The notes beneath the pieces were generated by a model, which did not search any database, had not been told where the DNA came from, and saw nothing but the letters and a program-made list of their open reading frames with translations. 64,000 bases of DNA from Oikopleura dioica (lineage: Eukaryota; Animalia; Chordata). Location of the stretch: assembly GCA_907165135.1 (NCBI GenBank), contig OU015567.1, positions 12,648,001-12,712,000 of the forward strand, given 5' to 3'. The translations under genes and the position numbers were made by a program. Within the stretch, counting starts at the first letter, position 1; every line of letters begins with the position of its first letter. Shown here piece by piece: positions 1-64,000 of this stretch.

Positions 1-49
1 ATCAAAACCAATTTTGATTCGAGTATCTGCTCATGCTTCAAGCAAGAGC

Positions 50-1143
50 TCACTCACTAGCCGAAGGCAACGTAAAATTCCTCGTGACTTCACTTGGCGA
101 CGAACCTCTAAGATTCCGGCTAAAGTGGAGATTGCTTCCAGAGTTGTGACCATTAACTGTGATAACTTCGGGTTTAGGACGAGAGATAGAATTTCCTCCG
201 CGAAGTTCGAAAAGTTCATCGTACAAGGCTTCGTTGCGCAGTTTGATTCGGTGGTTGTCTTGTTCCAAGATGTCAAATTTTGCTTGAAGAATTTGAAGAT
301 CCATTGCCTTAAAAATGAATTCAAAAGGGAAGTATTTAGGGACTTCAAAGTGTCTGTAATTGAGACAGACATTTAGACGAAATGGAAATCGACCAAAAAA
401 GACCTTATGACAGATCGTTTAGAGACTTGGAGTCTCAGAAGGTCGTGTGGGTTGTATTAAGGATCCTTAACCATTGATGATTGATGTCAGACCGGGCCAT
501 AAGTCAGTGAAAGAGCGGCTCGTTAACATCAATAAGTGCATTGATAGTTACCTTTTGCTCGAGAAAGAAGAGACGAGTGTCGACGAGCGTTCGTTCTTCC
601 CTGATGTGTTCGAACTCGCGAGTCATGTTTCTTCTCTCGCTTGAGAGCTGCAAAATTGTTGAGTCCAAATCACGGATTTTGAGCGAAGAAGAGTCCACCG
701 CATTTTGAAGATTTTGAAGAATCTGACTCTAAAAAGAATTTAGAAATTAGGTCATTCGAGCATTTAGGTGTAGAGACGCGACAGGAAGCTATATCTCTTT
801 TCTAGAGCGATTACCAGCAGTAACTTAAATGATTGACAGAGGGATTTTAACACTTTATAATTGGTGACAGGAACGAGAAAGGCGCCACGTTCATTTGAAA
901 TTTATCACGTGTTTTTCCAACTAACTGGCGAAGAAAAAAGTGCGAGTGAGGAATGCGCATTCTTACTTGCTCTGACAGTTGTTTCCGAAGTTTTCTCAAT
1001 AATCGTGAAGATTTGTCCTGTTTTCCTTTGCTTTTTTCTCTTTCTTTTCTTCTACCTCTTTTCGTTTTTCTCTCAGTAAGACCAGGAATATCCGTGGCAA
1101 AAACGAGCTCTGCAATCAATAGAAAAGCTATCAACACTCTCAT
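50..1143 (-). CDS. Predicted secreted, basic, coiled-coil protein of unknown function (3 exons: 1143-967, 728-552, 307-50; about 203 aa)
   Basis: Signal-peptide-like start MRVLIAFLLIAELVFA followed by a K/R-rich stretch. GT-AG introns (GAGCAA|gtaag ... tttttag|AGTCAG and CAAAAG|gtaac ... ttaag|GCAATG) join three track ORFs in frame. Exons 2-3 are heptad-rich. Confidence 0.7.
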
Positions 1144-2188
1144 ATTTTCAGGTTTAATTATCTAGTTCACCATAAACTCAAAATGGTAATTATGTACACG
1201 TAAATGGACGATTAGGCGAGATTAAGAATCGCTTGGTACAAATCTGGAGGTAATAAAGGATAGCGAGCGACCCAAGACTCAAGTGCGACCCAAGAGTTCG
1301 GCGCTATCTGCTACCTAGTAGAGAGTGAGCGGATGAAAGAATCAATCCTGGAATTCTTATTTTAGCTTGACTAATGAATATTAACTTGATGCAATGTGTG
1401 ATAGTTTTAACACCTTCAAGTTGAGTTTTTCAATGATCCTTCTAGTACCGGTAACGGCCCTCTTATTCGTTAGTAAATGGTCGAAGCATTATGGTGTGAA
1501 CAAGATGTGATTTCAAACAAAGTCGCCGTTATTATGATGAGAAAAAAAATATATTTAACTTATCTGTTGACTAGATTTTAGTAAGTCAAGGTCAGACCTG
1601 CTCTCAATCACGATACATCTGATGAGAACTGTAGTTTAATCCCTGTCTTTCTCTGAGGCTAAAAACTCGATCGACCTTTTTCTTGACAGGATACCGGCTC
1701 GCAATCAACGCAATCGTTGAAATCATCAAGCATATCCTTCCTATTCATATAAATATTGTTTTACATTTTTATGATATTTAATTGATTCTCATCTGGTGAC
1801 GTAACTTGCTGGTCATCAAATCTACCTTTTATGAAGTCTAAAAAGAGTGGGATGGATGGATATCAAAGCAGCACTTAGCGTGATTAATCAGGCGCGTTCC
1901 ACAGGTCCGCACAGTTTTCAGACGAATAGATGAGGGTGATGGATCGGCAACTGATGGATACGGAGTTTTTCTTCTTTGGACTCGGGTCAAAACTAGCTTT
2001 CACTTCTTTTTGTACAAAATTTATTTTACAGACGTTTAAAAATGGTAAAAACTCGGGTGGTTAGAGGGCGATCCATCTGTCTCCGCAACTGTAGCTCTTA
2101 ATTCATTTTTATAAGAAAAGATTAATGAGATTAATCGTAAATGATAATTTATGGCGGATTCAAATGTCTATTCGAAGCAATCAAAAAC

Positions 2189-3403
2189 TTACTCGGTCTC
2201 TCTTTCTTTGCGAAATTCGTTGAAAGCGCCGATTTCAAAAGGCCCGTCTCGCTCGACCATTTCCCAAACATGGTGGTAGATTTTTCTGAAACTCGTTATA
2301 CACGATGTCTTATAGTGCACGAACCCATATTCTATGTCGTCCAAGAACTTTTCACTTGAAACCACATTGACAAAGAACCATTCCTTGAAAGTTTCATCTT
2401 CACTTGCCTCGAATTCTTTACCTTTCGCTTTCTAAGGAATTGTTAAAAAAGGATTGATGTTTTTCAACCTTTTTTCGCTGAATTTCTGGTAGGTTGTGTG
2501 CGTTCCACTTGAATTCGTCGAGCCTAGTCAGTTTTGTATCGTCCATTTTCGGAACTTTTATGGTTTATAAAGATGGGCTTTTCCATGTTGGAAATTTTTA
2601 AACCATCTCCCGAAAAACGTCGGCCAGGACCATCTCATCGACGAGTTGGTGTTCCGGACATGATGCCAGGTAGCAGTAATGACTCCATACGAAATGTGCT
2701 CAAGCATGTTTCCAAAGTTGACAACGAATGTATCCTTCACGGGAGGAATCGAGAACCACTCATCTTTCGACATCGCTTGAAGCCCGCCAGCATCGTCTTG
2801 CATCAAAATCGTCAGGAAACCATTATCATAGTGGCCTGGGACGCCCCATTTCTTTGGAGGAGTTCGTTCGTAGCACAGTGCGTTTTGGACTCCATGCGGC
2901 TCTAGAATCAGTAAACAAGGTTTACAGCAGCATCATGGCCTACCGACTCGATTTAACAATCTTCCCTTTTTAAGACCAAGAGCGATTTCAAAGAAAGAAA
3001 CCAGTCGTAAAGCCAGACTGGTGATTTCGCCAATATACTTGTGAAATAACGAATCAACGTATTCAATGTCAATACAAGCATCCTTCTCGACAGAGCCATT
3101 GAAAGGAGTCAAGCTGAAAGCAGAGCCGTCGTGAACTAATTTTCCTTCGTAATTTTCAAGCTCCTTTCTCTTTGAAGGCGAAAGATGGTAGAAATCAGCA
3201 GAGACTCGTTTGATCTCTTGAATCAAATTTTTGTCGACACCGTGATTGGAAATGTACAAAAATCCTGCATTCACGAGCGCTTCGTAGAGTTTCTCGACTT
3301 CTCTGGAATCATAGAGGAGTTTTTCCATATTGATAATCGGGGCAGAGAGAACTTTCTTGGCCCTAGCATTTTTAAATTTTTGTTCCGGGGTTATTTTCCC
3401 CAT
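2189..3403 (-). CDS. 2-oxoglutarate/Fe(II)-dependent dioxygenase, IPNS/DIOX_N-like (4 exons: 3403-2944, 2901-2604, 2523-2469, 2431-2189; about 351 aa)
   Basis: N-terminal APIINM...NAGFLYISNHGV (DIOX_N-like). Spliced exon 2 gives the Fe-binding HxD (PGHYDNGFLTILMQD), GGLQ, VVNFGNML, distal His (TWHHV) and RxS (RWS). All three introns are GT-AG and phases are consistent. Confidence 0.88.
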
Positions 3404-6400
3404 CTTTTCTCTTTTAGTTTTTGGGAGAGGAAATGACGGGAATAAATTGCTTTTTTGATGACGAATTTTAATAACAATAGTACTTATTGTCCTTCAAAAG
3501 CATTTTATTTACAGAGAATATTAACAAGCATTTACAGGTTTTTCAGTATTCGAGAAGAATTGCAATCGTCTCAAATCCAATCCATCTGAAAAACTGTTGC
3601 GGCCGATTGTGCCTTTTTCGGTTCTCCTTTATGATTTCCAAATTCCTTTTTAAATTTTCGCTCTTAGAGAAAAATGACTCAGATAATAACAATTTTCGAG
3701 CTTTTCGCTTATCCTACATTATTCTTCATAAAAAAGTATAAGAATAAGCATAAAAAGAGCCCGAATTTGCTTTTAACGGTTGATGTTTCTGCGGTAAAAT
3801 ATTTCATAATTGTTTCCCACGTAACTTCATGTATACCGCAAGTTTTGGGCTTCAAATGAGTTCTATCTTCGCGGTAGACCGTTCTTTCTTTTCAAAATTT
3901 GTAGGAAAAATACTTCGCAAAAGAAAAAAGTTCGTATTCCAAAAAAGAGCGGGTAAGCACAGATGCTTTTCGAATTCGTGTTTCAACCACCGCGAAAAGT
4001 CATTTTGGAAACCAGCCTGAGTACATGAACGTGAGAATCCTCTCTTTACTAGCGGTTCAGCTGCTCGTCGACACACTCGCATCCGCGGTAAAAAAAATTT
4101 TGACAGTTTTGACTGCTGAAAGTTCTCAAAAAAAATAATTGAGCGTTTCAGGGAAAGAACTTGTTCTTTTATGCTCTAAAGTAGGGCAGCTGAATCAGAA
4201 GGGATAAGGGAAAAAGCAGCTCTGGATATCCGAAAGCACGCGACGGATTAGCAACCACGTTATTCTCGTTATTATTGCAAGAACTAGAAACGTTTCTCTC
4301 GCCTCAATCGTCCAAATGTCTGACTATGCAAAAAAGAAATTCGAAGGGAAAAATGCTGTAAGTCCAGGACGAACGTGAAATGCTGCCAAAGTGAATTTGT
4401 GTTCACACAAGAAATTAACTCAATTTCTGAACACGCTCTCACGCTAGCTTTTTCTCCCTTCTCGTTCCAAGTCCCGGTTGGTTATATATTAGTATTTACT
4501 TCATTAGGCCCCCCGCGGAATCCAGTTCTTAGAAACTTATTTGTCCTAATTTCTCATTGACGGGACGAGGAAATAGAAGTATCTATTGAACGTATGTATA
4601 CCTAGAGCTTCTGACTTAGGACCTAAATAAAGACTTACCTCACTTTCGTTTATTTCTTTGGAGCGATAAGAGACTTATTTCAGAGCGAGTCCTGATTTTC
4701 TTCTTCAAAGTCGGCTTTTCCGGGCCTGAGCATTGTTTCCTGTGATAACTGATTGTAGCCATCTTATTGAGCCATTATCCATATCTTGATCCCTCCTTTG
4801 CGCAGTCGCCCGCAGCTAATCCAAAATCTGATTGTTTCTCTTCCTTTGTTCCTGACGTCCTTTTTTCTTGAGAAAATCATCAAAGTACTTTTTGTAAAAC
4901 AGAATAAATCGACTGTTTTGAAGACGAGACACAAATTTTCTTGATCTAAAAACCATAAAGCAGATTAGATTTGACTTCATTTATATTTTATAAAAATAAC
5001 GGAATCGACTGAAAATTTTTAAACGAAAATGTTTTATTGAATCTAGCCCTTACAATTTGAGTAGCTAGAATTTTCAATCAACAATGCTTATTGAACTTTT
5101 TACCGTCCCAGCTCACAGAACTGCTTTATTTTGCACGAATCAGTGTTTTGGCCACAAATCACGCCACTTAATTTTACAAATTTTATTGACGGGCCACTGT
5201 TTTGACAAGCTTGTATTTTGGGACAACGAGCTTTCAATGATATCTCGACCGTGCGAGTTATTTTCCAATTTTAGATTTCTTCAGTTTATTTAATAAGATT
5301 GACGGTTAAAAGCGACAGGTTTTAAACGTGTGTTACAAGTTGTAGTAATAGTAAGTTAATATCAGAAGAGAAATTAGTAATAAACGGAGTTTGTTCAATT
5401 GATAATAAGTAAGAGATCTTATTAGCTCGTCATTTCAAATGACTCATTTGACATAAGATACGTTTATTAGTCCCGGCAGGAGAGCCATTTGCCCCCCTTT
5501 GCGCCACGCGTCAAGTCAGTTACAGTCAGCTGGATACAGTAAAGCTGGCTTATCATCTCAGATTGAGTTCAAGCTCACCTAAAACGCGTTTAATGAATGA
5601 GCAGGACGGTGAAAGGCGACCTAAGCCAGCCCAAATTGAGTTGGCCTTTGTTCCGATAAGATCCTATATTTTACGCCACTTTGCGCGGCTAACCCTGGCC
5701 ACGAATATATTCTTGTGTTGGCTGGATTATCATTCGAATTTCGAGCATCGTGACCCGACCTCCCATGAAAACGAATAGACGAGTGTTTATTATTCTGCTA
5801 ATCGCCGCTTATTCACGTGCTTAGCATAAATTCATGAGTCTTTCAAAATATGCTCTTACGTACCAAGGCGTATAGATAAATTTAAATTCCCAAAAGCGAA
5901 TTTTGAAAGGAATCAGGTAGTTTTGACGCTCTAAGAACTCCAGATTGGGCGAAGTTTTGGGCCCTTCAAAATGAATTCCCTCTTCGACCTTTATACAAGT
6001 GTATCCTTTCATCAAAACTCTTAATATACAATTTGAAAACTCCAATTCTAGCGGTCAATCTAGCGTGTTTCCCAATTCACCACGTGGTTACGTATTTCTC
6101 CAGCGTCTGATTCGGCTTCAGTTTCAGATTTGAGTTGAGTGGATTGAGTTGATGACTGGCTATATTTTTGTTACATACGAGTTACGGAAATAGTCCTATG
6201 TAAAGATTCTTATCCGCGCATGCTAATTATCACGACCGCATAAATGGTAACTTTACGAAGCTGGCTGACCTTCTCAGGCCGATAATATCGGACTACTTCC
6301 AACACAAATTTTTCCAAAAGCCAAAAGCTGTGGCTTTTAAAAATATTCATTTTCGCACTCTCGAAAGCAGCGGGTTGATGGTTATATATTTTTATAATCC

Positions 6401-7776
6401 GGGACGGAGCGTTGTCAGCGGCGTGCTTTTGTAGCGGGATCAGAAATTATCCAAACTTTTAGAAGAATACTAAACTCAGCATTTGGCGGAAGGGGCCCTC
6501 CTCCACCTGATCCGGACTAAAACTTCCTTTCTCAATTTAATATGCGCCAGCCCAAAATTTAGAAAAAAGGGCCGTGTGCGTCGAAATTAATTATTAGGGA
6601 AGGTACATAAATAAACATACTTTCAAAGGAAAATTACTCTTGAGGCCATCTTTCTTTTACTAATAATGTGCAATGTGTTTAATAAAATTATCCGTTGTTA
6701 AAGACTCTTGTTCGTGGTTAAATCTTGATAAACATATGTTTTCTCAATTAGCCTGATTAACTTGTGATTGTTAAAAATACGCGAAGAGGGCTATAAATTG
6801 ATGAACATAATAATTGCTGTCGTCTGTCTTCAAGATAGAAATTTTAATTGTTTCACTAGAAAAAATGATTCGAGCAGCGTGAAAGAAGTTAATTTTGGAA
6901 GTGATATTCTAGTGGCGCGATTTTAGATTGGTATATTTGTGAAGATGCAGGAATCCGGATGAGAAACGTGCGCGTTTATTTTTTAACGAATTTAGATTCG
7001 CCACGGGTCAGTGGGGCAGTTTGTTTGCTCGCTTTGCTTAGATGGGCTCAGCTGGTCCCACCCTTAGGATATACAGCAGTGTTTCGGCGGGCCTGGGAGG
7101 GTTGAAGGCTGCAGTTCGGGGAAGAGGGATGAAGACGCGCTAGTGGTCGGAAAAGGGGTATTTTGGTAGGGCATCCTGCGCGTGAAGAAATATTGGTTCA
7201 GAATCGTGACTCCTTTCCGGTCAAAAATCAGGCTAGGATAATCTTTGAAGATAGTTCCCTATTTATAAAGATAATCCTAGAGAGCTCCGGGATTCGTGTC
7301 ATTGTCCCGTTTGATCCGCTAGATCCAGCCAGACTATGCATTAATAGCCAGCTAAGTTTGTCTCACGTTTGCCAAGTTGCCGAGTTTTAGGGATGTCGAT
7401 AACCTGCTCAGCCGTGCTCAGCTAAATTCGCTCTTTTTGCCGCCCCACGCGCTTTTCATCCTCTTGCGTAAGTAAATTACTGTACAAGCCCTTAGATATT
7501 CAAATATCGGGCTATTGGTATTGTTTTTGATTGTATTCTTTTTGCTCGAAAAGTATTTTTTGAAAAGTATTTACAAAACAACTTCTGCCGTCAAAAATTC
7601 AACCCCCTTCTTCAAGCGCCCTTAAATTCCCCGTTCTTGATCATTTTTAATCCAAAACATTTTTGGATTATCTCCAAGGGCCGAGCAGCGGGAGCTCGCA
7701 ACGATCAAGGCCTGTTTATTAAAATTGAAAAATCGGCATTGAAATCGCATTCCGATTCATCGCTTCCTTTCAAAGT

Positions 7777-8378
7777 GGGGGACACATGAATTGTGGCTAT
7801 TTTGCGAAATGCGTGAGTTGTGGCTCTGCATGAATTGTGGCTCTTGCGTGAACTGTGGCTCCCAAATTTAGTCAGAGTATTTTGATAAGATTCAAATATC
7901 GTTTTCAGCAGAATGACGGTTCTGTGGGGTGTGCCAATTTGATGAACTGGGCGAAAGTATCTTTTGAGCCAAATAATTAAAATTGAATTTTTATGTTCTA
8001 TTTTTTGATAAAAATAAATCAAGTCTAATTAACTAAAACAATAAATTCAGATTACAATTTATATTATTAGAAAGAGAGTGGTTTTTCTCAATTGAAGCAA
8101 GATCTTTTGAGCTCACAGAAGAGAGATCAGATTTATGTATCGAAAAAGTTTAGTAACTTTATTTAATTTTAGATAATCTTATAATTGTCGAAATTTTCAT
8201 TTTGAAACTTTATTTAGAATTTGCAGCCCCTATTTAATGTTATTCACCTCAAAATGTTATCTCAATGACATCATAAAATTCTTACTAATTTGGACAGCCA
8301 CAGTTCACGCAAGAGCCACAATTCATGCAGAGCCACAACTCACGCATTTCGCTAAACAGCCACAATTCATGTGTCCCC
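7777..8378. mobile_element. Non-autonomous foldback/MITE with about 95-bp TIRs built from ~18-bp tandem subrepeats
   Basis: Left GGGGACACATGAATTGTGGCT... is the reverse complement of right ...AGCCACAATTCATGTGTCCCC. Flanked by the direct repeat TTCAAAGT(G) at 7769 and 8379 (8- or 9-bp TSD). AT-rich non-coding interior. Confidence 0.9.
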
Positions 8379-9438
8379 TTCAAAGTGGATAATCAAAACT
8401 TCCGAATTAAAAAAAATTCGCGAAATGGAAATCCTGGATTGAGCGATGTGTTTTAACCGCTTCCGGGTTGAGAAGTGCACAACCGCCAAGCTCATTTGGC
8501 ACCTTGGGTGTTTCCGTTAGCGCTAGAAATCTGGAAATTAACGGAGTAATCGTATCAAGATGGATTTCTTTGAATTCGTTCAACTGGAGATGTTTAGGAA
8601 CAGAAAAAGAGGAGCCATAAGATGCTTTTCATCTCGATATTTATAAATTTTTCAATTTGCTCCCTGGCTGATTAATATATTTTACGTTTTGTCATCTTGT
8701 GCTTTGCGGCACCGTCAATTAAGTGCTAGAAATAAATAACCGCTCCCTCTCAGAAGAGAACACAAACATAAATTCGTCAGTTAAAAACGAAATTCACTCT
8801 TCGCTTGAAACGCATTTTGCCAACAAGTACTGTCGACTCGCCTCTCTGTTTAGTACACTAATTTCACATGCGTTCTTTCACTTTCCACGCTCCCAACTTT
8901 CACCGCACTCGCTCAAATACTACTCGATCCATTACAATAAATTTTCATCCGATTTATATCCGATTTGCGGTCGCCGTTTCCGTGACGATGAACCGTAACT
9001 TGTCCATCAAATTTTCAAAAAGTTCAAAGGAGCCATTCCGCCGGGAGCATTTCCAACTGCTTTCGTAATTTTCGCCACTCGCCGGAAGCTATTTGGGACG
9101 GGCTGATAAATATTTATCGACCGTGGCCGTGAAAGTACAAAAAAGAGCTGTTTGAGAAGCATTGTCACCGGCCTAACAGTGCGACATTTGGGCACACAAC
9201 ACACTTTAGCTAATTAGTAGCTCAAGAAAGACAAGGCAGATCTTCTCGTTATTGGACAATGGACGGGCAAACTACTTGAAAGTCCCGTCTTTGAAGAGTT
9301 GGTTTTTTCTTCGAGGAAGGAAGTGAAGAGTTTGCCCTCGATTATAACCATGATAAGTTACAGTAAGGTGTTTCTGTGCTAATAGCAGCGCTTTTGATCG
9401 TGTTTGTCGAGGAATTATAGTCTGAAAGAACATTTTTA

Positions 9439-10203
9439 GGGCTATAACCTCTCTTTTGGCCTCTCTGGAAAACGGACTTCCCTTGGTCGATTTCAAAAAT
9501 TTAAAAGGCAAATATACTTGTTTTCTCCTAAAAAATTCAAAAATGATATCAAAAAATACTTTTCTTCCGTAAATTTTTATTCTAGAATCATTCAAAAATC
9601 GCCATTCGGTTTTCCAAGAAAACTGGAAGCTCTGAGGTAAAATTAATCCGATTATAATATTAAGTAGAGCATATTCTATGATCCCTATGGAAAAAATATC
9701 AAGAAATTGTCTAAATTATGATTATAGTTCTCTCTTCTTTTAAATCTCTTTTGTTTATAGACGGACGCTTGAGATCCACGCGGCCAATCAGAGCGCGATC
9801 AATCGCTTGACTCACACGCTCGCCAACAGCGCTCTCTTTTTGGCCTGGAGGATAGCACTCCGCGCAGCGCGTCTACGCGCATTTTTATCCTCAGGTGCCT
9901 GCACTAACATGGCGCTAGAATGAAAATTTTAACAGATATCGAAGATTTTTTCCATAGGGATTGTAGAGAAGGCTTTAATTTATTAATTGATCGAAAAAAA
10001 TCTACCTCTGTAATGGTAAAATTCTTCGGAAAACCGAATGGCGTTTTTTAAATGATTGTAAAGTCGAAATTTCGAAAGAAAATATAATTTTTGATGGCAT
10101 TTCTGAAATCTACGATAGATTTTGAGTATATGAGCCTTTTAAATTTTTGAAATCGACCAAGGGAAGTCCGTTTTCCAGAGAGGCCAAAAGAGAGGTTATG
10201 GCC
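9439..10203. mobile_element. MITE with about 270-bp imperfect TIRs, probably PIF/Harbinger (Tourist-like)
   Basis: ATAACCTCTCTTTTGGCCTCTCTGGAAAACGGACTTCCCTTGGTCGATTTCAAAAATTTAAAAGGC at 9444 is inverted at about 10134-10199, and homology continues inward. TTA flanks both ends (9436-9438, 10204-10206). Confidence 0.85.
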
Positions 10204-11354
10204 TTAAGATATTTTTGGTGATCAACTACAGATTTGCATGATTCTCAGTCTAACGAAAAATGATTTACAGCTGATATCACGGTGGTGAGCAGTGAATTTT
10301 ATAAACCCATAATTATTTTGACCACATTAAGGTTTTTAAATAAAGAGAGAAAATATTCTAGAGTTTTTCAAGAGCTACTGATAAGAAAAGTCGGTACCGG
10401 GCGAATCTTGCATTTCAGTCCCCTGCAGGTCTCAAAATCCAACATTGTCCCCTGTCGATCATCATCAAGGTCGGCTCGCCGTGGGTCCATCATTCTTCCC
10501 CATTGACAAGGAATAAAAGCCACTCCGACTTTTTAATTATTTTTAGCTTCTGTCGCCTGTTTCTAATTTTGGAACAATCAGCGGAAAATTTATGGATGGC
10601 GAAATTCCTGAAGAGCTATTTTGGATGAAAAGGCAGTGCCGAAAAGTTTGCGTCTCGAAGATGGAAAGATGGAATTAGAGTTGGTTTTTAGTAGGCTCAG
10701 TACTCGTCGCTAGCAGTGTTAAACATGACCCTTCTGCCCACAGTTAACTTTCAACACGCTCGAAGAAACTTTCCTCTTCCAGAATATTTTGAAAATACAT
10801 TCGATTAACTTCTCAATACACGGGCGCGCAACTAAGCGCTCAAAACACGGGGTCGGGTGAGGGGACCACAATGCATTATTCAGCCCCGCGCGGCGCGCAA
10901 AATTCGGATTGTCAGAAAGAGCGCTCAAGACTTTTAGCTCTAACTTGCGTTTGCGGCGGGTAAAAAGGTAACAATTCATATCGCTGGAAAGCTTGAACAC
11001 TCACCTATCAGGATTAACAATTAATTTTGAAAGACACTTTCTGGATTTGCAGCTGTAGAATGAAAGATGAATCCGGTGCAAAACGCCACCACTTTTGAGA
11101 AAACATCCAAAATTTCACAAAGTGTTTCGTTTTAGTCATCTTAGCTCACATTACAAAAATCAGGTCAAACGGATTATCACAAGAGAAATAACGGCGGCTC
11201 AAAGTCGCCGTGGTCGGTTGAACCGACCACGTGTATTGAGAAGTTAAGTTCACCTGGGCAACCTTTTTCACATTGCGCTTTGAACCGAAAATTTTTCAGC
11301 TTTGCCTCAGCAAATATTGAGCATAAAAGACAACAGTCAATTAGTCAATTTGAT

Positions 11355-14300
11355 TCATGCTGAAGCCTGGTCGAATACTGTTTTAGAGCGTAACATCCGC
11401 TGTTGAGAATTTTTCTGAAGCTCTCCTTCAGAGCAGCCCAAACACTTGAGAACTATCCGCTTCCTGAATGCTCTGATAGGTGTACTTACAGAATGACTTC
11501 GCAAATACAGGGCTTCTATCGTTGTTTGTCCTTCGATTTGGCAGCATCTGTCTAAATCTGAAATAAAAAATTCTCCAAAGTCTTTGATAAGCCCCCTTGC
11601 CGTATGTTCCTGAATTAAAAGATCACTTATAAGACCAAAATTAAAAATACAAAGCTAATAAAAAAGAATCTCCCGGATATCCCAGGCCCCGGAACTGGAG
11701 AGTCCAAAAAGTAAACAGTCAATTACAGAAGGTCAGCAGGAGGTCGCATATGCTGTCACACTCGACGGATAAAGTGCCACTAATACGGTTAACTTCCGAG
11801 CTGAATTGGAAAATTTAGAATTTTTGAAATGTGAGTATTAATAAACACGCGCATCGATTTCTACGTAAATTTTGGGATTTGACGGAATGCGAATATTTTC
11901 GCGCTGTTTTGACTTGATATAAATTGCGCCCAGTGCTTCCCAGTACAGATAATAATTTAATGATTTTGATGAGTTGTTCAAAATCACTGAAATCACAAAA
12001 AATGAAAGATAAGTGCGCTATTTTTTCCGGAAACATGACTTTTTGAACGGGCGTTTTTCAAATTTGTCTGATGAAATTTATTCTTGGTGCTCGCTGTCCA
12101 ACAAGTCTTATGTACTCTGTTGAAGCGAGTGGTGATTAATGGGAAGAAAAACGTTATCGTAAAATTCTACTGTAACTACGTGTCTCTATGTACTTCTGCT
12201 CTCTGTCACCACACTCTCTCTCTATTTACTCTTCTACATTTAAGCGCTCGACGCAAGAATAAAGTAGTCTTCTGTTAGGAAATTACAGGACTCACATTTA
12301 GTCGCATTAAATTGGTGACTGAAGTGAAAAGGACTTCGCCTCTACGAGTTGGTAGATAAGCCTCGGGAAGGAGGTTAAGTTGAGGAATCAACGTTGATTA
12401 AGGAATATTTTGCTTTCTTGAAAGAAAGAGCGGGTTTGACGACTTTTGTTTTAGTAGATGAATCAAGATTAAAGATTGTATGAATCTTAAATCACACTAA
12501 TCATCAGGAAAGGAATCAATAATTTTTCTTAAAATCCAGAATGGCAAAAGAGGAGAGTAAAGAAAATAAGGGCATACCCAAATTCCCCGTTGATCTAGAA
12601 TCATTGAACCAACCACTGATTAAATTCATTTTATCAATTATCGATACTAAAAATTTCGCGGAACTTAAATCAGCAAGAAAACAACAACAGTTAGAAGCTA
12701 TTCAGAATTACGGTCTCGGAAATAATGACACTATTGACTTTGGTGCAATCCATTTTCCAGAAAAAGCATTGTTATGCGTCGTTCCAATAAGTGCGCCTTA
12801 TCAAGTTAATGAAGATAGACAAGACTCAGTAAGAGAACTCGATAGTCTTATTTTAGATTTGGCGAGCAGAGACCCGAAGACTAGTTTTTTCAGTATTGAA
12901 AATTTAGGTGATCCAAATACTTTCGGCACGACTAATGAAACCGGACGACTTTTTATACAGTCGTATCTACCAGAATTCGCGAAATTCAAGCTAGATCAAT
13001 CTGTCGTAAAAACGGATTATGTTTCTAAAAAAGTTGATTTTGAGGATAGGACTCCTGAAACGGATGGTCTACCTACACCGGGTGCATTTTCGCGCAAGCC
13101 AAAATTTAATCCTGATACACCACTCCCATTTTCCACTCCATATTTTATGTCAGATAGACTTCCAAGAAGGTCTCTCTATGAGGACAGTAAGATTTCTGAG
13201 CCAAATCCGGCACCAAGACAACCTAATTTGGAGGAAAGCTTTTCCTCAGCGTTTAGAATCGACCTTAAGGATCAGGCTAAAATTCGGATAACTTTATCGC
13301 AAATGACATTTGAAAAGCTAAAAGATATTTCTAATTGGATGGCAGATGCCCTTTTTCAGTGTAAACTTGCGGGAATCACATCTGAGCAAATTAAAATAAG
13401 TCAGATATTGGCGAATGTGGAGTCAAACTTGAAAAGTCTGCTAATTCGAAAAATGAGTCGTAACGGGCAAATTTCGTGCGATGCTCTTTTGAATGCATTT
13501 TATGAATGCTCAAACTTTACTCCGTTAGATGCGAAAAATTCAATAGAAAAATTCGGGATTTCTCCAAGCCGACCCCTTATCGAGCAATTTTATAAAATGT
13601 TAGGAATGGCGGAAAGGGCATGGCCAGGTCGATCTCAGAACGCGATTGAAGAACTTACTTTGATTGAATTTATTAAGAAAATGCCAACAAAAGTTACTAA
13701 CGAGAGTATTTTTAAACTAAGGGATGAAAGGCTTAGCACGGTTGAAACCCTTAATCTATTGCAGAAATTAACAGATATGAAAAAAGAGTCCAGTGTCGTT
13801 ATAAACGCACTAGACAAGAGTAAAGTGCAGTGCTATTATTGTCAAAAATTTGGTCATACCAAAAAAGAGTGTAGAAAACGGTTAAGAGACCTTGAAAATG
13901 CCAAGAGGAATTCAGGTCAAGACAAAAAATTCTCGAAACCAACCTTTGGTTCTGATAGAAAAGGAGAAAAAAGTCCGTCCCAATTCCAGAGTAAGGGTGA
14001 AAAATCGAATTTCGAGCAAGCCCGACAATCAAAAGGACAGAAGGATCGAAGTAGTGGATCATTCGGAAAAGTCGAACCGGGTAGAAAATGTTTTTTCTGT
14101 GGCAAGGAAGGTCACTACAAAAAAGATTGTTTTAAGTTCAAGAGATATGTAAATTTTTTACAAAAAGAGAATCAAGAAAATGATTCCCAAAAGGAGGGTC
14201 AATCAAGCACTAGCTTTCGCGGCGACTACTTGGATGAGTAATGGGTGAAATTCCAACTTGCTCGGTACAGTTGCTACAGTACCATGGTAGTGAAATAATA

Positions 14301-17300
14301 ACTGTAAATATAAGTAATTGCATTATAGACACAGGATCAAATAGTAGTTATGTACATAGACGCGCAATAGGATCAAAGTTAAAAGAAGAAAATGTGAGGT
14401 ACCAAGTCGGAAACGTAAAACAAAATTCAATGATAAGAATTAACCGCGCCATAAATGCTAATGTAAAAATTGAAGATAATAGCGAAATTTCGAATTGCGA
14501 GTTGTGCATTCTTGAGGATGAAAGTATTACAGTACCCGGCATAGTCGGAATGGACATACTTTCCGATAAAATTATAAGGGCAAAAAACGTGACCATAGCT
14601 CATTCATCGGTAGGATTTCAGAAATCGGAAATCATGGATGATGGAATCAATAATTTAGGAGTAAATTTTTTAAGAAAATCGGTAGATACGCGAGAATCAT
14701 CAGTTTATCTTAGGGCTCTAACGTTAATTGAACCACATTCGGAAGTTTCTTTGCCAACCAGTCGATACAGATATGATAATTTGAACAATTTATCACTTTC
14801 AAAAGATTTAGAAAACGTCGGTGTTATTTTAGAACAAAGAGTAAAGCCGGGAAAATTATCAAGTAATCAAGTAAGAATTCGTAATCCCTCGGAAAATGCG
14901 TTTATTATAGAGGAAGGATCTACTATTTTGAGTCCCTGTAATGGGAATAGAAATGACTTTTCAGAGGATCAAGAGGAAAATAAAATCCTAAACTTTTTAG
15001 TAAATACAAAAGATGTCTCGAATTTCGAAAGAATAGTTCTGAAAAAGGAGCTAGAACAATGGAGACAAAAAAGAAACGAACTTGTTAAAAATGTCTGTGT
15101 TCGTAAAGAAATCGAAAGCGCAGTTAAGGGTGCACCCATTGCTCACCGTGAGGAATTATCAAGGATTTTGGCCAAATTCGATTGGATTTTTTCCCGTCAC
15201 AGTAGCGACTGCGGACTTACGCCTAGGTTTATGGCGGAAATACGTTTGAAAGACAAAAACCAAGAGCCAATTTTCGTTCGTCCATATAAGACAGATAGTA
15301 ATTGCGTAAGAATAGTGGAAGAGAAATTAGAAGAAATGAAAAAAGCAGGCATTTTGGAGCACTGTATCTCCGCCTGGAACAGCCCCCTTCTTACAGTTAA
15401 AAAGCGTGACAACTCAGTTAGGGTGGTCAATAATTACAGTGGAACTAATGGTGGCAAGATGAATCGTGGTTCAGTTAACAGTAACATGTTGTTACCCCGT
15501 TACCCGATTTTACCTATCAGGGTTATTTTGACGAAAATAAGTAATGCAATCTCAGCTTTAAAAATAAAATTTCCAGGTGAAAAAATATGTTTTCTATCAA
15601 TAGACGTAAGAAACGCGTATTACTCATTAGGTCTAACAGAAAAGTCCAGGGACATTACAAGTTTTTTGTTTGGATCAGAGCAGTTGAGATACACTAGAAT
15701 GAGCCAGGGGCTGTCGAACGCGCCAGCAACTTTTCAGTGTTTTATAAGTAAGATCATTGACCGAATTAGATCAGTTGATAAGGACCTTTTCATTATTGGT
15801 TACATGGATGACATATTGTCCATCACCACTCAAAAACGCCATAATGCCGCGCTAGAAAATATTTTTTCAGTTTTAATGAGCGAAAACCTCGTCGTTGCCA
15901 TCAAAAAATGCTCATTTTTCCAGCTTGAAACCGAGTTTTTAGGATATTTAGTAAATATAAATGGTATAAAAGTAAATGACAAAAAGATTAAGGCGTTATT
16001 AGAATTAGAATATCCGACAAGCGCGAAGGGTGCCATGCGCATCATTGGAGCTTTCAATTACTATAATAGACAGGTTAAGGGTATCGCTGCGTTATTAGAC
16101 CCTATCGCCAAATCATGCGGTAAAGGTCGTAATTACGAATTGACACAAGAAATAAAAGACGCACTCGACTTAGTGAAAGAAAAAATTAAGGGAGGGATAA
16201 GCACAAATCATTTAGAGTACGTCGATGGCAGTAACGATCGATACATCTTTATCTGCGCAGATACTTCGCAAGATAAAACAGGTTCTGTAGTCGGAAACTG
16301 CACCATTAAAAATGATAAGATTTCGGAAATTTCGATCGCGGCTTATTTTTCGAAAAGGTTGAGCGAACAGGAGAGTTTACTGTCTTCGAGGGCGAGAGAG
16401 TTAATAGGTTTACAGTACGGTTTGAGGCATTTTTCGGACATTTTGCCTACGTTCCTCAAAGTCATCGCATTTATTGACCATCGGAGTTTGGAGGGGGTTC
16501 ATCATTCAGGAAGTTTAAAAGGATCCGGCAGCACTAGAACAAGATCGGCTTACGCTGACATTTGTGACTTTCCACTCCTAGAAATTCGCTTTTTGCCAGG
16601 GTCTGACAAGTTGATAGGCGTCGTGGATTCTCTCTCTAGGACGGATTCATCTTCAGAAATTTTAAGTCGTGAAATTTTCCATCCAAGAAATGATGGAATT
16701 TTAGCAAAACTGATTCTTTTAAAACAGACAAAGTAAACAGCGTTCTGGAACAAACCTTCGCAAATAGTTGCGACACCGGCCCAAGGTGAAAATTCGTGTC
16801 ATAAAATTCGCTCGAGTCTTGCAGTCTGTGTACCAGGCGGCAAAAAATTTGCATAAATACGGAACGAAAAACGCATGAAAATCAGAAGGCAAGAGAAATT
16901 TTGCCATGAGTTTCGAGCAGGAAACTCCGATGGTCGGAACAGACCAAAACTGCCTCGACTTTTTAGAGGTTTTAAGCCAAAGTCCTGGCCAAAGCTCCGA
17001 AGTAGGAGAGGTCGTATTTTACGACAGGGACCTAAGCATTGGTCCATCCGTCAAGCTTGACGTAGCTCCTTTTGTTAAGGAGGGAGAGAGCACCAAGAAG
17101 ACATCCAAATTACCAACAGAAGCAGTAAACATCAAAGAAATACTCCAACGGGAAAGACACGAAAAAATACAAAGCTTGGTTGAGGCAAGTGAAACAATCA
17201 AAAACGCCAGCGCGAAGAAAAGAAAACTCGTTTGGAAAAACCTAGCAACTCCAACAGATGAAGGAAGATATATGAGATCTCTTCAAGAGAAACTCCAGCC

Positions 17301-18790
17301 CTTCTACCCGTTTTCACTTCCTCCGGCACCCGATCGGCTACAAATTGAACTAGCAGATGCACTCGCTAGGGCAGCACCAATGGAAATCAAGAAGATCTGG
17401 AGGCAAATAGTACAAATGGACCGAAGCGCAAGCGACTCGAACGTTGAAACGACAATCTCGATGAACAATAAAAAACTGTTAGATCTACACAGCCACTTCG
17501 ACGAAATCGACTACGATATAAGATATTTTGCGGGAAATACAAGGTCTACAATATTCTGCGCTCTAATGGCCGATGCGACTCAAGTATTAGCCGCGAATCT
17601 CTACCCGTCCCCGTCGCAACAATTGATGACTGGAGCCCCGGCAATCATCCCCCATTTGAAACTGAATTTACGTGACAGGAAGAAATTGAAGAAATCAGCG
17701 TCGCAGCATTTTGGTGTAACCTTTTAGTTCTCAAAACATGGGGAAGAGTTAATGGGAAGAAAAACGTTATCGTAAAATTCTACTGTAACTACGTGTCTCT
17801 ATGTACTTCTGCTCTCTGTCACCACACTCTCTCTCTATTTACTCTTCTACATTTAAGCGCTCGACGCAAGAATAAAGTAGTCTTCTGTTAGGAAATTACA
17901 GGACTCACATTTAGTCGCATTAGTGATGATTTACAACTGTTTGAGAATATTTCTTTCGATCAAATTTGATCATCGAAATAACGCAAATCTGCTGCAAGAA
18001 GCAATTCCCTGTCAGTCATAAATTTGCTCGACTGGTCTATCACTGTCTCCTTCAGCAATTTTTACAAGCTCGTTTCGTTTGCTTCCTACATAAACAATTC
18101 GAAGAAGTCTGAAACGCGATACTTGAAAGATTTAAAAGGTGATGCAGAAAGGAGCAGTTTTACTAATTCGACCTGCTAGTCACGCCTAGAAAAATGGATG
18201 ATTTACAGAACAGGATCTGTCTCTTTACAAGACATTTTCTATTAAAATGTGTGGCAATTCGAAATTCCACGAAAATTGCGCGAAAAAGCGCTCACACCAG
18301 ATCAAAGGCCAAAACAAACTTTGACGACAAAGTTTAATTAACACATTTTTTTCTGGAAGAAATTCCACAAGTTTGGGAGTTTTCGCTCGAGCGACTGGTG
18401 AGGCTTAAGCCATGGCAATATTTATCAGCATTGGGGGCCAATTCAAGGGGATTACTGGAGCACGAAATCAGCCGCCGAATCTCTGGATTTTCACTTCTGA
18501 AAATTAGTGTGAAGCGCCACACGCTTTGATAGTTCGATACCATAACAAATTTCAAGCGATTTTTGACAGGATCGAGCGTTGGGAACCTCAGCCTAAACAA
18601 AACAGTTGAAATGTATGGTACAACCACGCACGCTCACATCCAGCTGCAGGATTTCCACATCAGTTTCATCCCCCGCATCCGGACGCGCTACACGAACAAA
18701 AAATATTTATTGTTGCTGATTCAATCTCAATCTGAACTTAATTTCTCTGCTGACAAAAAAGACTACTCACAGTTTCCATTAATAGATCAT
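11355..18790 (-). CDS. Tentative multi-exon orphan gene whose intron appears to host the LTR element
   Basis: Chains of short exon-like segments with plausible splice sites and compatible phases lie on both sides of the element, e.g. SEVNRISGTLSVECDSICDLLLTF|YLDRCCQIEGQTTIEALYLRSHS at about 11800-11490 and VARPDAGDETDVEILQLD at about 18690-18635. The model is incomplete and the boundaries approximate. Confidence 0.3.
12137..12309 (+). repeat. 5' LTR (173 bp)
   Basis: Starts TAATGGGAAG, ends GTCGCATTA, contains AATAAA. Identical by eye to 17750-17922. Confidence 0.97.
12312..12325 (+). other. Putative primer-binding site
   Basis: TGGTGACTGAAG begins a few nt after the 5' LTR. TGG is complementary to the tRNA CCA end. 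Primer tRNA identity not assignable by eye. Confidence 0.55.
12541..14241 (+). CDS. gag: Gag (566 aa) with two CCHC zinc knuckles
   Basis: CYYCQKFGHTKKEC and CFFCGKEGHYKKDC (CX2CX4HX4C), first ORF after the 5' LTR. Confidence 0.93.
   Translation: MAKEESKENKGIPKFPVDLESLNQPLIKFILSIIDTKNFAELKSARKQQQLEAIQNYGLGNNDTIDFGAIHFPEKALLCVVPISAPYQVNEDRQDSVRELDSLILDLASRDPKTSFFSIENLGDPNTFGTTNETGRLFIQSYLPEFAKFKLDQSVVKTDYVSKKVDFEDRTPETDGLPTPGAFSRKPKFNPDTPLPFSTPYFMSDRLPRRSLYEDSKISEPNPAPRQPNLEESFSSAFRIDLKDQAKIRITLSQMTFEKLKDISNWMADALFQCKLAGITSEQIKISQILANVESNLKSLLIRKMSRNGQISCDALLNAFYECSNFTPLDAKNSIEKFGISPSRPLIEQFYKMLGMAERAWPGRSQNAIEELTLIEFIKKMPTKVTNESIFKLRDERLSTVETLNLLQKLTDMKKESSVVINALDKSKVQCYYCQKFGHTKKECRKRLRDLENAKRNSGQDKKFSKPTFGSDRKGEKSPSQFQSKGEKSNFEQARQSKGQKDRSSGSFGKVEPGRKCFFCGKEGHYKKDCFKFKRYVNFLQKENQENDSQKEGQSSTSFRGDYLDE
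14241..16736 (+). CDS. pol: Pol (831 aa): aspartic protease, reverse transcriptase, RNase H; no integrase
   Basis: IIDTGS protease motif. RT motifs IDVRNAYY, MSQGLSNAPATFQ, YMDD, FLGY. RNase H residues ADTS, ARE, IDH, VDSLSR. The ORF stops about 30 aa after VDSLSR with no HHCC or DDE region. Confidence 0.95.
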   Translation: MGEIPTCSVQLLQYHGSEIITVNISNCIIDTGSNSSYVHRRAIGSKLKEENVRYQVGNVKQNSMIRINRAINANVKIEDNSEISNCELCILEDESITVPGIVGMDILSDKIIRAKNVTIAHSSVGFQKSEIMDDGINNLGVNFLRKSVDTRESSVYLRALTLIEPHSEVSLPTSRYRYDNLNNLSLSKDLENVGVILEQRVKPGKLSSNQVRIRNPSENAFIIEEGSTILSPCNGNRNDFSEDQEENKILNFLVNTKDVSNFERIVLKKELEQWRQKRNELVKNVCVRKEIESAVKGAPIAHREELSRILAKFDWIFSRHSSDCGLTPRFMAEIRLKDKNQEPIFVRPYKTDSNCVRIVEEKLEEMKKAGILEHCISAWNSPLLTVKKRDNSVRVVNNYSGTNGGKMNRGSVNSNMLLPRYPILPIRVILTKISNAISALKIKFPGEKICFLSIDVRNAYYSLGLTEKSRDITSFLFGSEQLRYTRMSQGLSNAPATFQCFISKIIDRIRSVDKDLFIIGYMDDILSITTQKRHNAALENIFSVLMSENLVVAIKKCSFFQLETEFLGYLVNINGIKVNDKKIKALLELEYPTSAKGAMRIIGAFNYYNRQVKGIAALLDPIAKSCGKGRNYELTQEIKDALDLVKEKIKGGISTNHLEYVDGSNDRYIFICADTSQDKTGSVVGNCTIKNDKISEISIAAYFSKRLSEQESLLSSRARELIGLQYGLRHFSDILPTFLKVIAFIDHRSLEGVHHSGSLKGSGSTRTRSAYADICDFPLLEIRFLPGSDKLIGVVDSLSRTDSSSEILSREIFHPRNDGILAKLILLKQTK
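16906..17727 (+). CDS. ORF3 of the LTR element, 273 aa, unknown function
   Basis: ATG-initiated uninterrupted ORF between pol and the PPT. Basic KKRK and RDRKKLKK patches. No obvious signal peptide, TM segment or catalytic motif. Confidence 0.75.
   Translation: MSFEQETPMVGTDQNCLDFLEVLSQSPGQSSEVGEVVFYDRDLSIGPSVKLDVAPFVKEGESTKKTSKLPTEAVNIKEILQRERHEKIQSLVEASETIKNASAKKRKLVWKNLATPTDEGRYMRSLQEKLQPFYPFSLPPAPDRLQIELADALARAAPMEIKKIWRQIVQMDRSASDSNVETTISMNNKKLLDLHSHFDEIDYDIRYFAGNTRSTIFCALMADATQVLAANLYPSPSQQLMTGAPAIIPHLKLNLRDRKKLKKSASQHFGVTF
17740..17748 (+). other. Polypurine tract
   Basis: GGGGAAGAG one nt upstream of the 3' LTR. Confidence 0.8.
17750..17922 (+). repeat. 3' LTR (173 bp)
   Basis: Identical to the 5' LTR, followed by the TSD GTGAT. 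Confidence 0.97.
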
Positions 18791-18825
18791 CTTTTCTAAG
18801 CAATAAAATTTCATTATTTTTCAGT

Positions 18826-18946
18826 TGAAATCGAGAAGCCGCTCGCGGCTTCGAGCTTCGAAAATATAATAGCCGCGCAAAGCGCGGCTTTAATAATTAT
18901 TCTCGAAGCCGCAAGCGGCTTCTCGGTTTTGAGGGCCTCGATTTCA
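18826..18946. repeat. Nested palindrome with three AGCCGC/GCGGCT hairpins inside TGAAATCGAG...CTCGATTTCA inverted ends
   Basis: AAGCCGC-TC-GCGGCTT, AGCCGCGC-AAA-GCGCGGCT and AAGCCGC-AA-GCGGCTT, separated by AT-rich spacers. Confidence 0.8.
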
Positions 18947-19149
18947 GGGACAAAAGTACTCTAACTCTAGCCCGAGCCATTTTTTTTGCAGAAAAAGCAA
19001 CAACATGAAAAATCTTTCTTAGAAGTTTTTAAAAAATGATCCGAAAATAACCGCTCAGGAGCACAAAAACAGCGGTTTGTTGAGTTGTCCATCCGCTGCT
19101 AATCCGTAATTGTGACCTGAATAATGACGGAAAGGGACAGGCGCAGCGG

Positions 19150-20353
19150 CGGTTCATCTAAGAAAGGTGCTGAGCCGAGCTGGAGGAAGTTTAGAAAACC
19201 TCGTCCTCGGGAAGGCTCTAATCCGCCAATCCACAGTGTTCTTTTTCCCTGCGTCTTCAAACACAAGATCAATCGTTCTTTATTTTTGGAGGAAAGACAG
19301 CGCGTCGGGAGCCAGCAGTCAATCTCAGCGTTTGACAGCAATGCTCACTCTATCCAATATCGCCAAAATTCATTCAGAAATCAGGAATGTCAATAAGTCT
19401 ATCGCAGCTTATGTTTTTGATACACTTCCAAAATTTTCACAAGCTGGCAAAAATCTGACTCAGGGTCTGAAAATGCTTTTCAATTTAATAAAAGCTGCTT
19501 CAGGAGTCCCTGACTCAGGTTTTCTACACAGTTCTCCGAGTCTTGAACTTGAATTCGCTCGAATTTGTATCTTTCTATTGACTTTTCATATTTGATATTA
19601 ATATTTTGCAATTTATCGATAATTGTAAATTCTTACTCTTGTTATTTCTCGCGTAAATTGTTACCGTAAATTGAAAATTGAACGATCTTTTCGCGAAAAT
19701 GCGCCAAAAAAGGTTGATTTAATTCTTGCGGCTCATCTTCACTGGAAGCGATTTTGGCCCAGTTGTGGCCTGGTTTGAATCCCATCATCGAATCTGGGAT
19801 CTGGCCTTGATGCGAATCACATTTTCGATCCAGATTACTGCCACTCGCCAAATTTACCAAATAACTGCTTATGAGCCTGCCTCCGTGCTCTGGGCCCCTG
19901 CCGCTTGTAAACAAACTTTCGCGAAAATTGTAGCGATAAGGAGTGATTATCAGCGTTTTCTTACTCTCAGCAGGGGATTTTTCGATTATGCTTTTTCATC
20001 AAATAAAACTTAAAGTTTACCTTTTCATTAATTTTTCCTAAGAAATCGATTTTTACGCGCGCTTCGTAAAAATTAATATTTTCAATCAATGATTATCTCT
20101 ATCAATCTTTGTTTTGTCCATCTCAGATCCTCTTGCCCGGAAACTTAACCTGTTCGCGTGCCGAAAAACAATCCATTTCGATAAAAATTCTCTTGCGTCA
20201 GATCTCGGCAGGGGCTCCATCAAACTCTTTATCACTGCCTCGCCTAGTCATCTTATCAGACTTCTCCCGCCATCAGTGCGCGGCGGATCATCCATCAATG
20301 TCTCAGCTAGTCACTCTCGTCTCGGCTTGTTACGTAAAAAGCCAACCGGTTAA
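19150..20353 (+). CDS. Tentative multi-exon orphan gene
   Basis: Three protein-like open segments (LRKVLSRAGGSLENL...MLTLSNIAKIHSEIRNV...; DFGPVVAWFESHHRIWDL...; DPLARKLNLFACRK...KPTG*) separated by AT-rich intron-like spacers. Splice sites only partly resolved. Confidence 0.35.
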
Positions 20354-21647
20354 AAACACACAAGAAAATCACTTCTCTTTTTTTCTCAGCGTCTTTAAAA
20401 TTCTACAACTGCAGATTTTTAACATAACTTTTAAATAAACGCATCTCCTCAAAAAATAAACTTTCAATGAATAGCTCTGTATATTGTGCATTTCGTGGAT
20501 CGCCAAGTTTCGAAATTTTGAATTTTGCTCTCTAAAACAACCGGTTGCAAGTATTTTTGGGAAAATAATTATTTTCGGGAGGAATTTGTTATTTGAGCCG
20601 ATTACGAGTCTTGGATCGGATTTTTGTTGTTGCTGTATTTTGAGGATGAAAATGCGAAATTTATACCATAAAACAGCATTAATTGATAATGCTAAAGAGT
20701 ACGTATACTAAAAATTACTCTTGTAGTAGTATCATTCTACTAAATTGAAGTTAAACTGACATTTGTTATGCAAATAACGAGCCTAAGTGTCCTCATGTTC
20801 AAAATATTTAATGAGCCTGTAGTTCAGTCCCCAATACAGTCACACGATATTTAATTATTTTTAACATACAGATATGACGATAGCAACCCCTTTTTTATAT
20901 TCAAGAAATCATGAAAATACCGCGAAAACAAATGAAAATGGCCTCAGAATCGCCCCAGGCTATGAAAAAAAGTTTTTTCCAGGTGTTTTCTAGAGTTTAG
21001 ACGATGACAAAAACGGTCAAGATAATGATTTATCCCCAAGTTGAAATTTTTGTCAAAATTGAAAATTTATATTTTTTCCGACCAATACAATTTGCCTTGA
21101 TTGTGAGAATTCTACGATAGCTCCTTTTTCATTACTGTCTAATTCAACGATACAGAATTTTCTGCAAAACATAAAAGAGGAAACTATCTTCAATTTATCA
21201 ACTCCTATTTCAGAAATCAACTAAATTGGCTTGAAATATTCCGACAGAAGTTTGCGCCTCCCCATCTGATTCGAATCATCAAGCCTCAATCATATTTATC
21301 AGGGATTATCAATTAGTAATCCCCCTGAATTCACGCGCTATCCCGTCGATTCCTCAAAATCGTCAGCGCGCGCATTTGCGCGGCGCGACACTCCGGCTCC
21401 ACCTGCCGTTTTGCGCCGCTCAGTTGGCGCTGTTGCAGCGCGGCGCAGCGAATTCCGCGCGCTCCGTTTTCCGTACTTTTCAGGCAATACAAAAAATTTT
21501 TCAGCCATCTTTTTTATAACAACTCAAAAACAGATAAAAATCCGAGATCGTCGCCGGATAACTGAACAGAGCTAAATAACGAAAATCAAGGAAGAAAACG
21601 TAGAGATTTTTCAAAGAAAAAACAACCGAAGAAAGAAAATTCTCCAG

Positions 21648-24600
21648 ATGAGGAGATTACTTCTTCTCGCTGGGCTGATATCAGCTGATAAACGTAAGTT
21701 TTAAAACTTTTTTTTGAATATTTTTTACGGCAAAAATCTTCATCAATTGTTGGAAATCCGTTTTCTTTTGAATTTCATGGCCAGATTTTCAATTAAAACT
21801 TCCTTATTTTTCGTTATCCATCCGTTTTTGGCCTTGAATTCTTTTCAATAAACGTCTGAATGAGATGTATGAATAGTTCGCTATCGGTCAAGTCAATTGA
21901 TCAAGCCGTTCGAGTCAGTTCGTATTTATTCAGCAAATTTGAAATTTGAAATTTTCTATTTTCAAAATTGGCGATTTCTGTTTACTTCCGAAGGAATAGA
22001 AAAAATTCATTGAACTTCAGCTGCCCTTTTTCCGGAGGGATGAATCTTCACAAAACTGGCAGTTTTGTTTGAGCCCCACTTTCGGGCTTAATCATGCATA
22101 TAACTTGAATTTTCTTGGCATTTCTATAATATTTTAGAAACGAGGCAAGCTGCGTAGCATCACTCTTTTCAGATCTTTTGCCAAGGTCAAATTATACAAA
22201 ATGAAAAATGCCTTATGCAGGAGCCCCTCTTTGAACTCGCCCCCTTTATAAGTGGATTAAAATTTCGCGCCCTGGTACCCTCCCTCCCCTACTTTTTTCG
22301 CTGGTAAAATAAGAAGGGACGCAGCGGGGTGCCATAAACCCACACTGACCTGGTTAGATTATGATTTCTGATTCTAACACACCGGCCAGAAGATTTGATA
22401 TTCGATTCAGATTCCGAATTTGAACCAAATCCAGCTGCTCCTGCAGCTTGGATCATCTCAATTTCTTCTTTGAATAGGACCTCTTTTTCGATGTGTTTCT
22501 TCATAAAAAATAGCCCTAAGAATGGAATGTGGTAGTTATCTCGGCAGTGGCACTTGTGTAAATGGAAAAGTGATTAACGGAAGGGTACACATCGGACGCG
22601 GTCCAGGATCTGCGCCGGCATTAAAATTAAATTAGTAGCCCCGGTAGTGGCTGATCCGACGACGCGGCCATGATTTCCGCCTCTCTCTTCTTTTTTTTGG
22701 AGCTCCATCAAAAATTTCAAATTCTAGCGTACCTTGTCGTGCCACGCAAGTTTTCTTTCGGCCCTTTATTAGCTTTTCCCAGGGTCTACCCGTAGCGCGC
22801 TCCAGCTTTTGATTAGAAAAGAAATTCCTTATCACAAATAATTTTCAAGAGCTTTTTGATCCTCAGGATTAAGGACTTCCGTATAAATAGAAGCTGCACT
22901 AGAAAATTAAGAAAAAGAAATCTCGGAGCTGGTCTATTTACTTTGCGTATCTTTTCTTTCATCGCGCCGCCCCAGATTTTCAAATATTTTCGCGAGGAGT
23001 TGAAAAATTTTCGAAAAATCCCACCCCGATTTCGTTTGATCACCACCTCCTTATCGATCCGAGCAGGTTTCTTCTGCAAATTTTAGCTCGGATTAGCGGG
23101 GATTTACAGATGGGAGTTTTGGGAACATTTGGGCAGAGATTTCTTGTCTAAGTTCCAGTTCGAAGTTTGATTTTGGATTAGTTTTTCGATTTTCGTTCTT
23201 TTATTTGCGAATTTGTCAAAAAAAAACGAACTGAAACTTCTCCTTGAAAATAAATCGTTCTAGTCTGATATAATCTTCTAGCGCTATCAATTTCAAAAAT
23301 TCGTAATTATCCACCGCAGTGAACATGTCCGGGCCGCCCTTTGATAAGTGAGCCGATTTCTTATCTACCTAAATTCGCCTTGCTACCTTCCGATCAGAAA
23401 TCAACCCCTGATCTAATTGGGCTCAGACGCGGCTCAGACTCGCACTGAACTTTTCCCTTTTCTAGAGAGAGGCGATTTCATGGGCAAATATCAAATTCGA
23501 AACACTCAAGTTCCCTCTTTCAGGAGATTTTTTTATCTATCACTCGTAATTCTGCTAAAATTCTGCAAATTCGGAAAATAGTTGCAGCATTATCTCACGC
23601 TCCAGGACTAACAGTTCAATCCGAGCTTTATAGACATAATAGCTGCTTTGCGCGACCCCGAAACAAGCAAGTGGGGATGAAAGGGTCGGATTATGACATT
23701 TTTCCTTCGGCACTCACTCGCTATCTTACCAGCTATAGCTCCTCACATGTAAAAGCCCAGCCGCATATACAAAAATATCGCCCTTTATTTCGAACAAAAT
23801 AAAATAAATCGATCAAGACCAGTGCTAGTTTTTTTTTCGTTGCTCGAAGCTGGAAAATATCAATTTCGCCAAAATGGCACATTCCATATGGCTGCTCAAG
23901 ATCATCCCTTTTTCTAATGGACAAGTCGCGAAACAGCTAATTAGTGTATTAGGCATTTTACAATTGATGCTGATTACATTGCATCGATTTTTTTGATCCT
24001 GGAAAAATGGGCGATTTGGGGCCAAATAATGAGGCGTAAGAATCTATTTTTCCAAAATCAAGTTCTTCGGAAAAACGAGGTTAGAATTTATGAAGAGGTT
24101 CCATCATCATGTTGTAATTAAATTCGATAATAAATGATCTTCTGAAAACGCGTGTTTCGATACTCGAAACATGCCACGATAGTTTGACCCTTTCCCGGTA
24201 ATTCCATAAGCAACGGTACCTAGCCTTCTTCAAACTGGCCTTGTTTGGAACAAAACGGATTTCCGACAAAATTTCTTGCCTCCAGCTAAACCTTCTGCTA
24301 ATCATCTTTTCAGGCTATATCCTCGACACATCAACAGAAACGTCTGACCTTGTCGGCCCGATCGGCAAGAGCTGGCACATTCCACCAGAATCAGAGGTAA
24401 GAATTCGACTATTTCTACAGAAGCAAATGCCAAAATCAACCACGTGTCAGGCTTACCATAATCACATTAAAAACTATTTACTCTATTTGAATTTTTTTCG
24501 CTGCACTTGGCGGACCTCCAGCTTCTTTCCAAGTTGATTTTTTTAGATGAAAACAAACACTATCTTCTGGCAAGAGAAGAGCAGAGTTTTTCGTCTTTGT

Positions 24601-27600
24601 TTTGTCTTTTCTTGCCACTACTGCTGCTTAGCTATTAAATTTCATAAAAGAGAGTTTCCCAAAGGGATCTTTTTTCCAGCGCGAGCTTCTTTTCCAAATT
24701 TACACGCAAATATTCGGCCCCTTGCAAAATCGGATATAGAAAATTGTCACGCAAGTCTATTAACTTCTTTATTGCGCGCACACGTGTTTACTCCAACAAT
24801 TTTAGTGGGAAGATGCCAGTACCAACGATGGCGACGGAATCCACTACCGAGCGTTGCAAATCTGCGAAATTCGAAATCCAAGCGATTCGTATGTTTATTC
24901 CCCGCTCATCCGAACCGAAGGCGCTCAGAAGGTGTTCGTCGAGATCAAGTACTCCCTTAGGTAAGTCAAAAGCGCAGCGCTTGATTAATCCGACAGGGAA
25001 AATCAAACGACAACAAGAGTCTTCCGGGGTTTATATATTTTTTATCCCCGGCGAGTCGTCAAAGTCGGCGTTCAAGCACTCTCGGAAGGCCCCCTAAAGT
25101 ACCCAGACTCCTTTTCAACAGATCAAGTGGCGCCGCTACTTGATACAGATTCTACTATCTACTATCTACTATAAATCTACTATTCGATTAAATAAACCTT
25201 TCTAGGGATTGCAAGATCTGCAGCGAGAGTATCGACATTTTGGTACAGAACGCAGCTGAAACTGGTCTCTTGGCAAACACGCGAAACTGGAGAAAGGTAA
25301 GACTTTGACCTCGTTTTCAAGGCTGGCTGAATATCCAAAATCTTGATGCATGGGGAGGGGGCAATAAATCACTTGTTCTGACCCAAGTGTCAGGTAAAAC
25401 GGCGAAAAATGGTCCGCTATCGGGTTGTTAATCCATCCCTCAATAGCACATCATCATGATCGATGGTTCCTAAACCACGTGACGGAGAAATATATCGATC
25501 AGGATATCCGCTGCTCGTTTACGCGTTTTTATCACCCTCCGAGCTGGTGATAAGAAAAAGAAGCTCTCGAAAACTGGTGTGAAGGATAAAATTCCCGCGT
25601 GGTCGGTTTTCCCTCCTCCCGTGTTCGGTTCTGTCTTGGAGAATCTGTGAGCTAAGGAAACGTGAATATGTTATCATCCGGCGGGGAATTTTCTCCTGAT
25701 AAGGCGCTAGCTACATCGGCCGTTTAATCTTCTCAAGAATGCGCCTCAAGATGTGTTGCGGGTTGCTTAGACGGCCCGACCGGTTTTTGTCGAAATTCGT
25801 TTTTTTGTTTCTGATAAGAAATATATTCGAATATAAACTTTTGAATTTGCGATTGATTGATAAGAGATAGATAAGAAATCTAACCGCAGAGTATTTTTTC
25901 TTACGGCTGCAAAACTCACTTTATACACGAACTGCGGGAAGTTTGATATTTTTCGCGTTTTTCGAATATTTAGGAGACAACCCTTGCCTAGCCACTATGG
26001 CGGGGAAAATTCTTGCGGCCGGCTGGCCACTCGGCCAAAAAGAAAGAGGGGGAACTTGTACTCTTGTTTATAGTTAGTGTTGGCGGCTGTTGGGTGATTG
26101 GTTTTTATCAAAGTCGAGTATTCCAAAACCACAAGTGTATTATTCAACCCGAAAGATTGAAATTCCATTTTTTTTCAAGAAATTTCCATGTTTTGCGGTT
26201 TTCGCTCAAAGAGCTTGAAAAGGGTGTGAAAGGAGTTGAAAACTTCCGGGTTAGAATTATGGCTAGAATTATCGAAGATCGGCGAATTATGTTGTTTCCT
26301 CACTTTTCAAAATCCGCCGAGCGGGTGGGGCAAAAACTGCTTATTTGCTCTCTTTCGTCGCTGGAATTTGAAAGTTGACGGGATGCTTATTTCGCCAGGT
26401 GCCAGGTCTGTGTATCAGAATCAAGCTGGGAGCAGGACCGGAAGTCCGGAAGGGATGAGAGGCTAATTAATTCTGATCGCGTTAATTTTCGCATTAGGAA
26501 TTGTAATTGATTAGCGTCTGGGGAGAAGGCACTCGAGCAGGGAATTTTAAACACGCTTGAGTCCTAAACGATATACAAAAATCCAGCTGGAGTTTTTACA
26601 AGCTCCCTCTCATCCCCTTTTCTGAATAGCACTCCATCGCTCCCAGGGAAGCTCTGAATAGGATCTTTTTCTTGGTAGGTTTTATGATATTTTTTTTTGG
26701 TGAATAAGGAGAAATTTTTCAATAGAAAGAAATTTCGGTAAGACAAAAATGGGATCGTGATCAAACGCGGTTTGGGTTTTTCATTGAATTGAGCGACGCG
26801 ATGTGTGCCCAAACGCGGTCATGTCGTAATCGTAACATCGGATAACAAAGAACGAGCTTAGGCAGCGTATGACAGGGTACATTCACCTTGCCGCTTTTAT
26901 AATTTATTTCCAGTATTAGATTATCTTGGCCTGTTAAAGAAAGTGCTCCTATAAAATAATGAGCTCCTGGAAAACTGCATAAAAGAAGGGTAGATCCAAA
27001 AGTGGACGTACTCAAACGCATGCGGGTTAGATTAGCTTTCCGCGGTGCCCGGCCCCTCAATTTCTTTTCGGCTACACTGATTAGGTACTAACTGCGTTCA
27101 CGTAATTCTCCAGCGCCGAGCTTATCCACCCTCGAGATTTGGTTTATTACACAGAACTTGCGCCGTTCTCACACCTCAGAAACCGCACCCATAGGCAAAA
27201 TTTCCTCGCATACTTTGAATATTCTTTACAGTTATGTGAACGTAACGATAATTGTAAAAAGCGCAATTTAAGTCGCCTGGTCACTTGTAATTCAACGCCT
27301 TTCTGAGCATAAGTGACCACTTTAACCCGAAATCGGCGATGTTCACGAATTTCGGAAGCCGCACTAGAATTTGGCTGATCCGTGCTAGAGTCTGCGTCGG
27401 AATTCCTTTTTATTATCGCAAGAAAACACAGCGGGTTACGTGGCGGCGTGATAAGCCCTTCTATTTGACACGGGACTGTCGAAAAAGCATAAAGCTTTCT
27501 GCCAAACGTGATGCATTCCAGACGCCGAAAATCAGCTCAACGGCGCAATCGGTAAATTACACCCTTGGATATTCTTTGCTGTTTGCGACACTATCTCCTT

Positions 27601-30600
27601 CCCACCCGGTAGTCCGATTTCAAACGCCACTTGAACTTGGGCCGGAACACATTACCGGTGAGGCGGCTCGTTTCCCGCCCATCAGCGGCGGATAGAAGCC
27701 GCTTACTCAAGTGCCTCGTTTGGTGAATCTTCCTTGTAGTTGCTTCGTGTTTTTAGAAAGCGATTTAGAGATGATTTGCATAAGATTACGGCCTTGCTAA
27801 CCTTGCAGTCATAACATTGTTACCTTCACAAAAATACCTAATTTCTACACTCATGTTTGATTTTGCGTACTCCTAGAATTCTTAAGCTAGACATTCTTAT
27901 ACATCTTTTTCTGGAACGCTGTCGGGCCTGGTTAGCTCAGTCGGTAGAGCGTTGGACTCTTAATCCAACGGTCGCGGGTTCGAGCCCCGCATTAGGCTCA
28001 TCTTTTCCCTTTTACATTCTTGAGTTTTTGATTGACACGTGACATGAATGTAACATTCACCATCCGCTGTTTCCGCTCATGTCAGAAACTTACGCAAGGT
28101 TCTGAACCATAAGTACGATCGAATGACGATAAGTCAAGGCTTAAAAAAAGATGGCAACCCCAGAGTTGCGAATTTTGTGAGCTAGCTGAGCTGAGCTATC
28201 TGAGCTAGCTGAGCTACAGCTCAGCTCAGCAATTTTGAGGTAAGGGTCAGCTCAGCTCAGCTCAGCTCAATTTTTCTGAAGAAAACTAGCTCAGCTCAGC
28301 TCAATAGTTTTTCGAAAAGAGCCAGCTCAGCTCAGCTAGCTCAATTTTAACCTCAGCTCAGCTAGCTCAGCTCATCTCAGTCTATTGAGCTGACCAAGAT
28401 CGAACCACTTTTGATTGGTCTTATTTTCAAAAACTTACACGTATTTTCTATTTCTGCTTTCCTGTTGGTCAGTTTTAGATAGAAATAATTCGAGTTTTCT
28501 TTGAAGCAAGAGAGAAATAAGATAAAAATAGCTTTTAATAAAAAATAATAAGGTACAGATGGTAAATATGTGATTGCAAATGTGAGAGACCCCCTAGAAT
28601 GGTCTAGGGGTGTGCGAGGGCAGGGGCTCCCTGTCCGTCTACTCTAGAAGGTTGAAACATTGGCTCACCCACATAAGTGATACCACTGTATCGTATTTTG
28701 GAGGATTTCTTATTGTTAAATGACAGAATAAATTTTTTTTATGTCAAAAAAGTGCGATGTTGCGAGTGAGATGCTGGTCTAGGGGTGTGTGAGGGCAGGG
28801 GCTCCCCTGTCCATCTACTCTAGAAGGTTGAAATTCGCTTCAACACATTTTGTTGACATTTTTTGTAGTAAATAAAAATCAGCTTTCTCAGCTCAGCTCA
28901 GCTAGCTCAGCTCAGCTCAGCTCAGCTCAGCTTAAAAAAATGGTCAGCTCAGCTCAGCTAGCCCAGTTTGAGAAATCATCAGCTCAGCTCAGCTCAGCTC
29001 AAAAATTTTCAAATTTGCCCCAGCTCAGCTCAGCTCAGCTCAATTTTTTTGAAAAAAATCAGCTCAGCTCAGCTTAGCTCAGTTGTTCTTAAAGGGGGCC
29101 AGCTCAGCTCAGCTCAGCTCAATTTCGACCTCAGCTCAGCTAGCTCAGCTCAGAAAAAAATTTCAGAAATTTGCAACTCTGGGCAACCCTAAACAAGGGC
29201 GTATTTATTTAACCCTCCGCGGTCAGGTTTGAGCACTTTGAGCAAGTTTATACGTAGGGTCCTTTTTTCCTTGAGCGGAGTACGAAGGAAGGAGGTTTGA
29301 GGAATCTAGAGTGCGATAAAATAATCGTTACTGAGGTTGATTTATTTGCCCAGGGATCGCGCTAATCCCCAGTTCGCAATTCTTATCATAATTAGGAAAG
29401 AAAGAGTTTCGAGGATTTTTTCGCCGCTCGGAAAACCGGGTGGTATCAGACACTAATGCGGATTAGTACTTGTCTCCCATTTCCTTCTGGAACAGAAACG
29501 CAGCACTTTTTCGTTTCTACTTTTCTTTCCATTGTGAATTGGAATCACTTTTGAAGCTGCTTGAGACGGATACATCCTTAGCTTTTCTCGATCTCAAAAT
29601 GCACCACGAACTGAATTGGCTCCTCTGCTTCCGGTATTCCACGGCAGAGCACTTGAATCACGTTCCCAGTTCACCAATTTGGGATAAAATCGAACTGATC
29701 ACACTCTCTGATCATCGGAGCGGCTCCACTCCACTTGAACATTTCAACCCAGCGATCTTCAATGATGGACACATTTTTCGCACTTAGAGCTGAAGTTTGA
29801 TCGATTTTGGCGTTTTTCACAGTAGCGGGCACTTCACCTGCCTCCCATGCATCAAACTGGGTTCCCTTAAAAATTCTAACAAAGCTAACGTGTTAATTTC
29901 AGGTTGCAACGCTTGAGGACGGATATCAGACGAAAACGATTGAATTGTCGACGAATGGAGACTTTTACTTGGCATACAAGGTAAGAAAAAGAATCTTATA
30001 TCAAGGATATTTAATACTTTAATTCCTACTACTACTGCAGATGGCGATAAAGCTGCCCTTCCGCTGAAAGTACACTCCGTTTTTTCATGTCAAAAGTTGT
30101 AACATGATGTTTGAGAGGCTAATTAATCCAAGCTACTAGTTTTTCAACGTTCCCGATTCCACTTTTCGCCAATAAGTGCCTCACGTGCGGATCGAGTCTA
30201 AAAATCACATTCTTCCGCTGTTTTTCTTAGATATAGCAGCTCCATATTTTGATAGGGGAGATTGTGGTGGAAGGGGACTAGCTATTTGCGGCGCCCCGAT
30301 CGGGACTCTTCTTTTGATAAGGGCTAAGCTGGCGCCGAAATCCATCATGTGTAGGGAAACTCGACGAAAAATGAGCTATTTTGGGCTTAGTAGGGAGGAG
30401 TATAATGCATGTTTAGAAAGCCCAGGAGCTGGGGATCATTTTGACTATTGACAGTAAGGGTTTGACTCATGCCCCGGGGCACTTTGGCCTTCCAAAGAGG
30501 CAAAATCTGGTACTCTCGGGAAAAGGGACCGTAGCTTCTAGTATCCCGGGTCTGTGGATATGAAACCTATACCAGATTGTAGAAGAGACTCTGACGGTTC

Positions 30601-33600
30601 AGAATATGTGTAGAAAACCATCGTTAGGCCCACTCTAGAGGGCGCTAGAGGCCCTAGAACTTGAGGAAGTTGGCCTAAAATCGCCACTCTTGGTCCCAAA
30701 AAGTACGAAACTGTTATTTTATTCGAGTAAAATATATTTAAGAATGTTTTAAACCTAAAATAATATGTCGGAAAAGTATTTTGGGGTCATTGAAGGTCAC
30801 TTGGGGTCATATTTTACAAAAAGAGATTTTCGTAGTAACTCACCCCGGAATATCTCATATGACCCAGAAATACTCTTCTTACATATTTTTATGGATAAAA
30901 AACGTCCTTAAACGTATTCCAGGCGAATAGAATAACAGTTTCGTACTTTTTCGGACCAAGAGTGCCGATTTTCTGCCAACTTCCTAAAGTTCTAGAGCCT
31001 CTAGCGCCCTCAAGAGTGGGCCTAACGATGGTTTTATACACATATTCTGGACCGTCAGAGCCTCTTCTACAACCTGGTATAGGTTTCTTATCCACAGACC
31101 CGGGATACTTGAAGCTACGGTCCGTTTTCCCGAGAGTACCAGATTTTTGCCTCTTTGGAAGGCCAAAAGTGCCCCGGGGCATGAGTCAAACCCCTTACTG
31201 TCAATAGTCAAAATGATCCCCAACTCCTGGGCTTTCTAAACATGTATTATACTCCCTCCCTACTAAGCCCAAAAAAAAGCTCATTTTTCGTCGAGTTTCC
31301 CTAATCATGTGGTGCAAAAACATTTTCATTTTGGAGCTGGATAAGTCCTTTGAAAACAGCCGCCACGAGGCTCCCATCCGCTCACTCAATAGCAGAGCTT
31401 TTGAGTTCGCAGCTGAGTCCTTTTCCTATCTTTCTAGAGTTGCATTTTTTATGTCACTTGTTGGCGCTTTTTTATTAAGAAAAAAGTACTCAGATTCTCG
31501 CTCCCCCAGGTGAAGAAAATCCACTTTTCCTGGCGCATAATTTCCCTTGAAAAACAAGCTCAACTACCTGAATCGCAGTTGAAAATTCTGAATTGAAAAT
31601 TGCAAATTTTAATCCGATTTTTCTAAATTTGCACCTCGGCACAGGCAGGTTTTTCCACCAAAGCCGCAGCGAACTAAAAATCAAATCAGCATCTCAGCTA
31701 TTAAAATATCTTCCAAACGCTCCATTATATTTTTTCAGGATCATGGCGCCTGCGGAGTGATTTTCTACACAAAGATCTACTACAACTTCTGCAAACGGGT
31801 GGAAAACGACCTGGCAGTTTTGAAAACCAGCCTGCTCCTGAACGCCGAGATCTGACCGTGTCTGGCTCTTGTGTCGCTCATGCTATCAGTGCTGATGGCA
31901 ATGGTAAGTTTGAATTAGGATTCATGCAAGATCCTCATTTGCAAATTATGCGTTTATTTAACACCGCCGCTGCGTAGTGATAAGAGCTGCCCTTGCGCAC
32001 CTTCTAAGATGCCATCCGCTGGCTCTAGTACCGAGAACTTTCACGAAATTCTAGCGACGTCATCATTGTTTGAATTCGCTCTCTCGGTGTGACACTATCG
32101 CCGGCGACTTCTGTCAAATAGCTCCTCTCATCTGATCAGTGCTCTGAGCACCACCGCTCCACTTATCGAGCCCCTCTTTTTAACTTCACTAGTCATCAAA
32201 AGTCGGGTGCTGAATTTTAGCGAATTCAATAAAATTCAGCGAGCTTGTGTTATTACATGACTAGACCATAACATTTGGCGTTATCATTATTCATGAAAAA
32301 CAGGGGGATGTATTGTTGTTTTCATTTTTTTCTAAAATTGTAATTTTAGAACCGACTATGACCTGCCTCAGCGACGGAGAGTGGATCAGCCAGCGATCAA
32401 GATGCGTTTGTCAAGCCGGTTATGAGCCCAACCGAGGCAACTACGCCTGTATCCGTAAGTACTAGGCAATCTTAGGAGGCTTATTCTTATGTAATGTGGG
32501 AGAAAAGGAAGCTGCTACTTACAATTAGGGTTATCTAAATCAATGATTGATTGCCAGGGAATGTGTATGAGAACCGGTTATTCACCATGTGGCGGGTTAT
32601 CAGTATGCAGATCCGCGCTTATACACGGCGGGTGATCAGTTTTGAGCCCTTGCCAATTGGGAATAGTAAGGTGAGAGGCAGAGCTAAATACCCCGTGATT
32701 AGCGAATGTTAGAATATCCTTCCGAGAAGCAGTAGAATCATGTAACATCAGCAGCGAGAGGAAAGGGAGGAAACAATTATCAGTGTGAGGGACAACGTGC
32801 TTGCGAGGGTCGTAATTGCGATTGTAGATACGAAAAGAAAACGCATTAGACCGACGGTGACGGCATAATGATAGCACTTAGCTTGCTCAGACTTCTTATG
32901 TAAATGTAAATGTCCGGCCGAGCCTTTTTTGAAAATTTCTTACATAAATCAAATTGAAGCTGAATAAGTATTTTGACAGGAATGCTCCCCCGCGAGACCA
33001 CAGACTCTTCAAGCAGGGACTTTGTAGCAAAACCCGCGAATTATTCGCGTATGGGTAATCACGTTATCCCGCCACGGCCCAAGAATTTTCGCCATTACCC
33101 GATGGAAAGATAGAATTCGCGCTTCTTCAACTAGAGTAGTGATCCCGATGCCAATGTCAACAGTAATTTTCTCCGACCGGGAAAATTGGAAAATTAGATG
33201 CTCTGGAAAAAATATTCCGCGAGCCAAGAAACATACGATTTCTTTTCTGGCGCGAACTTTTGAAGTTGATTCGCCGAAATCATGATTCTCTGAAAATGAG
33301 TACTTAATTATGCAAGGACCCCATAGCACCCTTGTTATGCTTCCCGTCTTGCGGTCTCGCCTCTTCAGCTCTCAGGTCTTGATCGCCGTTTTTGGGAGTC
33401 TCCCAAGAAGAATTCCAAAGCAACGCAAACACTCTTCCATTTGCATGATCTTGGAGGGTGCACTCTGATAAAACCGCGTTTCTAAAATGCATCCGGGAAG
33501 AAATCTTTTAGAAAATCGCTGGAAAAGTCTCAAAATTCGCCCACAACCGCGATGATGATTTACTTATTCCCTAAGCGGGCGAGGTTAATTGTACCTTTTC

Positions 33601-36600
33601 CAGCTTCGATTTCGTTATCTAACCCGGGCGAGACTGCAGCCGTGTGCGGCTGGCAGCGCGCAATTTGGTGGTGTCGCCAAAAAGGGCAATTAAAATCGCT
33701 ATTTCTTGGCGTGGAGTTGGCGTTTACTGTTAGAAGCTTGCGCTCTTATCACCTATCGCTGCTTTCCCGCTGCGAGAAAGAGTAACCGCCAAGTAAAGCT
33801 GCATAAACAGCGCTGGGTTCAAGGGGTGATACTAACTCTGCTCCACCAAAAATAACACATTAGAGATGGCAAAATTTTTGATAAAAGTAAACTTGCCCAC
33901 GTTTTATTTTTCCCTTATCAGCAAAATATTTCTCAATCCTCCTTATGGATTAATCCATAAGAAATAGACCACAAACAACACCTGAGATCGTCTCTCCAAA
34001 ATTCGCGCAGTTTCTCTTGTTTTACATCTTGTAAAATGCTATAACGGGCAGCTTTCAAAATTAGGCACAGCAAAAATAGATATTCAATGTTGGTATATCT
34101 CGCGATTCCGATTGTATGTAAAACACGCGGTCTTGATTTCATGTTTTCTTGCTCCTCAGATCACGTGTGTAGATTTTTGAGTCACATTTTTCATTATTTT
34201 TTCTTTGCGAAAGATTACGATTCTGTTTTTTCATCCCGGTAATTTCAATCCACGTTTTTCATATTTGCAAAAACTTTCCCACACAAGAGTACCCCACGGT
34301 GGAGGATTATCTTGATGTCGCAAAAATGCAAATCACCCATGTTATACCCTCGCAATTAAAAACAATTCCTGAAGCACCTATCCTCCGCTTAGTGACCTGG
34401 GCTTCCGGCTCGGGCTAATCATGACGACTCATGGCGCGACCTCATTATATAACAGTGCGGGGAAGTGCCTATGCTGGAATGCCTAAATGAACTAAACCTG
34501 ACTGAAGTCATTTCCGCCCTTTCTTTTCTCCTCCCGTTCCATCGAGAAATCGCTACGGCGCCGGCGCCAACGGACTCTGCTCGGGCTTATCAGTCAATGG
34601 TACTCCTTGAGCACGGCTATCAAGTGGTCAACTCATTCCGAGAAGTGAATGGGCACCTCCACCATCGAAGAGCGATAGCGCAAAACTGATCTCCAATTTT
34701 TTGTGTGGTCATTTACCGACCCAACGCGGTTAGCCCGCCATCTTTTTGATTTCTCGTTCTTTGAAGATTAGATTTTCTAGTGGCAATTGTAATAGATTAA
34801 TTGTGAAATATTAACTCGGCCGGGGATTCGAAAAAGTGATAGAACAACAAATTATAACGTTACGTCGAGATTTGCGGATTTATTCTGCTTATCAAAAATG
34901 TATTGAATTGCTAAAACAAACTCGCAGCTAACTGTCCGTCGGATAATCCACCGACGTAGGGGCCTTATCAGCTCACTCGGCAGGAGCTTTCACTTTCGCC
35001 TCTTCACTTGAGACCCTTTTGTAATGTATTTTTCTAAAAGCTTAGCTGTCGAGAAGTCAAAATTTACCCAGACCGCGTATTACTCTAGCAGTCGAGTAAC
35101 CACTCGGGTGCGAAAACAGACACTCGTGCGCCAGCGAGTTAAGCAAACAAGCCGATAAGGACCAGCCGGTTCCTGCGCTCGTAAATGGCCGTAAATTGAG
35201 GCCAAACGTTGCCGGAACTTATTTAGAACGTAATATTTTTGTTACGGAGCTTGGAAATGCACCACGTCGCACAAAAATAAGTCTTAACCCGTTCTTATCC
35301 ACGGTGTCAAGCTGGTGAATTTGGCCGAATGCGCCGTTTCTAATCAACTTTCCCAGGGCGGAATTAAAGGTTACGTCAAAATGTGCCTAGAGTGCCAAAA
35401 CAAAGTCCAGAAAGTCTTGGGATTGTAGTTGAAATGCCTTCCTAAATATGTAATATAAATTTTTTCAGCAATATTCTGATTACGGTTGTTCTGGGTGGAG
35501 GTGGCGCCAGGAAGGGAAGCGAGATTTTTATCTTATCAGTCTTTTTTGTTGTTCAATCCTCTGGCGTCATCAGCAGTTGGTTGAAATAATGGGCAGTGGG
35601 AGTAATCTCGTCCGGATCAAAATCCCGAATAGATTCCCTATTTTGTCAAATCCGCCCGCCACCTCGTCACTGCTGACCGAGCTTGCGGGGAGCAAATGAA
35701 AATATGGCACAGTTGGGAAGGAGATCGCAGGGTTAGTGGCTCAAAATCCTGGATCATAATATTATCCTTTTGCGCGATTTTCTAGTAACCCGACTTTTAA
35801 TCTACCGTCGATGGAAATAAGTAATGGCCAGTCGTTCCATGAACCCGTGCCGCTACTATGTAAAAATGAGAAATATTTAAAAGCGGCAGCGGCAAAGTTT
35901 GGAACTTTCGGAACAAACACTCGCCCAGTAGCACTTCCTCTCTTCACTAAGAAACTTAACCCCCTGACAACGTCTAACGTAAATATTCAGCTTGCGGAGA
36001 GGACCAGTACAAGCCAAAACAAGGCAACGAAAAGTGCCTCGTCTGCCCAGCAAATTCGGCGTCTTTTGGACTTGGAGCGACCCAGTGTACTTGTCTCGAT
36101 GGATTCTACAGAGGAGAGCATGATCACGAGACTGCTCCTTGCTACGGTAAGAAAAAAACATTGATTACCCCAGATTTGATGTATTCTTCTAGGAATTCCA
36201 TCCGAGCCTCTGGCGCTAGAATACACGATTATCGACGATGTAGTTGACATCCGCTGGTCCTCGCCAACAACAGATGGTGGTCGATCCGATCTCATGTTCA
36301 GGTAACCACCTTAACACTTTCCCTACCGAACCAGCACCACGTGGTTGAGATCAGAGCTCTGGATGCCAGCCCACATACTCGCTGAGCTAATTGCGGTCGC
36401 CAAGGTGCCTCAGACGGCTATTTCGGAAAAATGTTCAATAGCATGTCCGTCGCAGAGTATTTTTGTCGACTCCGTCTTTGATTAGAAATGTCCAAATCGA
36501 AAAATAGTTGAAAGCCCAACATGCATATTTTTGAATTCGATTGTCAACTCAGAGTAGTCGCGAATTTTACCTATAGAGAGCACTTTCTTTCGGCCAATTT

Positions 36601-39600
36601 AATGAAAAAAAAACGCGGTGAACGATTTGCAATCTGCGAGCATTGGTCGTTTTGAGCTGCGTGTTTTGCGGCCCTATCGCTCCAGTTATCATCACCACTA
36701 GCAGGTTTTCTAACCATAACGCAACCTGCAACGCGCCAATATGCCAAAAGTACAAGCTGATATCCATAAGAGTATGATTTAGAAAAGCGGCGAAATCCGT
36801 ACTTTATCATGTACTTTTTCTCAACCAACGCATATCTATACCAACAAGCACGATATACCAACAGCTTCCAAAATTGGAAATAGGCTCAATTCGCTTGAAA
36901 CAGATGAAAATCGAGGAGTTAATATAAAATTTCCAGCTCCAGGAATTTCTTTAATAAAGAAGGAATGCTACGCGTCCTTCTGATTATCACTTTCCGATCA
37001 TTTTTTCAATAAGTTTGTTTTTGGAACGGGTTCAAGAACACCCGCGCTAGAATTCAGATAATAACTGTCTTTTGCTATATTTATAATCGGGAATGTATTC
37101 GGCTTCACACGCATTTACGATTTTCGGCGAAGCATATTTACGATTCAGCAGGAACAATGTACTTTTTCGTTTTTCCCAAAACTAATTCTACACCACTCAT
37201 TAGCTATTCTCTACCTTCGTTTGTGTTGATTCCGCGAAATGAGAAAAGAGCTTACGGAGGATAATGAATTTCTGGCTTTGCCAAAATCGCGGGATGACGC
37301 CTTCTAAATCAGATTTGCGGGAAAGAGAGGATGAGACGGCCTGGGAATCTGACCTCGTCGGGAAAAGCACTCTCGTGTGGTCAAGTCTTGGTCTTGTACC
37401 AGCAAGAAGGACAAGCTGGAGTCGCGCCTTGGTCAATTTCTGGTCATCGGCCAAGTCATTTTTGTCATTTTTTTTCTAGCGCGCAGCGAAAATTGATCTT
37501 TCTTTCAGATTGATGCATTTTGATCCTCTCTTGATTCTTTTGAAAATAAAGAATTTTTTGGCATGACGCCACGTGACCGTCTTTTGTCACTTAGAAGGCG
37601 CCTTGAAAAATGGAGATCTAGTTATGCACTCGCTTCTTGCGCTGCGTCTTTTGGAAACTCGATTCTCTGGACGGCGTAATAAATGATGGACAGGCTATCT
37701 TTTCCGTCATGCTCCAGTGCCAGTTATTAACACGTTGTTCTTTCAGACTCGAGTGCCAGCAGTGCGAAGAGGGATGGAGAAGCTGCCGACCCTGTGGAAA
37801 CACCGTCCAGATGCCTTCAGAGGAGATTCGCCCTAATGCGGTCCAGAACTTCGTGAAAATCCGTCAATTAACGGCAAATACTTCCTACCGCGTCAAGGTA
37901 AATAGAAAACACCAATTCTCTATTTTTCAACCCCTCCCAGTTCCCGTGATGTGTGCGAATGTAATATTTAGACACTTTCTAAAAACGCGCCATCGTAATT
38001 TAAAATTGAGGCGCGGCTAACTTACTTTTTCAGCCTCTATTTCTGGAGGCTTACCGCTCCGTAATCCTGATTATAGATCCGCAAATGCTTCCGGTCAAAC
38101 GCGGTTTCACTACGTTTTCGTTTTAAACTTTCCTTTTTTTTTTGCTCGGATGCGATACCGCAAGACGTTATTCCACACTTTGTCCGTTGCATAAAGTGCG
38201 TTGCGTTCTCAGAAAGTACTTTCTTTCCAGACTAGTTTTTTAACCTCGTTCTATTAGCTTATATGTTCCGAAAGAAGTATTTTTCCAAGGAAAGATTTAT
38301 ATTTCTCATGTACTTCAGAACTACTGAGCGCTGACTTTTCCCTTGAAAAGGGTTAAAAAGAGGATAATTTTCTGACTTGCCTATTTTTAGAAAGGAAGTT
38401 TTATGTACGTACCTATTTTTGAAAATCTGACGGAAAGAGCGGAAGCCTTCCAAACGGATAAGATTGTAAACACCGGAAGTGACCAACTATTTACTTCTGC
38501 AACATTGTAAAACCTCTCAGGTCATGAGATTACAAAGAGCTTTGCAATTAACTTTACTTTCGCCATTCACCTGCCCCTACTTTCCCAAGCTTTTATCGTA
38601 ATAGAGCAATTAATTATGAATTTCTTTTAGGTTCACGCTTTGAACGGAGTTTCTGACGTGGCTCAACAGGCGCCGAACTTTGGAGAAGTCCGATTCCGAA
38701 CTCAGTCGAGCCAGTTCCTAAACTCTGATTCCAGCGATTTCTCTTATTACAACAAGATCGTCGGCTCCGTCATCGTCACTGAAAAGGATGAAACATCTGC
38801 GCGACTAAGCTGGTCTCGACCGACCGGTGCTGTGGACCAAGTTTTCGAAATCCGACATCGTGCCAACTCCGCCCGCTGGAACATGGACACCATGCGCAGC
38901 GCGGATTACAAGCTCATTGGCTTGCTCCCGAATACCGAGTACACTGTTCAGGTAAGAACAACATTACCCTTGTCGAGCGTGCGCTTAGCCTACCCAACTA
39001 TTTTGTTAGAAGTTTTAACGATTAAAAATTAAGGCTCTCATTCCAAATATCTAAAAATTTCCCTAATTCTCTATTTTTAGGTTCGTGCAATTGTCGATGG
39101 AGAATACGGCCCCTGGTCTACAGAAGAGATATTCAGAACTACTCGATCAAATGAAGCTGTTCAACTGACAGTTACTGAAGAAGAAGAGCCTGTTAGCTGG
39201 CTGATTGTCATTGTCTTTGCTGGCCTTGGAGTTGTCACTGCCATGGCTGCAATTGTTATCTTCATAGTCCGAAGAAATTCTCGAAGATGGTCAAAAGAGT
39301 CTCGTGGTTCTTTCTGGGGAGGACAAACTTCTGGCCCCGCTGGAACAATGGATGCCACTGTTGATCTCATTCCCTGCAAAATCAATGCACCCGAGTTCTC
39401 CTACGTCGACTCAAGAACTGAGACCGCCACTTACTCTTCTTTTAATTCCTCTGGTTCCGACCCTTCTCGAGTAATTGTAGAAGCCGACATCGGCCACGAC
39501 GGCGAGTTTACTTACTCCTACGGAAAACTCAACGGTCGCGATGTCGCCATCAAAGCCAGTCCCGTCAACGTCGAATCACTCCGCCGCGAAGGCGAAGCTC

Positions 39601-40226
39601 TTGGCCAATTCGACCATCCAAATGTCCTTCGCTACGAGTCTATCAATGACAAGTACTCTCCCTACTACCTGATCACCGAGTTCTGCCAAAAGGGCGCTCT
39701 TTCTGATTTCGTCCGAACAGCCCGACCAGACTCGAAGCTCTCTACTCGAATGCTCCTTGATGTTGCTGAAGGATTGAGCTACCTCCACCACCAGAAATCC
39801 TACATCCACGGCGCAATCCAAGCGAGCAACATCATGGTCGCTGCTGATGGCACTTCTAAGGTTTCCGGCTTCGGAGACAATTCTCCTGATGCAATGCGAT
39901 ACGCCGCACCAGAATGCATCGCCAACAATCGAGTTTCAAACATTTCCTTCCACTCTGACGTCTGGGCGTTCGGAATTCTCATGTGGGAAGTCTTCTCCAA
40001 TGGTGAGCGCCCATACGCTGCTTTTGAAGATGCTGATATCGTGCCAGAACTCGCTCGTGGTCAGCGACTCCCTCGTCCAACTGGCTGCCCTGAGCCGATT
40101 TTCAACTTGATGGTCGCTTGTTGGAGCCAAAGTCCTTCCAACCGACCTCACTTCCACGAGATCGTCCAAGAACTCGACCGAGTTCTTTGTGAAATGACGA
40201 ATGTCCCTACTGGTGTTGCCGTCTAA
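21648..40226 (+). CDS. Eph: Eph-family receptor with predicted pseudokinase domain and no SAM domain (12 exons: 21648-21693, 24314-24396, 24806-24960, 25206-25296, 29903-29980, 31739-31903, 32350-32454, 35991-36146, 36193-36301, 37747-37897, 38631-38951, 39081-40226; about 868 aa)
   Basis: Signal peptide MRRLLLLAGLISA. Ligand-binding-domain motifs (YILDTS...WED...RALQICE...GAQKVFVEIKYSLRDC...GDFYLAYKDHGAC), Cys-rich region (PTMTCLSDGEW...CVCQAGYE; CLVCPANS...CTCLDGFYR), two FN3 repeats (GGRSD, GEYGPWS), TM segment and tyrosine-kinase fold. All introns are GT-AG. Exon 6 is 1 nt short (see findings). Confidence 0.92.
27926..27998 (+). tRNA. tRNA-Lys-CTT: tRNA-Lys (anticodon CTT), inside Eph intron 4
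   Basis: GCCTGGT/ATTAGGC acceptor stem, D arm GCTC-AGTCGGTA-GAGC, anticodon arm TTGGA-CTCTTAA-TCCAA, T arm GCGGG-TTCGAGC-CCCGC, and a downstream T-run terminator. Confidence 0.95.
28161..29181. mobile_element. hAT-type MITE (1021 bp) with subterminal (CAGCT)n arrays
   Basis: TIR CAGAGTTGC(G/A)AATTT at both ends. 8-bp TSD GGCAACCC (28153-28160, 29182-29189). Dozens of CAGCT/GAGCT pentamers at about 28180-28390 and 28878-29152. Confidence 0.9.
28600..28833. repeat. Pair of ~58-bp direct repeats (28600-28657, 28775-28833) inside the hAT MITE
   Basis: TGGTCTAGGGGTGTG(C/T)GAGGGCAGGGGCTCCC(C)TGTCC(G/A)TCTACTCTAGAAGGTTGAAA occurs twice. Confidence 0.85.
30352..31303. mobile_element. hAT-type foldback MITE (952 bp) with about 400-bp TIRs, in Eph intron 5
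   Basis: Starts TAGGGAAACTCGACGAAAAATGAGC and ends GCTCATTTTTCGTCGAGTTTCCCTA. 8-bp TSD ATCATGTG (30344-30351, 31304-31311). Confidence 0.95.
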
Positions 40227-40817
40227 AGAAGAGCTTCATCCAATTTCAAAAACTAACACAGGAAAAACCTTATTCAATCCTTTCATTGTGAAAAAACACC
40301 ATTCTGCCCATTATAAATTATGCTCTGAAAAAAATAATATATTTGTACATAGTCAAAAATAAACCCGTTCCATTAAAAGAATTTTTGTCTCATTCTTTAG
40401 TCAGAGTCGAATATTTATGATCCCTCCCTAAATTGAATAAATTTACGAGTACAGGAGAAGGAGAAAAGTTTAATGTTAAGCTCGCGAAATAAAATAAACC
40501 AAATCCTTGTCATGATAAAAAAAATGTGATTGGAAAAGTTGACACGCGCGACTACTCCAAAATCAGCTTGTAAACTAGTCGTGCTCCATCAGAGTTTAGA
40601 AAGGCTAACACAGTGTTTTCTTTTCTTTTACACAATTATGAGCCATTTCTCGGGAGTACTTTCGGTTGTTCAAGCTCAATTGAAAGCTAATGATCAAAAA
40701 CATTTTAGACTGGTGGTTTCAATTTATTTCATAAATGATTGTAATTTGATTCTAGTGAGATAGACGAGATAAACTTGTAGATGCTTCATTGTTTTTCAGA
40801 GGCAGGGATAAGGCAAA

Positions 40818-43800
40818 TCATCGGCCAAACATGTTTACAACGGAATTCATTTGTTGAGCAACACAAACATAGCTGAAAGAAATTGTAATCAACTATTTAC
40901 AAATCAAAAATCATTAATTACCTCGCGCCGAAATAGCCTCTGTAAACTCTTCTTCCGTTCGGCTCTCCGGTATTTTTGTCAACGCATATGCACGCGTGGC
41001 CAGAAACAGGACATTGCACCTCGTTGTAGAATCCAGCTCGGTCACAGCTCTTTGTTTCGCCAGTGCTCATTTGAGCTTCGATACATGGGCCGTTCAGAAG
41101 AGCCTCGCAATTCGGAGGAGCTCGGGCGAACAGTCCTCGAGTTCGAACTCGCGTTCCTTTTTTTGTGTTTGAGATTTTTTCAAGAAAACGACGATTTTAA
41201 AAATGAAATCATGGAAGACTATCTCAGAACCATTCCTGGAAGTTCATCTCCGATGGGCGTCACGCACCAGCAATTATTAGCGTCGCATTGTCTCGCCAAA
41301 TAAAATCCTCTTTCGTTGCATTTCGGTAGCATTGGAGCAGATGCTTGGCCTCTGTAATTGTAGAATTGACCGTATGGAGTGAGAGACGTTTTTTGGCGGA
41401 TTTCATCAATTCGTTCCGCGCAAGGGCCTGGGATGATTATTTTTTCGCGACAGTCCATTTCTGTTCTTGCGAGTTCTGGATTCCCCTGCAGCATTTTTCG
41501 GGTATTGTCTTTCTCCAGGCCGTCCTTGTCAGAGCACCAACACTCTGAAACAGTAGAAGCAACATCCTGCGAGCATTGAATTTCGCTGTAGTCACCGTTG
41601 TCCTCGCAACTTGGCAATCTCGCGGTTCCTCGCGGAAGGAGAATGTTTCTTTTGTACTCGCTCTGGCACGCTGACAGTACCTCTCCCTCTGGTTCGAAAA
41701 AGTCGCGTCCGTTGAAATTCGACTCGTACAATCCGAGGATATTTTTCGTACATTCCATTTGGTCCATTTTGTAAGCATTTCGTAGATCGAATTGAGAGCG
41801 AGTTCGAACAACTTCTAATCCATCTGGGAAAACGCACCAGCAACTTTTTTGAACTGGATTGCACTGCTTCGGTGCGTAAGTGCCATCCGGATTGCAGCTC
41901 AAATAGATCGCAGTTGTTGTTTGCCCGCCAAGACGGGAATCGATGCAGTTGAGGGACGGCTTCGTTGGAAGGACTACTGGAAGTGTTTTGGTCGTTGTCA
42001 CGGTCGTTGTTGTTGGTGGAGGAGTAGTCACTGGGGCTGGCTGACAAATTCCACATGATTTTTTGCAATTTTGCTGGAGAGTCGGATACATGCAAAAATT
42101 AACTGTTCCACCTTTGATCAGATCTGCACAGTTGACGACAACATCCACGCAAGGATCCGGAGCTTGAGTGACTTGGGGTTGAGGGGGCTGATATGAATTC
42201 ATTTGAGGGGCTTGGTAGTTGGTAACAACTGAGGCAGTTATTCCGGATTGACTGGTTTGAGGCTGGTTCATTGAAAAAGATGGCTGATTGTTCATTGGTG
42301 GCTTGTAGATTGTAGGAGGTTGCTGCTGATCAGGTGAACTGAAAACGGGTTGATTGTTGGTTGGCGGTTGAAAGATCATTGCCGCTTGCGTAGTCATAAC
42401 TGTCTGGGCAGTTGGACTTAAACTTGTTTGGACTTGGTTGGCAACAATTTGGGCGGTTATCGACGAACTCAATTTAGTTTGAGCAGTTTGATCGCACAGT
42501 CCACATGTCTTTTTACAAGCAGTTTGCATTGTCTTGACTGTCATACAATTGTCTCTTAGATTCTCACACATGTACGCGGGTTTCATCGTATCAACACAAG
42601 CTGGTTCAGAGACAACATCAGAAGTAATTTCAGTTTTAGGGGAACCATTTCTTTTCAATGGCTTGTATTCAGGCTTGTCGCAATTTCCGCAAGATTTTCG
42701 ACAGAATCCGAGAGCAAATGTCGAGTATTTTACTGGATCACATCTCTTTTTGAACACTTCTAGTTGGCACTGAGTTGGGTACAAGTCTTTACATGTCGAT
42801 TTTGGCTCTATGGCAACTGGAGCTAGAGTTGGAGCTGGCTTCTTTGGTTCAAAAAAGTCTCCACATGCATCCTTGTTTTTGCATGTAAAAGCACATGCAG
42901 TCTGCAAAGTTGGTCCGGAAATGAGGTCGTCGCATTTTTCAGCAAATTTAGTACAATCTGGCATAATATCCATGCATGTTTTGGGCTTCTCTGGTGCTTG
43001 GGTAGGTTTTAAGCAGATTGAAGAGCAGGCTTTTCCGTTGGCCCACATAAATTCGCCTTCTGGACAAACACATCCTGGCATGCATTTGCTCTCATCACAG
43101 AGCTTTTCTTCGTCTTCTTCGCCGCACTTGACTTGGCAATGAGCCTTGCATTGGCTGAAGATCATTCCGTCCGGGCACGTTATTCCGCCGCTGATTCCGG
43201 AAGACTCTCGTGTATTCGACACAATATTGTCGATGATTTCTTGGTTCTTGAGAATATTCAGATTTGCTTGTTCAATTTGAGGATTGAAATACTCGCATGT
43301 CTTTGAGCAGCTTCCGTCAGGCCTCAACCATTCGTTTGGATCTTCACAAACGCATCCGGGGACGCATCTTCTGGTGCAAAATCTTGGGTTGTAGAGTGGC
43401 TGACGGCATTGTTTTTGACAGTGACCATTGCAAGATGACCATTTTGTTCCAGGATAGCACATTGGCACATCTGTTAGAGCGGGCTGTAAGGGATCTGCGG
43501 ATAATTCAGGAGTTTCTGGGAGTTTGATATTGCTCATGTAGTTTTTCACGATGACGTTGAAATAGTTAGCAAAAATGCCATAAGATGTGCCTGAATCGAG
43601 TTGCTTGAATTCTTCAAGGGCAGTTTGAGCTTCCTCATTCCATGATATCAGGGTTGGGTAAAATGATGGAGGATAGACGGTATTTTCAGCTTCTTTAAAT
43701 TTTCTCATATAATCATTTAGCGTTCGTCTCAATTCATCAGTCCTGGCAAAGCGTTTTCGCTGCTCAGCCATTTTCTTCTCCGCTTCAGAAATATTGTCGC

Positions 43801-45032
43801 ACTGAATCATAACAGCAGCGTCCTTTTCGCATGGAATGTTGGAAGGAAGAGCCCAAGTTGACTGAGAGCAATACGAAATCTTTTCCTCATCCCCGTTGCA
43901 GAGAATCGGCGTCGCCATCATTGACGGCTCGTATTTTGGAAGAAAAACTTTCATCTGTGGCGCTTGGCGGAGAGCAGCAGAGGGACCGGCTCGATCGAAC
44001 CCAAGTTGGCGGCAAATCACCCCAGCAAGGTTTGCATCCATTTGATCTCTGCAGATGAAGCCCCATTCTCCTCGATGAAAAATGCTGACGAGTCCCTTCC
44101 TTGATTTTTTGTTTGAGTTTCTCAAACGAATAACACCTTGAAAAAATATTTCTATCAATTTCGATTGATTATATACCTTCGCTAGTGTCAGATTTGAAAC
44201 TTCCATTTTCATCCGGCTCGCACTCCATTAGATCCATATCTTCAACATAATTGAAACTAACTTTCGTCCCTCTGATTTCGTCTCCGTCTGGTGTAGAGCA
44301 CCAACAGTTTCTGTTTTCTTGGTCACATTGTTTTTTGTAAAAAGTGCCGTCCAAGTTGCAGACGGGTTTGTACTGGCCTGGAAACACTGCGCCTTGGTTT
44401 TCGATGACTTTCTGATAGGAGATGCACTCGCCGGTTGCTTCTTCGTTTGTGCACTGGATAGAAATATCTGCAAACGATGTTACTGTATGCATAAAGTTAG
44501 CAAACAAACCCTTGTTGTGGTCACATTCATCAGTTGCAGAAACCGCCCCGCAGTCCATGAGTGATTGTTCTCCACCATAGCACGTGACATCCTTTGAAAA
44601 GGTTGGATACCTATGTAAAATTTTCTAACGATTTTTCCATCGAACCTTTCCTGAACAATAATTTTCTTGTCTTCTAATTCGGTCAAGCTACCATCAAGCA
44701 AATTCGGACCGTATCTTATGGCGCGCTTGAATCCTATCTTTGAACAGACGAGATCAGCGGCTGCTTGATTGAACCCAATTGAGCAGACCGTTCCCCAGCC
44801 ACCGTTGTTGACATTGACCATGAGCACGCCCTGACCAAGTTCGGTCCCAGTTTGGCCAAAAGAAAAGTTTGCCTCGTCAACTGAGTGATGCAGCTTCATT
44901 TCCATCTTTCAAAAGTTCAAATTTTTCCTTCACTTTTCAATCTTATTTACTTTATAATTTCTGCTTATGAACCCTTAACTTTTTCTGCGCATTGGCGGAA
45001 TGCGCCAGCGCTAGAACCCCCAGCAGCTTCAT
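40818..45032 (-). CDS. Large secreted mosaic protein: SP-SRCR-TY-SRCR-TILx2-ShKTx3-Q/P/T-rich linker-ShKT-TYx4
   Basis: Signal exon MKLLGVLALAHSANA (ATG 45032). SRCR motifs GWGTVC and GEWGFIC. Thyroglobulin-1 QC...CWC repeats. TIL repeats (CYPGTKWSSCNGHC...PGCVC). ShK C...CxxTC/SCxxC repeats. A further TY exon lies at about 41156-40920 and the stop at 40818-40820. Confidence 0.88.
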
Positions 45033-45316
45033 TTCTCGAATGAAAAAAATACGAAAGGGATGAAGTTCGAGCGTACTAGAACTTTCGAAGCGAACATCGA
45101 TCCTCTCCGTGATTACGCCGCTGGTGGTGCCACGGGGCAAAGTTTATGGTCGATGTTTATGCGGGGATGAATAATTTTACTTTTCTCGGAAATCGTTCCT
45201 AAAACAATAAGAGCGGAGGCACAGCGTGTGACGTAAAGAATGTACATTTAGGACATAAGGTTGATAGACAATTTTAAAGTTTAATCAGCCATGATTTTTG
45301 AAATACCAAAAAGAAT

Positions 45317-45724
45317 TCAAGCAGACCCGCCAAAAATTCGTTTACAAAAGAAAAATGGTGCACAGATGAGAGCAAAGAGTAAGCCAAACAAAAATCCAAA
45401 AATGAACTTTGTGAAATCTTTGATGAAATGACATAAACAGCATGTTTTGGTGGCCCAGCATCGAGTGATGGGGTCATCAGTATTTGGTTCTTTTTGGGCA
45501 ATTCTTGGTTCAATTTTAACAGCATCTTTGGACTTACTGCTCGTAATATCGATGGAACAAATGGTTATTGGTTTATTCATCTGGTGTTCAGAAACTAACG
45601 ATTTACGATGTAATGGAAATGTGATTTTGTGGAAAATAATAAAGAAAAAGTACAAAAGAATACCTGAGTTAGTATCATTCAGATCGCGGTTAGAATGTGT
45701 ATCAAAAGAAACATTTTCTGTCAT
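45317..45724 (-). CDS. Small predicted tail-anchored membrane protein with a Cys cluster
   Basis: ATG at 45724, probable 69-nt GT-AG intron (45663-45595), and TKTCCLC followed by the hydrophobic FIFGFLFGLLFALICAPFFFC near the C-terminus. Confidence 0.45.
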   Translation of the reverse strand: MTENVSFDTHSNRDLNDTNSGILLYFFFIIFHKITFPLHRKSLVSEHQMNKPITICSIDITSSKSKDAVKIEPRIAQKEPNTDDPITRCWATKTCCLCHFIKDFTKFIFGFLFGLLFALICAPFFFCKRIFGGSA

Positions 45725-46389
45725 AGCTCTCAAGTTGTTTTGTTCTTTCTGACACAAAGCAATTGAACGTTACTTCTAAGATGCGGATTATTATTTATTA
45801 CCGTTATGATATCTCAAATGAGGACGTTCTGTTACTAAATTTAAGCTTATAATACCAGGAGCTCACAAGATCAGTTCACTAGAATTGATTCTTTTCATAA
45901 GATGACCAAAATTTTCATCAATACAGTAAGCGTGAGCTAAAACCACAAAATAAGTCGCGCAAACTTTTTGATATTTGCCCGGAAGACCACCACAGAAGCG
46001 GCTATTTGAATACATAGAAGACTATTGATCTCGTTTCCGACAAGTGTTCCCAAGAAAAAATGATGAGTGGCTATTCTGAGACACTGTGAGCTTAACTGGT
46101 ATTATAGAGGGGTCTGCTGTTTACATTGGTTTGGTTTAAAGCAAGGTGCTTTCCTCCTGGTGCTTAGCACCATGGAAACAGGCGCTTTCATTAGGAGCCG
46201 CTGAAGAGCTCTTTGATTGAAATGTTTAAGCCTTTTCAATGGCTGCCATGCCAATATCATCAATGAGGACAATGGCCGCGATTGTTGGGCTATCAGATAG
46301 AATTTCAGCACTCTCGCAAGCCGGCAGCAGGAAGGTGCTTTCATTAGCTTCAAATTCCAGTTAGAGACAAGAACTCAAAAAACAGCAAA

Positions 46390-46728
46390 ATGGGTGCCGG
46401 ATGCTCGAAGGATCTCAAGGAAAAGTTTAAAACTTTCGCTTCTTCTTTAATTTTTTTAATTGTTGCAGTAAATACGCACTGAAAATCGTCTGTTTCTCTT
46501 TGAAAGATTTTTCCCCTATTTTGTAGTAAAGCCACTTTTAAAACTTTTGAAAAGGCTGTCAACAACAATTTGACAGAAGCAAACAAAACACTCGCGCAAG
46601 CCGATAAGGCTGTCACTCAAGTAGACAAGATCGCCGACAAGGCAGAAAACATCGCTGACAAGGTTGAAACCGCCGTCGATGGAGAAGAACCATCAGCTCC
46701 AGCAGAAACCGAAGTTGAGCAAGTTTAA
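46390..46728 (+). CDS. Predicted 64-aa N-myristoylated/palmitoylated acidic micro-protein (exons 46390-46410, 46555-46728)
   Basis: MGAGCSK fits the MGxxxS myristoylation pattern with an adjacent Cys. It joins in frame to AVNNNLTEANKTLAQADKAVTQVDKIADKAENIADKVETAVDGEEPSAPAETEVEQV*, but this needs a GA donor (AAG|gatctc). Confidence 0.5.
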
Positions 46729-46954
46729 CGATAGTTTTACTAACCACTATTTTCCTAGTAGACGGAGTAGCATCTGAATCACCTCATTTTGTTGCCTGTG
46801 CATTTTTAGTGAAACTTTTTGTTATTAAAATGATTTGACTTTCAATCACCGTTTTTGCATCACGCAGGGCTTAAACATTTTCACTAAGAAATAATACGAA
46901 TGCATTTTATTCCTTTTTTCTTAATAAATAATAATGACAGAATCAGAATTAAAT

Positions 46955-49900
46955 CTACTTGGATTCAAGAGCCTTGGATCGCGCCTTGTTGACAGCAGCC
47001 TCGGCCATTTCAGCTCGCTCGTTAGCTTCATCGAGCTCGTGCTGAACCTTTCGGAAGCGAGACATGGCGGAAGAAGCGGACTCAGTGGCGTCCTCAGCAG
47101 ACTTCTTGTAGGATTTGGCCTTGGAGTTAAGCTTGTCGATGCTGTCAGTGAGCCGCTGGAGATTCTTCTTGTCTTCATCGTTGGCGTAGACGGCTTCTTT
47201 GTATTTACGCTCGAGTTTTCGAATGACCTACAAAATTTTATAAGGTCACAAAACTAATAAACAAACCTTAGTGTTATCAGAAGTTCGTCGTTGTTCAGCC
47301 TCAAGTTCCATCTCAATTTCTCTGCATTTAGTTTCGAGCTTCTGAACGGCCTTTTTGCCACCCTTGAGTGCGACCTGCTCGGCTTCATCGAGTCGCATCT
47401 GAAGATCTTTGAGAGAGTTCTCTTGGTTCTTCTTCATTCGCTCCAAGTGTTGAGACTGGTCCTGTTCTTTCTTCAGATCTTCTGAGAGAAGAGCGGCGGT
47501 AGTAAGTGCTTTCTTCGCGGCTTCTTCGGCGGATCGAGCTTCTCCAATAGCTTCCTCGACTTCGGTCTTGACACCATGAAGTTCTCCTTCGATCTTTCTC
47601 TTCTGGTTGATAAAAGCACCATTCTGTGTGTGGAGCATGTTTGATCGCTCGTTCGCTTCCATCAAATCATTTTCGGCCTGCTTTCGAGTTCGCTCAGCCT
47701 GCTCGAGACCGCCTCGGAGTTCTTCGATTTCTGTGGTCATTAAACCGACTCGGCGTTCAGAAACAGCAGACTGCTCGCGCATATCTTCGGTCTGTCTCTG
47801 GCTATCGTCGAGCTTTTGATTCAAATCCTTGAGCTGAAGCATGAGATCTTTGGTGGTCTTCTGCGCATCACCGGCCTGTCGAGATGAGGTAGCAAGGGTT
47901 ACTTCGAGGTCGTTAAGATCGGATTCCATCTTCTTTCGAGATCGAATCGCCTCTCCACGGGCACGCATTTCGTTGTCAAGGGAAGCTTGAATTTGCTCAA
48001 CAGATCGGGTAGCATTTCGTCGGGCGTTGTCGATTTCTTCATCCTTTTCACTGAGTCGTCGGTCAATTTCTTGCTTGAGCTGCTGAAGTTCAACAGAAAC
48101 TCGCAATGTTTTTGCTTCCTCAGATTCAATGGCAGCTTCGGCTTCCTCAAGAGAAGACTGGATCTCAGCGCGTTCAGTGTCAGCGATTCGTTTGTTCTTC
48201 TCGAGCTCGTGGATGGTCTTTGATCCTTCTTGGAGCTGGTCAACAAGTTCCTGAACTTCCTCAGCGAGGTTCTTGTTTTCTCGTCGGATGGATTCGAGGT
48301 GATCGACAGCTTCTTCAGTTGAGTTTTTGAGCTTGAAAAGTTCCGTCTGCTGGTTTCGCACTTCTTTCTGGGCAAGCTCGAGTTCAACCTGGGCCTCTTC
48401 CTGCTTCTGTTTGGCTTCAGAAAGGAGTTTATCAAAGTTTCGCTGCTTCTTGTCCAACTGAGAAGCCGCTGCATTCGATCGTTCCAAATCAGCAGAAAGA
48501 TCTTCAACTTCACCCTGGAGTCGGGTCTTGGTCTTTTCAAGAGATCCACATCGGCCTTGGGCAGCTTCGACCTGCTCTTCAGATTCTTGGAGTCGAGCGA
48601 CGAGCTTTTTCTTGGCTTCCTCGAGCTCCTCAGTTCGCTGAATAGCATCAGTCTCGTACTTGTTGCGCCATTGGACACACTCATTATTGGATTTCGTGAC
48701 ATTTCGCTGGAGCTCTTGTTTGGACTCCTGCTCCTCCTCCATGTGTTCTCGGAGCATATCAGTGTCGTGTCGCTGAGCTTGAAGCTGATGGGCAAGGGAG
48801 TTCTTCGACTTGGCTTCTTCGTCATTTTGTCGCTTGAGCTCATCGTGGGTCTGCGACAATGAGTTTTTGACTCGGATAAGCTGGGAATTGAGGGTGTCCT
48901 TCTCTTCAATGTGACGTCTAATATCGTTGATTTCCATGTTCATTTTGCCACACTCGCCCTGGGACTCTGAAAGCTGAGCTGCTCCCTCTTCAAGTTTCAT
49001 TTTAATATCAGCGATGTTATCTTCGAGATTTCGCGTCTGTTTCTCGTAATTGAGCTTAGCCTTAGTCAAAGACTCGACGTTAACATGGAGCTCATCAACT
49101 TCAAGCTTTGCTTCGGATTTCTCCTTTTCAAGCTTTTGCTTCACTCGGTTCAAGTTTTCAATTTGCTCTCCGAGACTAGATGATTGGTCGCCCTGCTTCT
49201 TGCGAATGTTGGAGAGAGCAGATTCGTGGTTGAGAGTGGCCTCCTCGAGCTCGCGACGGACCTTGGCGGCTTCAGCGTCTCGTCGCTTCGAGATTTCAAT
49301 TTGAGCTTGAGTGTTGGACGCCGCTTCTTCGAGTCTCTCAGCGAGTTCCTCGAGTTCTCGAGAAAGATCGGCTCGAGTCTTCTCAGATCGTGCTCGTGCG
49401 CCTCGTTCAGACTCGAGTTCTTCCTCGACCTCTTCAGATCGTCCCTGGAGTTCCTTGATCTTCTTCTGCAATTGGCCAACGAGAGCAGTCTCATCCTCAA
49501 GCTTTGCGTTCAGCTGAGTGTAGTCAAACTCAGACTTTTTCAGTTTCTCTTCTTGACCAGCCTTGTCATTTTCGAGATCCATGATCTGCTCCTGAGAAAG
49601 ACGGATATCACCTTCCAGCTTTCGCTTCGCTCGCTCAAGATCCATTCGAGCCTTCTTTTCAGACTCGAGGCCGATTTCAAGATCATCAACTTGTTGTTCA
49701 AGTTTGCCCTTAGATTTGGTCAAATTGACAACTTTTTCTTCTTCGGTTTGAAGATCACCAAGAGTCTGCTTGTGTGCTTCTTGGAGGGATTTCTTCTCCT
49801 TCTCGAGCTTGTGGATGGATTCGTTGATCGTAGCGAGCTCTTCAGTCACGTTCTTGACCTTGTTTTCTGTCGCGTGCTTTTCCTTTTCGATCTTTGCAAG

Positions 49901-52881
49901 AGTCAGTTCTAGATCGTCAATATCTTTTTCAATTCGGAAGATTCGTCCTCGAGTTTGCGCTTTTTGGCAACAAGCTCGTTGTTCATTTCTTCCTCATCTT
50001 CGAGTTTCTCCTGAAGATCTCGGATCTTACCGTCGAGATCGATCTTAGCGGCGATGAGTTCTTCACATCGGCCCTCTGCATCGTCAAGAAGAGCGTTCTG
50101 AGCTTCAGCCTTTTGAGTGAGCTCATTTCGCTCCTGCTCTAAGGCGACAGATTGTTCCTCGAGCTCTGCTCGTCGTTTTCTCCTTTTCAAGTTGCTTCTT
50201 AACCTCTTCATAGTTCTTTTCAAGCTCCTCCATCTTCTTTCCTTCTTCAGCCTGAGAGATAAGAGGCTTGATCTTGTAGATGATCTTCATCCATTCCCAG
50301 TCTTTCAAGTACTGGAAGGCTCGGATGTTAGCCTGGATGATGTCAATCGAGTCTCGTCGCTTGACCATCTCAGCGTAAGTTCGTTCAGCAAGTCGGTATC
50401 GCATGTAAGACTGGAGAGCAGTAAGGATCTTGGCAATCTTTTCATCTCGCTCGTCTTCCAAGTCACCAATGACACCAGCTTTGAAGAAGAGTTTAGTGTG
50501 ACCAAATTTGTGCTTGGCGTCATCAAGGGCGATACCAGCGCAGATTTCCTTCGACATAGCTTTCCAGTCGCAGAATTCTTGATCTTTCTTGGCTTCGGCA
50601 TGAAGAATGACGTATCGCTTGGCGAATTCTTCGTACTGGACTCGAGAAGGGAAACCTTTTCGACAAATACGAATACCTTCCAAGACACCGTTACATCGAA
50701 GCTGATGGAGAACAAGGTTCCAGTCCATGTGTCCGGGCTTCTTCTTTTCGTTGGGAATGATACAACGAACGAAATGAGGCTGCGTAGATCGAAGGTTGGC
50801 CATCAAACGACCGAGAGATTCTCGATGGAGACCAGAGACAGTCTGGAAAGAACCACCCTTCTGTCGCTTGCCACCTTTTCCTCCACCACCCTTCTTGGCG
50901 GCTTCGGCGGCGTCTTCAGCGGACATGTAGGACTCCCACTGCATAACAATACATTTGTTGTTGGACTTCTTAAGAAGACCGACAACAGAGGGGTTGAGGG
51001 GATCCTTGTTCTTGAGAAGCCAATCGGTGACGTTGTAACCGACAGTACCAGCGTAGTGGTACAATTCAAAGTGAGGAGCAGGGACGTCAGCGTTCTTATG
51101 ATTCTTCGGGTTGGGCTTGCCAATCTTGTCGTTCTTACCCAAATGTTGCTGGAAAAGCTTGTCTCGGAAGGTCATGTCAGTAGCTTTAGGGAACATGCAC
51201 TCTTCTTCGAGGGTTGACATAATACCAAGAGGCTTCTCGATCAAGTCGATGGTAGCGGCCAAATCCATACCAAAATCGATCATCTCCCACTCGATACCTT
51301 CCTTCTTATATTCTTCCTGTTCAAGGACGAACATGTGATGGTTGAAGAACTGCTGGAGCTTTTCATTAGTATAGTTGATGCAAAGCTGTTCGAAAGTGTT
51401 GAACTCGAAAATTTCGAAACCGGCGATATCGAGGATACCGATGAAGAAAGATCGAGGGAGATCGGTGGAGAGAGCTCGGTTAACGACTTCGACAAGCCAT
51501 TTGAAGAGTCGATCGAAGACAGCCTTGCAGATGGCCTTGAGGGCGAAGTTGACCTGGTCAACGGTCTGACCCTTGGTGACGTACTCAGTACCGACCTTGA
51601 TTCGTGGGGTACAGAGGGCCTTGGTGTACTCAGCTCCAGAAATACCAAACATATATCCGGCAAGTTCGGCAGCTTCGTGGCCGTCAGGCTCGGCCTGTTC
51701 TTCTCGGGGCTTTTGCTTGAATTCCATGTTTCCGGAGTGCATAAGACCAGCAGTAATCATGTAGATACCGTTCTTTTCTTCCTGGTTGAAACCAAGAATA
51801 TCAAAGGACTCGTCAGTGGCAGCGAGTTCTTCCTTATCGTCGATGGACTTGACCTTGATCTCACCCATGGAGCAGAACTTGTAGTCGTAAGGATTGTGAG
51901 AAATCTGGCACATCTCGTTGATTTCGACCATATGCTCGCAGCAAATTTGGTAGAAGATGTGGAAGCATCGCTCGGCCTTCAGCTGGAAGACGACTCGAGA
52001 TTTTTCGAGAAGATAGGTATCGATATCACCGGAAGCCAGTTTACCAGTCAAACCGAAGTGAATTCGGATGAATTTACCGAATCGAGAAGAGTTATCGTTA
52101 CGAGTAGTCTTGGCGTTACCGAAAGCCTCCATAGCGGGGTTAGCAGCGACAATCTGATCTTCAAGAGTTCCGCCACCCTTGAGAGATGGTCCCTCATCAG
52201 CAGCATCACCGACTTTACCGGAGGCACCGAGAGCAGCGACGACAGCGAAGTACTGGATGACTCGTTTGGTGTTGACAGTTTTACCAGCACCAGACTCTCC
52301 AGTAATCAACATGGACTGGTTGTGTCGCTCTCGCAACATATCGTTGTAGGCGTTATCGGAGATCGAGAAAATGTGAGGAGGCATTTCAGACTTTCTCTTG
52401 CCCTTGTAGCAACCGACGACGTGGTTGTCATAGACGGGGAGCCATTTGTAGGGGTTGACAGTAACACAGAAGAGACCAGAGTAGGTGTAGATCAAGAATC
52501 GTCGGTATCGCTCGTCCAAGTTGTAGACGACAGAAGCTTCAGATAGATAAGTCATGTTGGCCAAATCTTCAAGCAACTCGTACTTGGGAGGGTTCTGCTT
52601 CTCAACCTATCACAAACATAAGTGCCAGCCAGATTGTTATTGTTTACCTGCTCGGTTTTAACATCTTTCTGCTTGTTATCAGCAAGACGAAGGACCTTCT
52701 TGGTGCCTGGTTTGTCACCATCACCGATCAGTTCAGCTTTTGAGTAGCCAGTATCTGCATATGGGACCCAAATGCACTTGGCACCTTCAAACGGCTGATT
52801 TCGAAGCTCCAACATTTCCTTGTCAGGAAGTCGAAGGTAGTTAGCGGCATTGCCAGCTGCCTCAGGATCCCAAAGCGACAT
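46955..52881 (-). CDS. MYH: Sarcomeric (muscle) myosin II heavy chain
   Basis: GESGAGKT P-loop, [36 protein letters not shown] region and a long coiled-coil rod. Two short coding introns near 52650-52607 and 47268-47209. Two apparent frameshifts in A-runs (plus-strand T-runs at 50176-50179 and 49925-49929). Confidence 0.97.
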
Positions 52882-52984
52882 CTAATAGTAAACTTATAGC
52901 AACAAAAATAATCTAGATATATTTACCTTCTCAAGTTTCTAGTAGACTCTTGAGTAGAATGAGAAATTTCACTTCCAACGAGCG

Positions 52985-52992
52985 CATTTATA
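52985..52992 (-). promoter_or_regulatory. Putative TATA box of the myosin gene
   Basis: TATAAAT on the minus strand upstream of a short non-coding exon whose intron (gtaaat...ttag) ends immediately before the ATG. Confidence 0.55.
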
Positions 52993-53473
52993 CGTTTGAA
53001 AATGGCTCCTCAACAGAAATATTAGCCTAAAACGGCGGCGATTTGCAAGTTCTCACTATGAACTTAAGATGAAAAGTGTCCATTTTCGGATCTGACCCTT
53101 TTTATGAGATTTATGAGCGGTCCACTTTGCAAGTTGATAATGTTTCTTAATGGGGGCTAAACCAGGATCGTTATCAACGTGAACTTTAGCGAGTCAAAAA
53201 CAAGCATAATTTATAGCCTTATTTTCGAGAGTGCTTTTGCAGTGCAAAAAAAGGAAAGTGGATTTTGTTACTCATTAACAAACTATCTTTAAAAAATCTT
53301 TATTGTATCAAAGAAAATAGGTCTGCATTATATTTTCCTTATTCTGATCGATTATTATTTATTTGAATAATTGACGTGTAGTTGATACAGTAAATAAAAT
53401 TTTGAAGGTCAGAAGGTCGTTATGCCTTTGGTTTTGAAGCGTTTGTTTTTTGATGGAGGAGTTTTATTTTGCT

Positions 53474-53880
53474 TCAATTTTGTTCAGATTGAGTTGTTTG
53501 TTCAAGTTCGACAGCTTGAGACTGCTGTTGGGTTGGAGAAACCTTGAAACAGGCGTATTTTCTGATGTTGAAGATGAAATGGCAAATGAGAGTCAGGAAA
53601 ACTTAAATAAAGTTAAGATAGATATTGCAAATTCAATTGTGAAAATTACAAAGGGCAACAACTCCACCAAGACAGTAAATTGTTATCATAAACAAATTCC
53701 AGTTTTCTTCCTGTTTTTCTTCATCGATCAAGTCAAATCCGTCTGACTCAGTTACTGAAGTGGAGTCTGTTGGTCGCGGCCTATTCTATGATCAGGAATG
53801 GATGGTTTAGAAATTTCAAACCTTGGTCCCCTCGATTCCTTAGAAAGAGCATGGCAAACAAAGAACAGTAGAAGCTTCAT
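53474..53880 (-). CDS. Small type I membrane protein (3 exons, about 105 aa)
   Basis: Spliced: MKLLLFFVCHALS (signal), short acidic ectodomain, TM LFMITIYCLGGVVALFFLTLICHFIF, then NIRKYACFKVSPTQQQ...QN*. GT-AG introns with matching phases. Not present as one ORF in the track. Confidence 0.7.
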
Positions 53881-54208
53881 CTTTCTCTGTTATTCAGTCA
53901 GTCTTGCTCAAGGAGATGGACTTATCACTTTCATTTTGCCATGCAGTGTGTCAAGCAGGTGAGCTTTCGAAGTTTTAGGGCCTCAAGATTGATGACTTAT
54001 TGTTTTTATTCGGTTATTAGCGACACAAACAAAGATGTCCATTTTATCTAACATCTTTTTTTTTATTTGTTTTTTTTTAATTTTCTGCATAAATAATCAA
54101 TCATTATTACCGAGTTTGTTTTATTGTTTGTTAAGCAAAATATTTATTGAACTTTTGGTTGATTAATTAATAAAAAACCAGCTTTTGAAGTTTATGCTGA
54201 TTGTTGAG

Positions 54209-55178
54209 TTATGGTCCATAACTTATGGAGAGTTGTTGCGTGGTTTGTTGTTGTTCAGTTATTGTCACTGAAGAAGTTCCGTTGGGAAAGCTATTCTGCG
54301 CTGGAGGATCTTTTGTCACCGTTGATTCTTGACCGATGATTTGGCCTGGAAGGTATTGAGTTGGTGCAGGGGGAGAAGCATTCTTTTGGCATGCGTAGAT
54401 CGACACTCCCACTAAAAATGATAACTAAGTGCTTTTTATGAGAAGCCCTACATAGAACAGTGCCGATTCCAACACAAGTTAGGGGCCAAATCCACCAGGA
54501 TGGATCTTCTTCGGTCGATTCAGATGCTTCTGCGGCTGGTTTATCTGGGAGTGAGTTGACTCCATCATTAGATGGCTCATCAGTGTTGACTGCGTTACGA
54601 TCGTCCATCGGAACAACTGGATCAGCAGGTTTTGCTGTCTTCTTTTCGGTTGTATTTATTGCCGGTGGCATTGTCGATGGTGGTGGTGGTTTGGGTCTTG
54701 ATGTTGTTGTCATTGAATCAGTTGATGATTCTTGAAGTCCTGGGAACGCATTTTGTGGTCCAAACATGTTTCCCTGCCCATTAAGAGGATCTTCAGTAGG
54801 ATCAAGCTTGCCGATTCCGTCAATATCGATATTTTCAGTCACTAGGGGAGTTTCGACTGTATCGTCAGGAATACACATTCCACCCATCGCTGGCCTTGAA
54901 CAATTATTTTTTCTCAGCTTTAAAATTTACTAAAAATCATGAGGCTTGAATAGTTCAACTTGGTCAAAAATCATGATTCATGAATGTAAGAATAACTAAC
55001 CTTCCTCCTTTAGGACATTTGACACCATTGATTCCAGCCATGTCCGGTCTAAATATGAGTCTCATTAATAAAAAGAGATAAAACAGTCTCACCTCACTCC
55101 TCTATCAATGGCAGGTATACCAGCAATAGAGTCGTCCGCAAGCACAACAGATCCGAAAATCAAATTTGAAATTTTCAT
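54209..55178 (-). CDS. Mucin-like (S/T/P-rich) type I membrane protein (4 exons)
   Basis: MKISNLIFGSVVLA signal, two-Cys N-terminal loop, TTTSRPKPPPPST-rich stalk, TM WWIWPLTCVGIGTVLLGVSIYAC and a short Q/T-rich tail. GT-AG introns. Confidence 0.75.
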
Positions 55179-55645
55179 TTTCTCTTTTTTTCTATTTTTT
55201 TGTTATCTTCTGTGTGATTGATGTTTTAAGTAGTCCCTGATTAGGAACTAATCATGAAAGAATCACAAAGAAAGCGTCAGAGTATTCGACCCCTGTTAAA
55301 TTTGACGATCAGACTCCTTTATGATATCAACTGCGGGGACAAAGCAATAAACTTGGCGACCATGCTCTGAGCGTCAAAAGCTTTTTTTGCCACTCTCCGT
55401 TACTTTTTTATTGCCATATTCGTCATCAATAAGATTTTGGAATGTTTCTTCCTACTACTAGATTTTGTATCCCGGTAAATTTTTATCCATTCGTTCGTTC
55501 GATAACATATTCATCTTGTTGGTTTACATTCTCAATGAAAAGACACTCAGTTTCCTTATCGATGGATTCATGAACCGGCCGGTATTCGCTTCATCAGAGC
55601 TTCACAGATATTCTCCCACAGAATAGTATTTTAGTCCGAAAAGAG

Positions 55646-57050
55646 ATGGACCTGTGTTTGAAATTACTCCTTAGCGAGCCTGCCAAGAATTTGGTCCTTT
55701 CGCCTGTCAATGTTGAGCACGCATTTGCCATTCTAGCGAGAGCTGCTGATGGACAAACAAGGTACGACTCAAAGCTCCAATGAGATTTACTTCCATTTGA
55801 CTCTTAGAGAAGAAATTCTTAAAATGGTGTCTCAAGAAGAACCTGGCAAAACGGAAGCGCGCGTCAGAGCCCTAGAATCTCTTCCTGTCGTCCAAATAGG
55901 CGCAAAATTATTCAGCTGCTTCAAAACAGACTTCAGCGCCTCCCATGAATACGTTGATTTTACCGAGAGTCAAGACGCTGCGGATAAAATAAACTCCTGG
56001 GTTTCGAAGTCAACGAACGATGTCATCAACGAGGTGGTTGATGCTTCTGAGCTAGAAGATCCATTGACAAGAATGATCCTTGTCTCCGCAATTTTCTTCA
56101 AGACAGAGTTGTCATTTTCAACCATTTGGATGAGGAAACTATAGTAATTAATAGAAAGGAAAACTCCGAGTGAAGGACTCATGGAAAAAAAAATTTTCAG
56201 TTTTTAGAACAAATTATGGGCTCTTCGGCGAAGGAAAGCACGGAGTTCGATACATGGAAGAAACATTCGAAGAGATCATGTACACCAGAACCAGCGAATT
56301 CCAAGCCATTTCATTGCCCTACTTGACTGAAGGGCTGGAAATGACGGTTGTAATGCCAAAGCCGCAAAATCTCAAAGGGATTTCCAGCAAATCTCCGCTT
56401 TTCGTTTTCGAAACGGTTTCCTTGACCGCGTCAAAGCTCAAGGACATTTTCGGTGGTTTACGAAAAGCGAAGGTGAACTTTCGAATGCCAAAGTTCGAGA
56501 TAGACACAAACTTGGATCTGAAAGAGATCTTCGAAAAACTCGGCTTTGGGCATGTGTTTTCGGAGGCATTGGACAACTACAGTTGTGGGTAATTCTAAAG
56601 TTCGTGAACAGTGTTCACTGAGCACTGATCCCTTGGAATTCGGCCGCCCTCACAGGGCTAGCAAACTTTAGGATTACCTACTGCACAGCCATTTGACGAA
56701 GAAATCTGTGTACCTATCGAAGGCGAAACACAGGGCAAAAATTGTCGTCAATGAGAAAGGAACTGTAGCTGCAGCGGTATCATTCGGTGGATGTGAAGGG
56801 GTAAACTTACACACTAAAATCTCATCTAATGCTTTTATAGTGTGGCCGTTACGAGCTGCCTCCAGAAGAGTTCATCTGCGATCGTCCCTTCCTCTATTTC
56901 ATTCGAAAAGAAGACGAAATTATCTTTGCCGGGCGAGTTGTCAAGCCCGAAACGCAAGCTGTCGAATGTGACTTCGAAGCAAGCCTTGAAGATGAGCTGA
57001 AGGAATTACTCGAATTACAGAAAAACGGCAGACTGTACTTAGAAGACTAG
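55646..57050 (+). CDS. Serpin (intracellular-type, inhibitory hinge)
   Basis: NLVLSPVNV, INSWVSKST, ILVSAIFFK, WKKKF, LPY, MPKFEI, hinge EKGTVAAAV and serpin signature FICDRPFLYFIR...IFAGRVVKP. Two internal splice junctions not fully resolved. Confidence 0.9.
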
Positions 57051-57117
57051 AATAAATCCACGAGACATATTCACAGCTATTTCCTCTCGAAATTCAGAGA
57101 AAAAGGATGAAATCCTT

Positions 57118-57477
57118 GAGTAGGCCTCACTTGGACAAGAGTTCACTTGGACAGAGCTTCACTTGGACAAAAGCTTCACTTGGACAACATTTCAAAAGGG
57201 TCCTTTTTGTGAGTTTGATAAACGATTCTCAAAAAGAAAGTAACAGTTTTCATAAAATTGACAAGTTTTTTACATGAATATCCGATAAAATAAATTTATT
57301 GGTGAAAAATTTGTCTTTGTTTATTTTTAGATCAAAGAAAACATCTGATAGTGTCAATTATTCTCAAAATTTGGCCATAATTAGTTATTATCAATTACGT
57401 CAAAATAATCGTTTTTTCAAAAGTCGTTCGAGTGAAGCTCTGTTCAAATGAAGCTCTTGTTCAAATGAAGCCTACCC
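57118..57477. mobile_element. Mutator-like (9-bp TSD) MITE, 360 bp, with tandem subrepeats in the TIRs
   Basis: GAGTAGGCCTCACTTGGACAAGAG... is inverted as ...CTCTTGTTCAAATGAAGCCTACCC. TSD GAAATCCTT at 57109-57117 and 57478-57486. Confidence 0.85.
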
Positions 57478-57725
57478 GAAATCCTTCATGAACTTTTCAA
57501 ACTCTCGCCATCCAATGAGCGCGCATTATTTCCTCACAAAGCTACTGATTGGCTCTTTCTCGCGGCGGGAAATCCAGAAAATACCTATAAAGTCGAAAGA
57601 GCCGATTTCATAAAATTTATTAATATTTTTGAAGGGTTGGCGCAAAAGTAAAAAAAGAGAAAAAAAGAATATTTACAAAAAAGAAAGAAAAAACTCAAAA
57701 TCTTCAAGTTTTCAATTCTTCAATT

Positions 57726-58388
57726 TTAATTGCCATTTCTGACCATTCGTCGCGGGTTATTCTTTTCGCGTTCCATTCTCGCCAATTTAGTCTTCGTCAG
57801 CCGCGTCAGTTCGTAAAGATGGTCGTCCTCGACAAACGGTAGAAACTCGCGCTGCCATTCGGCCAGTCGGAAGAGATATTCCACGTTGGACCCGGTCGGC
57901 CCGCTTGCATTCGCGATGATGTCAGATAATTCTTCAATGGACTGTTCGCCCGTGAATTGGTCGTTTTCTGGCGTGGCGGTGTAGACCAGCGCTGGAATTG
58001 GCGCGAACTCGGCGCTGTGGAAATCTTCGACGCTCAAGGAATAGCCGCCAAGGGTGGATTCTCGCATGTTCAAATGCTCTAATGCTGCAGCAATTTGCTC
58101 TCTTCCGGAAAGTTTGTACGCGCAGCCGTATGTCTCCGATCTTCCAGTTTGGTCCTTCATCAGAGTGGCTACTCGCCCGGGTCGACCTGGTCGGCCCCTG
58201 TGCGTCGTATTTCCTTGGTAAAATCGGCGACGATAGCCAAGGATCTTCCCGACGATCTTGTCCGAGAAGCAGAAGTTCGGGAGCCAGACAAGCGATCCGT
58301 AGCCGAAGACCCAAAGCTCTTCCAAATTCGCCAGCGCGTCAAATTGAGACAGCCGGATTAATTCGTTAATTCTCTTCGCAATTACCAT
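57726..58388 (-). CDS. CHAC1: ChaC-family glutathione-specific gamma-glutamylcyclotransferase
   Basis: WVFGYGSL, RRFYQG...HRG..PGRVATL, catalytic RE (LNMRE), GPTGSNVEYL. Intronless, 220 aa. CHAC1 versus CHAC2 orthology not resolved. Confidence 0.93.
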   Translation of the reverse strand: MVIAKRINELIRLSQFDALANLEELWVFGYGSLVWLPNFCFSDKIVGKILGYRRRFYQGNTTHRGRPGRPGRVATLMKDQTGRSETYGCAYKLSGREQIAAALEHLNMRESTLGGYSLSVEDFHSAEFAPIPALVYTATPENDQFTGEQSIEELSDIIANASGPTGSNVEYLFRLAEWQREFLPFVEDDHLYELTRLTKTKLARMEREKNNPRRMVRNGN

Positions 58389-59725
58389 GTTTCTGAAATC
58401 AACGATGATTTTCTTTCCAAAAATTTAATTGAAAGTTTTTTCGAGTGTGAATGTGATAAGGTCATTTAGGAGGAGCGGGCTTTATAAAGCCTGGCTGGGG
58501 TAAACAAAGCCAATCAGCGGGAGAGGAGCAGCCCCTTTGGCGGCTGACGAAATTTTACCCGACGTCTGATGAAAACTTTAGAGCGACTGGGCGGCCAGGG
58601 GCGATAATAAATACGACAGCGGATGTTTGGGGCAATAACTAACGTGGAAAAAAGCGATAAGGAAAGAGGGCGAGTTACATAACTTGTCTCTCCGCCGAAT
58701 TAATCTCTTTTGAAACGGTTTTCTTTTGTTTCTAACTCAAGGAAGTGAAAATCTTTCTGAAATTCTATAAAAATTAAGATTTGTTTTTGACTATTTATAA
58801 AGAATATTTGGCTCATTTATCTTTACCTTTTCTCCAAAATAACGGGCTCCATTTTCTGACTCTTTATCTGAGTTTGTTTCTATTTGGATAGTCTCCAAAA
58901 GTGCTCAACCCTTTTGTTCAACTTCTTCTTTCTTTAGTGGAAATTTCCAAAAAGGACTGTCCCTGTCTCCCCAACCGTCTCCCGGGGAAAACCCCTTTTT
59001 GCGAAAATCACTTGTAAAGCTGATAAGCCCCCGAATTCCCCAAATTTGGTAGTATCAGGCCATCTACTGAATGCTCGGCTACCTGATGGAAAACTACTCT
59101 TCTCTCTGTCTTTTGTTCTGAATTGCTTCTGTCTATTTTTTGCTTCAACTCTGTCTTTTGCTTTTTGAAAAGAAAAAAAGCGGCCATTCTTTCTTTTTGA
59201 ATCCTTTTTTCATGTGATTCCCTGGTCATATGATTCAATGATACTGTTTTGGTGGTCAAATAGACGTAAATAGAGCCTGATAGCTTTGGTGCTTGTATTG
59301 ATATTTTTAAACGTAATTATGATAGGCAGGTTAACCCGGGTCACAGACTCGCCTGATGTTTGCTGACCTGACGAAAATGGTGAAAATTGACGCAGACAAA
59401 ATTAATGAAACTAGGTAAACTTACTTGTCGCTCATTTTTTCGCTATTGAATTTGGAAAGAACACGCTCTGGCATCTTTGAGAATTACAATTCGCCAACCC
59501 TTCTCTTTTCTCGTAAAACTGTTGTAAAACTCCGTTTAAAACTGAGGGTTGAAAAAGTTCATCTGAGCCTTTTGTTCGAACCAGGAGGAGTTCTAGAAAT
59601 AATATGGTCTACAAAGTTGGTTTATCGATTGAACTGGACCAATGCCTTTCAGCATATCCTCACTGCATATTAACGTCTGGCTGAAATGTCTGAGCAGAGA
59701 AAATCTTATCCATGTCGATTTCAGA

Positions 59726-62692
59726 ATGAAACAAAGTCTTCGAGTACACAGATGTTCGGTATTTTCAGAAAATCCGAGCGCAGTTCAAACTCTTCGTTAC
59801 GACACTGACAATGCTAGACTAGCCGTTGCAAGAGCTGATGGTCCAGAACAACGCGGAATCGAGGTGATGCCTTTAAATTCTTTCAGAAACTAAAAAAGCG
59901 TTTCAGATTTGGTCTTATTACAACCGGCGTTGTTGGGATCAAGTCGCGTTCATCCCTCCAGATGAGGATCGACCGGTAGATGTTTTAGAATGGACAAAGT
60001 ACGGGCTTTTACTGTCTGCCGGTGCCAATGGTTTCATTACTTCTTATTGCCCTAAAAGTTGCAAGGTGCGGACTACCCCGATATTCTCAATTAATCTTCC
60101 TTTCAAGGTCCTGGCAAATATGGATAGTGGAGCGTCGGCAGTGTGGTGTATGCGTAAATCACCCGACGGAGAACACCTCGCCGTCGGCGGAGAAGATGGA
60201 ATCGTGCGAATTTATGAAATAATGGATACTAAAACGGAAATGTGTCTCCTTTATCTCAAATCGTTCGAGCGGCAGGAAAAACGGGTTCTTTCGCTGTCCT
60301 GGCATTCGAAAGGAAAAGTATGAACGTTTACGCCTCTATCCTTTATCCCAGAAAAAGGGTCCTCCTTTAGAAAAAGACAAAATACGCTATACTATAAAAT
60401 ATACCGTATATTATATACCATGATAAAAAGTATAATCATGATTCATGAGCACGAAATATCGCTAGAGTTAAGGATCTTTGCGTCATGAACATTGAACGAA
60501 AGCTGTATCGTGACTGTTCATTTTAGCTTCTGTGTACGTCAGGAGTCGGTTCTATCCGGATTTGGAATGTGGAAACTGGCAGGATGCATCGTCAACTCGC
60601 TGTGTCTAAGGTTAGTTTTTCGGGCAGATTTCCACTCTTTCCCATCTGTGCGTGGAATTTTCCTTCGTTCATATGACATTATTGAAAACATGTACGATTT
60701 TTACTAAAACGCTCGGTATTTCGGCGAAGAAAGAGATGAAATTACAAAATTAACTAATTTAGGAAGGAAACATGGAAACAACAGTCTGGTGCAACCTTTT
60801 CCTAACAGACTACACGATCGTGACTGGCGATTCAAACGGAAGAATTAATTTCTACAACGGAAAATTGGGAGCGCTAGTTCAATCAATAAAGAAACACAAA
60901 CGAGATATTCTCACGATCGCTGCAAGTAAAAACGAAAGGATGGTCTTTGCTTCCGGAGTCGATCCATTGGTCTTGGCGTATGAGAACATCCGGGTTGGGG
61001 AAAGTGACTTTGAAGGAAAAGAAGAGGAGTGGCGACGAGTCTGGGGCCATGTGCTTCATGGCAACGATGTGCGACAGCTGGAAATTGTCGACCGCGAGAT
61101 CGTGAGCGCCGGAATAGACAGGAACATTGTAGTGGCGAGACAGAAAAAAGCAATAAACGACAACTCGAAATCGTCCAGCATCCTCCACAGCTATCGGCAA
61201 AGTCCGGTCTGTTCGGTCTCGAAGGAAGCCAGACTTTTCCTCCTGCAGGGCAGCTGTCAGCTTGATCTGTGGAAAATGGCTGACGCAGCGGAACTTGATG
61301 ATGATTGCATGGACGAGGACGAGGTAGAGGGCTCAAGTTTTTTATCTTGAAAGATTAATCTCACTTATCCAGGTATCGTCAGAAGCACCAGTGCATATTT
61401 TCTCCCTGAAAACGGAACCGCTTAGAGTTTCGACCATTTCGCCTGATGGAAACTGGGTTGCGTTTTCCACAGCATCGAAGCTTCGAGTGTACAGAGTGTT
61501 TAATGAAGATGATAATGTTGGATTAGAAAAGGTATTTCTTGAGGAAAGCTTATAAGAATCAATTTAAAACTTTTTTATTAAAGATAATGATCGGGGAAGC
61601 GATAAAGGAAGCTCCCCTCCAGCTGCAGTTCTCCCCCGACTCGAAGCTCTTATTCTATGGAACGTACTCGTCGGAGCTCAAATCATTGAAAATCGATGAC
61701 GACTCCGAAGCATTAGTCGCCGGGCCGACCTTGCAAGCAAAAGAAAAGACGCAAGAAACACTCAGAGCAATCAAATTCAGTAGAACTTGCAAATACGTGG
61801 CATCGATCGGGTTGAGCTCGTATTTGTTCAATTTGGAGGAGGACTCAATGATTTTGATTCCGAGAGCGGCGACCGCTTACACCGCCGCGAATTTCATAAT
61901 GAGTGAAAATGGGTGAGGCGCTTTTAATTGAAATTGCTTAAAAATAAACTAGAGAAGAAACGCTTTTGGCATCGACGGCTAGCCGAGATATCCACGAATT
62001 CAATCTCGAAGGCGAGTATACAAAATGGTCGAACTCGTCGTCCATCCCCCCCTACATGGCGCAAGTATCGATCGAAAATCGTCTCTATCGATCAGTTTGG
62101 AACGCGCCCGATTATCCTTTGCGACAACGAGAGCTTTACGTTCATGGATAGAAGCCGGCAGGAATCTAAGAACCTTACCAAAATCAGATGTAGGTGACTA
62201 GTATTGTCAATAATTTGTTGATCCTCAATTTATGACGTGTAATCCGTTCATGGTTTATTTGCGGCTTATTTTAATTAGCTCAATCTCGCGAGATTTCTAA
62301 TAATTTTGAAATAAAGATTAAGTTATCCGCCCTTATTTAAACTAGAAGGTTTTAATGCCCACTCTTTTAAAAGATTCTTTAAAATCTATCTTTTTTGTAC
62401 GAAGTCTGAAATGTTCCACAATAAATTCTTCCTAGCCGCCGCCCAGGAAAAGAAATTCATCGAAGAGAACAAAGGAAGACTGTCTCACGAAGGAAAGAAC
62501 ATGAAAAACTTCAGTAGAGCGTTGCCACCGACTGTTAGCGAGACAGAATTCACGGAAATCTGTCGATGGAAATACGTCTTACACGCAGAAGCAGTAAGCA
62601 AGGACGAACTACTTGTGATTGACCGACCTGTTGGCGAAATTCTCGCATCTCTCCCGCCCGCTTTCCACCAAAAGAAATTCGGCAATAAATAA
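59726..62692 (+). CDS. UTP4: U3 snoRNA-associated WD40 protein UTP4/cirhin, multi-exon
   Basis: N-terminal RVHRCSVF...AVQTLRY...RLAVARADG, WD repeats (LLSAGANG, VWCM, IVTGDSNG, GHVLHGNDV) and C-terminal LPPAFHQKKFG, matching the cirhin pattern. Confidence 0.9.
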
Positions 62693-62784
62693 GTTCTACT
62701 TTTTTTCTGTCTTATTTCAATTAATGTCAGCTGATTGTAGGCTGGTTGAGAGGATTAAAAAAATATCGAAAAGTTTAAGCTTGT

Positions 62785-62810
62785 TTTTATGCATTATTTC
62801 TTTTCAGACT
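62785..62810 (+). promoter_or_regulatory. Putative SL trans-splice acceptor for ZNF207
   Basis: Pyrimidine-rich TTTCTTTTCAG about 20 nt before the ATG, in a 134-bp gap after the UTP4 stop. A similar TTTCAG lies 1 nt before the UTP4 ATG. Confidence 0.55.
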
Positions 62811-62826
62811 TTCAATTTATTGAAAT

Positions 62827-64000
62827 ATGGGTCGCAAAAAGAGAAAGACTGTGCGCCCCTGGTGCTGGTACTGCAACAGGGAATTCGATGACGAGGCGGT
62901 TTTGATTCAGCATCAGAAGGCCAGGCATTTTAAATGTCATGTCTGCCACAAGAAGTTGTTCACTGGGCCTGGACTGGCTATTCATTGTGTTCAGGTAAAC
63001 CCGAAAAAATCAACATGACGCCAAAGAAACATGATTTTTAGGTTCACAAAGAGACAATCGACGCGATTCCAAACTCGCTAGACCGCCGAAGTGATCCGGA
63101 AATTGAAATTTACGGAATGAAGGGAATTCCCATCGACGACATGGTCAAACATCAACGAGATGTCAACGCACGCCATGTAAAATGCTCTTTTTTTGCTTCT
63201 CAATAAAGATGATTTTTGTAGGGAAAACGGCCGAAAATCGAGGAAGATGACAGCGATGATTCTGACGACTCAGATGACTCCGGCGATGAGAACTCGCAAT
63301 TTAATCCGATGATGATGATGCAAATGATGCAGTCGATGCAAGGAGGAGGAGCTGCTGCTGGAGGAGGCGCAGCCGCACCGGTATAAATTCAGCATATATC
63401 GTAAAGAAATGAATATCATGATCGCCAGATTAGAGGGTAAACAATTTCAAAATTTAGAATCCGATGATGGCGATGATGCAAATGATGATGCAGAATCAAG
63501 CTGGTGGTGGAGCAGCAGCACCAGGAGCTCCAGGAGCGCCGGGCCAAATGCCAGGAATGATGGGAAATCCGCGAATGCCTGGTATGGGCGGACCAATGGG
63601 CCAAGAAAAGCAGAGTAGATGTATTAATCACCACTTATGAACCCATGGTAAACCTGTTCTTTTAGTTTCTGGGCAAGGAGGCGCCCCGAGGCCGCTCTTC
63701 GCTGGAGGTGTTTCTGGTAATCATGCTCCGCCGCCGCCATCGATGCCGCCAGTGCCAACAGTTGGTAAAGTTGTCGTTCAGTCGAAAAACACGAGAATTA
63801 TGCACCCAGAGGAAGATATATCACTAGAAGAGCTCAAAGTAAGATCCCAGGAGAGAATTTGGTCTTGATTTCCATATTTAGGCGAGGAAATATCAGCATT
63901 TAGCTGACAGAAGCGGACCAGTACAATTTAACTTCTCCAAGCCGCAACAAAATAACATGCTGCCCTCGCACATGGACAATGGTGGGCCTGGTGGCGATGG
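62827..64000 (+). CDS. ZNF207: BuGZ/ZNF207 zinc-finger protein, truncated by the window end
   Basis: [49 protein letters not shown], then spliced [12 protein letters not shown]...EIEIYGM and low-complexity M/Q/P-rich exons. Confidence 0.95.

Follow-up and report, generated by a model that had tools for sequence, protein, structure and literature searches.

How did an LTR retroelement without a recognizable integrase become inserted, with a clean target-site duplication (TSD), in an animal chromosome, and does the missing enzyme reflect an accident in a single copy or the inheritance of a lineage? Ty3/gypsy pol normally runs on into integrase. Non-autonomous LTR elements are a familiar class, described chiefly in plants, and what they usually lose is reverse transcriptase (RT) together with integrase, or all coding capacity. 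The element in question lies in a 64-kb stretch of DNA (hereafter, the window) from Oikopleura dioica.

Structure of the element and the end of pol

The element resides in O. dioica OKI2018_I69 chr2, as shown by a flanking host gene that is 100% identical to ChaC of that chromosome. Its two LTRs have short inverted termini (TAATG...CATTA) and are identical along all 173 bp; the repeat finder reported 174 bp because a T happens to precede each copy. The GTGAT flanks form a perfect 5-bp TSD, which would arise by chance about once in 1000. With identical LTRs and an intact TSD, this is a young copy and its insertion is recent. All three ORFs are stop-free and the catalytic motifs are kept. Thus, the original prediction of identical LTRs, a perfect TSD and intact gag, PR-RT-RNase H and ORF3 held in each respect. 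Elsewhere in the window there is neither a second copy of the element nor a solo LTR or a fragment of it. The PBS-like site has no cognate in the window, where the sole tRNA, Lys-CTT, is mismatched.

Features of the element, with positions in the window
Feature	Position	Strand	Details
Left TSD	12132..12136	+	GTGAT, 5 bp
5' LTR	12137..12309	+	173 bp, TAATG...CATTA; AATAAA 12258-12263
PBS-like site	12313..12324	+	TGGTGACTGAAG; 3 nt past 5' LTR, TGG-starting
ORF1 gag	12541..14241	+	566 aa, two CCHC zinc knuckles
gag stop/pol start overlap	14239..14243	+	TAATG
ORF2 pol	14241..16736	+	831 aa, PR-RT-RNase H, without integrase; TAA 16734-16736
Protease DTGS	14328-14339	+	pol residue 30
RT	~15510-15947	+	YMDD 15801-15812, residue 521
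RNase H	~16242-16640	+	VDSLSR 16623-16640
pol-ORF3 spacer	16737..16905	+	169 bp; blocks conserved in L007 and L008
Palindrome	16758-16773		within the pol-ORF3 spacer
Invariant TATA-like block	16853-16863	+	ATAAATACGGA; putative internal promoter
ORF3	16906..17727	+	273 aa, orphan protein
Polypurine tract (PPT)	17740..17748	+	GGGGAAGAG; before 3' LTR
3' LTR	17750..17922	+	identical to 5' LTR; AATAAA 17871-17876
Right TSD	17923..17927	+	GTGAT, 5 bp

Pfam identified two zf-CCHC domains in ORF1, whose residues 257-553 are homologous to the gag of relatives, and RVT_1 and RT_RNaseH in ORF2, which is ordered as protease, RT and RNase H. The best pol matches were gypsy-type polyproteins, and in the alignment with relatives DTGS, YMDD and the RNase H motifs ADTS, RELIG, DHRS and VDSLSR were all conserved. 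VDSLSR occupies residues 795-800 and is followed by a tail of 31 aa, in agreement with the roughly 30 aa expected beforehand. The nearest pols, from marine metagenomes (37-45% identity, ~1300 aa), have rve near residues 950-1050 as well as an env-like third ORF, and every detectable pol relative carries rve. In the alignment, the pol stop of our element falls where the N-terminal region of the relatives' integrase begins.

We found no trace of integrase itself. The tblastn alignments with five integrase-bearing relatives ended at 16640-16691, with no other match in the 64 kb; an HMM built from the relatives' integrase regions gave only E>1 when run on all six frames, for the element as well as for the window; Pfam detected no rve, and no HHCC was present in any frame. 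These searches bear out the earlier claim that integrase is absent from all frames. The exact gag, pol and ORF3 proteins had no match in the protein collection, and a scan of viral contigs with pol found no further copies, so that the copy in the window is the one known example (n=1) of the integrase-less form with intact pol. On sequence grounds, the element is best read as a Ty3/gypsy-type, Tor-like endogenous retroelement of O. dioica.

The same junction in a diverged family

A second family (family B; L008 with L006 and L009, from three samples) encodes an ORF3 with 52% identity to that of the window. Family B has kept pol's final ~14 codons with the stop, the spacer containing the TATA-like block, and ORF3 followed by the PPT and a related LTR. 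Positions 1101-1381 of L008, the only family B contig extending upstream of ORF3, align with 16688-16949 of the window (69%, E 3e-33) from the pol tail codons, with their stop at the matching position, through the spacer and its TATA-like block into the start of ORF3; downstream of ORF3, the PPT is followed by the related LTR. The ORF3 of L008 is intact although it differs in ~50% of residues, with synonymous sites saturated. Beyond the LTR, the flanks of L006 and L008 differ, and therefore family B occupies at least two insertion sites. Because so diverged a family carries the same RNase H tail, stop, spacer and ORF3, the comparison indicates that the integrase-less junction predates the split of the two families, and that the loss is inherited and old.

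The original prediction had left the choice between a one-off deletion derivative and a semi-autonomous lineage that makes its own particles and cDNA but borrows integrase in trans. A one-off deletion would make the element a lone dead-end copy that received integrase from intact siblings. It would accord with the single pol-intact copy seen, with none other in the window, and with the rve found in all detectable pol relatives. However, L008 shares the pol-tail, stop, spacer and ORF3 junction despite the divergence of its ORF3, and it is very unlikely that such a deletion arose twice with identical end points, so we regard this explanation as very improbable and an inherited integrase-less lineage as the part of the prediction that stands. 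Its semi-autonomy fared less uniformly: the copy in the window keeps Gag, protease, RT and RNase H, whereas the 1.1 kb of L008 upstream of the junction gave no pol by tblastn or tblastx. Semi-autonomy is thus not shared by the whole clade, and since L008 nevertheless has an intact ORF3, the part that persists seems to be ORF3 together with the LTRs. From one intact copy and the age of the junction, we infer long-term upkeep of gag-pol without integrase; recombination could have recreated the combination of gag-pol and junction more recently.

Another locus, L007, likewise has the promoter block and the beginning of ORF3, with 84% identity to the window at the ORF3 end. Its first 164 nt gave no BLASTN alignment to the window, including the stretch around the pol stop, and resembled the pol tail weakly (115 of 5000 shuffles for protein, 14 of 2000 for nucleotide). 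L007 was thus dropped as a second witness of the junction and counted neither way. The recurrence of the junction in L008 also bears on an assembly artefact, in which a collapse at ~16.7-16.9 kb would have deleted integrase. This is a general possibility in a Nanopore-based assembly, but L008 carries the diverged junction in an independent short-read assembly of another sample, L007 separately shows the promoter block and ORF3 start, though not the pol-stop stretch, and the reading frames on both sides are clean. Such a collapse is therefore extremely unlikely.

With respect to a helper, no integrase-encoding relative was found whose LTR ends or PBS match those of the element. The integrase-bearing loci (L001-L005) have no LTR similarity to the element, and a 21-mer of the LTR was found in none of the viral, metagenome and prokaryote contigs.

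ORF3 and the spacer that precedes it

ORF3 was proposed to occupy the integrase slot. We found instead that it is a separate cistron behind a spacer, outside the Pol polyprotein. In placement and apparent mode of expression it corresponds to env in Tor3b/4b (PMC4402516), and thus the claim is unsupported. The TATA-like block in the spacer is invariant across three lineages (window, L007 and L008) and is a putative internal promoter for ORF3. RNA structure in the spacer was unremarkable (z = -1.6), and a scan of contigs for the promoter-block pattern returned 19 hits, all by chance (bacteria or one viral contig). Since the upstream ATG is missing from family B, Met9 (16930) is the more likely conserved start of ORF3.

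Among 1.84 billion representatives, the only homologues of ORF3 were P0019 (281 aa, 52% identity over the full length) and P0020 (76% identity over residues 1-88). The homologues form two clusters, of which family B is one. ORF3 scans of JGI metagenomes, at the protein level, and of viral contigs returned nothing, and ORF3 had neither a Pfam family, including any Phage_integrase-type match, nor similarity to PDB sequences. The dN/dS analysis suggested for the element was run on ORF3 and gave 0.35 between the window and L007; between the window and family B, pN was 0.31 against a saturated pS of 0.77. These values signal that ORF3 is under purifying selection. The protein has an acidic N terminus and a basic body, with no signal peptide and no membrane span (maximum Kyte-Doolittle-19 of 1.24). 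It is predicted, with low confidence, to be soluble and all-helical; AlphaFold reached a pLDDT of 37 for the full length with 3 sequences and 40 for the C-terminal 201 aa with 4 sequences. Descent of ORF3 from Gag or capsid, by duplication or divergence, was rejected by hhalign against a gag alignment (probability 0.1%).

Whether ORF3 might be a diverged integrase had been raised as a point that would undo the original prediction. BLASTP showed no similarity to the relatives' integrases, hhalign gave a probability of 0.1%, the integrase HMM an E of 8, and Pfam and PDB sequences were likewise negative; on the first three we rejected ORF3 as an integrase. In a broader form, ORF3 would supply all or an essential portion of a novel or unrecognizably diverged integrase or recombinase, and the element would be autonomous. 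ORF3 is indeed conserved, adjoins the 3' LTR, is kept when pol is lost, and is the sole protein left unexplained. Against this, its all-helical prediction, from low-confidence models, differs from the alpha/beta RNase-H-like core of DDE integrases, and the 5-bp staggered duplication is typical of those enzymes. We therefore consider this version highly unlikely.

ORF3 lies in the position of env and, as in Tor4b (PMC4402516), follows a spacer, here with a putative internal promoter; such a placement would be expected of a remnant or radically shortened Env in a Tor element that had lost integrase and a portion of env. However, the relatives' env-like third ORF is 705 aa long, with a signal peptide, a C-terminal membrane span and a maximum Kyte-Doolittle-19 of 2.98, and ORF3 is far shorter, lacks these traits and is dissimilar in sequence from the third ORFs of L001-L005, L010 and L011. 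Its full-length conservation across families (273-281 aa) argues that it is a complete protein. Together, the missing similarity, signal peptide and hydrophobic span led us to reject ORF3 as an Env, and derivation of the element in this manner is very improbable.

Entry into the genome and relation to known elements

The explanation that we favor, and hold as a whole to be rather probable, combines an integrase-less clade, integrase supplied in trans, and ORF3 as a separate conserved cistron. The common ancestor of the clade would have lost the whole integrase coding region. The element's own Gag, protease, RT and RNase H presumably suffice for particles and cDNA, while insertion with a clean 5-bp TSD would need a retroviral-type integrase provided in trans by another Tor element within the same cell. 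ORF3, downstream of pol in the env slot of Tor3b/4b, would be expressed as a separate cistron, apparently from a TATA-type internal promoter, and its transcript could use the LTR poly(A) signal.

Entry by host recombination would need no integrase; it might proceed by single-strand annealing at PBS/PPT homology, or by recombination with or replacement of a related LTR or element already present, with inheritance of its TSD. Like our element, Tf1 can be inserted without integrase of its own, and insertions at pre-existing related elements are documented (PMC11042837); moreover, the target contains TGGTGA, the hexamer with which the PBS-like site begins. Yet the Tf1 route uses PBS/PPT homology or pre-existing elements and leaves no regular duplications (PMC11042837), whereas the element has complete LTR ends and a perfect 5-bp TSD, an integrase signature. 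Homology to the PBS/PPT in register is lacking: the start of the downstream flank is unlike the sequence following the 5' LTR, and the upstream flank matches the PPT end by 1 nt only, so that the Tf1-type signature is absent at both flanks. Conversion of an older insertion would still require an integrase-made founder at the site, and family B copies occupy different sites. Such entry is thus improbable. A DIRS/Ngaro-type element was rejected as well, given no tyrosine recombinase match, plain direct LTRs and the 5-bp TSD.

The same host species harbors the Tor elements, which are Ty3/gypsy-like endogenous retroviruses. Their TSDs are 4-5 bp long, env can have a promoter of its own in the space that follows pol, and the described Tor Pols include integrase and have been aligned over RT and integrase (PMC4402516). 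Tor3b/4b share with our element the layout of LTR, gag, pol and a third ORF and the 4-5 bp TSD; young Tor copies likewise have near-identical LTRs and intact ORFs, and in Tor4b the third ORF also follows a spacer (PMC4402516), and the TATA-like block of our element suggests an internal promoter there. The differences are that Tor Pols have integrase and that Tor Env is a glycosylated transmembrane protein (PMC4402516), while ORF3 is predicted to be soluble, with no membrane span. No integrase-less Tor element is described in the literature within reach.

Among plant systems, RLG_Cereba/RLG_Quinta (PMC11302176), BARE-1/BARE-2, and the TR-GAG, LARD and TRIM elements (PMC13570524) are comparable cases of autonomous and non-autonomous LTR retrotransposons. 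As in our element, part of the machinery has been lost while mobility, some intact ORFs, among them a domain or ORF of unknown function (DUF1 of Quinta), and conserved LTR parts persist. Like non-autonomous elements as defined in PMC11302176, ours lacks a protein required for transposition and yet, from its identical LTRs and intact TSD, has moved recently. In contrast, RT is missing along with integrase in the plant elements, or Gag is the only loss, whereas ours loses only integrase and keeps PR-RT-RNase H intact, and its host is an animal.

Foamy viruses carry the accessory non-structural ORFs tas and bet near the 3' LTR under an internal promoter and keep integrase and env. ORF3 resembles tas/bet in placement and in its possible internal promoter, with no sequence relation. 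Pararetroviruses of the Caulimoviridae type encode Gag-like protein, protease, RT, RNase H and extra ORFs without integrase, but they have no LTRs and integration is not part of their cycle. The element differs from them in its LTRs, PBS-like site, PPT and TSD.

On this reading, an animal lineage would have shed integrase only, and one young copy at least still has Gag, protease, RT and RNase H intact; a conserved orphan gene, ORF3, outlasts pol in the sister family. Active, polymorphic Tor elements are documented in the 65-70 Mb genome of O. dioica. The species would thus be tractable for studying the division of labor among retroelements, the LTR features recognized in trans, and the role of a new class of retroelement accessory protein.

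Because ORF3 appears to be under purifying selection and is intact in a sister family without detectable pol, its most likely role is to help the non-autonomous element itself to spread. We would guess, with little confidence, at an accessory factor whose targets are the element's RNA, its cDNA or pre-integration complex (PIC), or the proteins of the helper. In a stronger form, which we regard as possible but rather unlikely, ORF3 would be a hijacking factor that captures the integrase, PICs or particles of autonomous Tor elements, or that replaces an integrase-linked function such as chromatin tethering or nuclear entry. The hijacking reading also covers family B, with no detectable pol next to its ORF3. 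If true, it would define a genuine two-component retroelement system in an animal, with ORF3 and the LTRs as the selected core.

Structure of the element and the missing integrase

The original prediction of an LTR retroelement with identical LTRs, a perfect 5-bp target-site duplication, and three intact ORFs was borne out: the LTRs are 100% identical over their length, GTGAT is perfectly duplicated on both flanks, and gag (566 aa), pol (831 aa), and ORF3 (273 aa) are all intact. Gag carries two CCHC knuckles, and its residues 1–256 (12541–13308) had neither a Pfam match nor similarity to the gag of relatives. Pol matched RVT_1 and RT_RNaseH. Aligned with relatives, it has kept DTGS in the protease, YMDD in RT, and all four acidic motifs of RNase H. 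The ~250 aa between protease and RT (residues ~130–380, 14631–15380), which are common to the relatives, are without a Pfam match. We found no further copies, fragments, or solo LTRs of the element within the 64-kb window.

Features of the element and of its genomic surroundings
Feature	Position	Strand	Remark
Retroelement	12137–17922		LTR-gag-pol-ORF3-LTR
5' LTR	12137–12309		173 bp, TAATG...CATTA
PBS-like site	12313–12324		TGG first; begins 3 nt past 5' LTR
Purine tract			GGGGAAGAG; 1 nt upstream of 3' LTR
3' LTR	17750–17922		173 bp, identical to 5' LTR
tRNA-Lys(CTT)	27926–27999		
Tyrosine kinase domain	39243–40226		
SRCR/TIL/thyroglobulin-1 repeat protein	41219–44212	minus	
Muscle-type myosin heavy chain	47246–52576	minus	two giant ORFs
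ChaC	57726–58388	minus	
WD40 fragment	60772–61350		

The closest pol proteins in a search of 5.8 billion clusters (P0001–P0005) were 37–45% identical to that of the element. All five contain an rve core, which lies at ~residues 950–1050 in the full-length ones; P0001–P0004 are ~1290–1300 aa long, and P0005 has 1028 aa and comes from a locus with pol split over two gene calls. The tblastn matches of these proteins ended at 16640–16691 and occurred nowhere else in the window, and an HMM of the relatives' integrase regions gave only E>1 in all six frames of both element and window, which confirmed the predicted lack of integrase. As demonstrated by the alignment, past the VDSLSR motif the pol of the element has a short IFxP segment and ends with ...LILLKQTK, where the relatives enter the integrase N-terminal region. 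Because LTRs, leader, gag, pol, a 169-bp spacer, and ORF3 fill all 5.8 kb with nothing left over, there is no space for a hidden integrase. The element thus lacks the integrase of canonical Ty3/gypsy elements or of Tor, the Ty3/gypsy-like endogenous retroviruses of Oikopleura dioica.

The integrase-bearing relatives, found in marine metagenomes and sequencing-run assemblies, are arranged as gag, pol with integrase, and a third ORF, which is either a 705-aa protein with a signal peptide and a C-terminal membrane span or a ~142-aa protein with a hydrophobic span. As their LTRs show no similarity to those of the element, they are cousins rather than helpers. In the five loci fetched, gag and pol overlap at ATGA, and pol meets the third ORF at ATGA or TAAAATG. 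In the element, gag is joined to pol by a TAATG stop-start overlap (14239–14243), and the pol frame opens just two codons upstream of its ATG. Judging from these sequences, gag/pol expression in the clade seems to involve termination-reinitiation or independent initiation and not a −1 frameshift. One of the five loci, a 12.3-kb metagenome contig (L003), has identical 141-bp ends (1–141 and 12143–12283); with an assembler k of 141, it is most likely that the assembly path ran in a circle across a repeat and that these ends are no real LTR pair.

The pol-ORF3 junction in a second family

When 1.84 billion representatives were scanned in full with HMMER, exactly two ORF3 homologues were returned. 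One, P0019 (281 aa), is 52% identical across the full length of ORF3, and its cluster comprises three members, each from a different sample (L006, L008, and L009; family B). The other, P0020, encoded on a 534-bp contig, is 76% identical over residues 1–88. Downstream of the family B ORF3 lie a purine tract and an LTR alignable end to end with that of the element. L006 and L008 are wholly different past the LTR end; thus, family B occupies at least two sites. Comparison of ORF3 with family B gave a pN of 0.31 and a pS of 0.77, with synonymous sites saturated, and dN/dS was 0.35 against L007, a contig sharing the putative promoter block and the ORF3 start. ORF3 is a real, conserved gene. A 28-nt block and the AATAAA region of the LTR are more conserved between the families than ORF3: LTR blocks (12162–12269 against L008 2252–2357 and L006 944–1033) are up to 91% identical, compared with only ~68–75% for ORF3 DNA. 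The difference points to exchange of LTRs or to strong cis constraints acting on them.

The original prediction had left room for a one-off internal deletion or an assembly collapse that removed integrase, and both are disfavoured by the presence of the same junction in L008. L008 1101–1381 aligns with window 16688–16949 (69%, E 3e-33). This alignment runs from the pol tail codons and an identically placed stop through the spacer, with its invariant TATA-like ATAAATACGGA block, into the beginning of ORF3. The broken pol remnant of L008 was read with X at stop codons, and the last ~14 codons, NDKIFEKLIPLKRK against NDGILAKLILLKQTK, gave a score reached by 4 of 5000 shuffles. An ancestral integrase between tail and spacer would need two identical later deletions, and we take the integrase-less junction to be older than the split of the two families. 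Tf1-type integrase-independent insertion (PMC11042837) does not fit, as it clashes with the clean duplication and with the flank sequences. The six bases TGGTGA, with which the PBS-like site begins, also occur in the pre-insertion target GAGTGGTGATGA (12126–12136/17923–17930); they are out of the register expected for PBS-homology insertion, and their presence is probably due to chance (about a few per cent). For this single copy, replacement of an older related insertion would be an alternative, though a less likely one.

No pol was detectable in the upstream 1.1 kb of L008 (1–1100; AT-rich, 33% GC). Its ORF3 is intact, so that family B appears to have shed pol, too, and to have retained ORF3. 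An 87-aa open frame runs off the L008 contig start and resembles no gag, pol, Pfam family, or fetched sequence. L007 is 84% identical to the window in nucleotides from the putative promoter block into ORF3; its positions 1–164 form an open frame ending with TAG, not alignable and without clear homology to the window. L007 may have acquired a different pol 3' end by recombination and might even represent an integrase-bearing relative with ORF3. The spacer contains a palindrome, TCGCAAATAGTTGCGA (16758–16773), with a perfect 6-bp stem, lying inside the L008-conserved block with one stem mismatch in L008; it could be a candidate protein-binding site. Folding of the whole spacer was not unusual (z −1.6).

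ORF3 and a possible route of mobilization

ORF3 had no match among Pfam families or PDB sequences. Its N-terminal ~70 aa are acidic (pI 4.3) and its body is basic (pI 9.6) and predicted to be helical, both structure models being too poor to compare folds. The suggestion that it might be a diverged integrase gained no support, as BLASTP, hhalign, and the integrase HMM revealed no similarity to the relatives' integrases; a new integration enzyme likewise has no support. Profile comparison showed no likeness to Gag. With no signal peptide, membrane span, or similarity to the relatives' third ORFs, ORF3 is also not the Env of a Tor third ORF.

We propose that genomic RNA transcribed from the LTR would yield Gag and, through a form of coupling where the frames overlap at TAATG, PR-RT-RNase H, and that the cDNA would be inserted by the integrase of another Tor element, giving the 5-bp duplication; Tor duplications are typically 4–5 bp (PMC4402516). 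ORF3 would probably be expressed from a subgenomic RNA starting past the TATA-like block and ending at the LTR poly(A) signal, and this putative promoter parallels the mapped internal env promoter of Tor3b/4b (PMC4402516). Because ORF3 persists where pol is lost, it probably serves the spread of the dependent element, for example through contact with helper proteins or the pre-integration complex; of the steps proposed here, this one is the least secure. The element would work like the plant non-autonomous partners Quinta, BARE-2, and TR-GAG (PMC11302176, PMC13570524), from which it differs in being without integrase only. We found no description of an integrase-less Tor lineage in the literature searched, coverage of which was incomplete.

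Genomic surroundings

Apart from the element, the ~12 kb at ~9000–21000 contain no ORF above ~140 aa on either strand. In a genome as compact as that of O. dioica, so gene-poor a region is unusual, and the element apparently lies in noncoding DNA. The host genes at 39243–61350 have very long exons. The window is not of human origin; its ChaC protein is 100% identical to a chr2 protein of O. dioica OKI2018_I69.

Follow-up and report, generated by a model that had tools for sequence, protein, structure and literature searches.

An Eph receptor gene of the tunicate Oikopleura dioica that encodes a predicted pseudokinase without a SAM domain and is retained under purifying selection

The window analyzed here, a stretch of 64,000 nt of the O. 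dioica genome, contains at positions 39081-40226 an exon that probably encodes the cytoplasmic part of an Eph receptor incapable of canonical phosphotransfer, which has been retained as a working gene and for which we infer a co-receptor mechanism. It belongs to a gene annotated in O. dioica as CAG5113452.1 (P0154; OKI2018_I69 chr2), which has 13 coding exons, this one being the last; the Norwegian orthologue is CBY20497.1/E4WRW5. The exons of the window match CAG5113452.1 exactly. The annotated proteins P0154 and P0155 were used for the full-length analyses, and everything else was done per exon. A first-pass annotation, made from the letters of the window, had placed the feature at 39480-40226; its end at the stop codon stands, whereas its start lies within the exon.

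All features of the gene are on the + strand. Coding exon 1 (21648-21693) contains the start codon, the signal peptide MRRLLLLAGLISADK and the first base of an Arg codon; it matches residues 1-16 of P0154 exactly and is directly followed by a GTAAGT donor. Coding exons 2-4 (24314-25299, with exact P0154 peptide blocks at about 24314-24396, 24806-24961, and 25205-25299) encode the N-terminal two thirds of the ephrin-binding domain, and the Pfam Ephrin_lbd match on the genome covers 24803-24979. A further part of this domain is found in coding exon 5 (29904-29980), which was matched to the protein, and the end of the domain together with the start of the cysteine-rich domain in coding exons 6 and 7 (31739-31903, that is, 31739-31798 and 31831-31903; P0154 peptide match), with positions 141-176 of the Ephrin_lbd model at 31688-31792. 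Coding exon 8 (32348-32455) encodes the Ephrin cysteine-rich, sushi-like domain (Pfam Ephrin_CRD, E 3.8e-5 for the exon alone and 5e-10 in P0154), and coding exon 9 (35991-36146) the Ephrin_rec_like, EGF-like cysteine-rich region (Pfam PF07699), which RNA reads and a metatranscriptome contig join by splicing to the upstream exon. The first FN3 domain is encoded by coding exons 10 and 11 (36193-37900, about 36193-36301 and 37747-37900), as indicated by the match to P0154, the RNA joints 36145>36192 and 36302>37748 and the fn3 domain in P0154, and the second by coding exon 12 (38632-38951; Pfam fn3, E 1.5e-7). A GT..AG joint 38949>39079 (cut +2) puts the intron between exons 12 and 13 at 38952-39080. 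Sequence, alignments, selection and a fold model all bear on coding exon 13, which comprises the end of the second FN3 domain, the transmembrane helix, the juxtamembrane region, the pseudokinase domain (39480-40190), and a C-terminal tail ending in GVAV (40212-40223) and the stop codon TAA (40224-40226). The first AATAAA 3' of the stop (40358-40363) is the likely polyadenylation signal; RNA depth is about zero after 40278. A 4.6-kb intron harbors a tRNA-Lys(CTT) gene (27926-27999, + strand; ARAGORN) that is no part of the Eph protein, and a Pfam search of the large open frames inside the introns gave no match.

Judged by its domain content, CAG5113452.1 is a bona fide Eph-family receptor gene with a full Eph ectodomain, because Ephrin_lbd, Ephrin_CRD, Ephrin_rec_like, fn3, and PK_Tyr are all present in the annotated protein, in line with the identity proposed initially. 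The ligand-binding domain (PF01404, residues 18-169 of P0154) reached 65 bits (cut-off 27; E 1.2e-17), the cysteine-rich region 39.7 bits (PF25599) and 23.9 bits (PF07699), both above their cut-offs, and fn3 was found in two stretches (E 6.8e-18). A hydrophobic stretch of 24 residues (39198-39269) that precedes RRNSRR is the putative transmembrane helix. The tyrosine-kinase fold was recognized with E 8e-51 (PF07714), and the AlphaFold2 model (pLDDT 87, pTM 0.86) had EphA2 kinase domains as its top PDB matches in Foldseek (TM 0.84-0.87). By sequence, the best matches in the PDB were mostly Eph kinases; the two entries with the highest scores were one of the EGF receptor, matched over two separate stretches, and one of a Src-Abl ancestor construct. 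No SAM domain was detected by Pfam in P0154 or P0155, nor by tblastn with five Eph SAM regions as queries downstream to 46000, and the stop codon directly follows GVAV, as the first-pass annotation had stated. The hydrophobic-x-hydrophobic tail VAV, a putative PDZ-binding motif, is present in every full-length C-terminus among the 10 available sequences.

By sequence, a protein of the kinase fold counts as a pseudokinase if one or more of three residues are missing: the VAIK Lys, the HRD Asp, and the DFG Asp. Under this sequence definition the present O. dioica Eph is a pseudokinase, with both the HRD Asp and the DFG Asp absent. In the alignment with EphB1 (3zfx), HGA stands where HRD is expected (39807-39815; catalytic Asp to Ala) and GFG where DFG is expected (39867-39875; Mg-binding Asp to Gly); HGA also aligns to the HRD of EphA1, EphA6, and Ciona Eph. 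The Gly-rich loop reads IGHDGEFT (39489-39512) versus IG-x-GEFGEV in active Ephs. The spacing from GFG to APE is 10 residues, compared with about 27 in EphB1, so that some 17 residues of the activation loop are missing and its tyrosine is deleted. The beta3 Lys in VAIK (39543-39554), the alphaC Glu (39588-39590), and APE (39906-39914) are kept; VAIK is replaced by VGIK in the Norwegian lineage. HGA, GFG, the degenerate Gly-rich loop, the very short activation loop, and the retained VAIK, alphaC Glu, and APE had been read in the first-pass annotation and hold up in the alignment; the retained catalytic-loop Asn (HGAIQASN) can be added. Because both catalytic aspartates are lost, signalling would very likely proceed without phosphorylation by this receptor.

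These motif states are not peculiar to the window. HGA and GFG are found in 10 of the 10 available sequences, which come from two genome assemblies and from environmental contigs (JGI, ENA, and Logan) and represent different individuals and lineages, so that the substitutions are indeed fixed. The two independent assemblies have identical motif codons, and these recur in several environmental contigs as well as in RNA reads, where the read consensus continues with AIQAGNVMIAS from 39814; therefore, the motif loss is due neither to chance nor to error. When metagenomes were scanned for further orthologues, two close contigs were all that emerged, and one of these was known before. Transcription of the gene, the subject of a check proposed in the first-pass annotation, is evident, and splicing is correct. 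In O. dioica, oligo-dT RNA-seq reads map to exons only, with three splice joints; they stem from a lineage different from that of the window (most reads are less than 90% alike). A JGI contig follows three exons of the Norwegian gene in order at 99-99.7% identity, with no intron sequence in between, and marine metatranscriptome contigs are 95-99% identical to the window, with two short contigs of this kind representing expression of the Okinawa allele. Since the motifs are fixed, dN/dS is low (see below) and the transcripts are spliced, CAG5113452.1 is a functional gene. The first-pass interpretation is supported, as none of the three outcomes that would have spoken against it (unfixed substitutions, a lack of transcription, neutral dN/dS) was observed.

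Most likely, the role of this dead Eph is that of a non-catalytic co-receptor or scaffold, both of which the first-pass annotation had suggested alongside a decoy. The conserved ectodomain is predicted still to bind ephrins and to co-cluster with other Ephs. The canonical Eph of the same genome, or a cytoplasmic tyrosine kinase, could then phosphorylate a juxtamembrane tyrosine in trans, the phosphorylated residue would serve as an SH2 docking site, PDZ scaffolds might be recruited by the VAV tail, and the pseudokinase domain may be a rigid module used for docking or for allosteric control. The first-pass annotation had described the juxtamembrane tyrosines as persisting, which proved true of one of the two: The first (YVD, 39402-39404) occupies the canonical JX1 place and is invariant, whereas the second (39432-39434) lies four residues beyond the JX2 place, which is taken by Glu, and is swapped between Tyr and Phe among the lineages. 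The candidate site for phosphorylation in trans is the JX1-type tyrosine.

Alternatively, the protein could be a pure ligand sink or dominant-negative decoy, in which the ectodomain alone is of use, with the cytoplasmic domain as a passenger. A dampening effect on signalling has been ascribed to kinase-deficient Eph forms (PMC6993872), and conservation of the ligand-binding exons from the Okinawa to the Norway lineage is very high (92-100% amino-acid identity, dN/dS 0.02-0.11, with 0.02-0.03 for coding exons 2-4 and 0.11 for coding exon 5). However, constraint on the cytoplasmic exon is at least as strong as on the ectodomain, with dN/dS values of 0.036 for the last exon versus 0.06 for the summed ectodomain exons (dS about 1-1.4 overall). 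The kinase part has a dN/dS of 0.042, which settles the selection check suggested earlier far from neutrality; at its dS of about 1.3, a passenger domain would show decay or truncation. Moreover, the transmembrane-juxtamembrane stretch and the C-terminal tail are nearly invariant across the 10 sequences. In this comparison of two deeply diverged O. dioica lineages, purifying selection is strong on every exon, and the strong cytoplasmic constraint argues against a pure decoy, which we regard as unlikely. Slimmer still are the chances of an active kinase with a non-canonical mechanism, in which other residues replace the aspartates as in some atypical kinases. The retention of the beta3 Lys, the alphaC Glu, the catalytic-loop Asn, and APE and the strong constraint on the kinase domain would fit this idea, but neither the catalytic base nor the Mg-binding Asp remains, the Gly-rich loop is degenerate, the activation loop has lost its regulatory tyrosine, the Norwegian lineage has VGIK, and the beta3 Lys is missing altogether from a relative found in Tara Oceans data. 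A decaying pseudogene, for which it could be said that O. dioica evolves fast and that Arcas et al. partly so explained the motif losses of its Ephs (PMC6993872), or a sequencing or assembly artefact, is rejected as effectively refuted by 13 of 13 exons in intact frame in two assemblies, the kinase dN/dS of 0.04, spliced transcripts, and identical motif states in 10 independent sequences.

The O. dioica genome contains four Eph loci, one with canonical and three with degenerate motifs. The canonical paralogue (G000:C5, at 10.65 Mb) has GEGEF, VAVK, HRDLAARN, DFG, and a full-length activation loop, and is located on the same chromosome as the dead Eph, about 2 Mb away; no SAM domain was detected in it up to its last visible exon, which stops at a splice donor with the C-terminus beyond. 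The C1 paralogue (G000:C1, at 10.681 Mb) resembles the dead Eph in keeping VAIK, in having no detectable SAM domain and in its -AV end (QIAV), and has LRH in place of HRD and no DFG. Similarly, the Tara relative (P0165/P0024) has a short activation loop, no SAM domain and the end AVAV, with HRQ for HRD and AKY for DFG. These two proteins share with the dead Eph the juxtamembrane pattern T-x-D-x-x-[VF]-D-L-[IV]-P and are 23-37% identical to this protein. Neither has any juxtamembrane tyrosine; therefore, trans-phosphorylation cannot be a function common to this subgroup. The C4 paralogue differs from the dead Eph in that HRD is kept (HRDLQCAH), DFG reads DFS and a SAM domain is present. A kinase-domain tree of 19 rows was computed from the dead Eph, its Norwegian orthologue, environmental variants, single paralogue exons, tunicate and vertebrate EphA sequences, and Tec/ZAP70 outgroups, with EphA10, EphB6, and EphB outside its sampling. 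In this tree 10 of the 16 inner branches remained open and branches were very long (4.2 changes per site for the dead Eph stem, 8.0 for the C1 paralogue, and 6.4 for the Tara relative), and therefore it cannot decide on one shared loss among the degenerate O. dioica Ephs. A word-index protein search with the kinase region listed two tunicate Ephs followed by about 100 chance BMX/Tec kinases, and no O. dioica proteins. We tentatively suggest, at somewhat less than even chances, that larvacean Eph signalling has been rebuilt with a single catalytic Eph at its core, accompanied by a set of non-catalytic Ephs that are old and strongly conserved, with the dead Eph and the Tara relative forming a lineage of SAM-less pseudokinases with PDZ-binding tails that predates O. 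dioica.

Eph pseudokinases (EphA10 and EphB6) are poorly understood, and cancer cells have been the main setting for work on their non-catalytic signalling. A dead Eph that evolved independently and is under strong selection would provide a second natural data point on Eph function without catalysis, in the setting of a tiny planktonic chordate with four Eph loci, one canonical kinase, and a dead Eph without a SAM domain. If the suggested rebuilding is true, this would be a natural system with Eph forward signalling that mostly runs without kinase activity. The dN/dS of 0.04 also corrects the view that motif loss in a degenerate O. dioica Eph domain is mere noise of fast evolution. The gain is incremental and the novelty modest: the gene was already annotated, dead Ephs are known in vertebrates, and this dead Eph is not unique, its uniqueness having been overrated in the first-pass annotation given the degenerate loci in the same genome and their earlier appearance in print. 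Degenerate O. dioica Ephs were mentioned briefly in the legend of supplementary Fig. S10 of Arcas et al. (MBE, published online 2019; PMC6993872), which already made the point of one canonical-motif Eph and was based on four O. dioica UniProt accessions other than E4WRW5.

Among known Ephs, the best named matches of the kinase region are canonical tunicate Ephs (Ciona savignyi Q95YL0, Ciona intestinalis F6ZVC5, and Clavelina EphA4-like; 35-36% identity). Like the dead Eph, they combine this ectodomain architecture with a hydrophobic-x-V tail at the C-terminus (GIAV in C. savignyi), but they have intact HRD and DFG motifs, a full activation loop, the YxDxxTYEDP juxtamembrane tyrosines, and a SAM domain. 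EphA10 likewise combines a dead kinase domain, in which DFG is changed to GFG and the catalytic-loop Asp is lost, with a retained ectodomain; unlike the O. dioica protein, which keeps VAIK, lacks a SAM domain and has a shortened activation loop, it has lost the beta3 Lys and kept the SAM domain (PMC8454701). The common GFG is most simply explained by convergence. EphA10 and EphB6 are gnathostome paralogues (Arcas et al., PMC6993872), the inactivation of EphB6 being confined to mammals (PMC6993872), and both are without the beta3 Lys (Liang et al. 2021, PMC8454701), which the O. dioica protein keeps; an origin of the latter independent of EphA10 and EphB6 is a sound inference. By analogy, EphB6 would be the best functional model for the O. 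dioica dead Eph: its juxtamembrane tyrosines are trans-phosphorylated by EphB4, a catalytically active Eph, and dock SH2 proteins by binding the SH2 domains of Abl, Src, and Vav3 (PMC8454701). The two proteins differ in that EphB6 reads RLG at DFG, has lost the beta3 Lys and contains a SAM domain, whereas the O. dioica protein has only one conserved juxtamembrane tyrosine. EphB6 and EphA10 bind ATP with a Kd of about 94-95 uM despite the absent Asp residues (PMC8454701), and, like these human proteins, the O. dioica pseudokinase domain may still bind nucleotide without a cation.

The kinase region at 39480-40226 is contained in one long open exon on the forward strand (39081-40226), the last of 13 coding exons of the annotated gene. 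Translated, this exon begins with the final strand of an FN3 domain; next come a hydrophobic helix of 24 residues (39198-39269) and, after it, RRNSRR, then the juxtamembrane region, the tyrosine-kinase domain (Pfam PK_Tyr_Ser-Thr, E 8e-51), and the C-terminus GVAV with a TAA stop directly after it. Exons were searched one by one, whereas full-length analyses were based on the two annotated proteins in the cluster obtained by exact look-up, namely P0154 from Okinawa (CAG5113452.1, Oidioi.mRNA.OKI2018_I69.chr2.g7561; 857 aa) and P0155 from the Norwegian O. dioica assembly (CBY20497.1/UniProt E4WRW5, "Receptor protein-tyrosine kinase"; 849 aa). Thirteen exact blocks place P0154 on the window from 21648 to 40223, a gene of 18.6 kb on OKI2018_I69 chr2. 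Pfam detected Ephrin_lbd, Ephrin_CRD, Ephrin_rec_like, two fn3 stretches and PK_Tyr in the annotated proteins and SAM in neither, and a tblastn search of the sequence 3' of the stop codon, using SAM regions taken from five Ephs, gave no match. Thus, judged from its domains, the architecture is that of a true Eph receptor in which SAM is the only missing domain, and the first-pass annotation was right in describing a SAM-less protein ending in GVAV.

O. dioica is known for tiny introns; by contrast, this gene is long, its large introns measuring 2.6, 4.6, 3.5 and 1.4 kb. The exon order is identical in the Norwegian gene (L028 10001-28968, 19 kb), showing that the large introns were kept in both lineages. 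Coding exons 4 and 5 are separated by the 4.6-kb intron, which contains a tRNA-Lys(CTT) gene (27926-27999, + strand) and several GAGCT/CAGCT-type pentanucleotide repeat arrays (28178-29153), partly embedded in 35-36-nt units. The downstream neighbour encodes a large secreted mosaic protein (SRCR, thyroglobulin-1, TIL; 41219-44212, - strand), which also lies downstream of the Norwegian gene (L028 35405-38968, - strand), there with three other genes between.

Residue-by-residue alignment with EphB1 and with tunicate and vertebrate Ephs confirmed the proposed catalytic losses, all at the positions originally assigned. HRD is replaced by HGA (39807-39815) and DFG by GFG (39867-39875), the Gly-rich loop reads IGHDGEFT versus IG-x-GEFGEV, and the segment between GFG and APE is just 10 residues long, compared with about 27 in EphB1, so that the activation-loop tyrosine is gone. 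The same alignments verified that VAIK (39543-39554), the alphaC Glu (39588-39590) and APE (39906-39914) are retained, as is the catalytic-loop Asn (HGAIQASN). Of the two juxtamembrane tyrosines noted, only the first lies at a canonical site: the YVD tyrosine occupies the JX1 place, but the JX2 place is taken by Glu, and the second tyrosine lies four residues downstream. Most of the best sequence matches in the PDB were Eph kinases (EphB1, EphA3, EphA2 and others; E about 1e-38 to 1e-39); the highest scores went to a construct of a Src-Abl ancestor and to an EGF-receptor entry whose match is split over two stretches. The AlphaFold2 model of the residues encoded at 39420-40223, built from a 22-row alignment, has a mean pLDDT of 87, a pTM of 0.86 and secondary structure of the normal two-lobed type, and its best structural matches in the PDB are EphA2 kinase domains (TM 0.84-0.87). 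The prediction is therefore of a properly folded kinase domain and not of a remnant.

To assess fixation, we compared ten sequences, comprising the Okinawa and Norway gene models, three JGI contigs, and ENA and Logan contigs, which were 88-92% identical to the protein of the window. All ten carried HGA, GFG and the short loop, and every full-length C-terminus among them ended in VAV. The Norwegian type has VGIK instead of VAIK, with the Lys retained, and the second juxtamembrane tyrosine trades places with a Phe three residues on (39432-39443; ATYSSF in Okinawa, ATFSSY in the Norwegian reference, ATYSSY in several environmental variants). Between Okinawa and Norway, the coding sequences are about 80% identical and the proteins 91%. 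Nei-Gojobori dN/dS values, which are rough because dS is near saturation, were 0.036 for the last exon (dN 0.050, dS 1.38), 0.028 for its TM-juxtamembrane part (0.045, 1.63), 0.042 for its kinase part (0.052, 1.26), and 0.06 for the summed ectodomain exons (0.058, 0.97; range over twelve blocks, 0 to 0.18). Even so, neutrality is excluded, and purifying selection is strong.

The gene is also transcribed. The JGI contig L027 (1831 nt) aligns with the Norwegian genome as three blocks of 99-99.7% identity, and the 587 and 94 nt missing between them coincide exactly with introns; the contig hence represents a spliced transcript. Raw reads from three oligo-dT RNA-seq runs labelled O. dioica pile up on exons only, up to about 60-95-fold over the kinase exon, with splice joints at 36145>36192, 36302>37748 and 38949>39079 (GT..AG). 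Most of these reads are less than 90% alike, indicating a lineage other than Okinawa; their consensus from the HGA codons onward, AIQAGNVMIAS, is of the Norwegian type. In addition, two contigs from a marine metatranscriptome match the window at 95-99% identity, and one of the two is joined by splicing to the upstream exon. Taken together, motifs, fixation, selection and transcripts support the initial interpretation of an Eph pseudokinase; there is good evidence that the gene is functional and that its product is very probably unable to catalyse by the canonical mechanism.

An Ephrin_lbd scan of the whole assembly identified four clear Eph loci with kinase regions unlike one another, only one of which has canonical motifs (C5, ~10.65 Mb: GEGEF, VAVK, HRDLAARN, DFG, full activation loop). 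The C4 paralogue (~9.74 Mb; 9739633-9749200, + strand) is partly degenerate, with Lys and HRD retained (HRDLQCAH) and DFS, and is the only one of the four in which a SAM domain was detected. The C1 paralogue (~10.68 Mb; 10681263-10682018, - strand) has a dead kinase domain within one 444-codon open frame (VAIK, LRH, no DFG), has no juxtamembrane tyrosine and ends in QIAV; SAM was not detected at this locus. An exhaustive protein search found one further near relative, P0024/P0165, 33-37% identical, on Tara Oceans metagenome contigs and, for P0165, on other ENA marine metagenome contigs. Across the whole O. dioica genome, its best match is the CAG5113452.1 gene (E 2e-32 and 4e-17; next locus 1e-15). 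P0165 lacks all three catalytic residues (HRQ at HRD, AKY at DFG, beta3 Lys lost), has an equally short activation segment and no SAM, and ends in AVAV. This closest relative of the gene comes from a marine eukaryote, presumably another larvacean. That it shares the dead, SAM-less design suggests that this design predates O. dioica.

The gene was already annotated, Eph pseudokinases are an established class, and earlier literature has touched on degenerate O. dioica Ephs: in Arcas et al., the legend of supplementary Fig. S10 agrees with one canonical Eph of four, the motif losses being ascribed partly to the fast-evolving genome, and E4WRW5 is absent from the four O. dioica Ephs in their accession table. 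Our literature search found no paper naming CAG5113452.1, CBY20497.1 or E4WRW5, and no mention of an Oikopleura Eph pseudokinase under that description. The present analysis adds evidence that the catalytic losses are fixed and that the gene is expressed and under strong purifying selection, together with the SAM-less design with a PDZ tail (by motif), the picture of one canonical Eph among four loci, and the distant environmental relative of the same design.

Among the proposed roles, that of a non-catalytic co-receptor or scaffold, recruited into ephrin-induced clusters, appears most likely, because the ligand-binding exons are conserved, the YVD tyrosine and the VAV tail are invariant, and the pseudokinase domain is constrained, predicted to be well folded and has retained the Lys-Glu pair. 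This reading draws on an analogy with EphB6: there, EphB4 phosphorylates the juxtamembrane tyrosines, which thereby become docking sites for the SH2 domains of Abl, Src and Vav3, and the pseudokinase domain, although the Asp residues are missing, binds ATP with a Kd of about 94 uM (PMC8454701). Residual atypical catalysis is conceivable but unlikely. A pure decoy is less likely, given that the cytoplasmic part is constrained at least as much as the ectodomain.

An origin of this non-catalytic Eph separate from the vertebrate dead Ephs appears well founded on sequence grounds. Both EphA10 and EphB6 are paralogues of gnathostomes, and the loss of activity in EphB6 is confined to mammals (PMC6993872). 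Moreover, both have lost the beta3 Lys and kept SAM (PMC8454701), whereas the O. dioica protein has kept the Lys and lacks SAM. The GFG that it shares with EphA10 is most simply explained by convergence.
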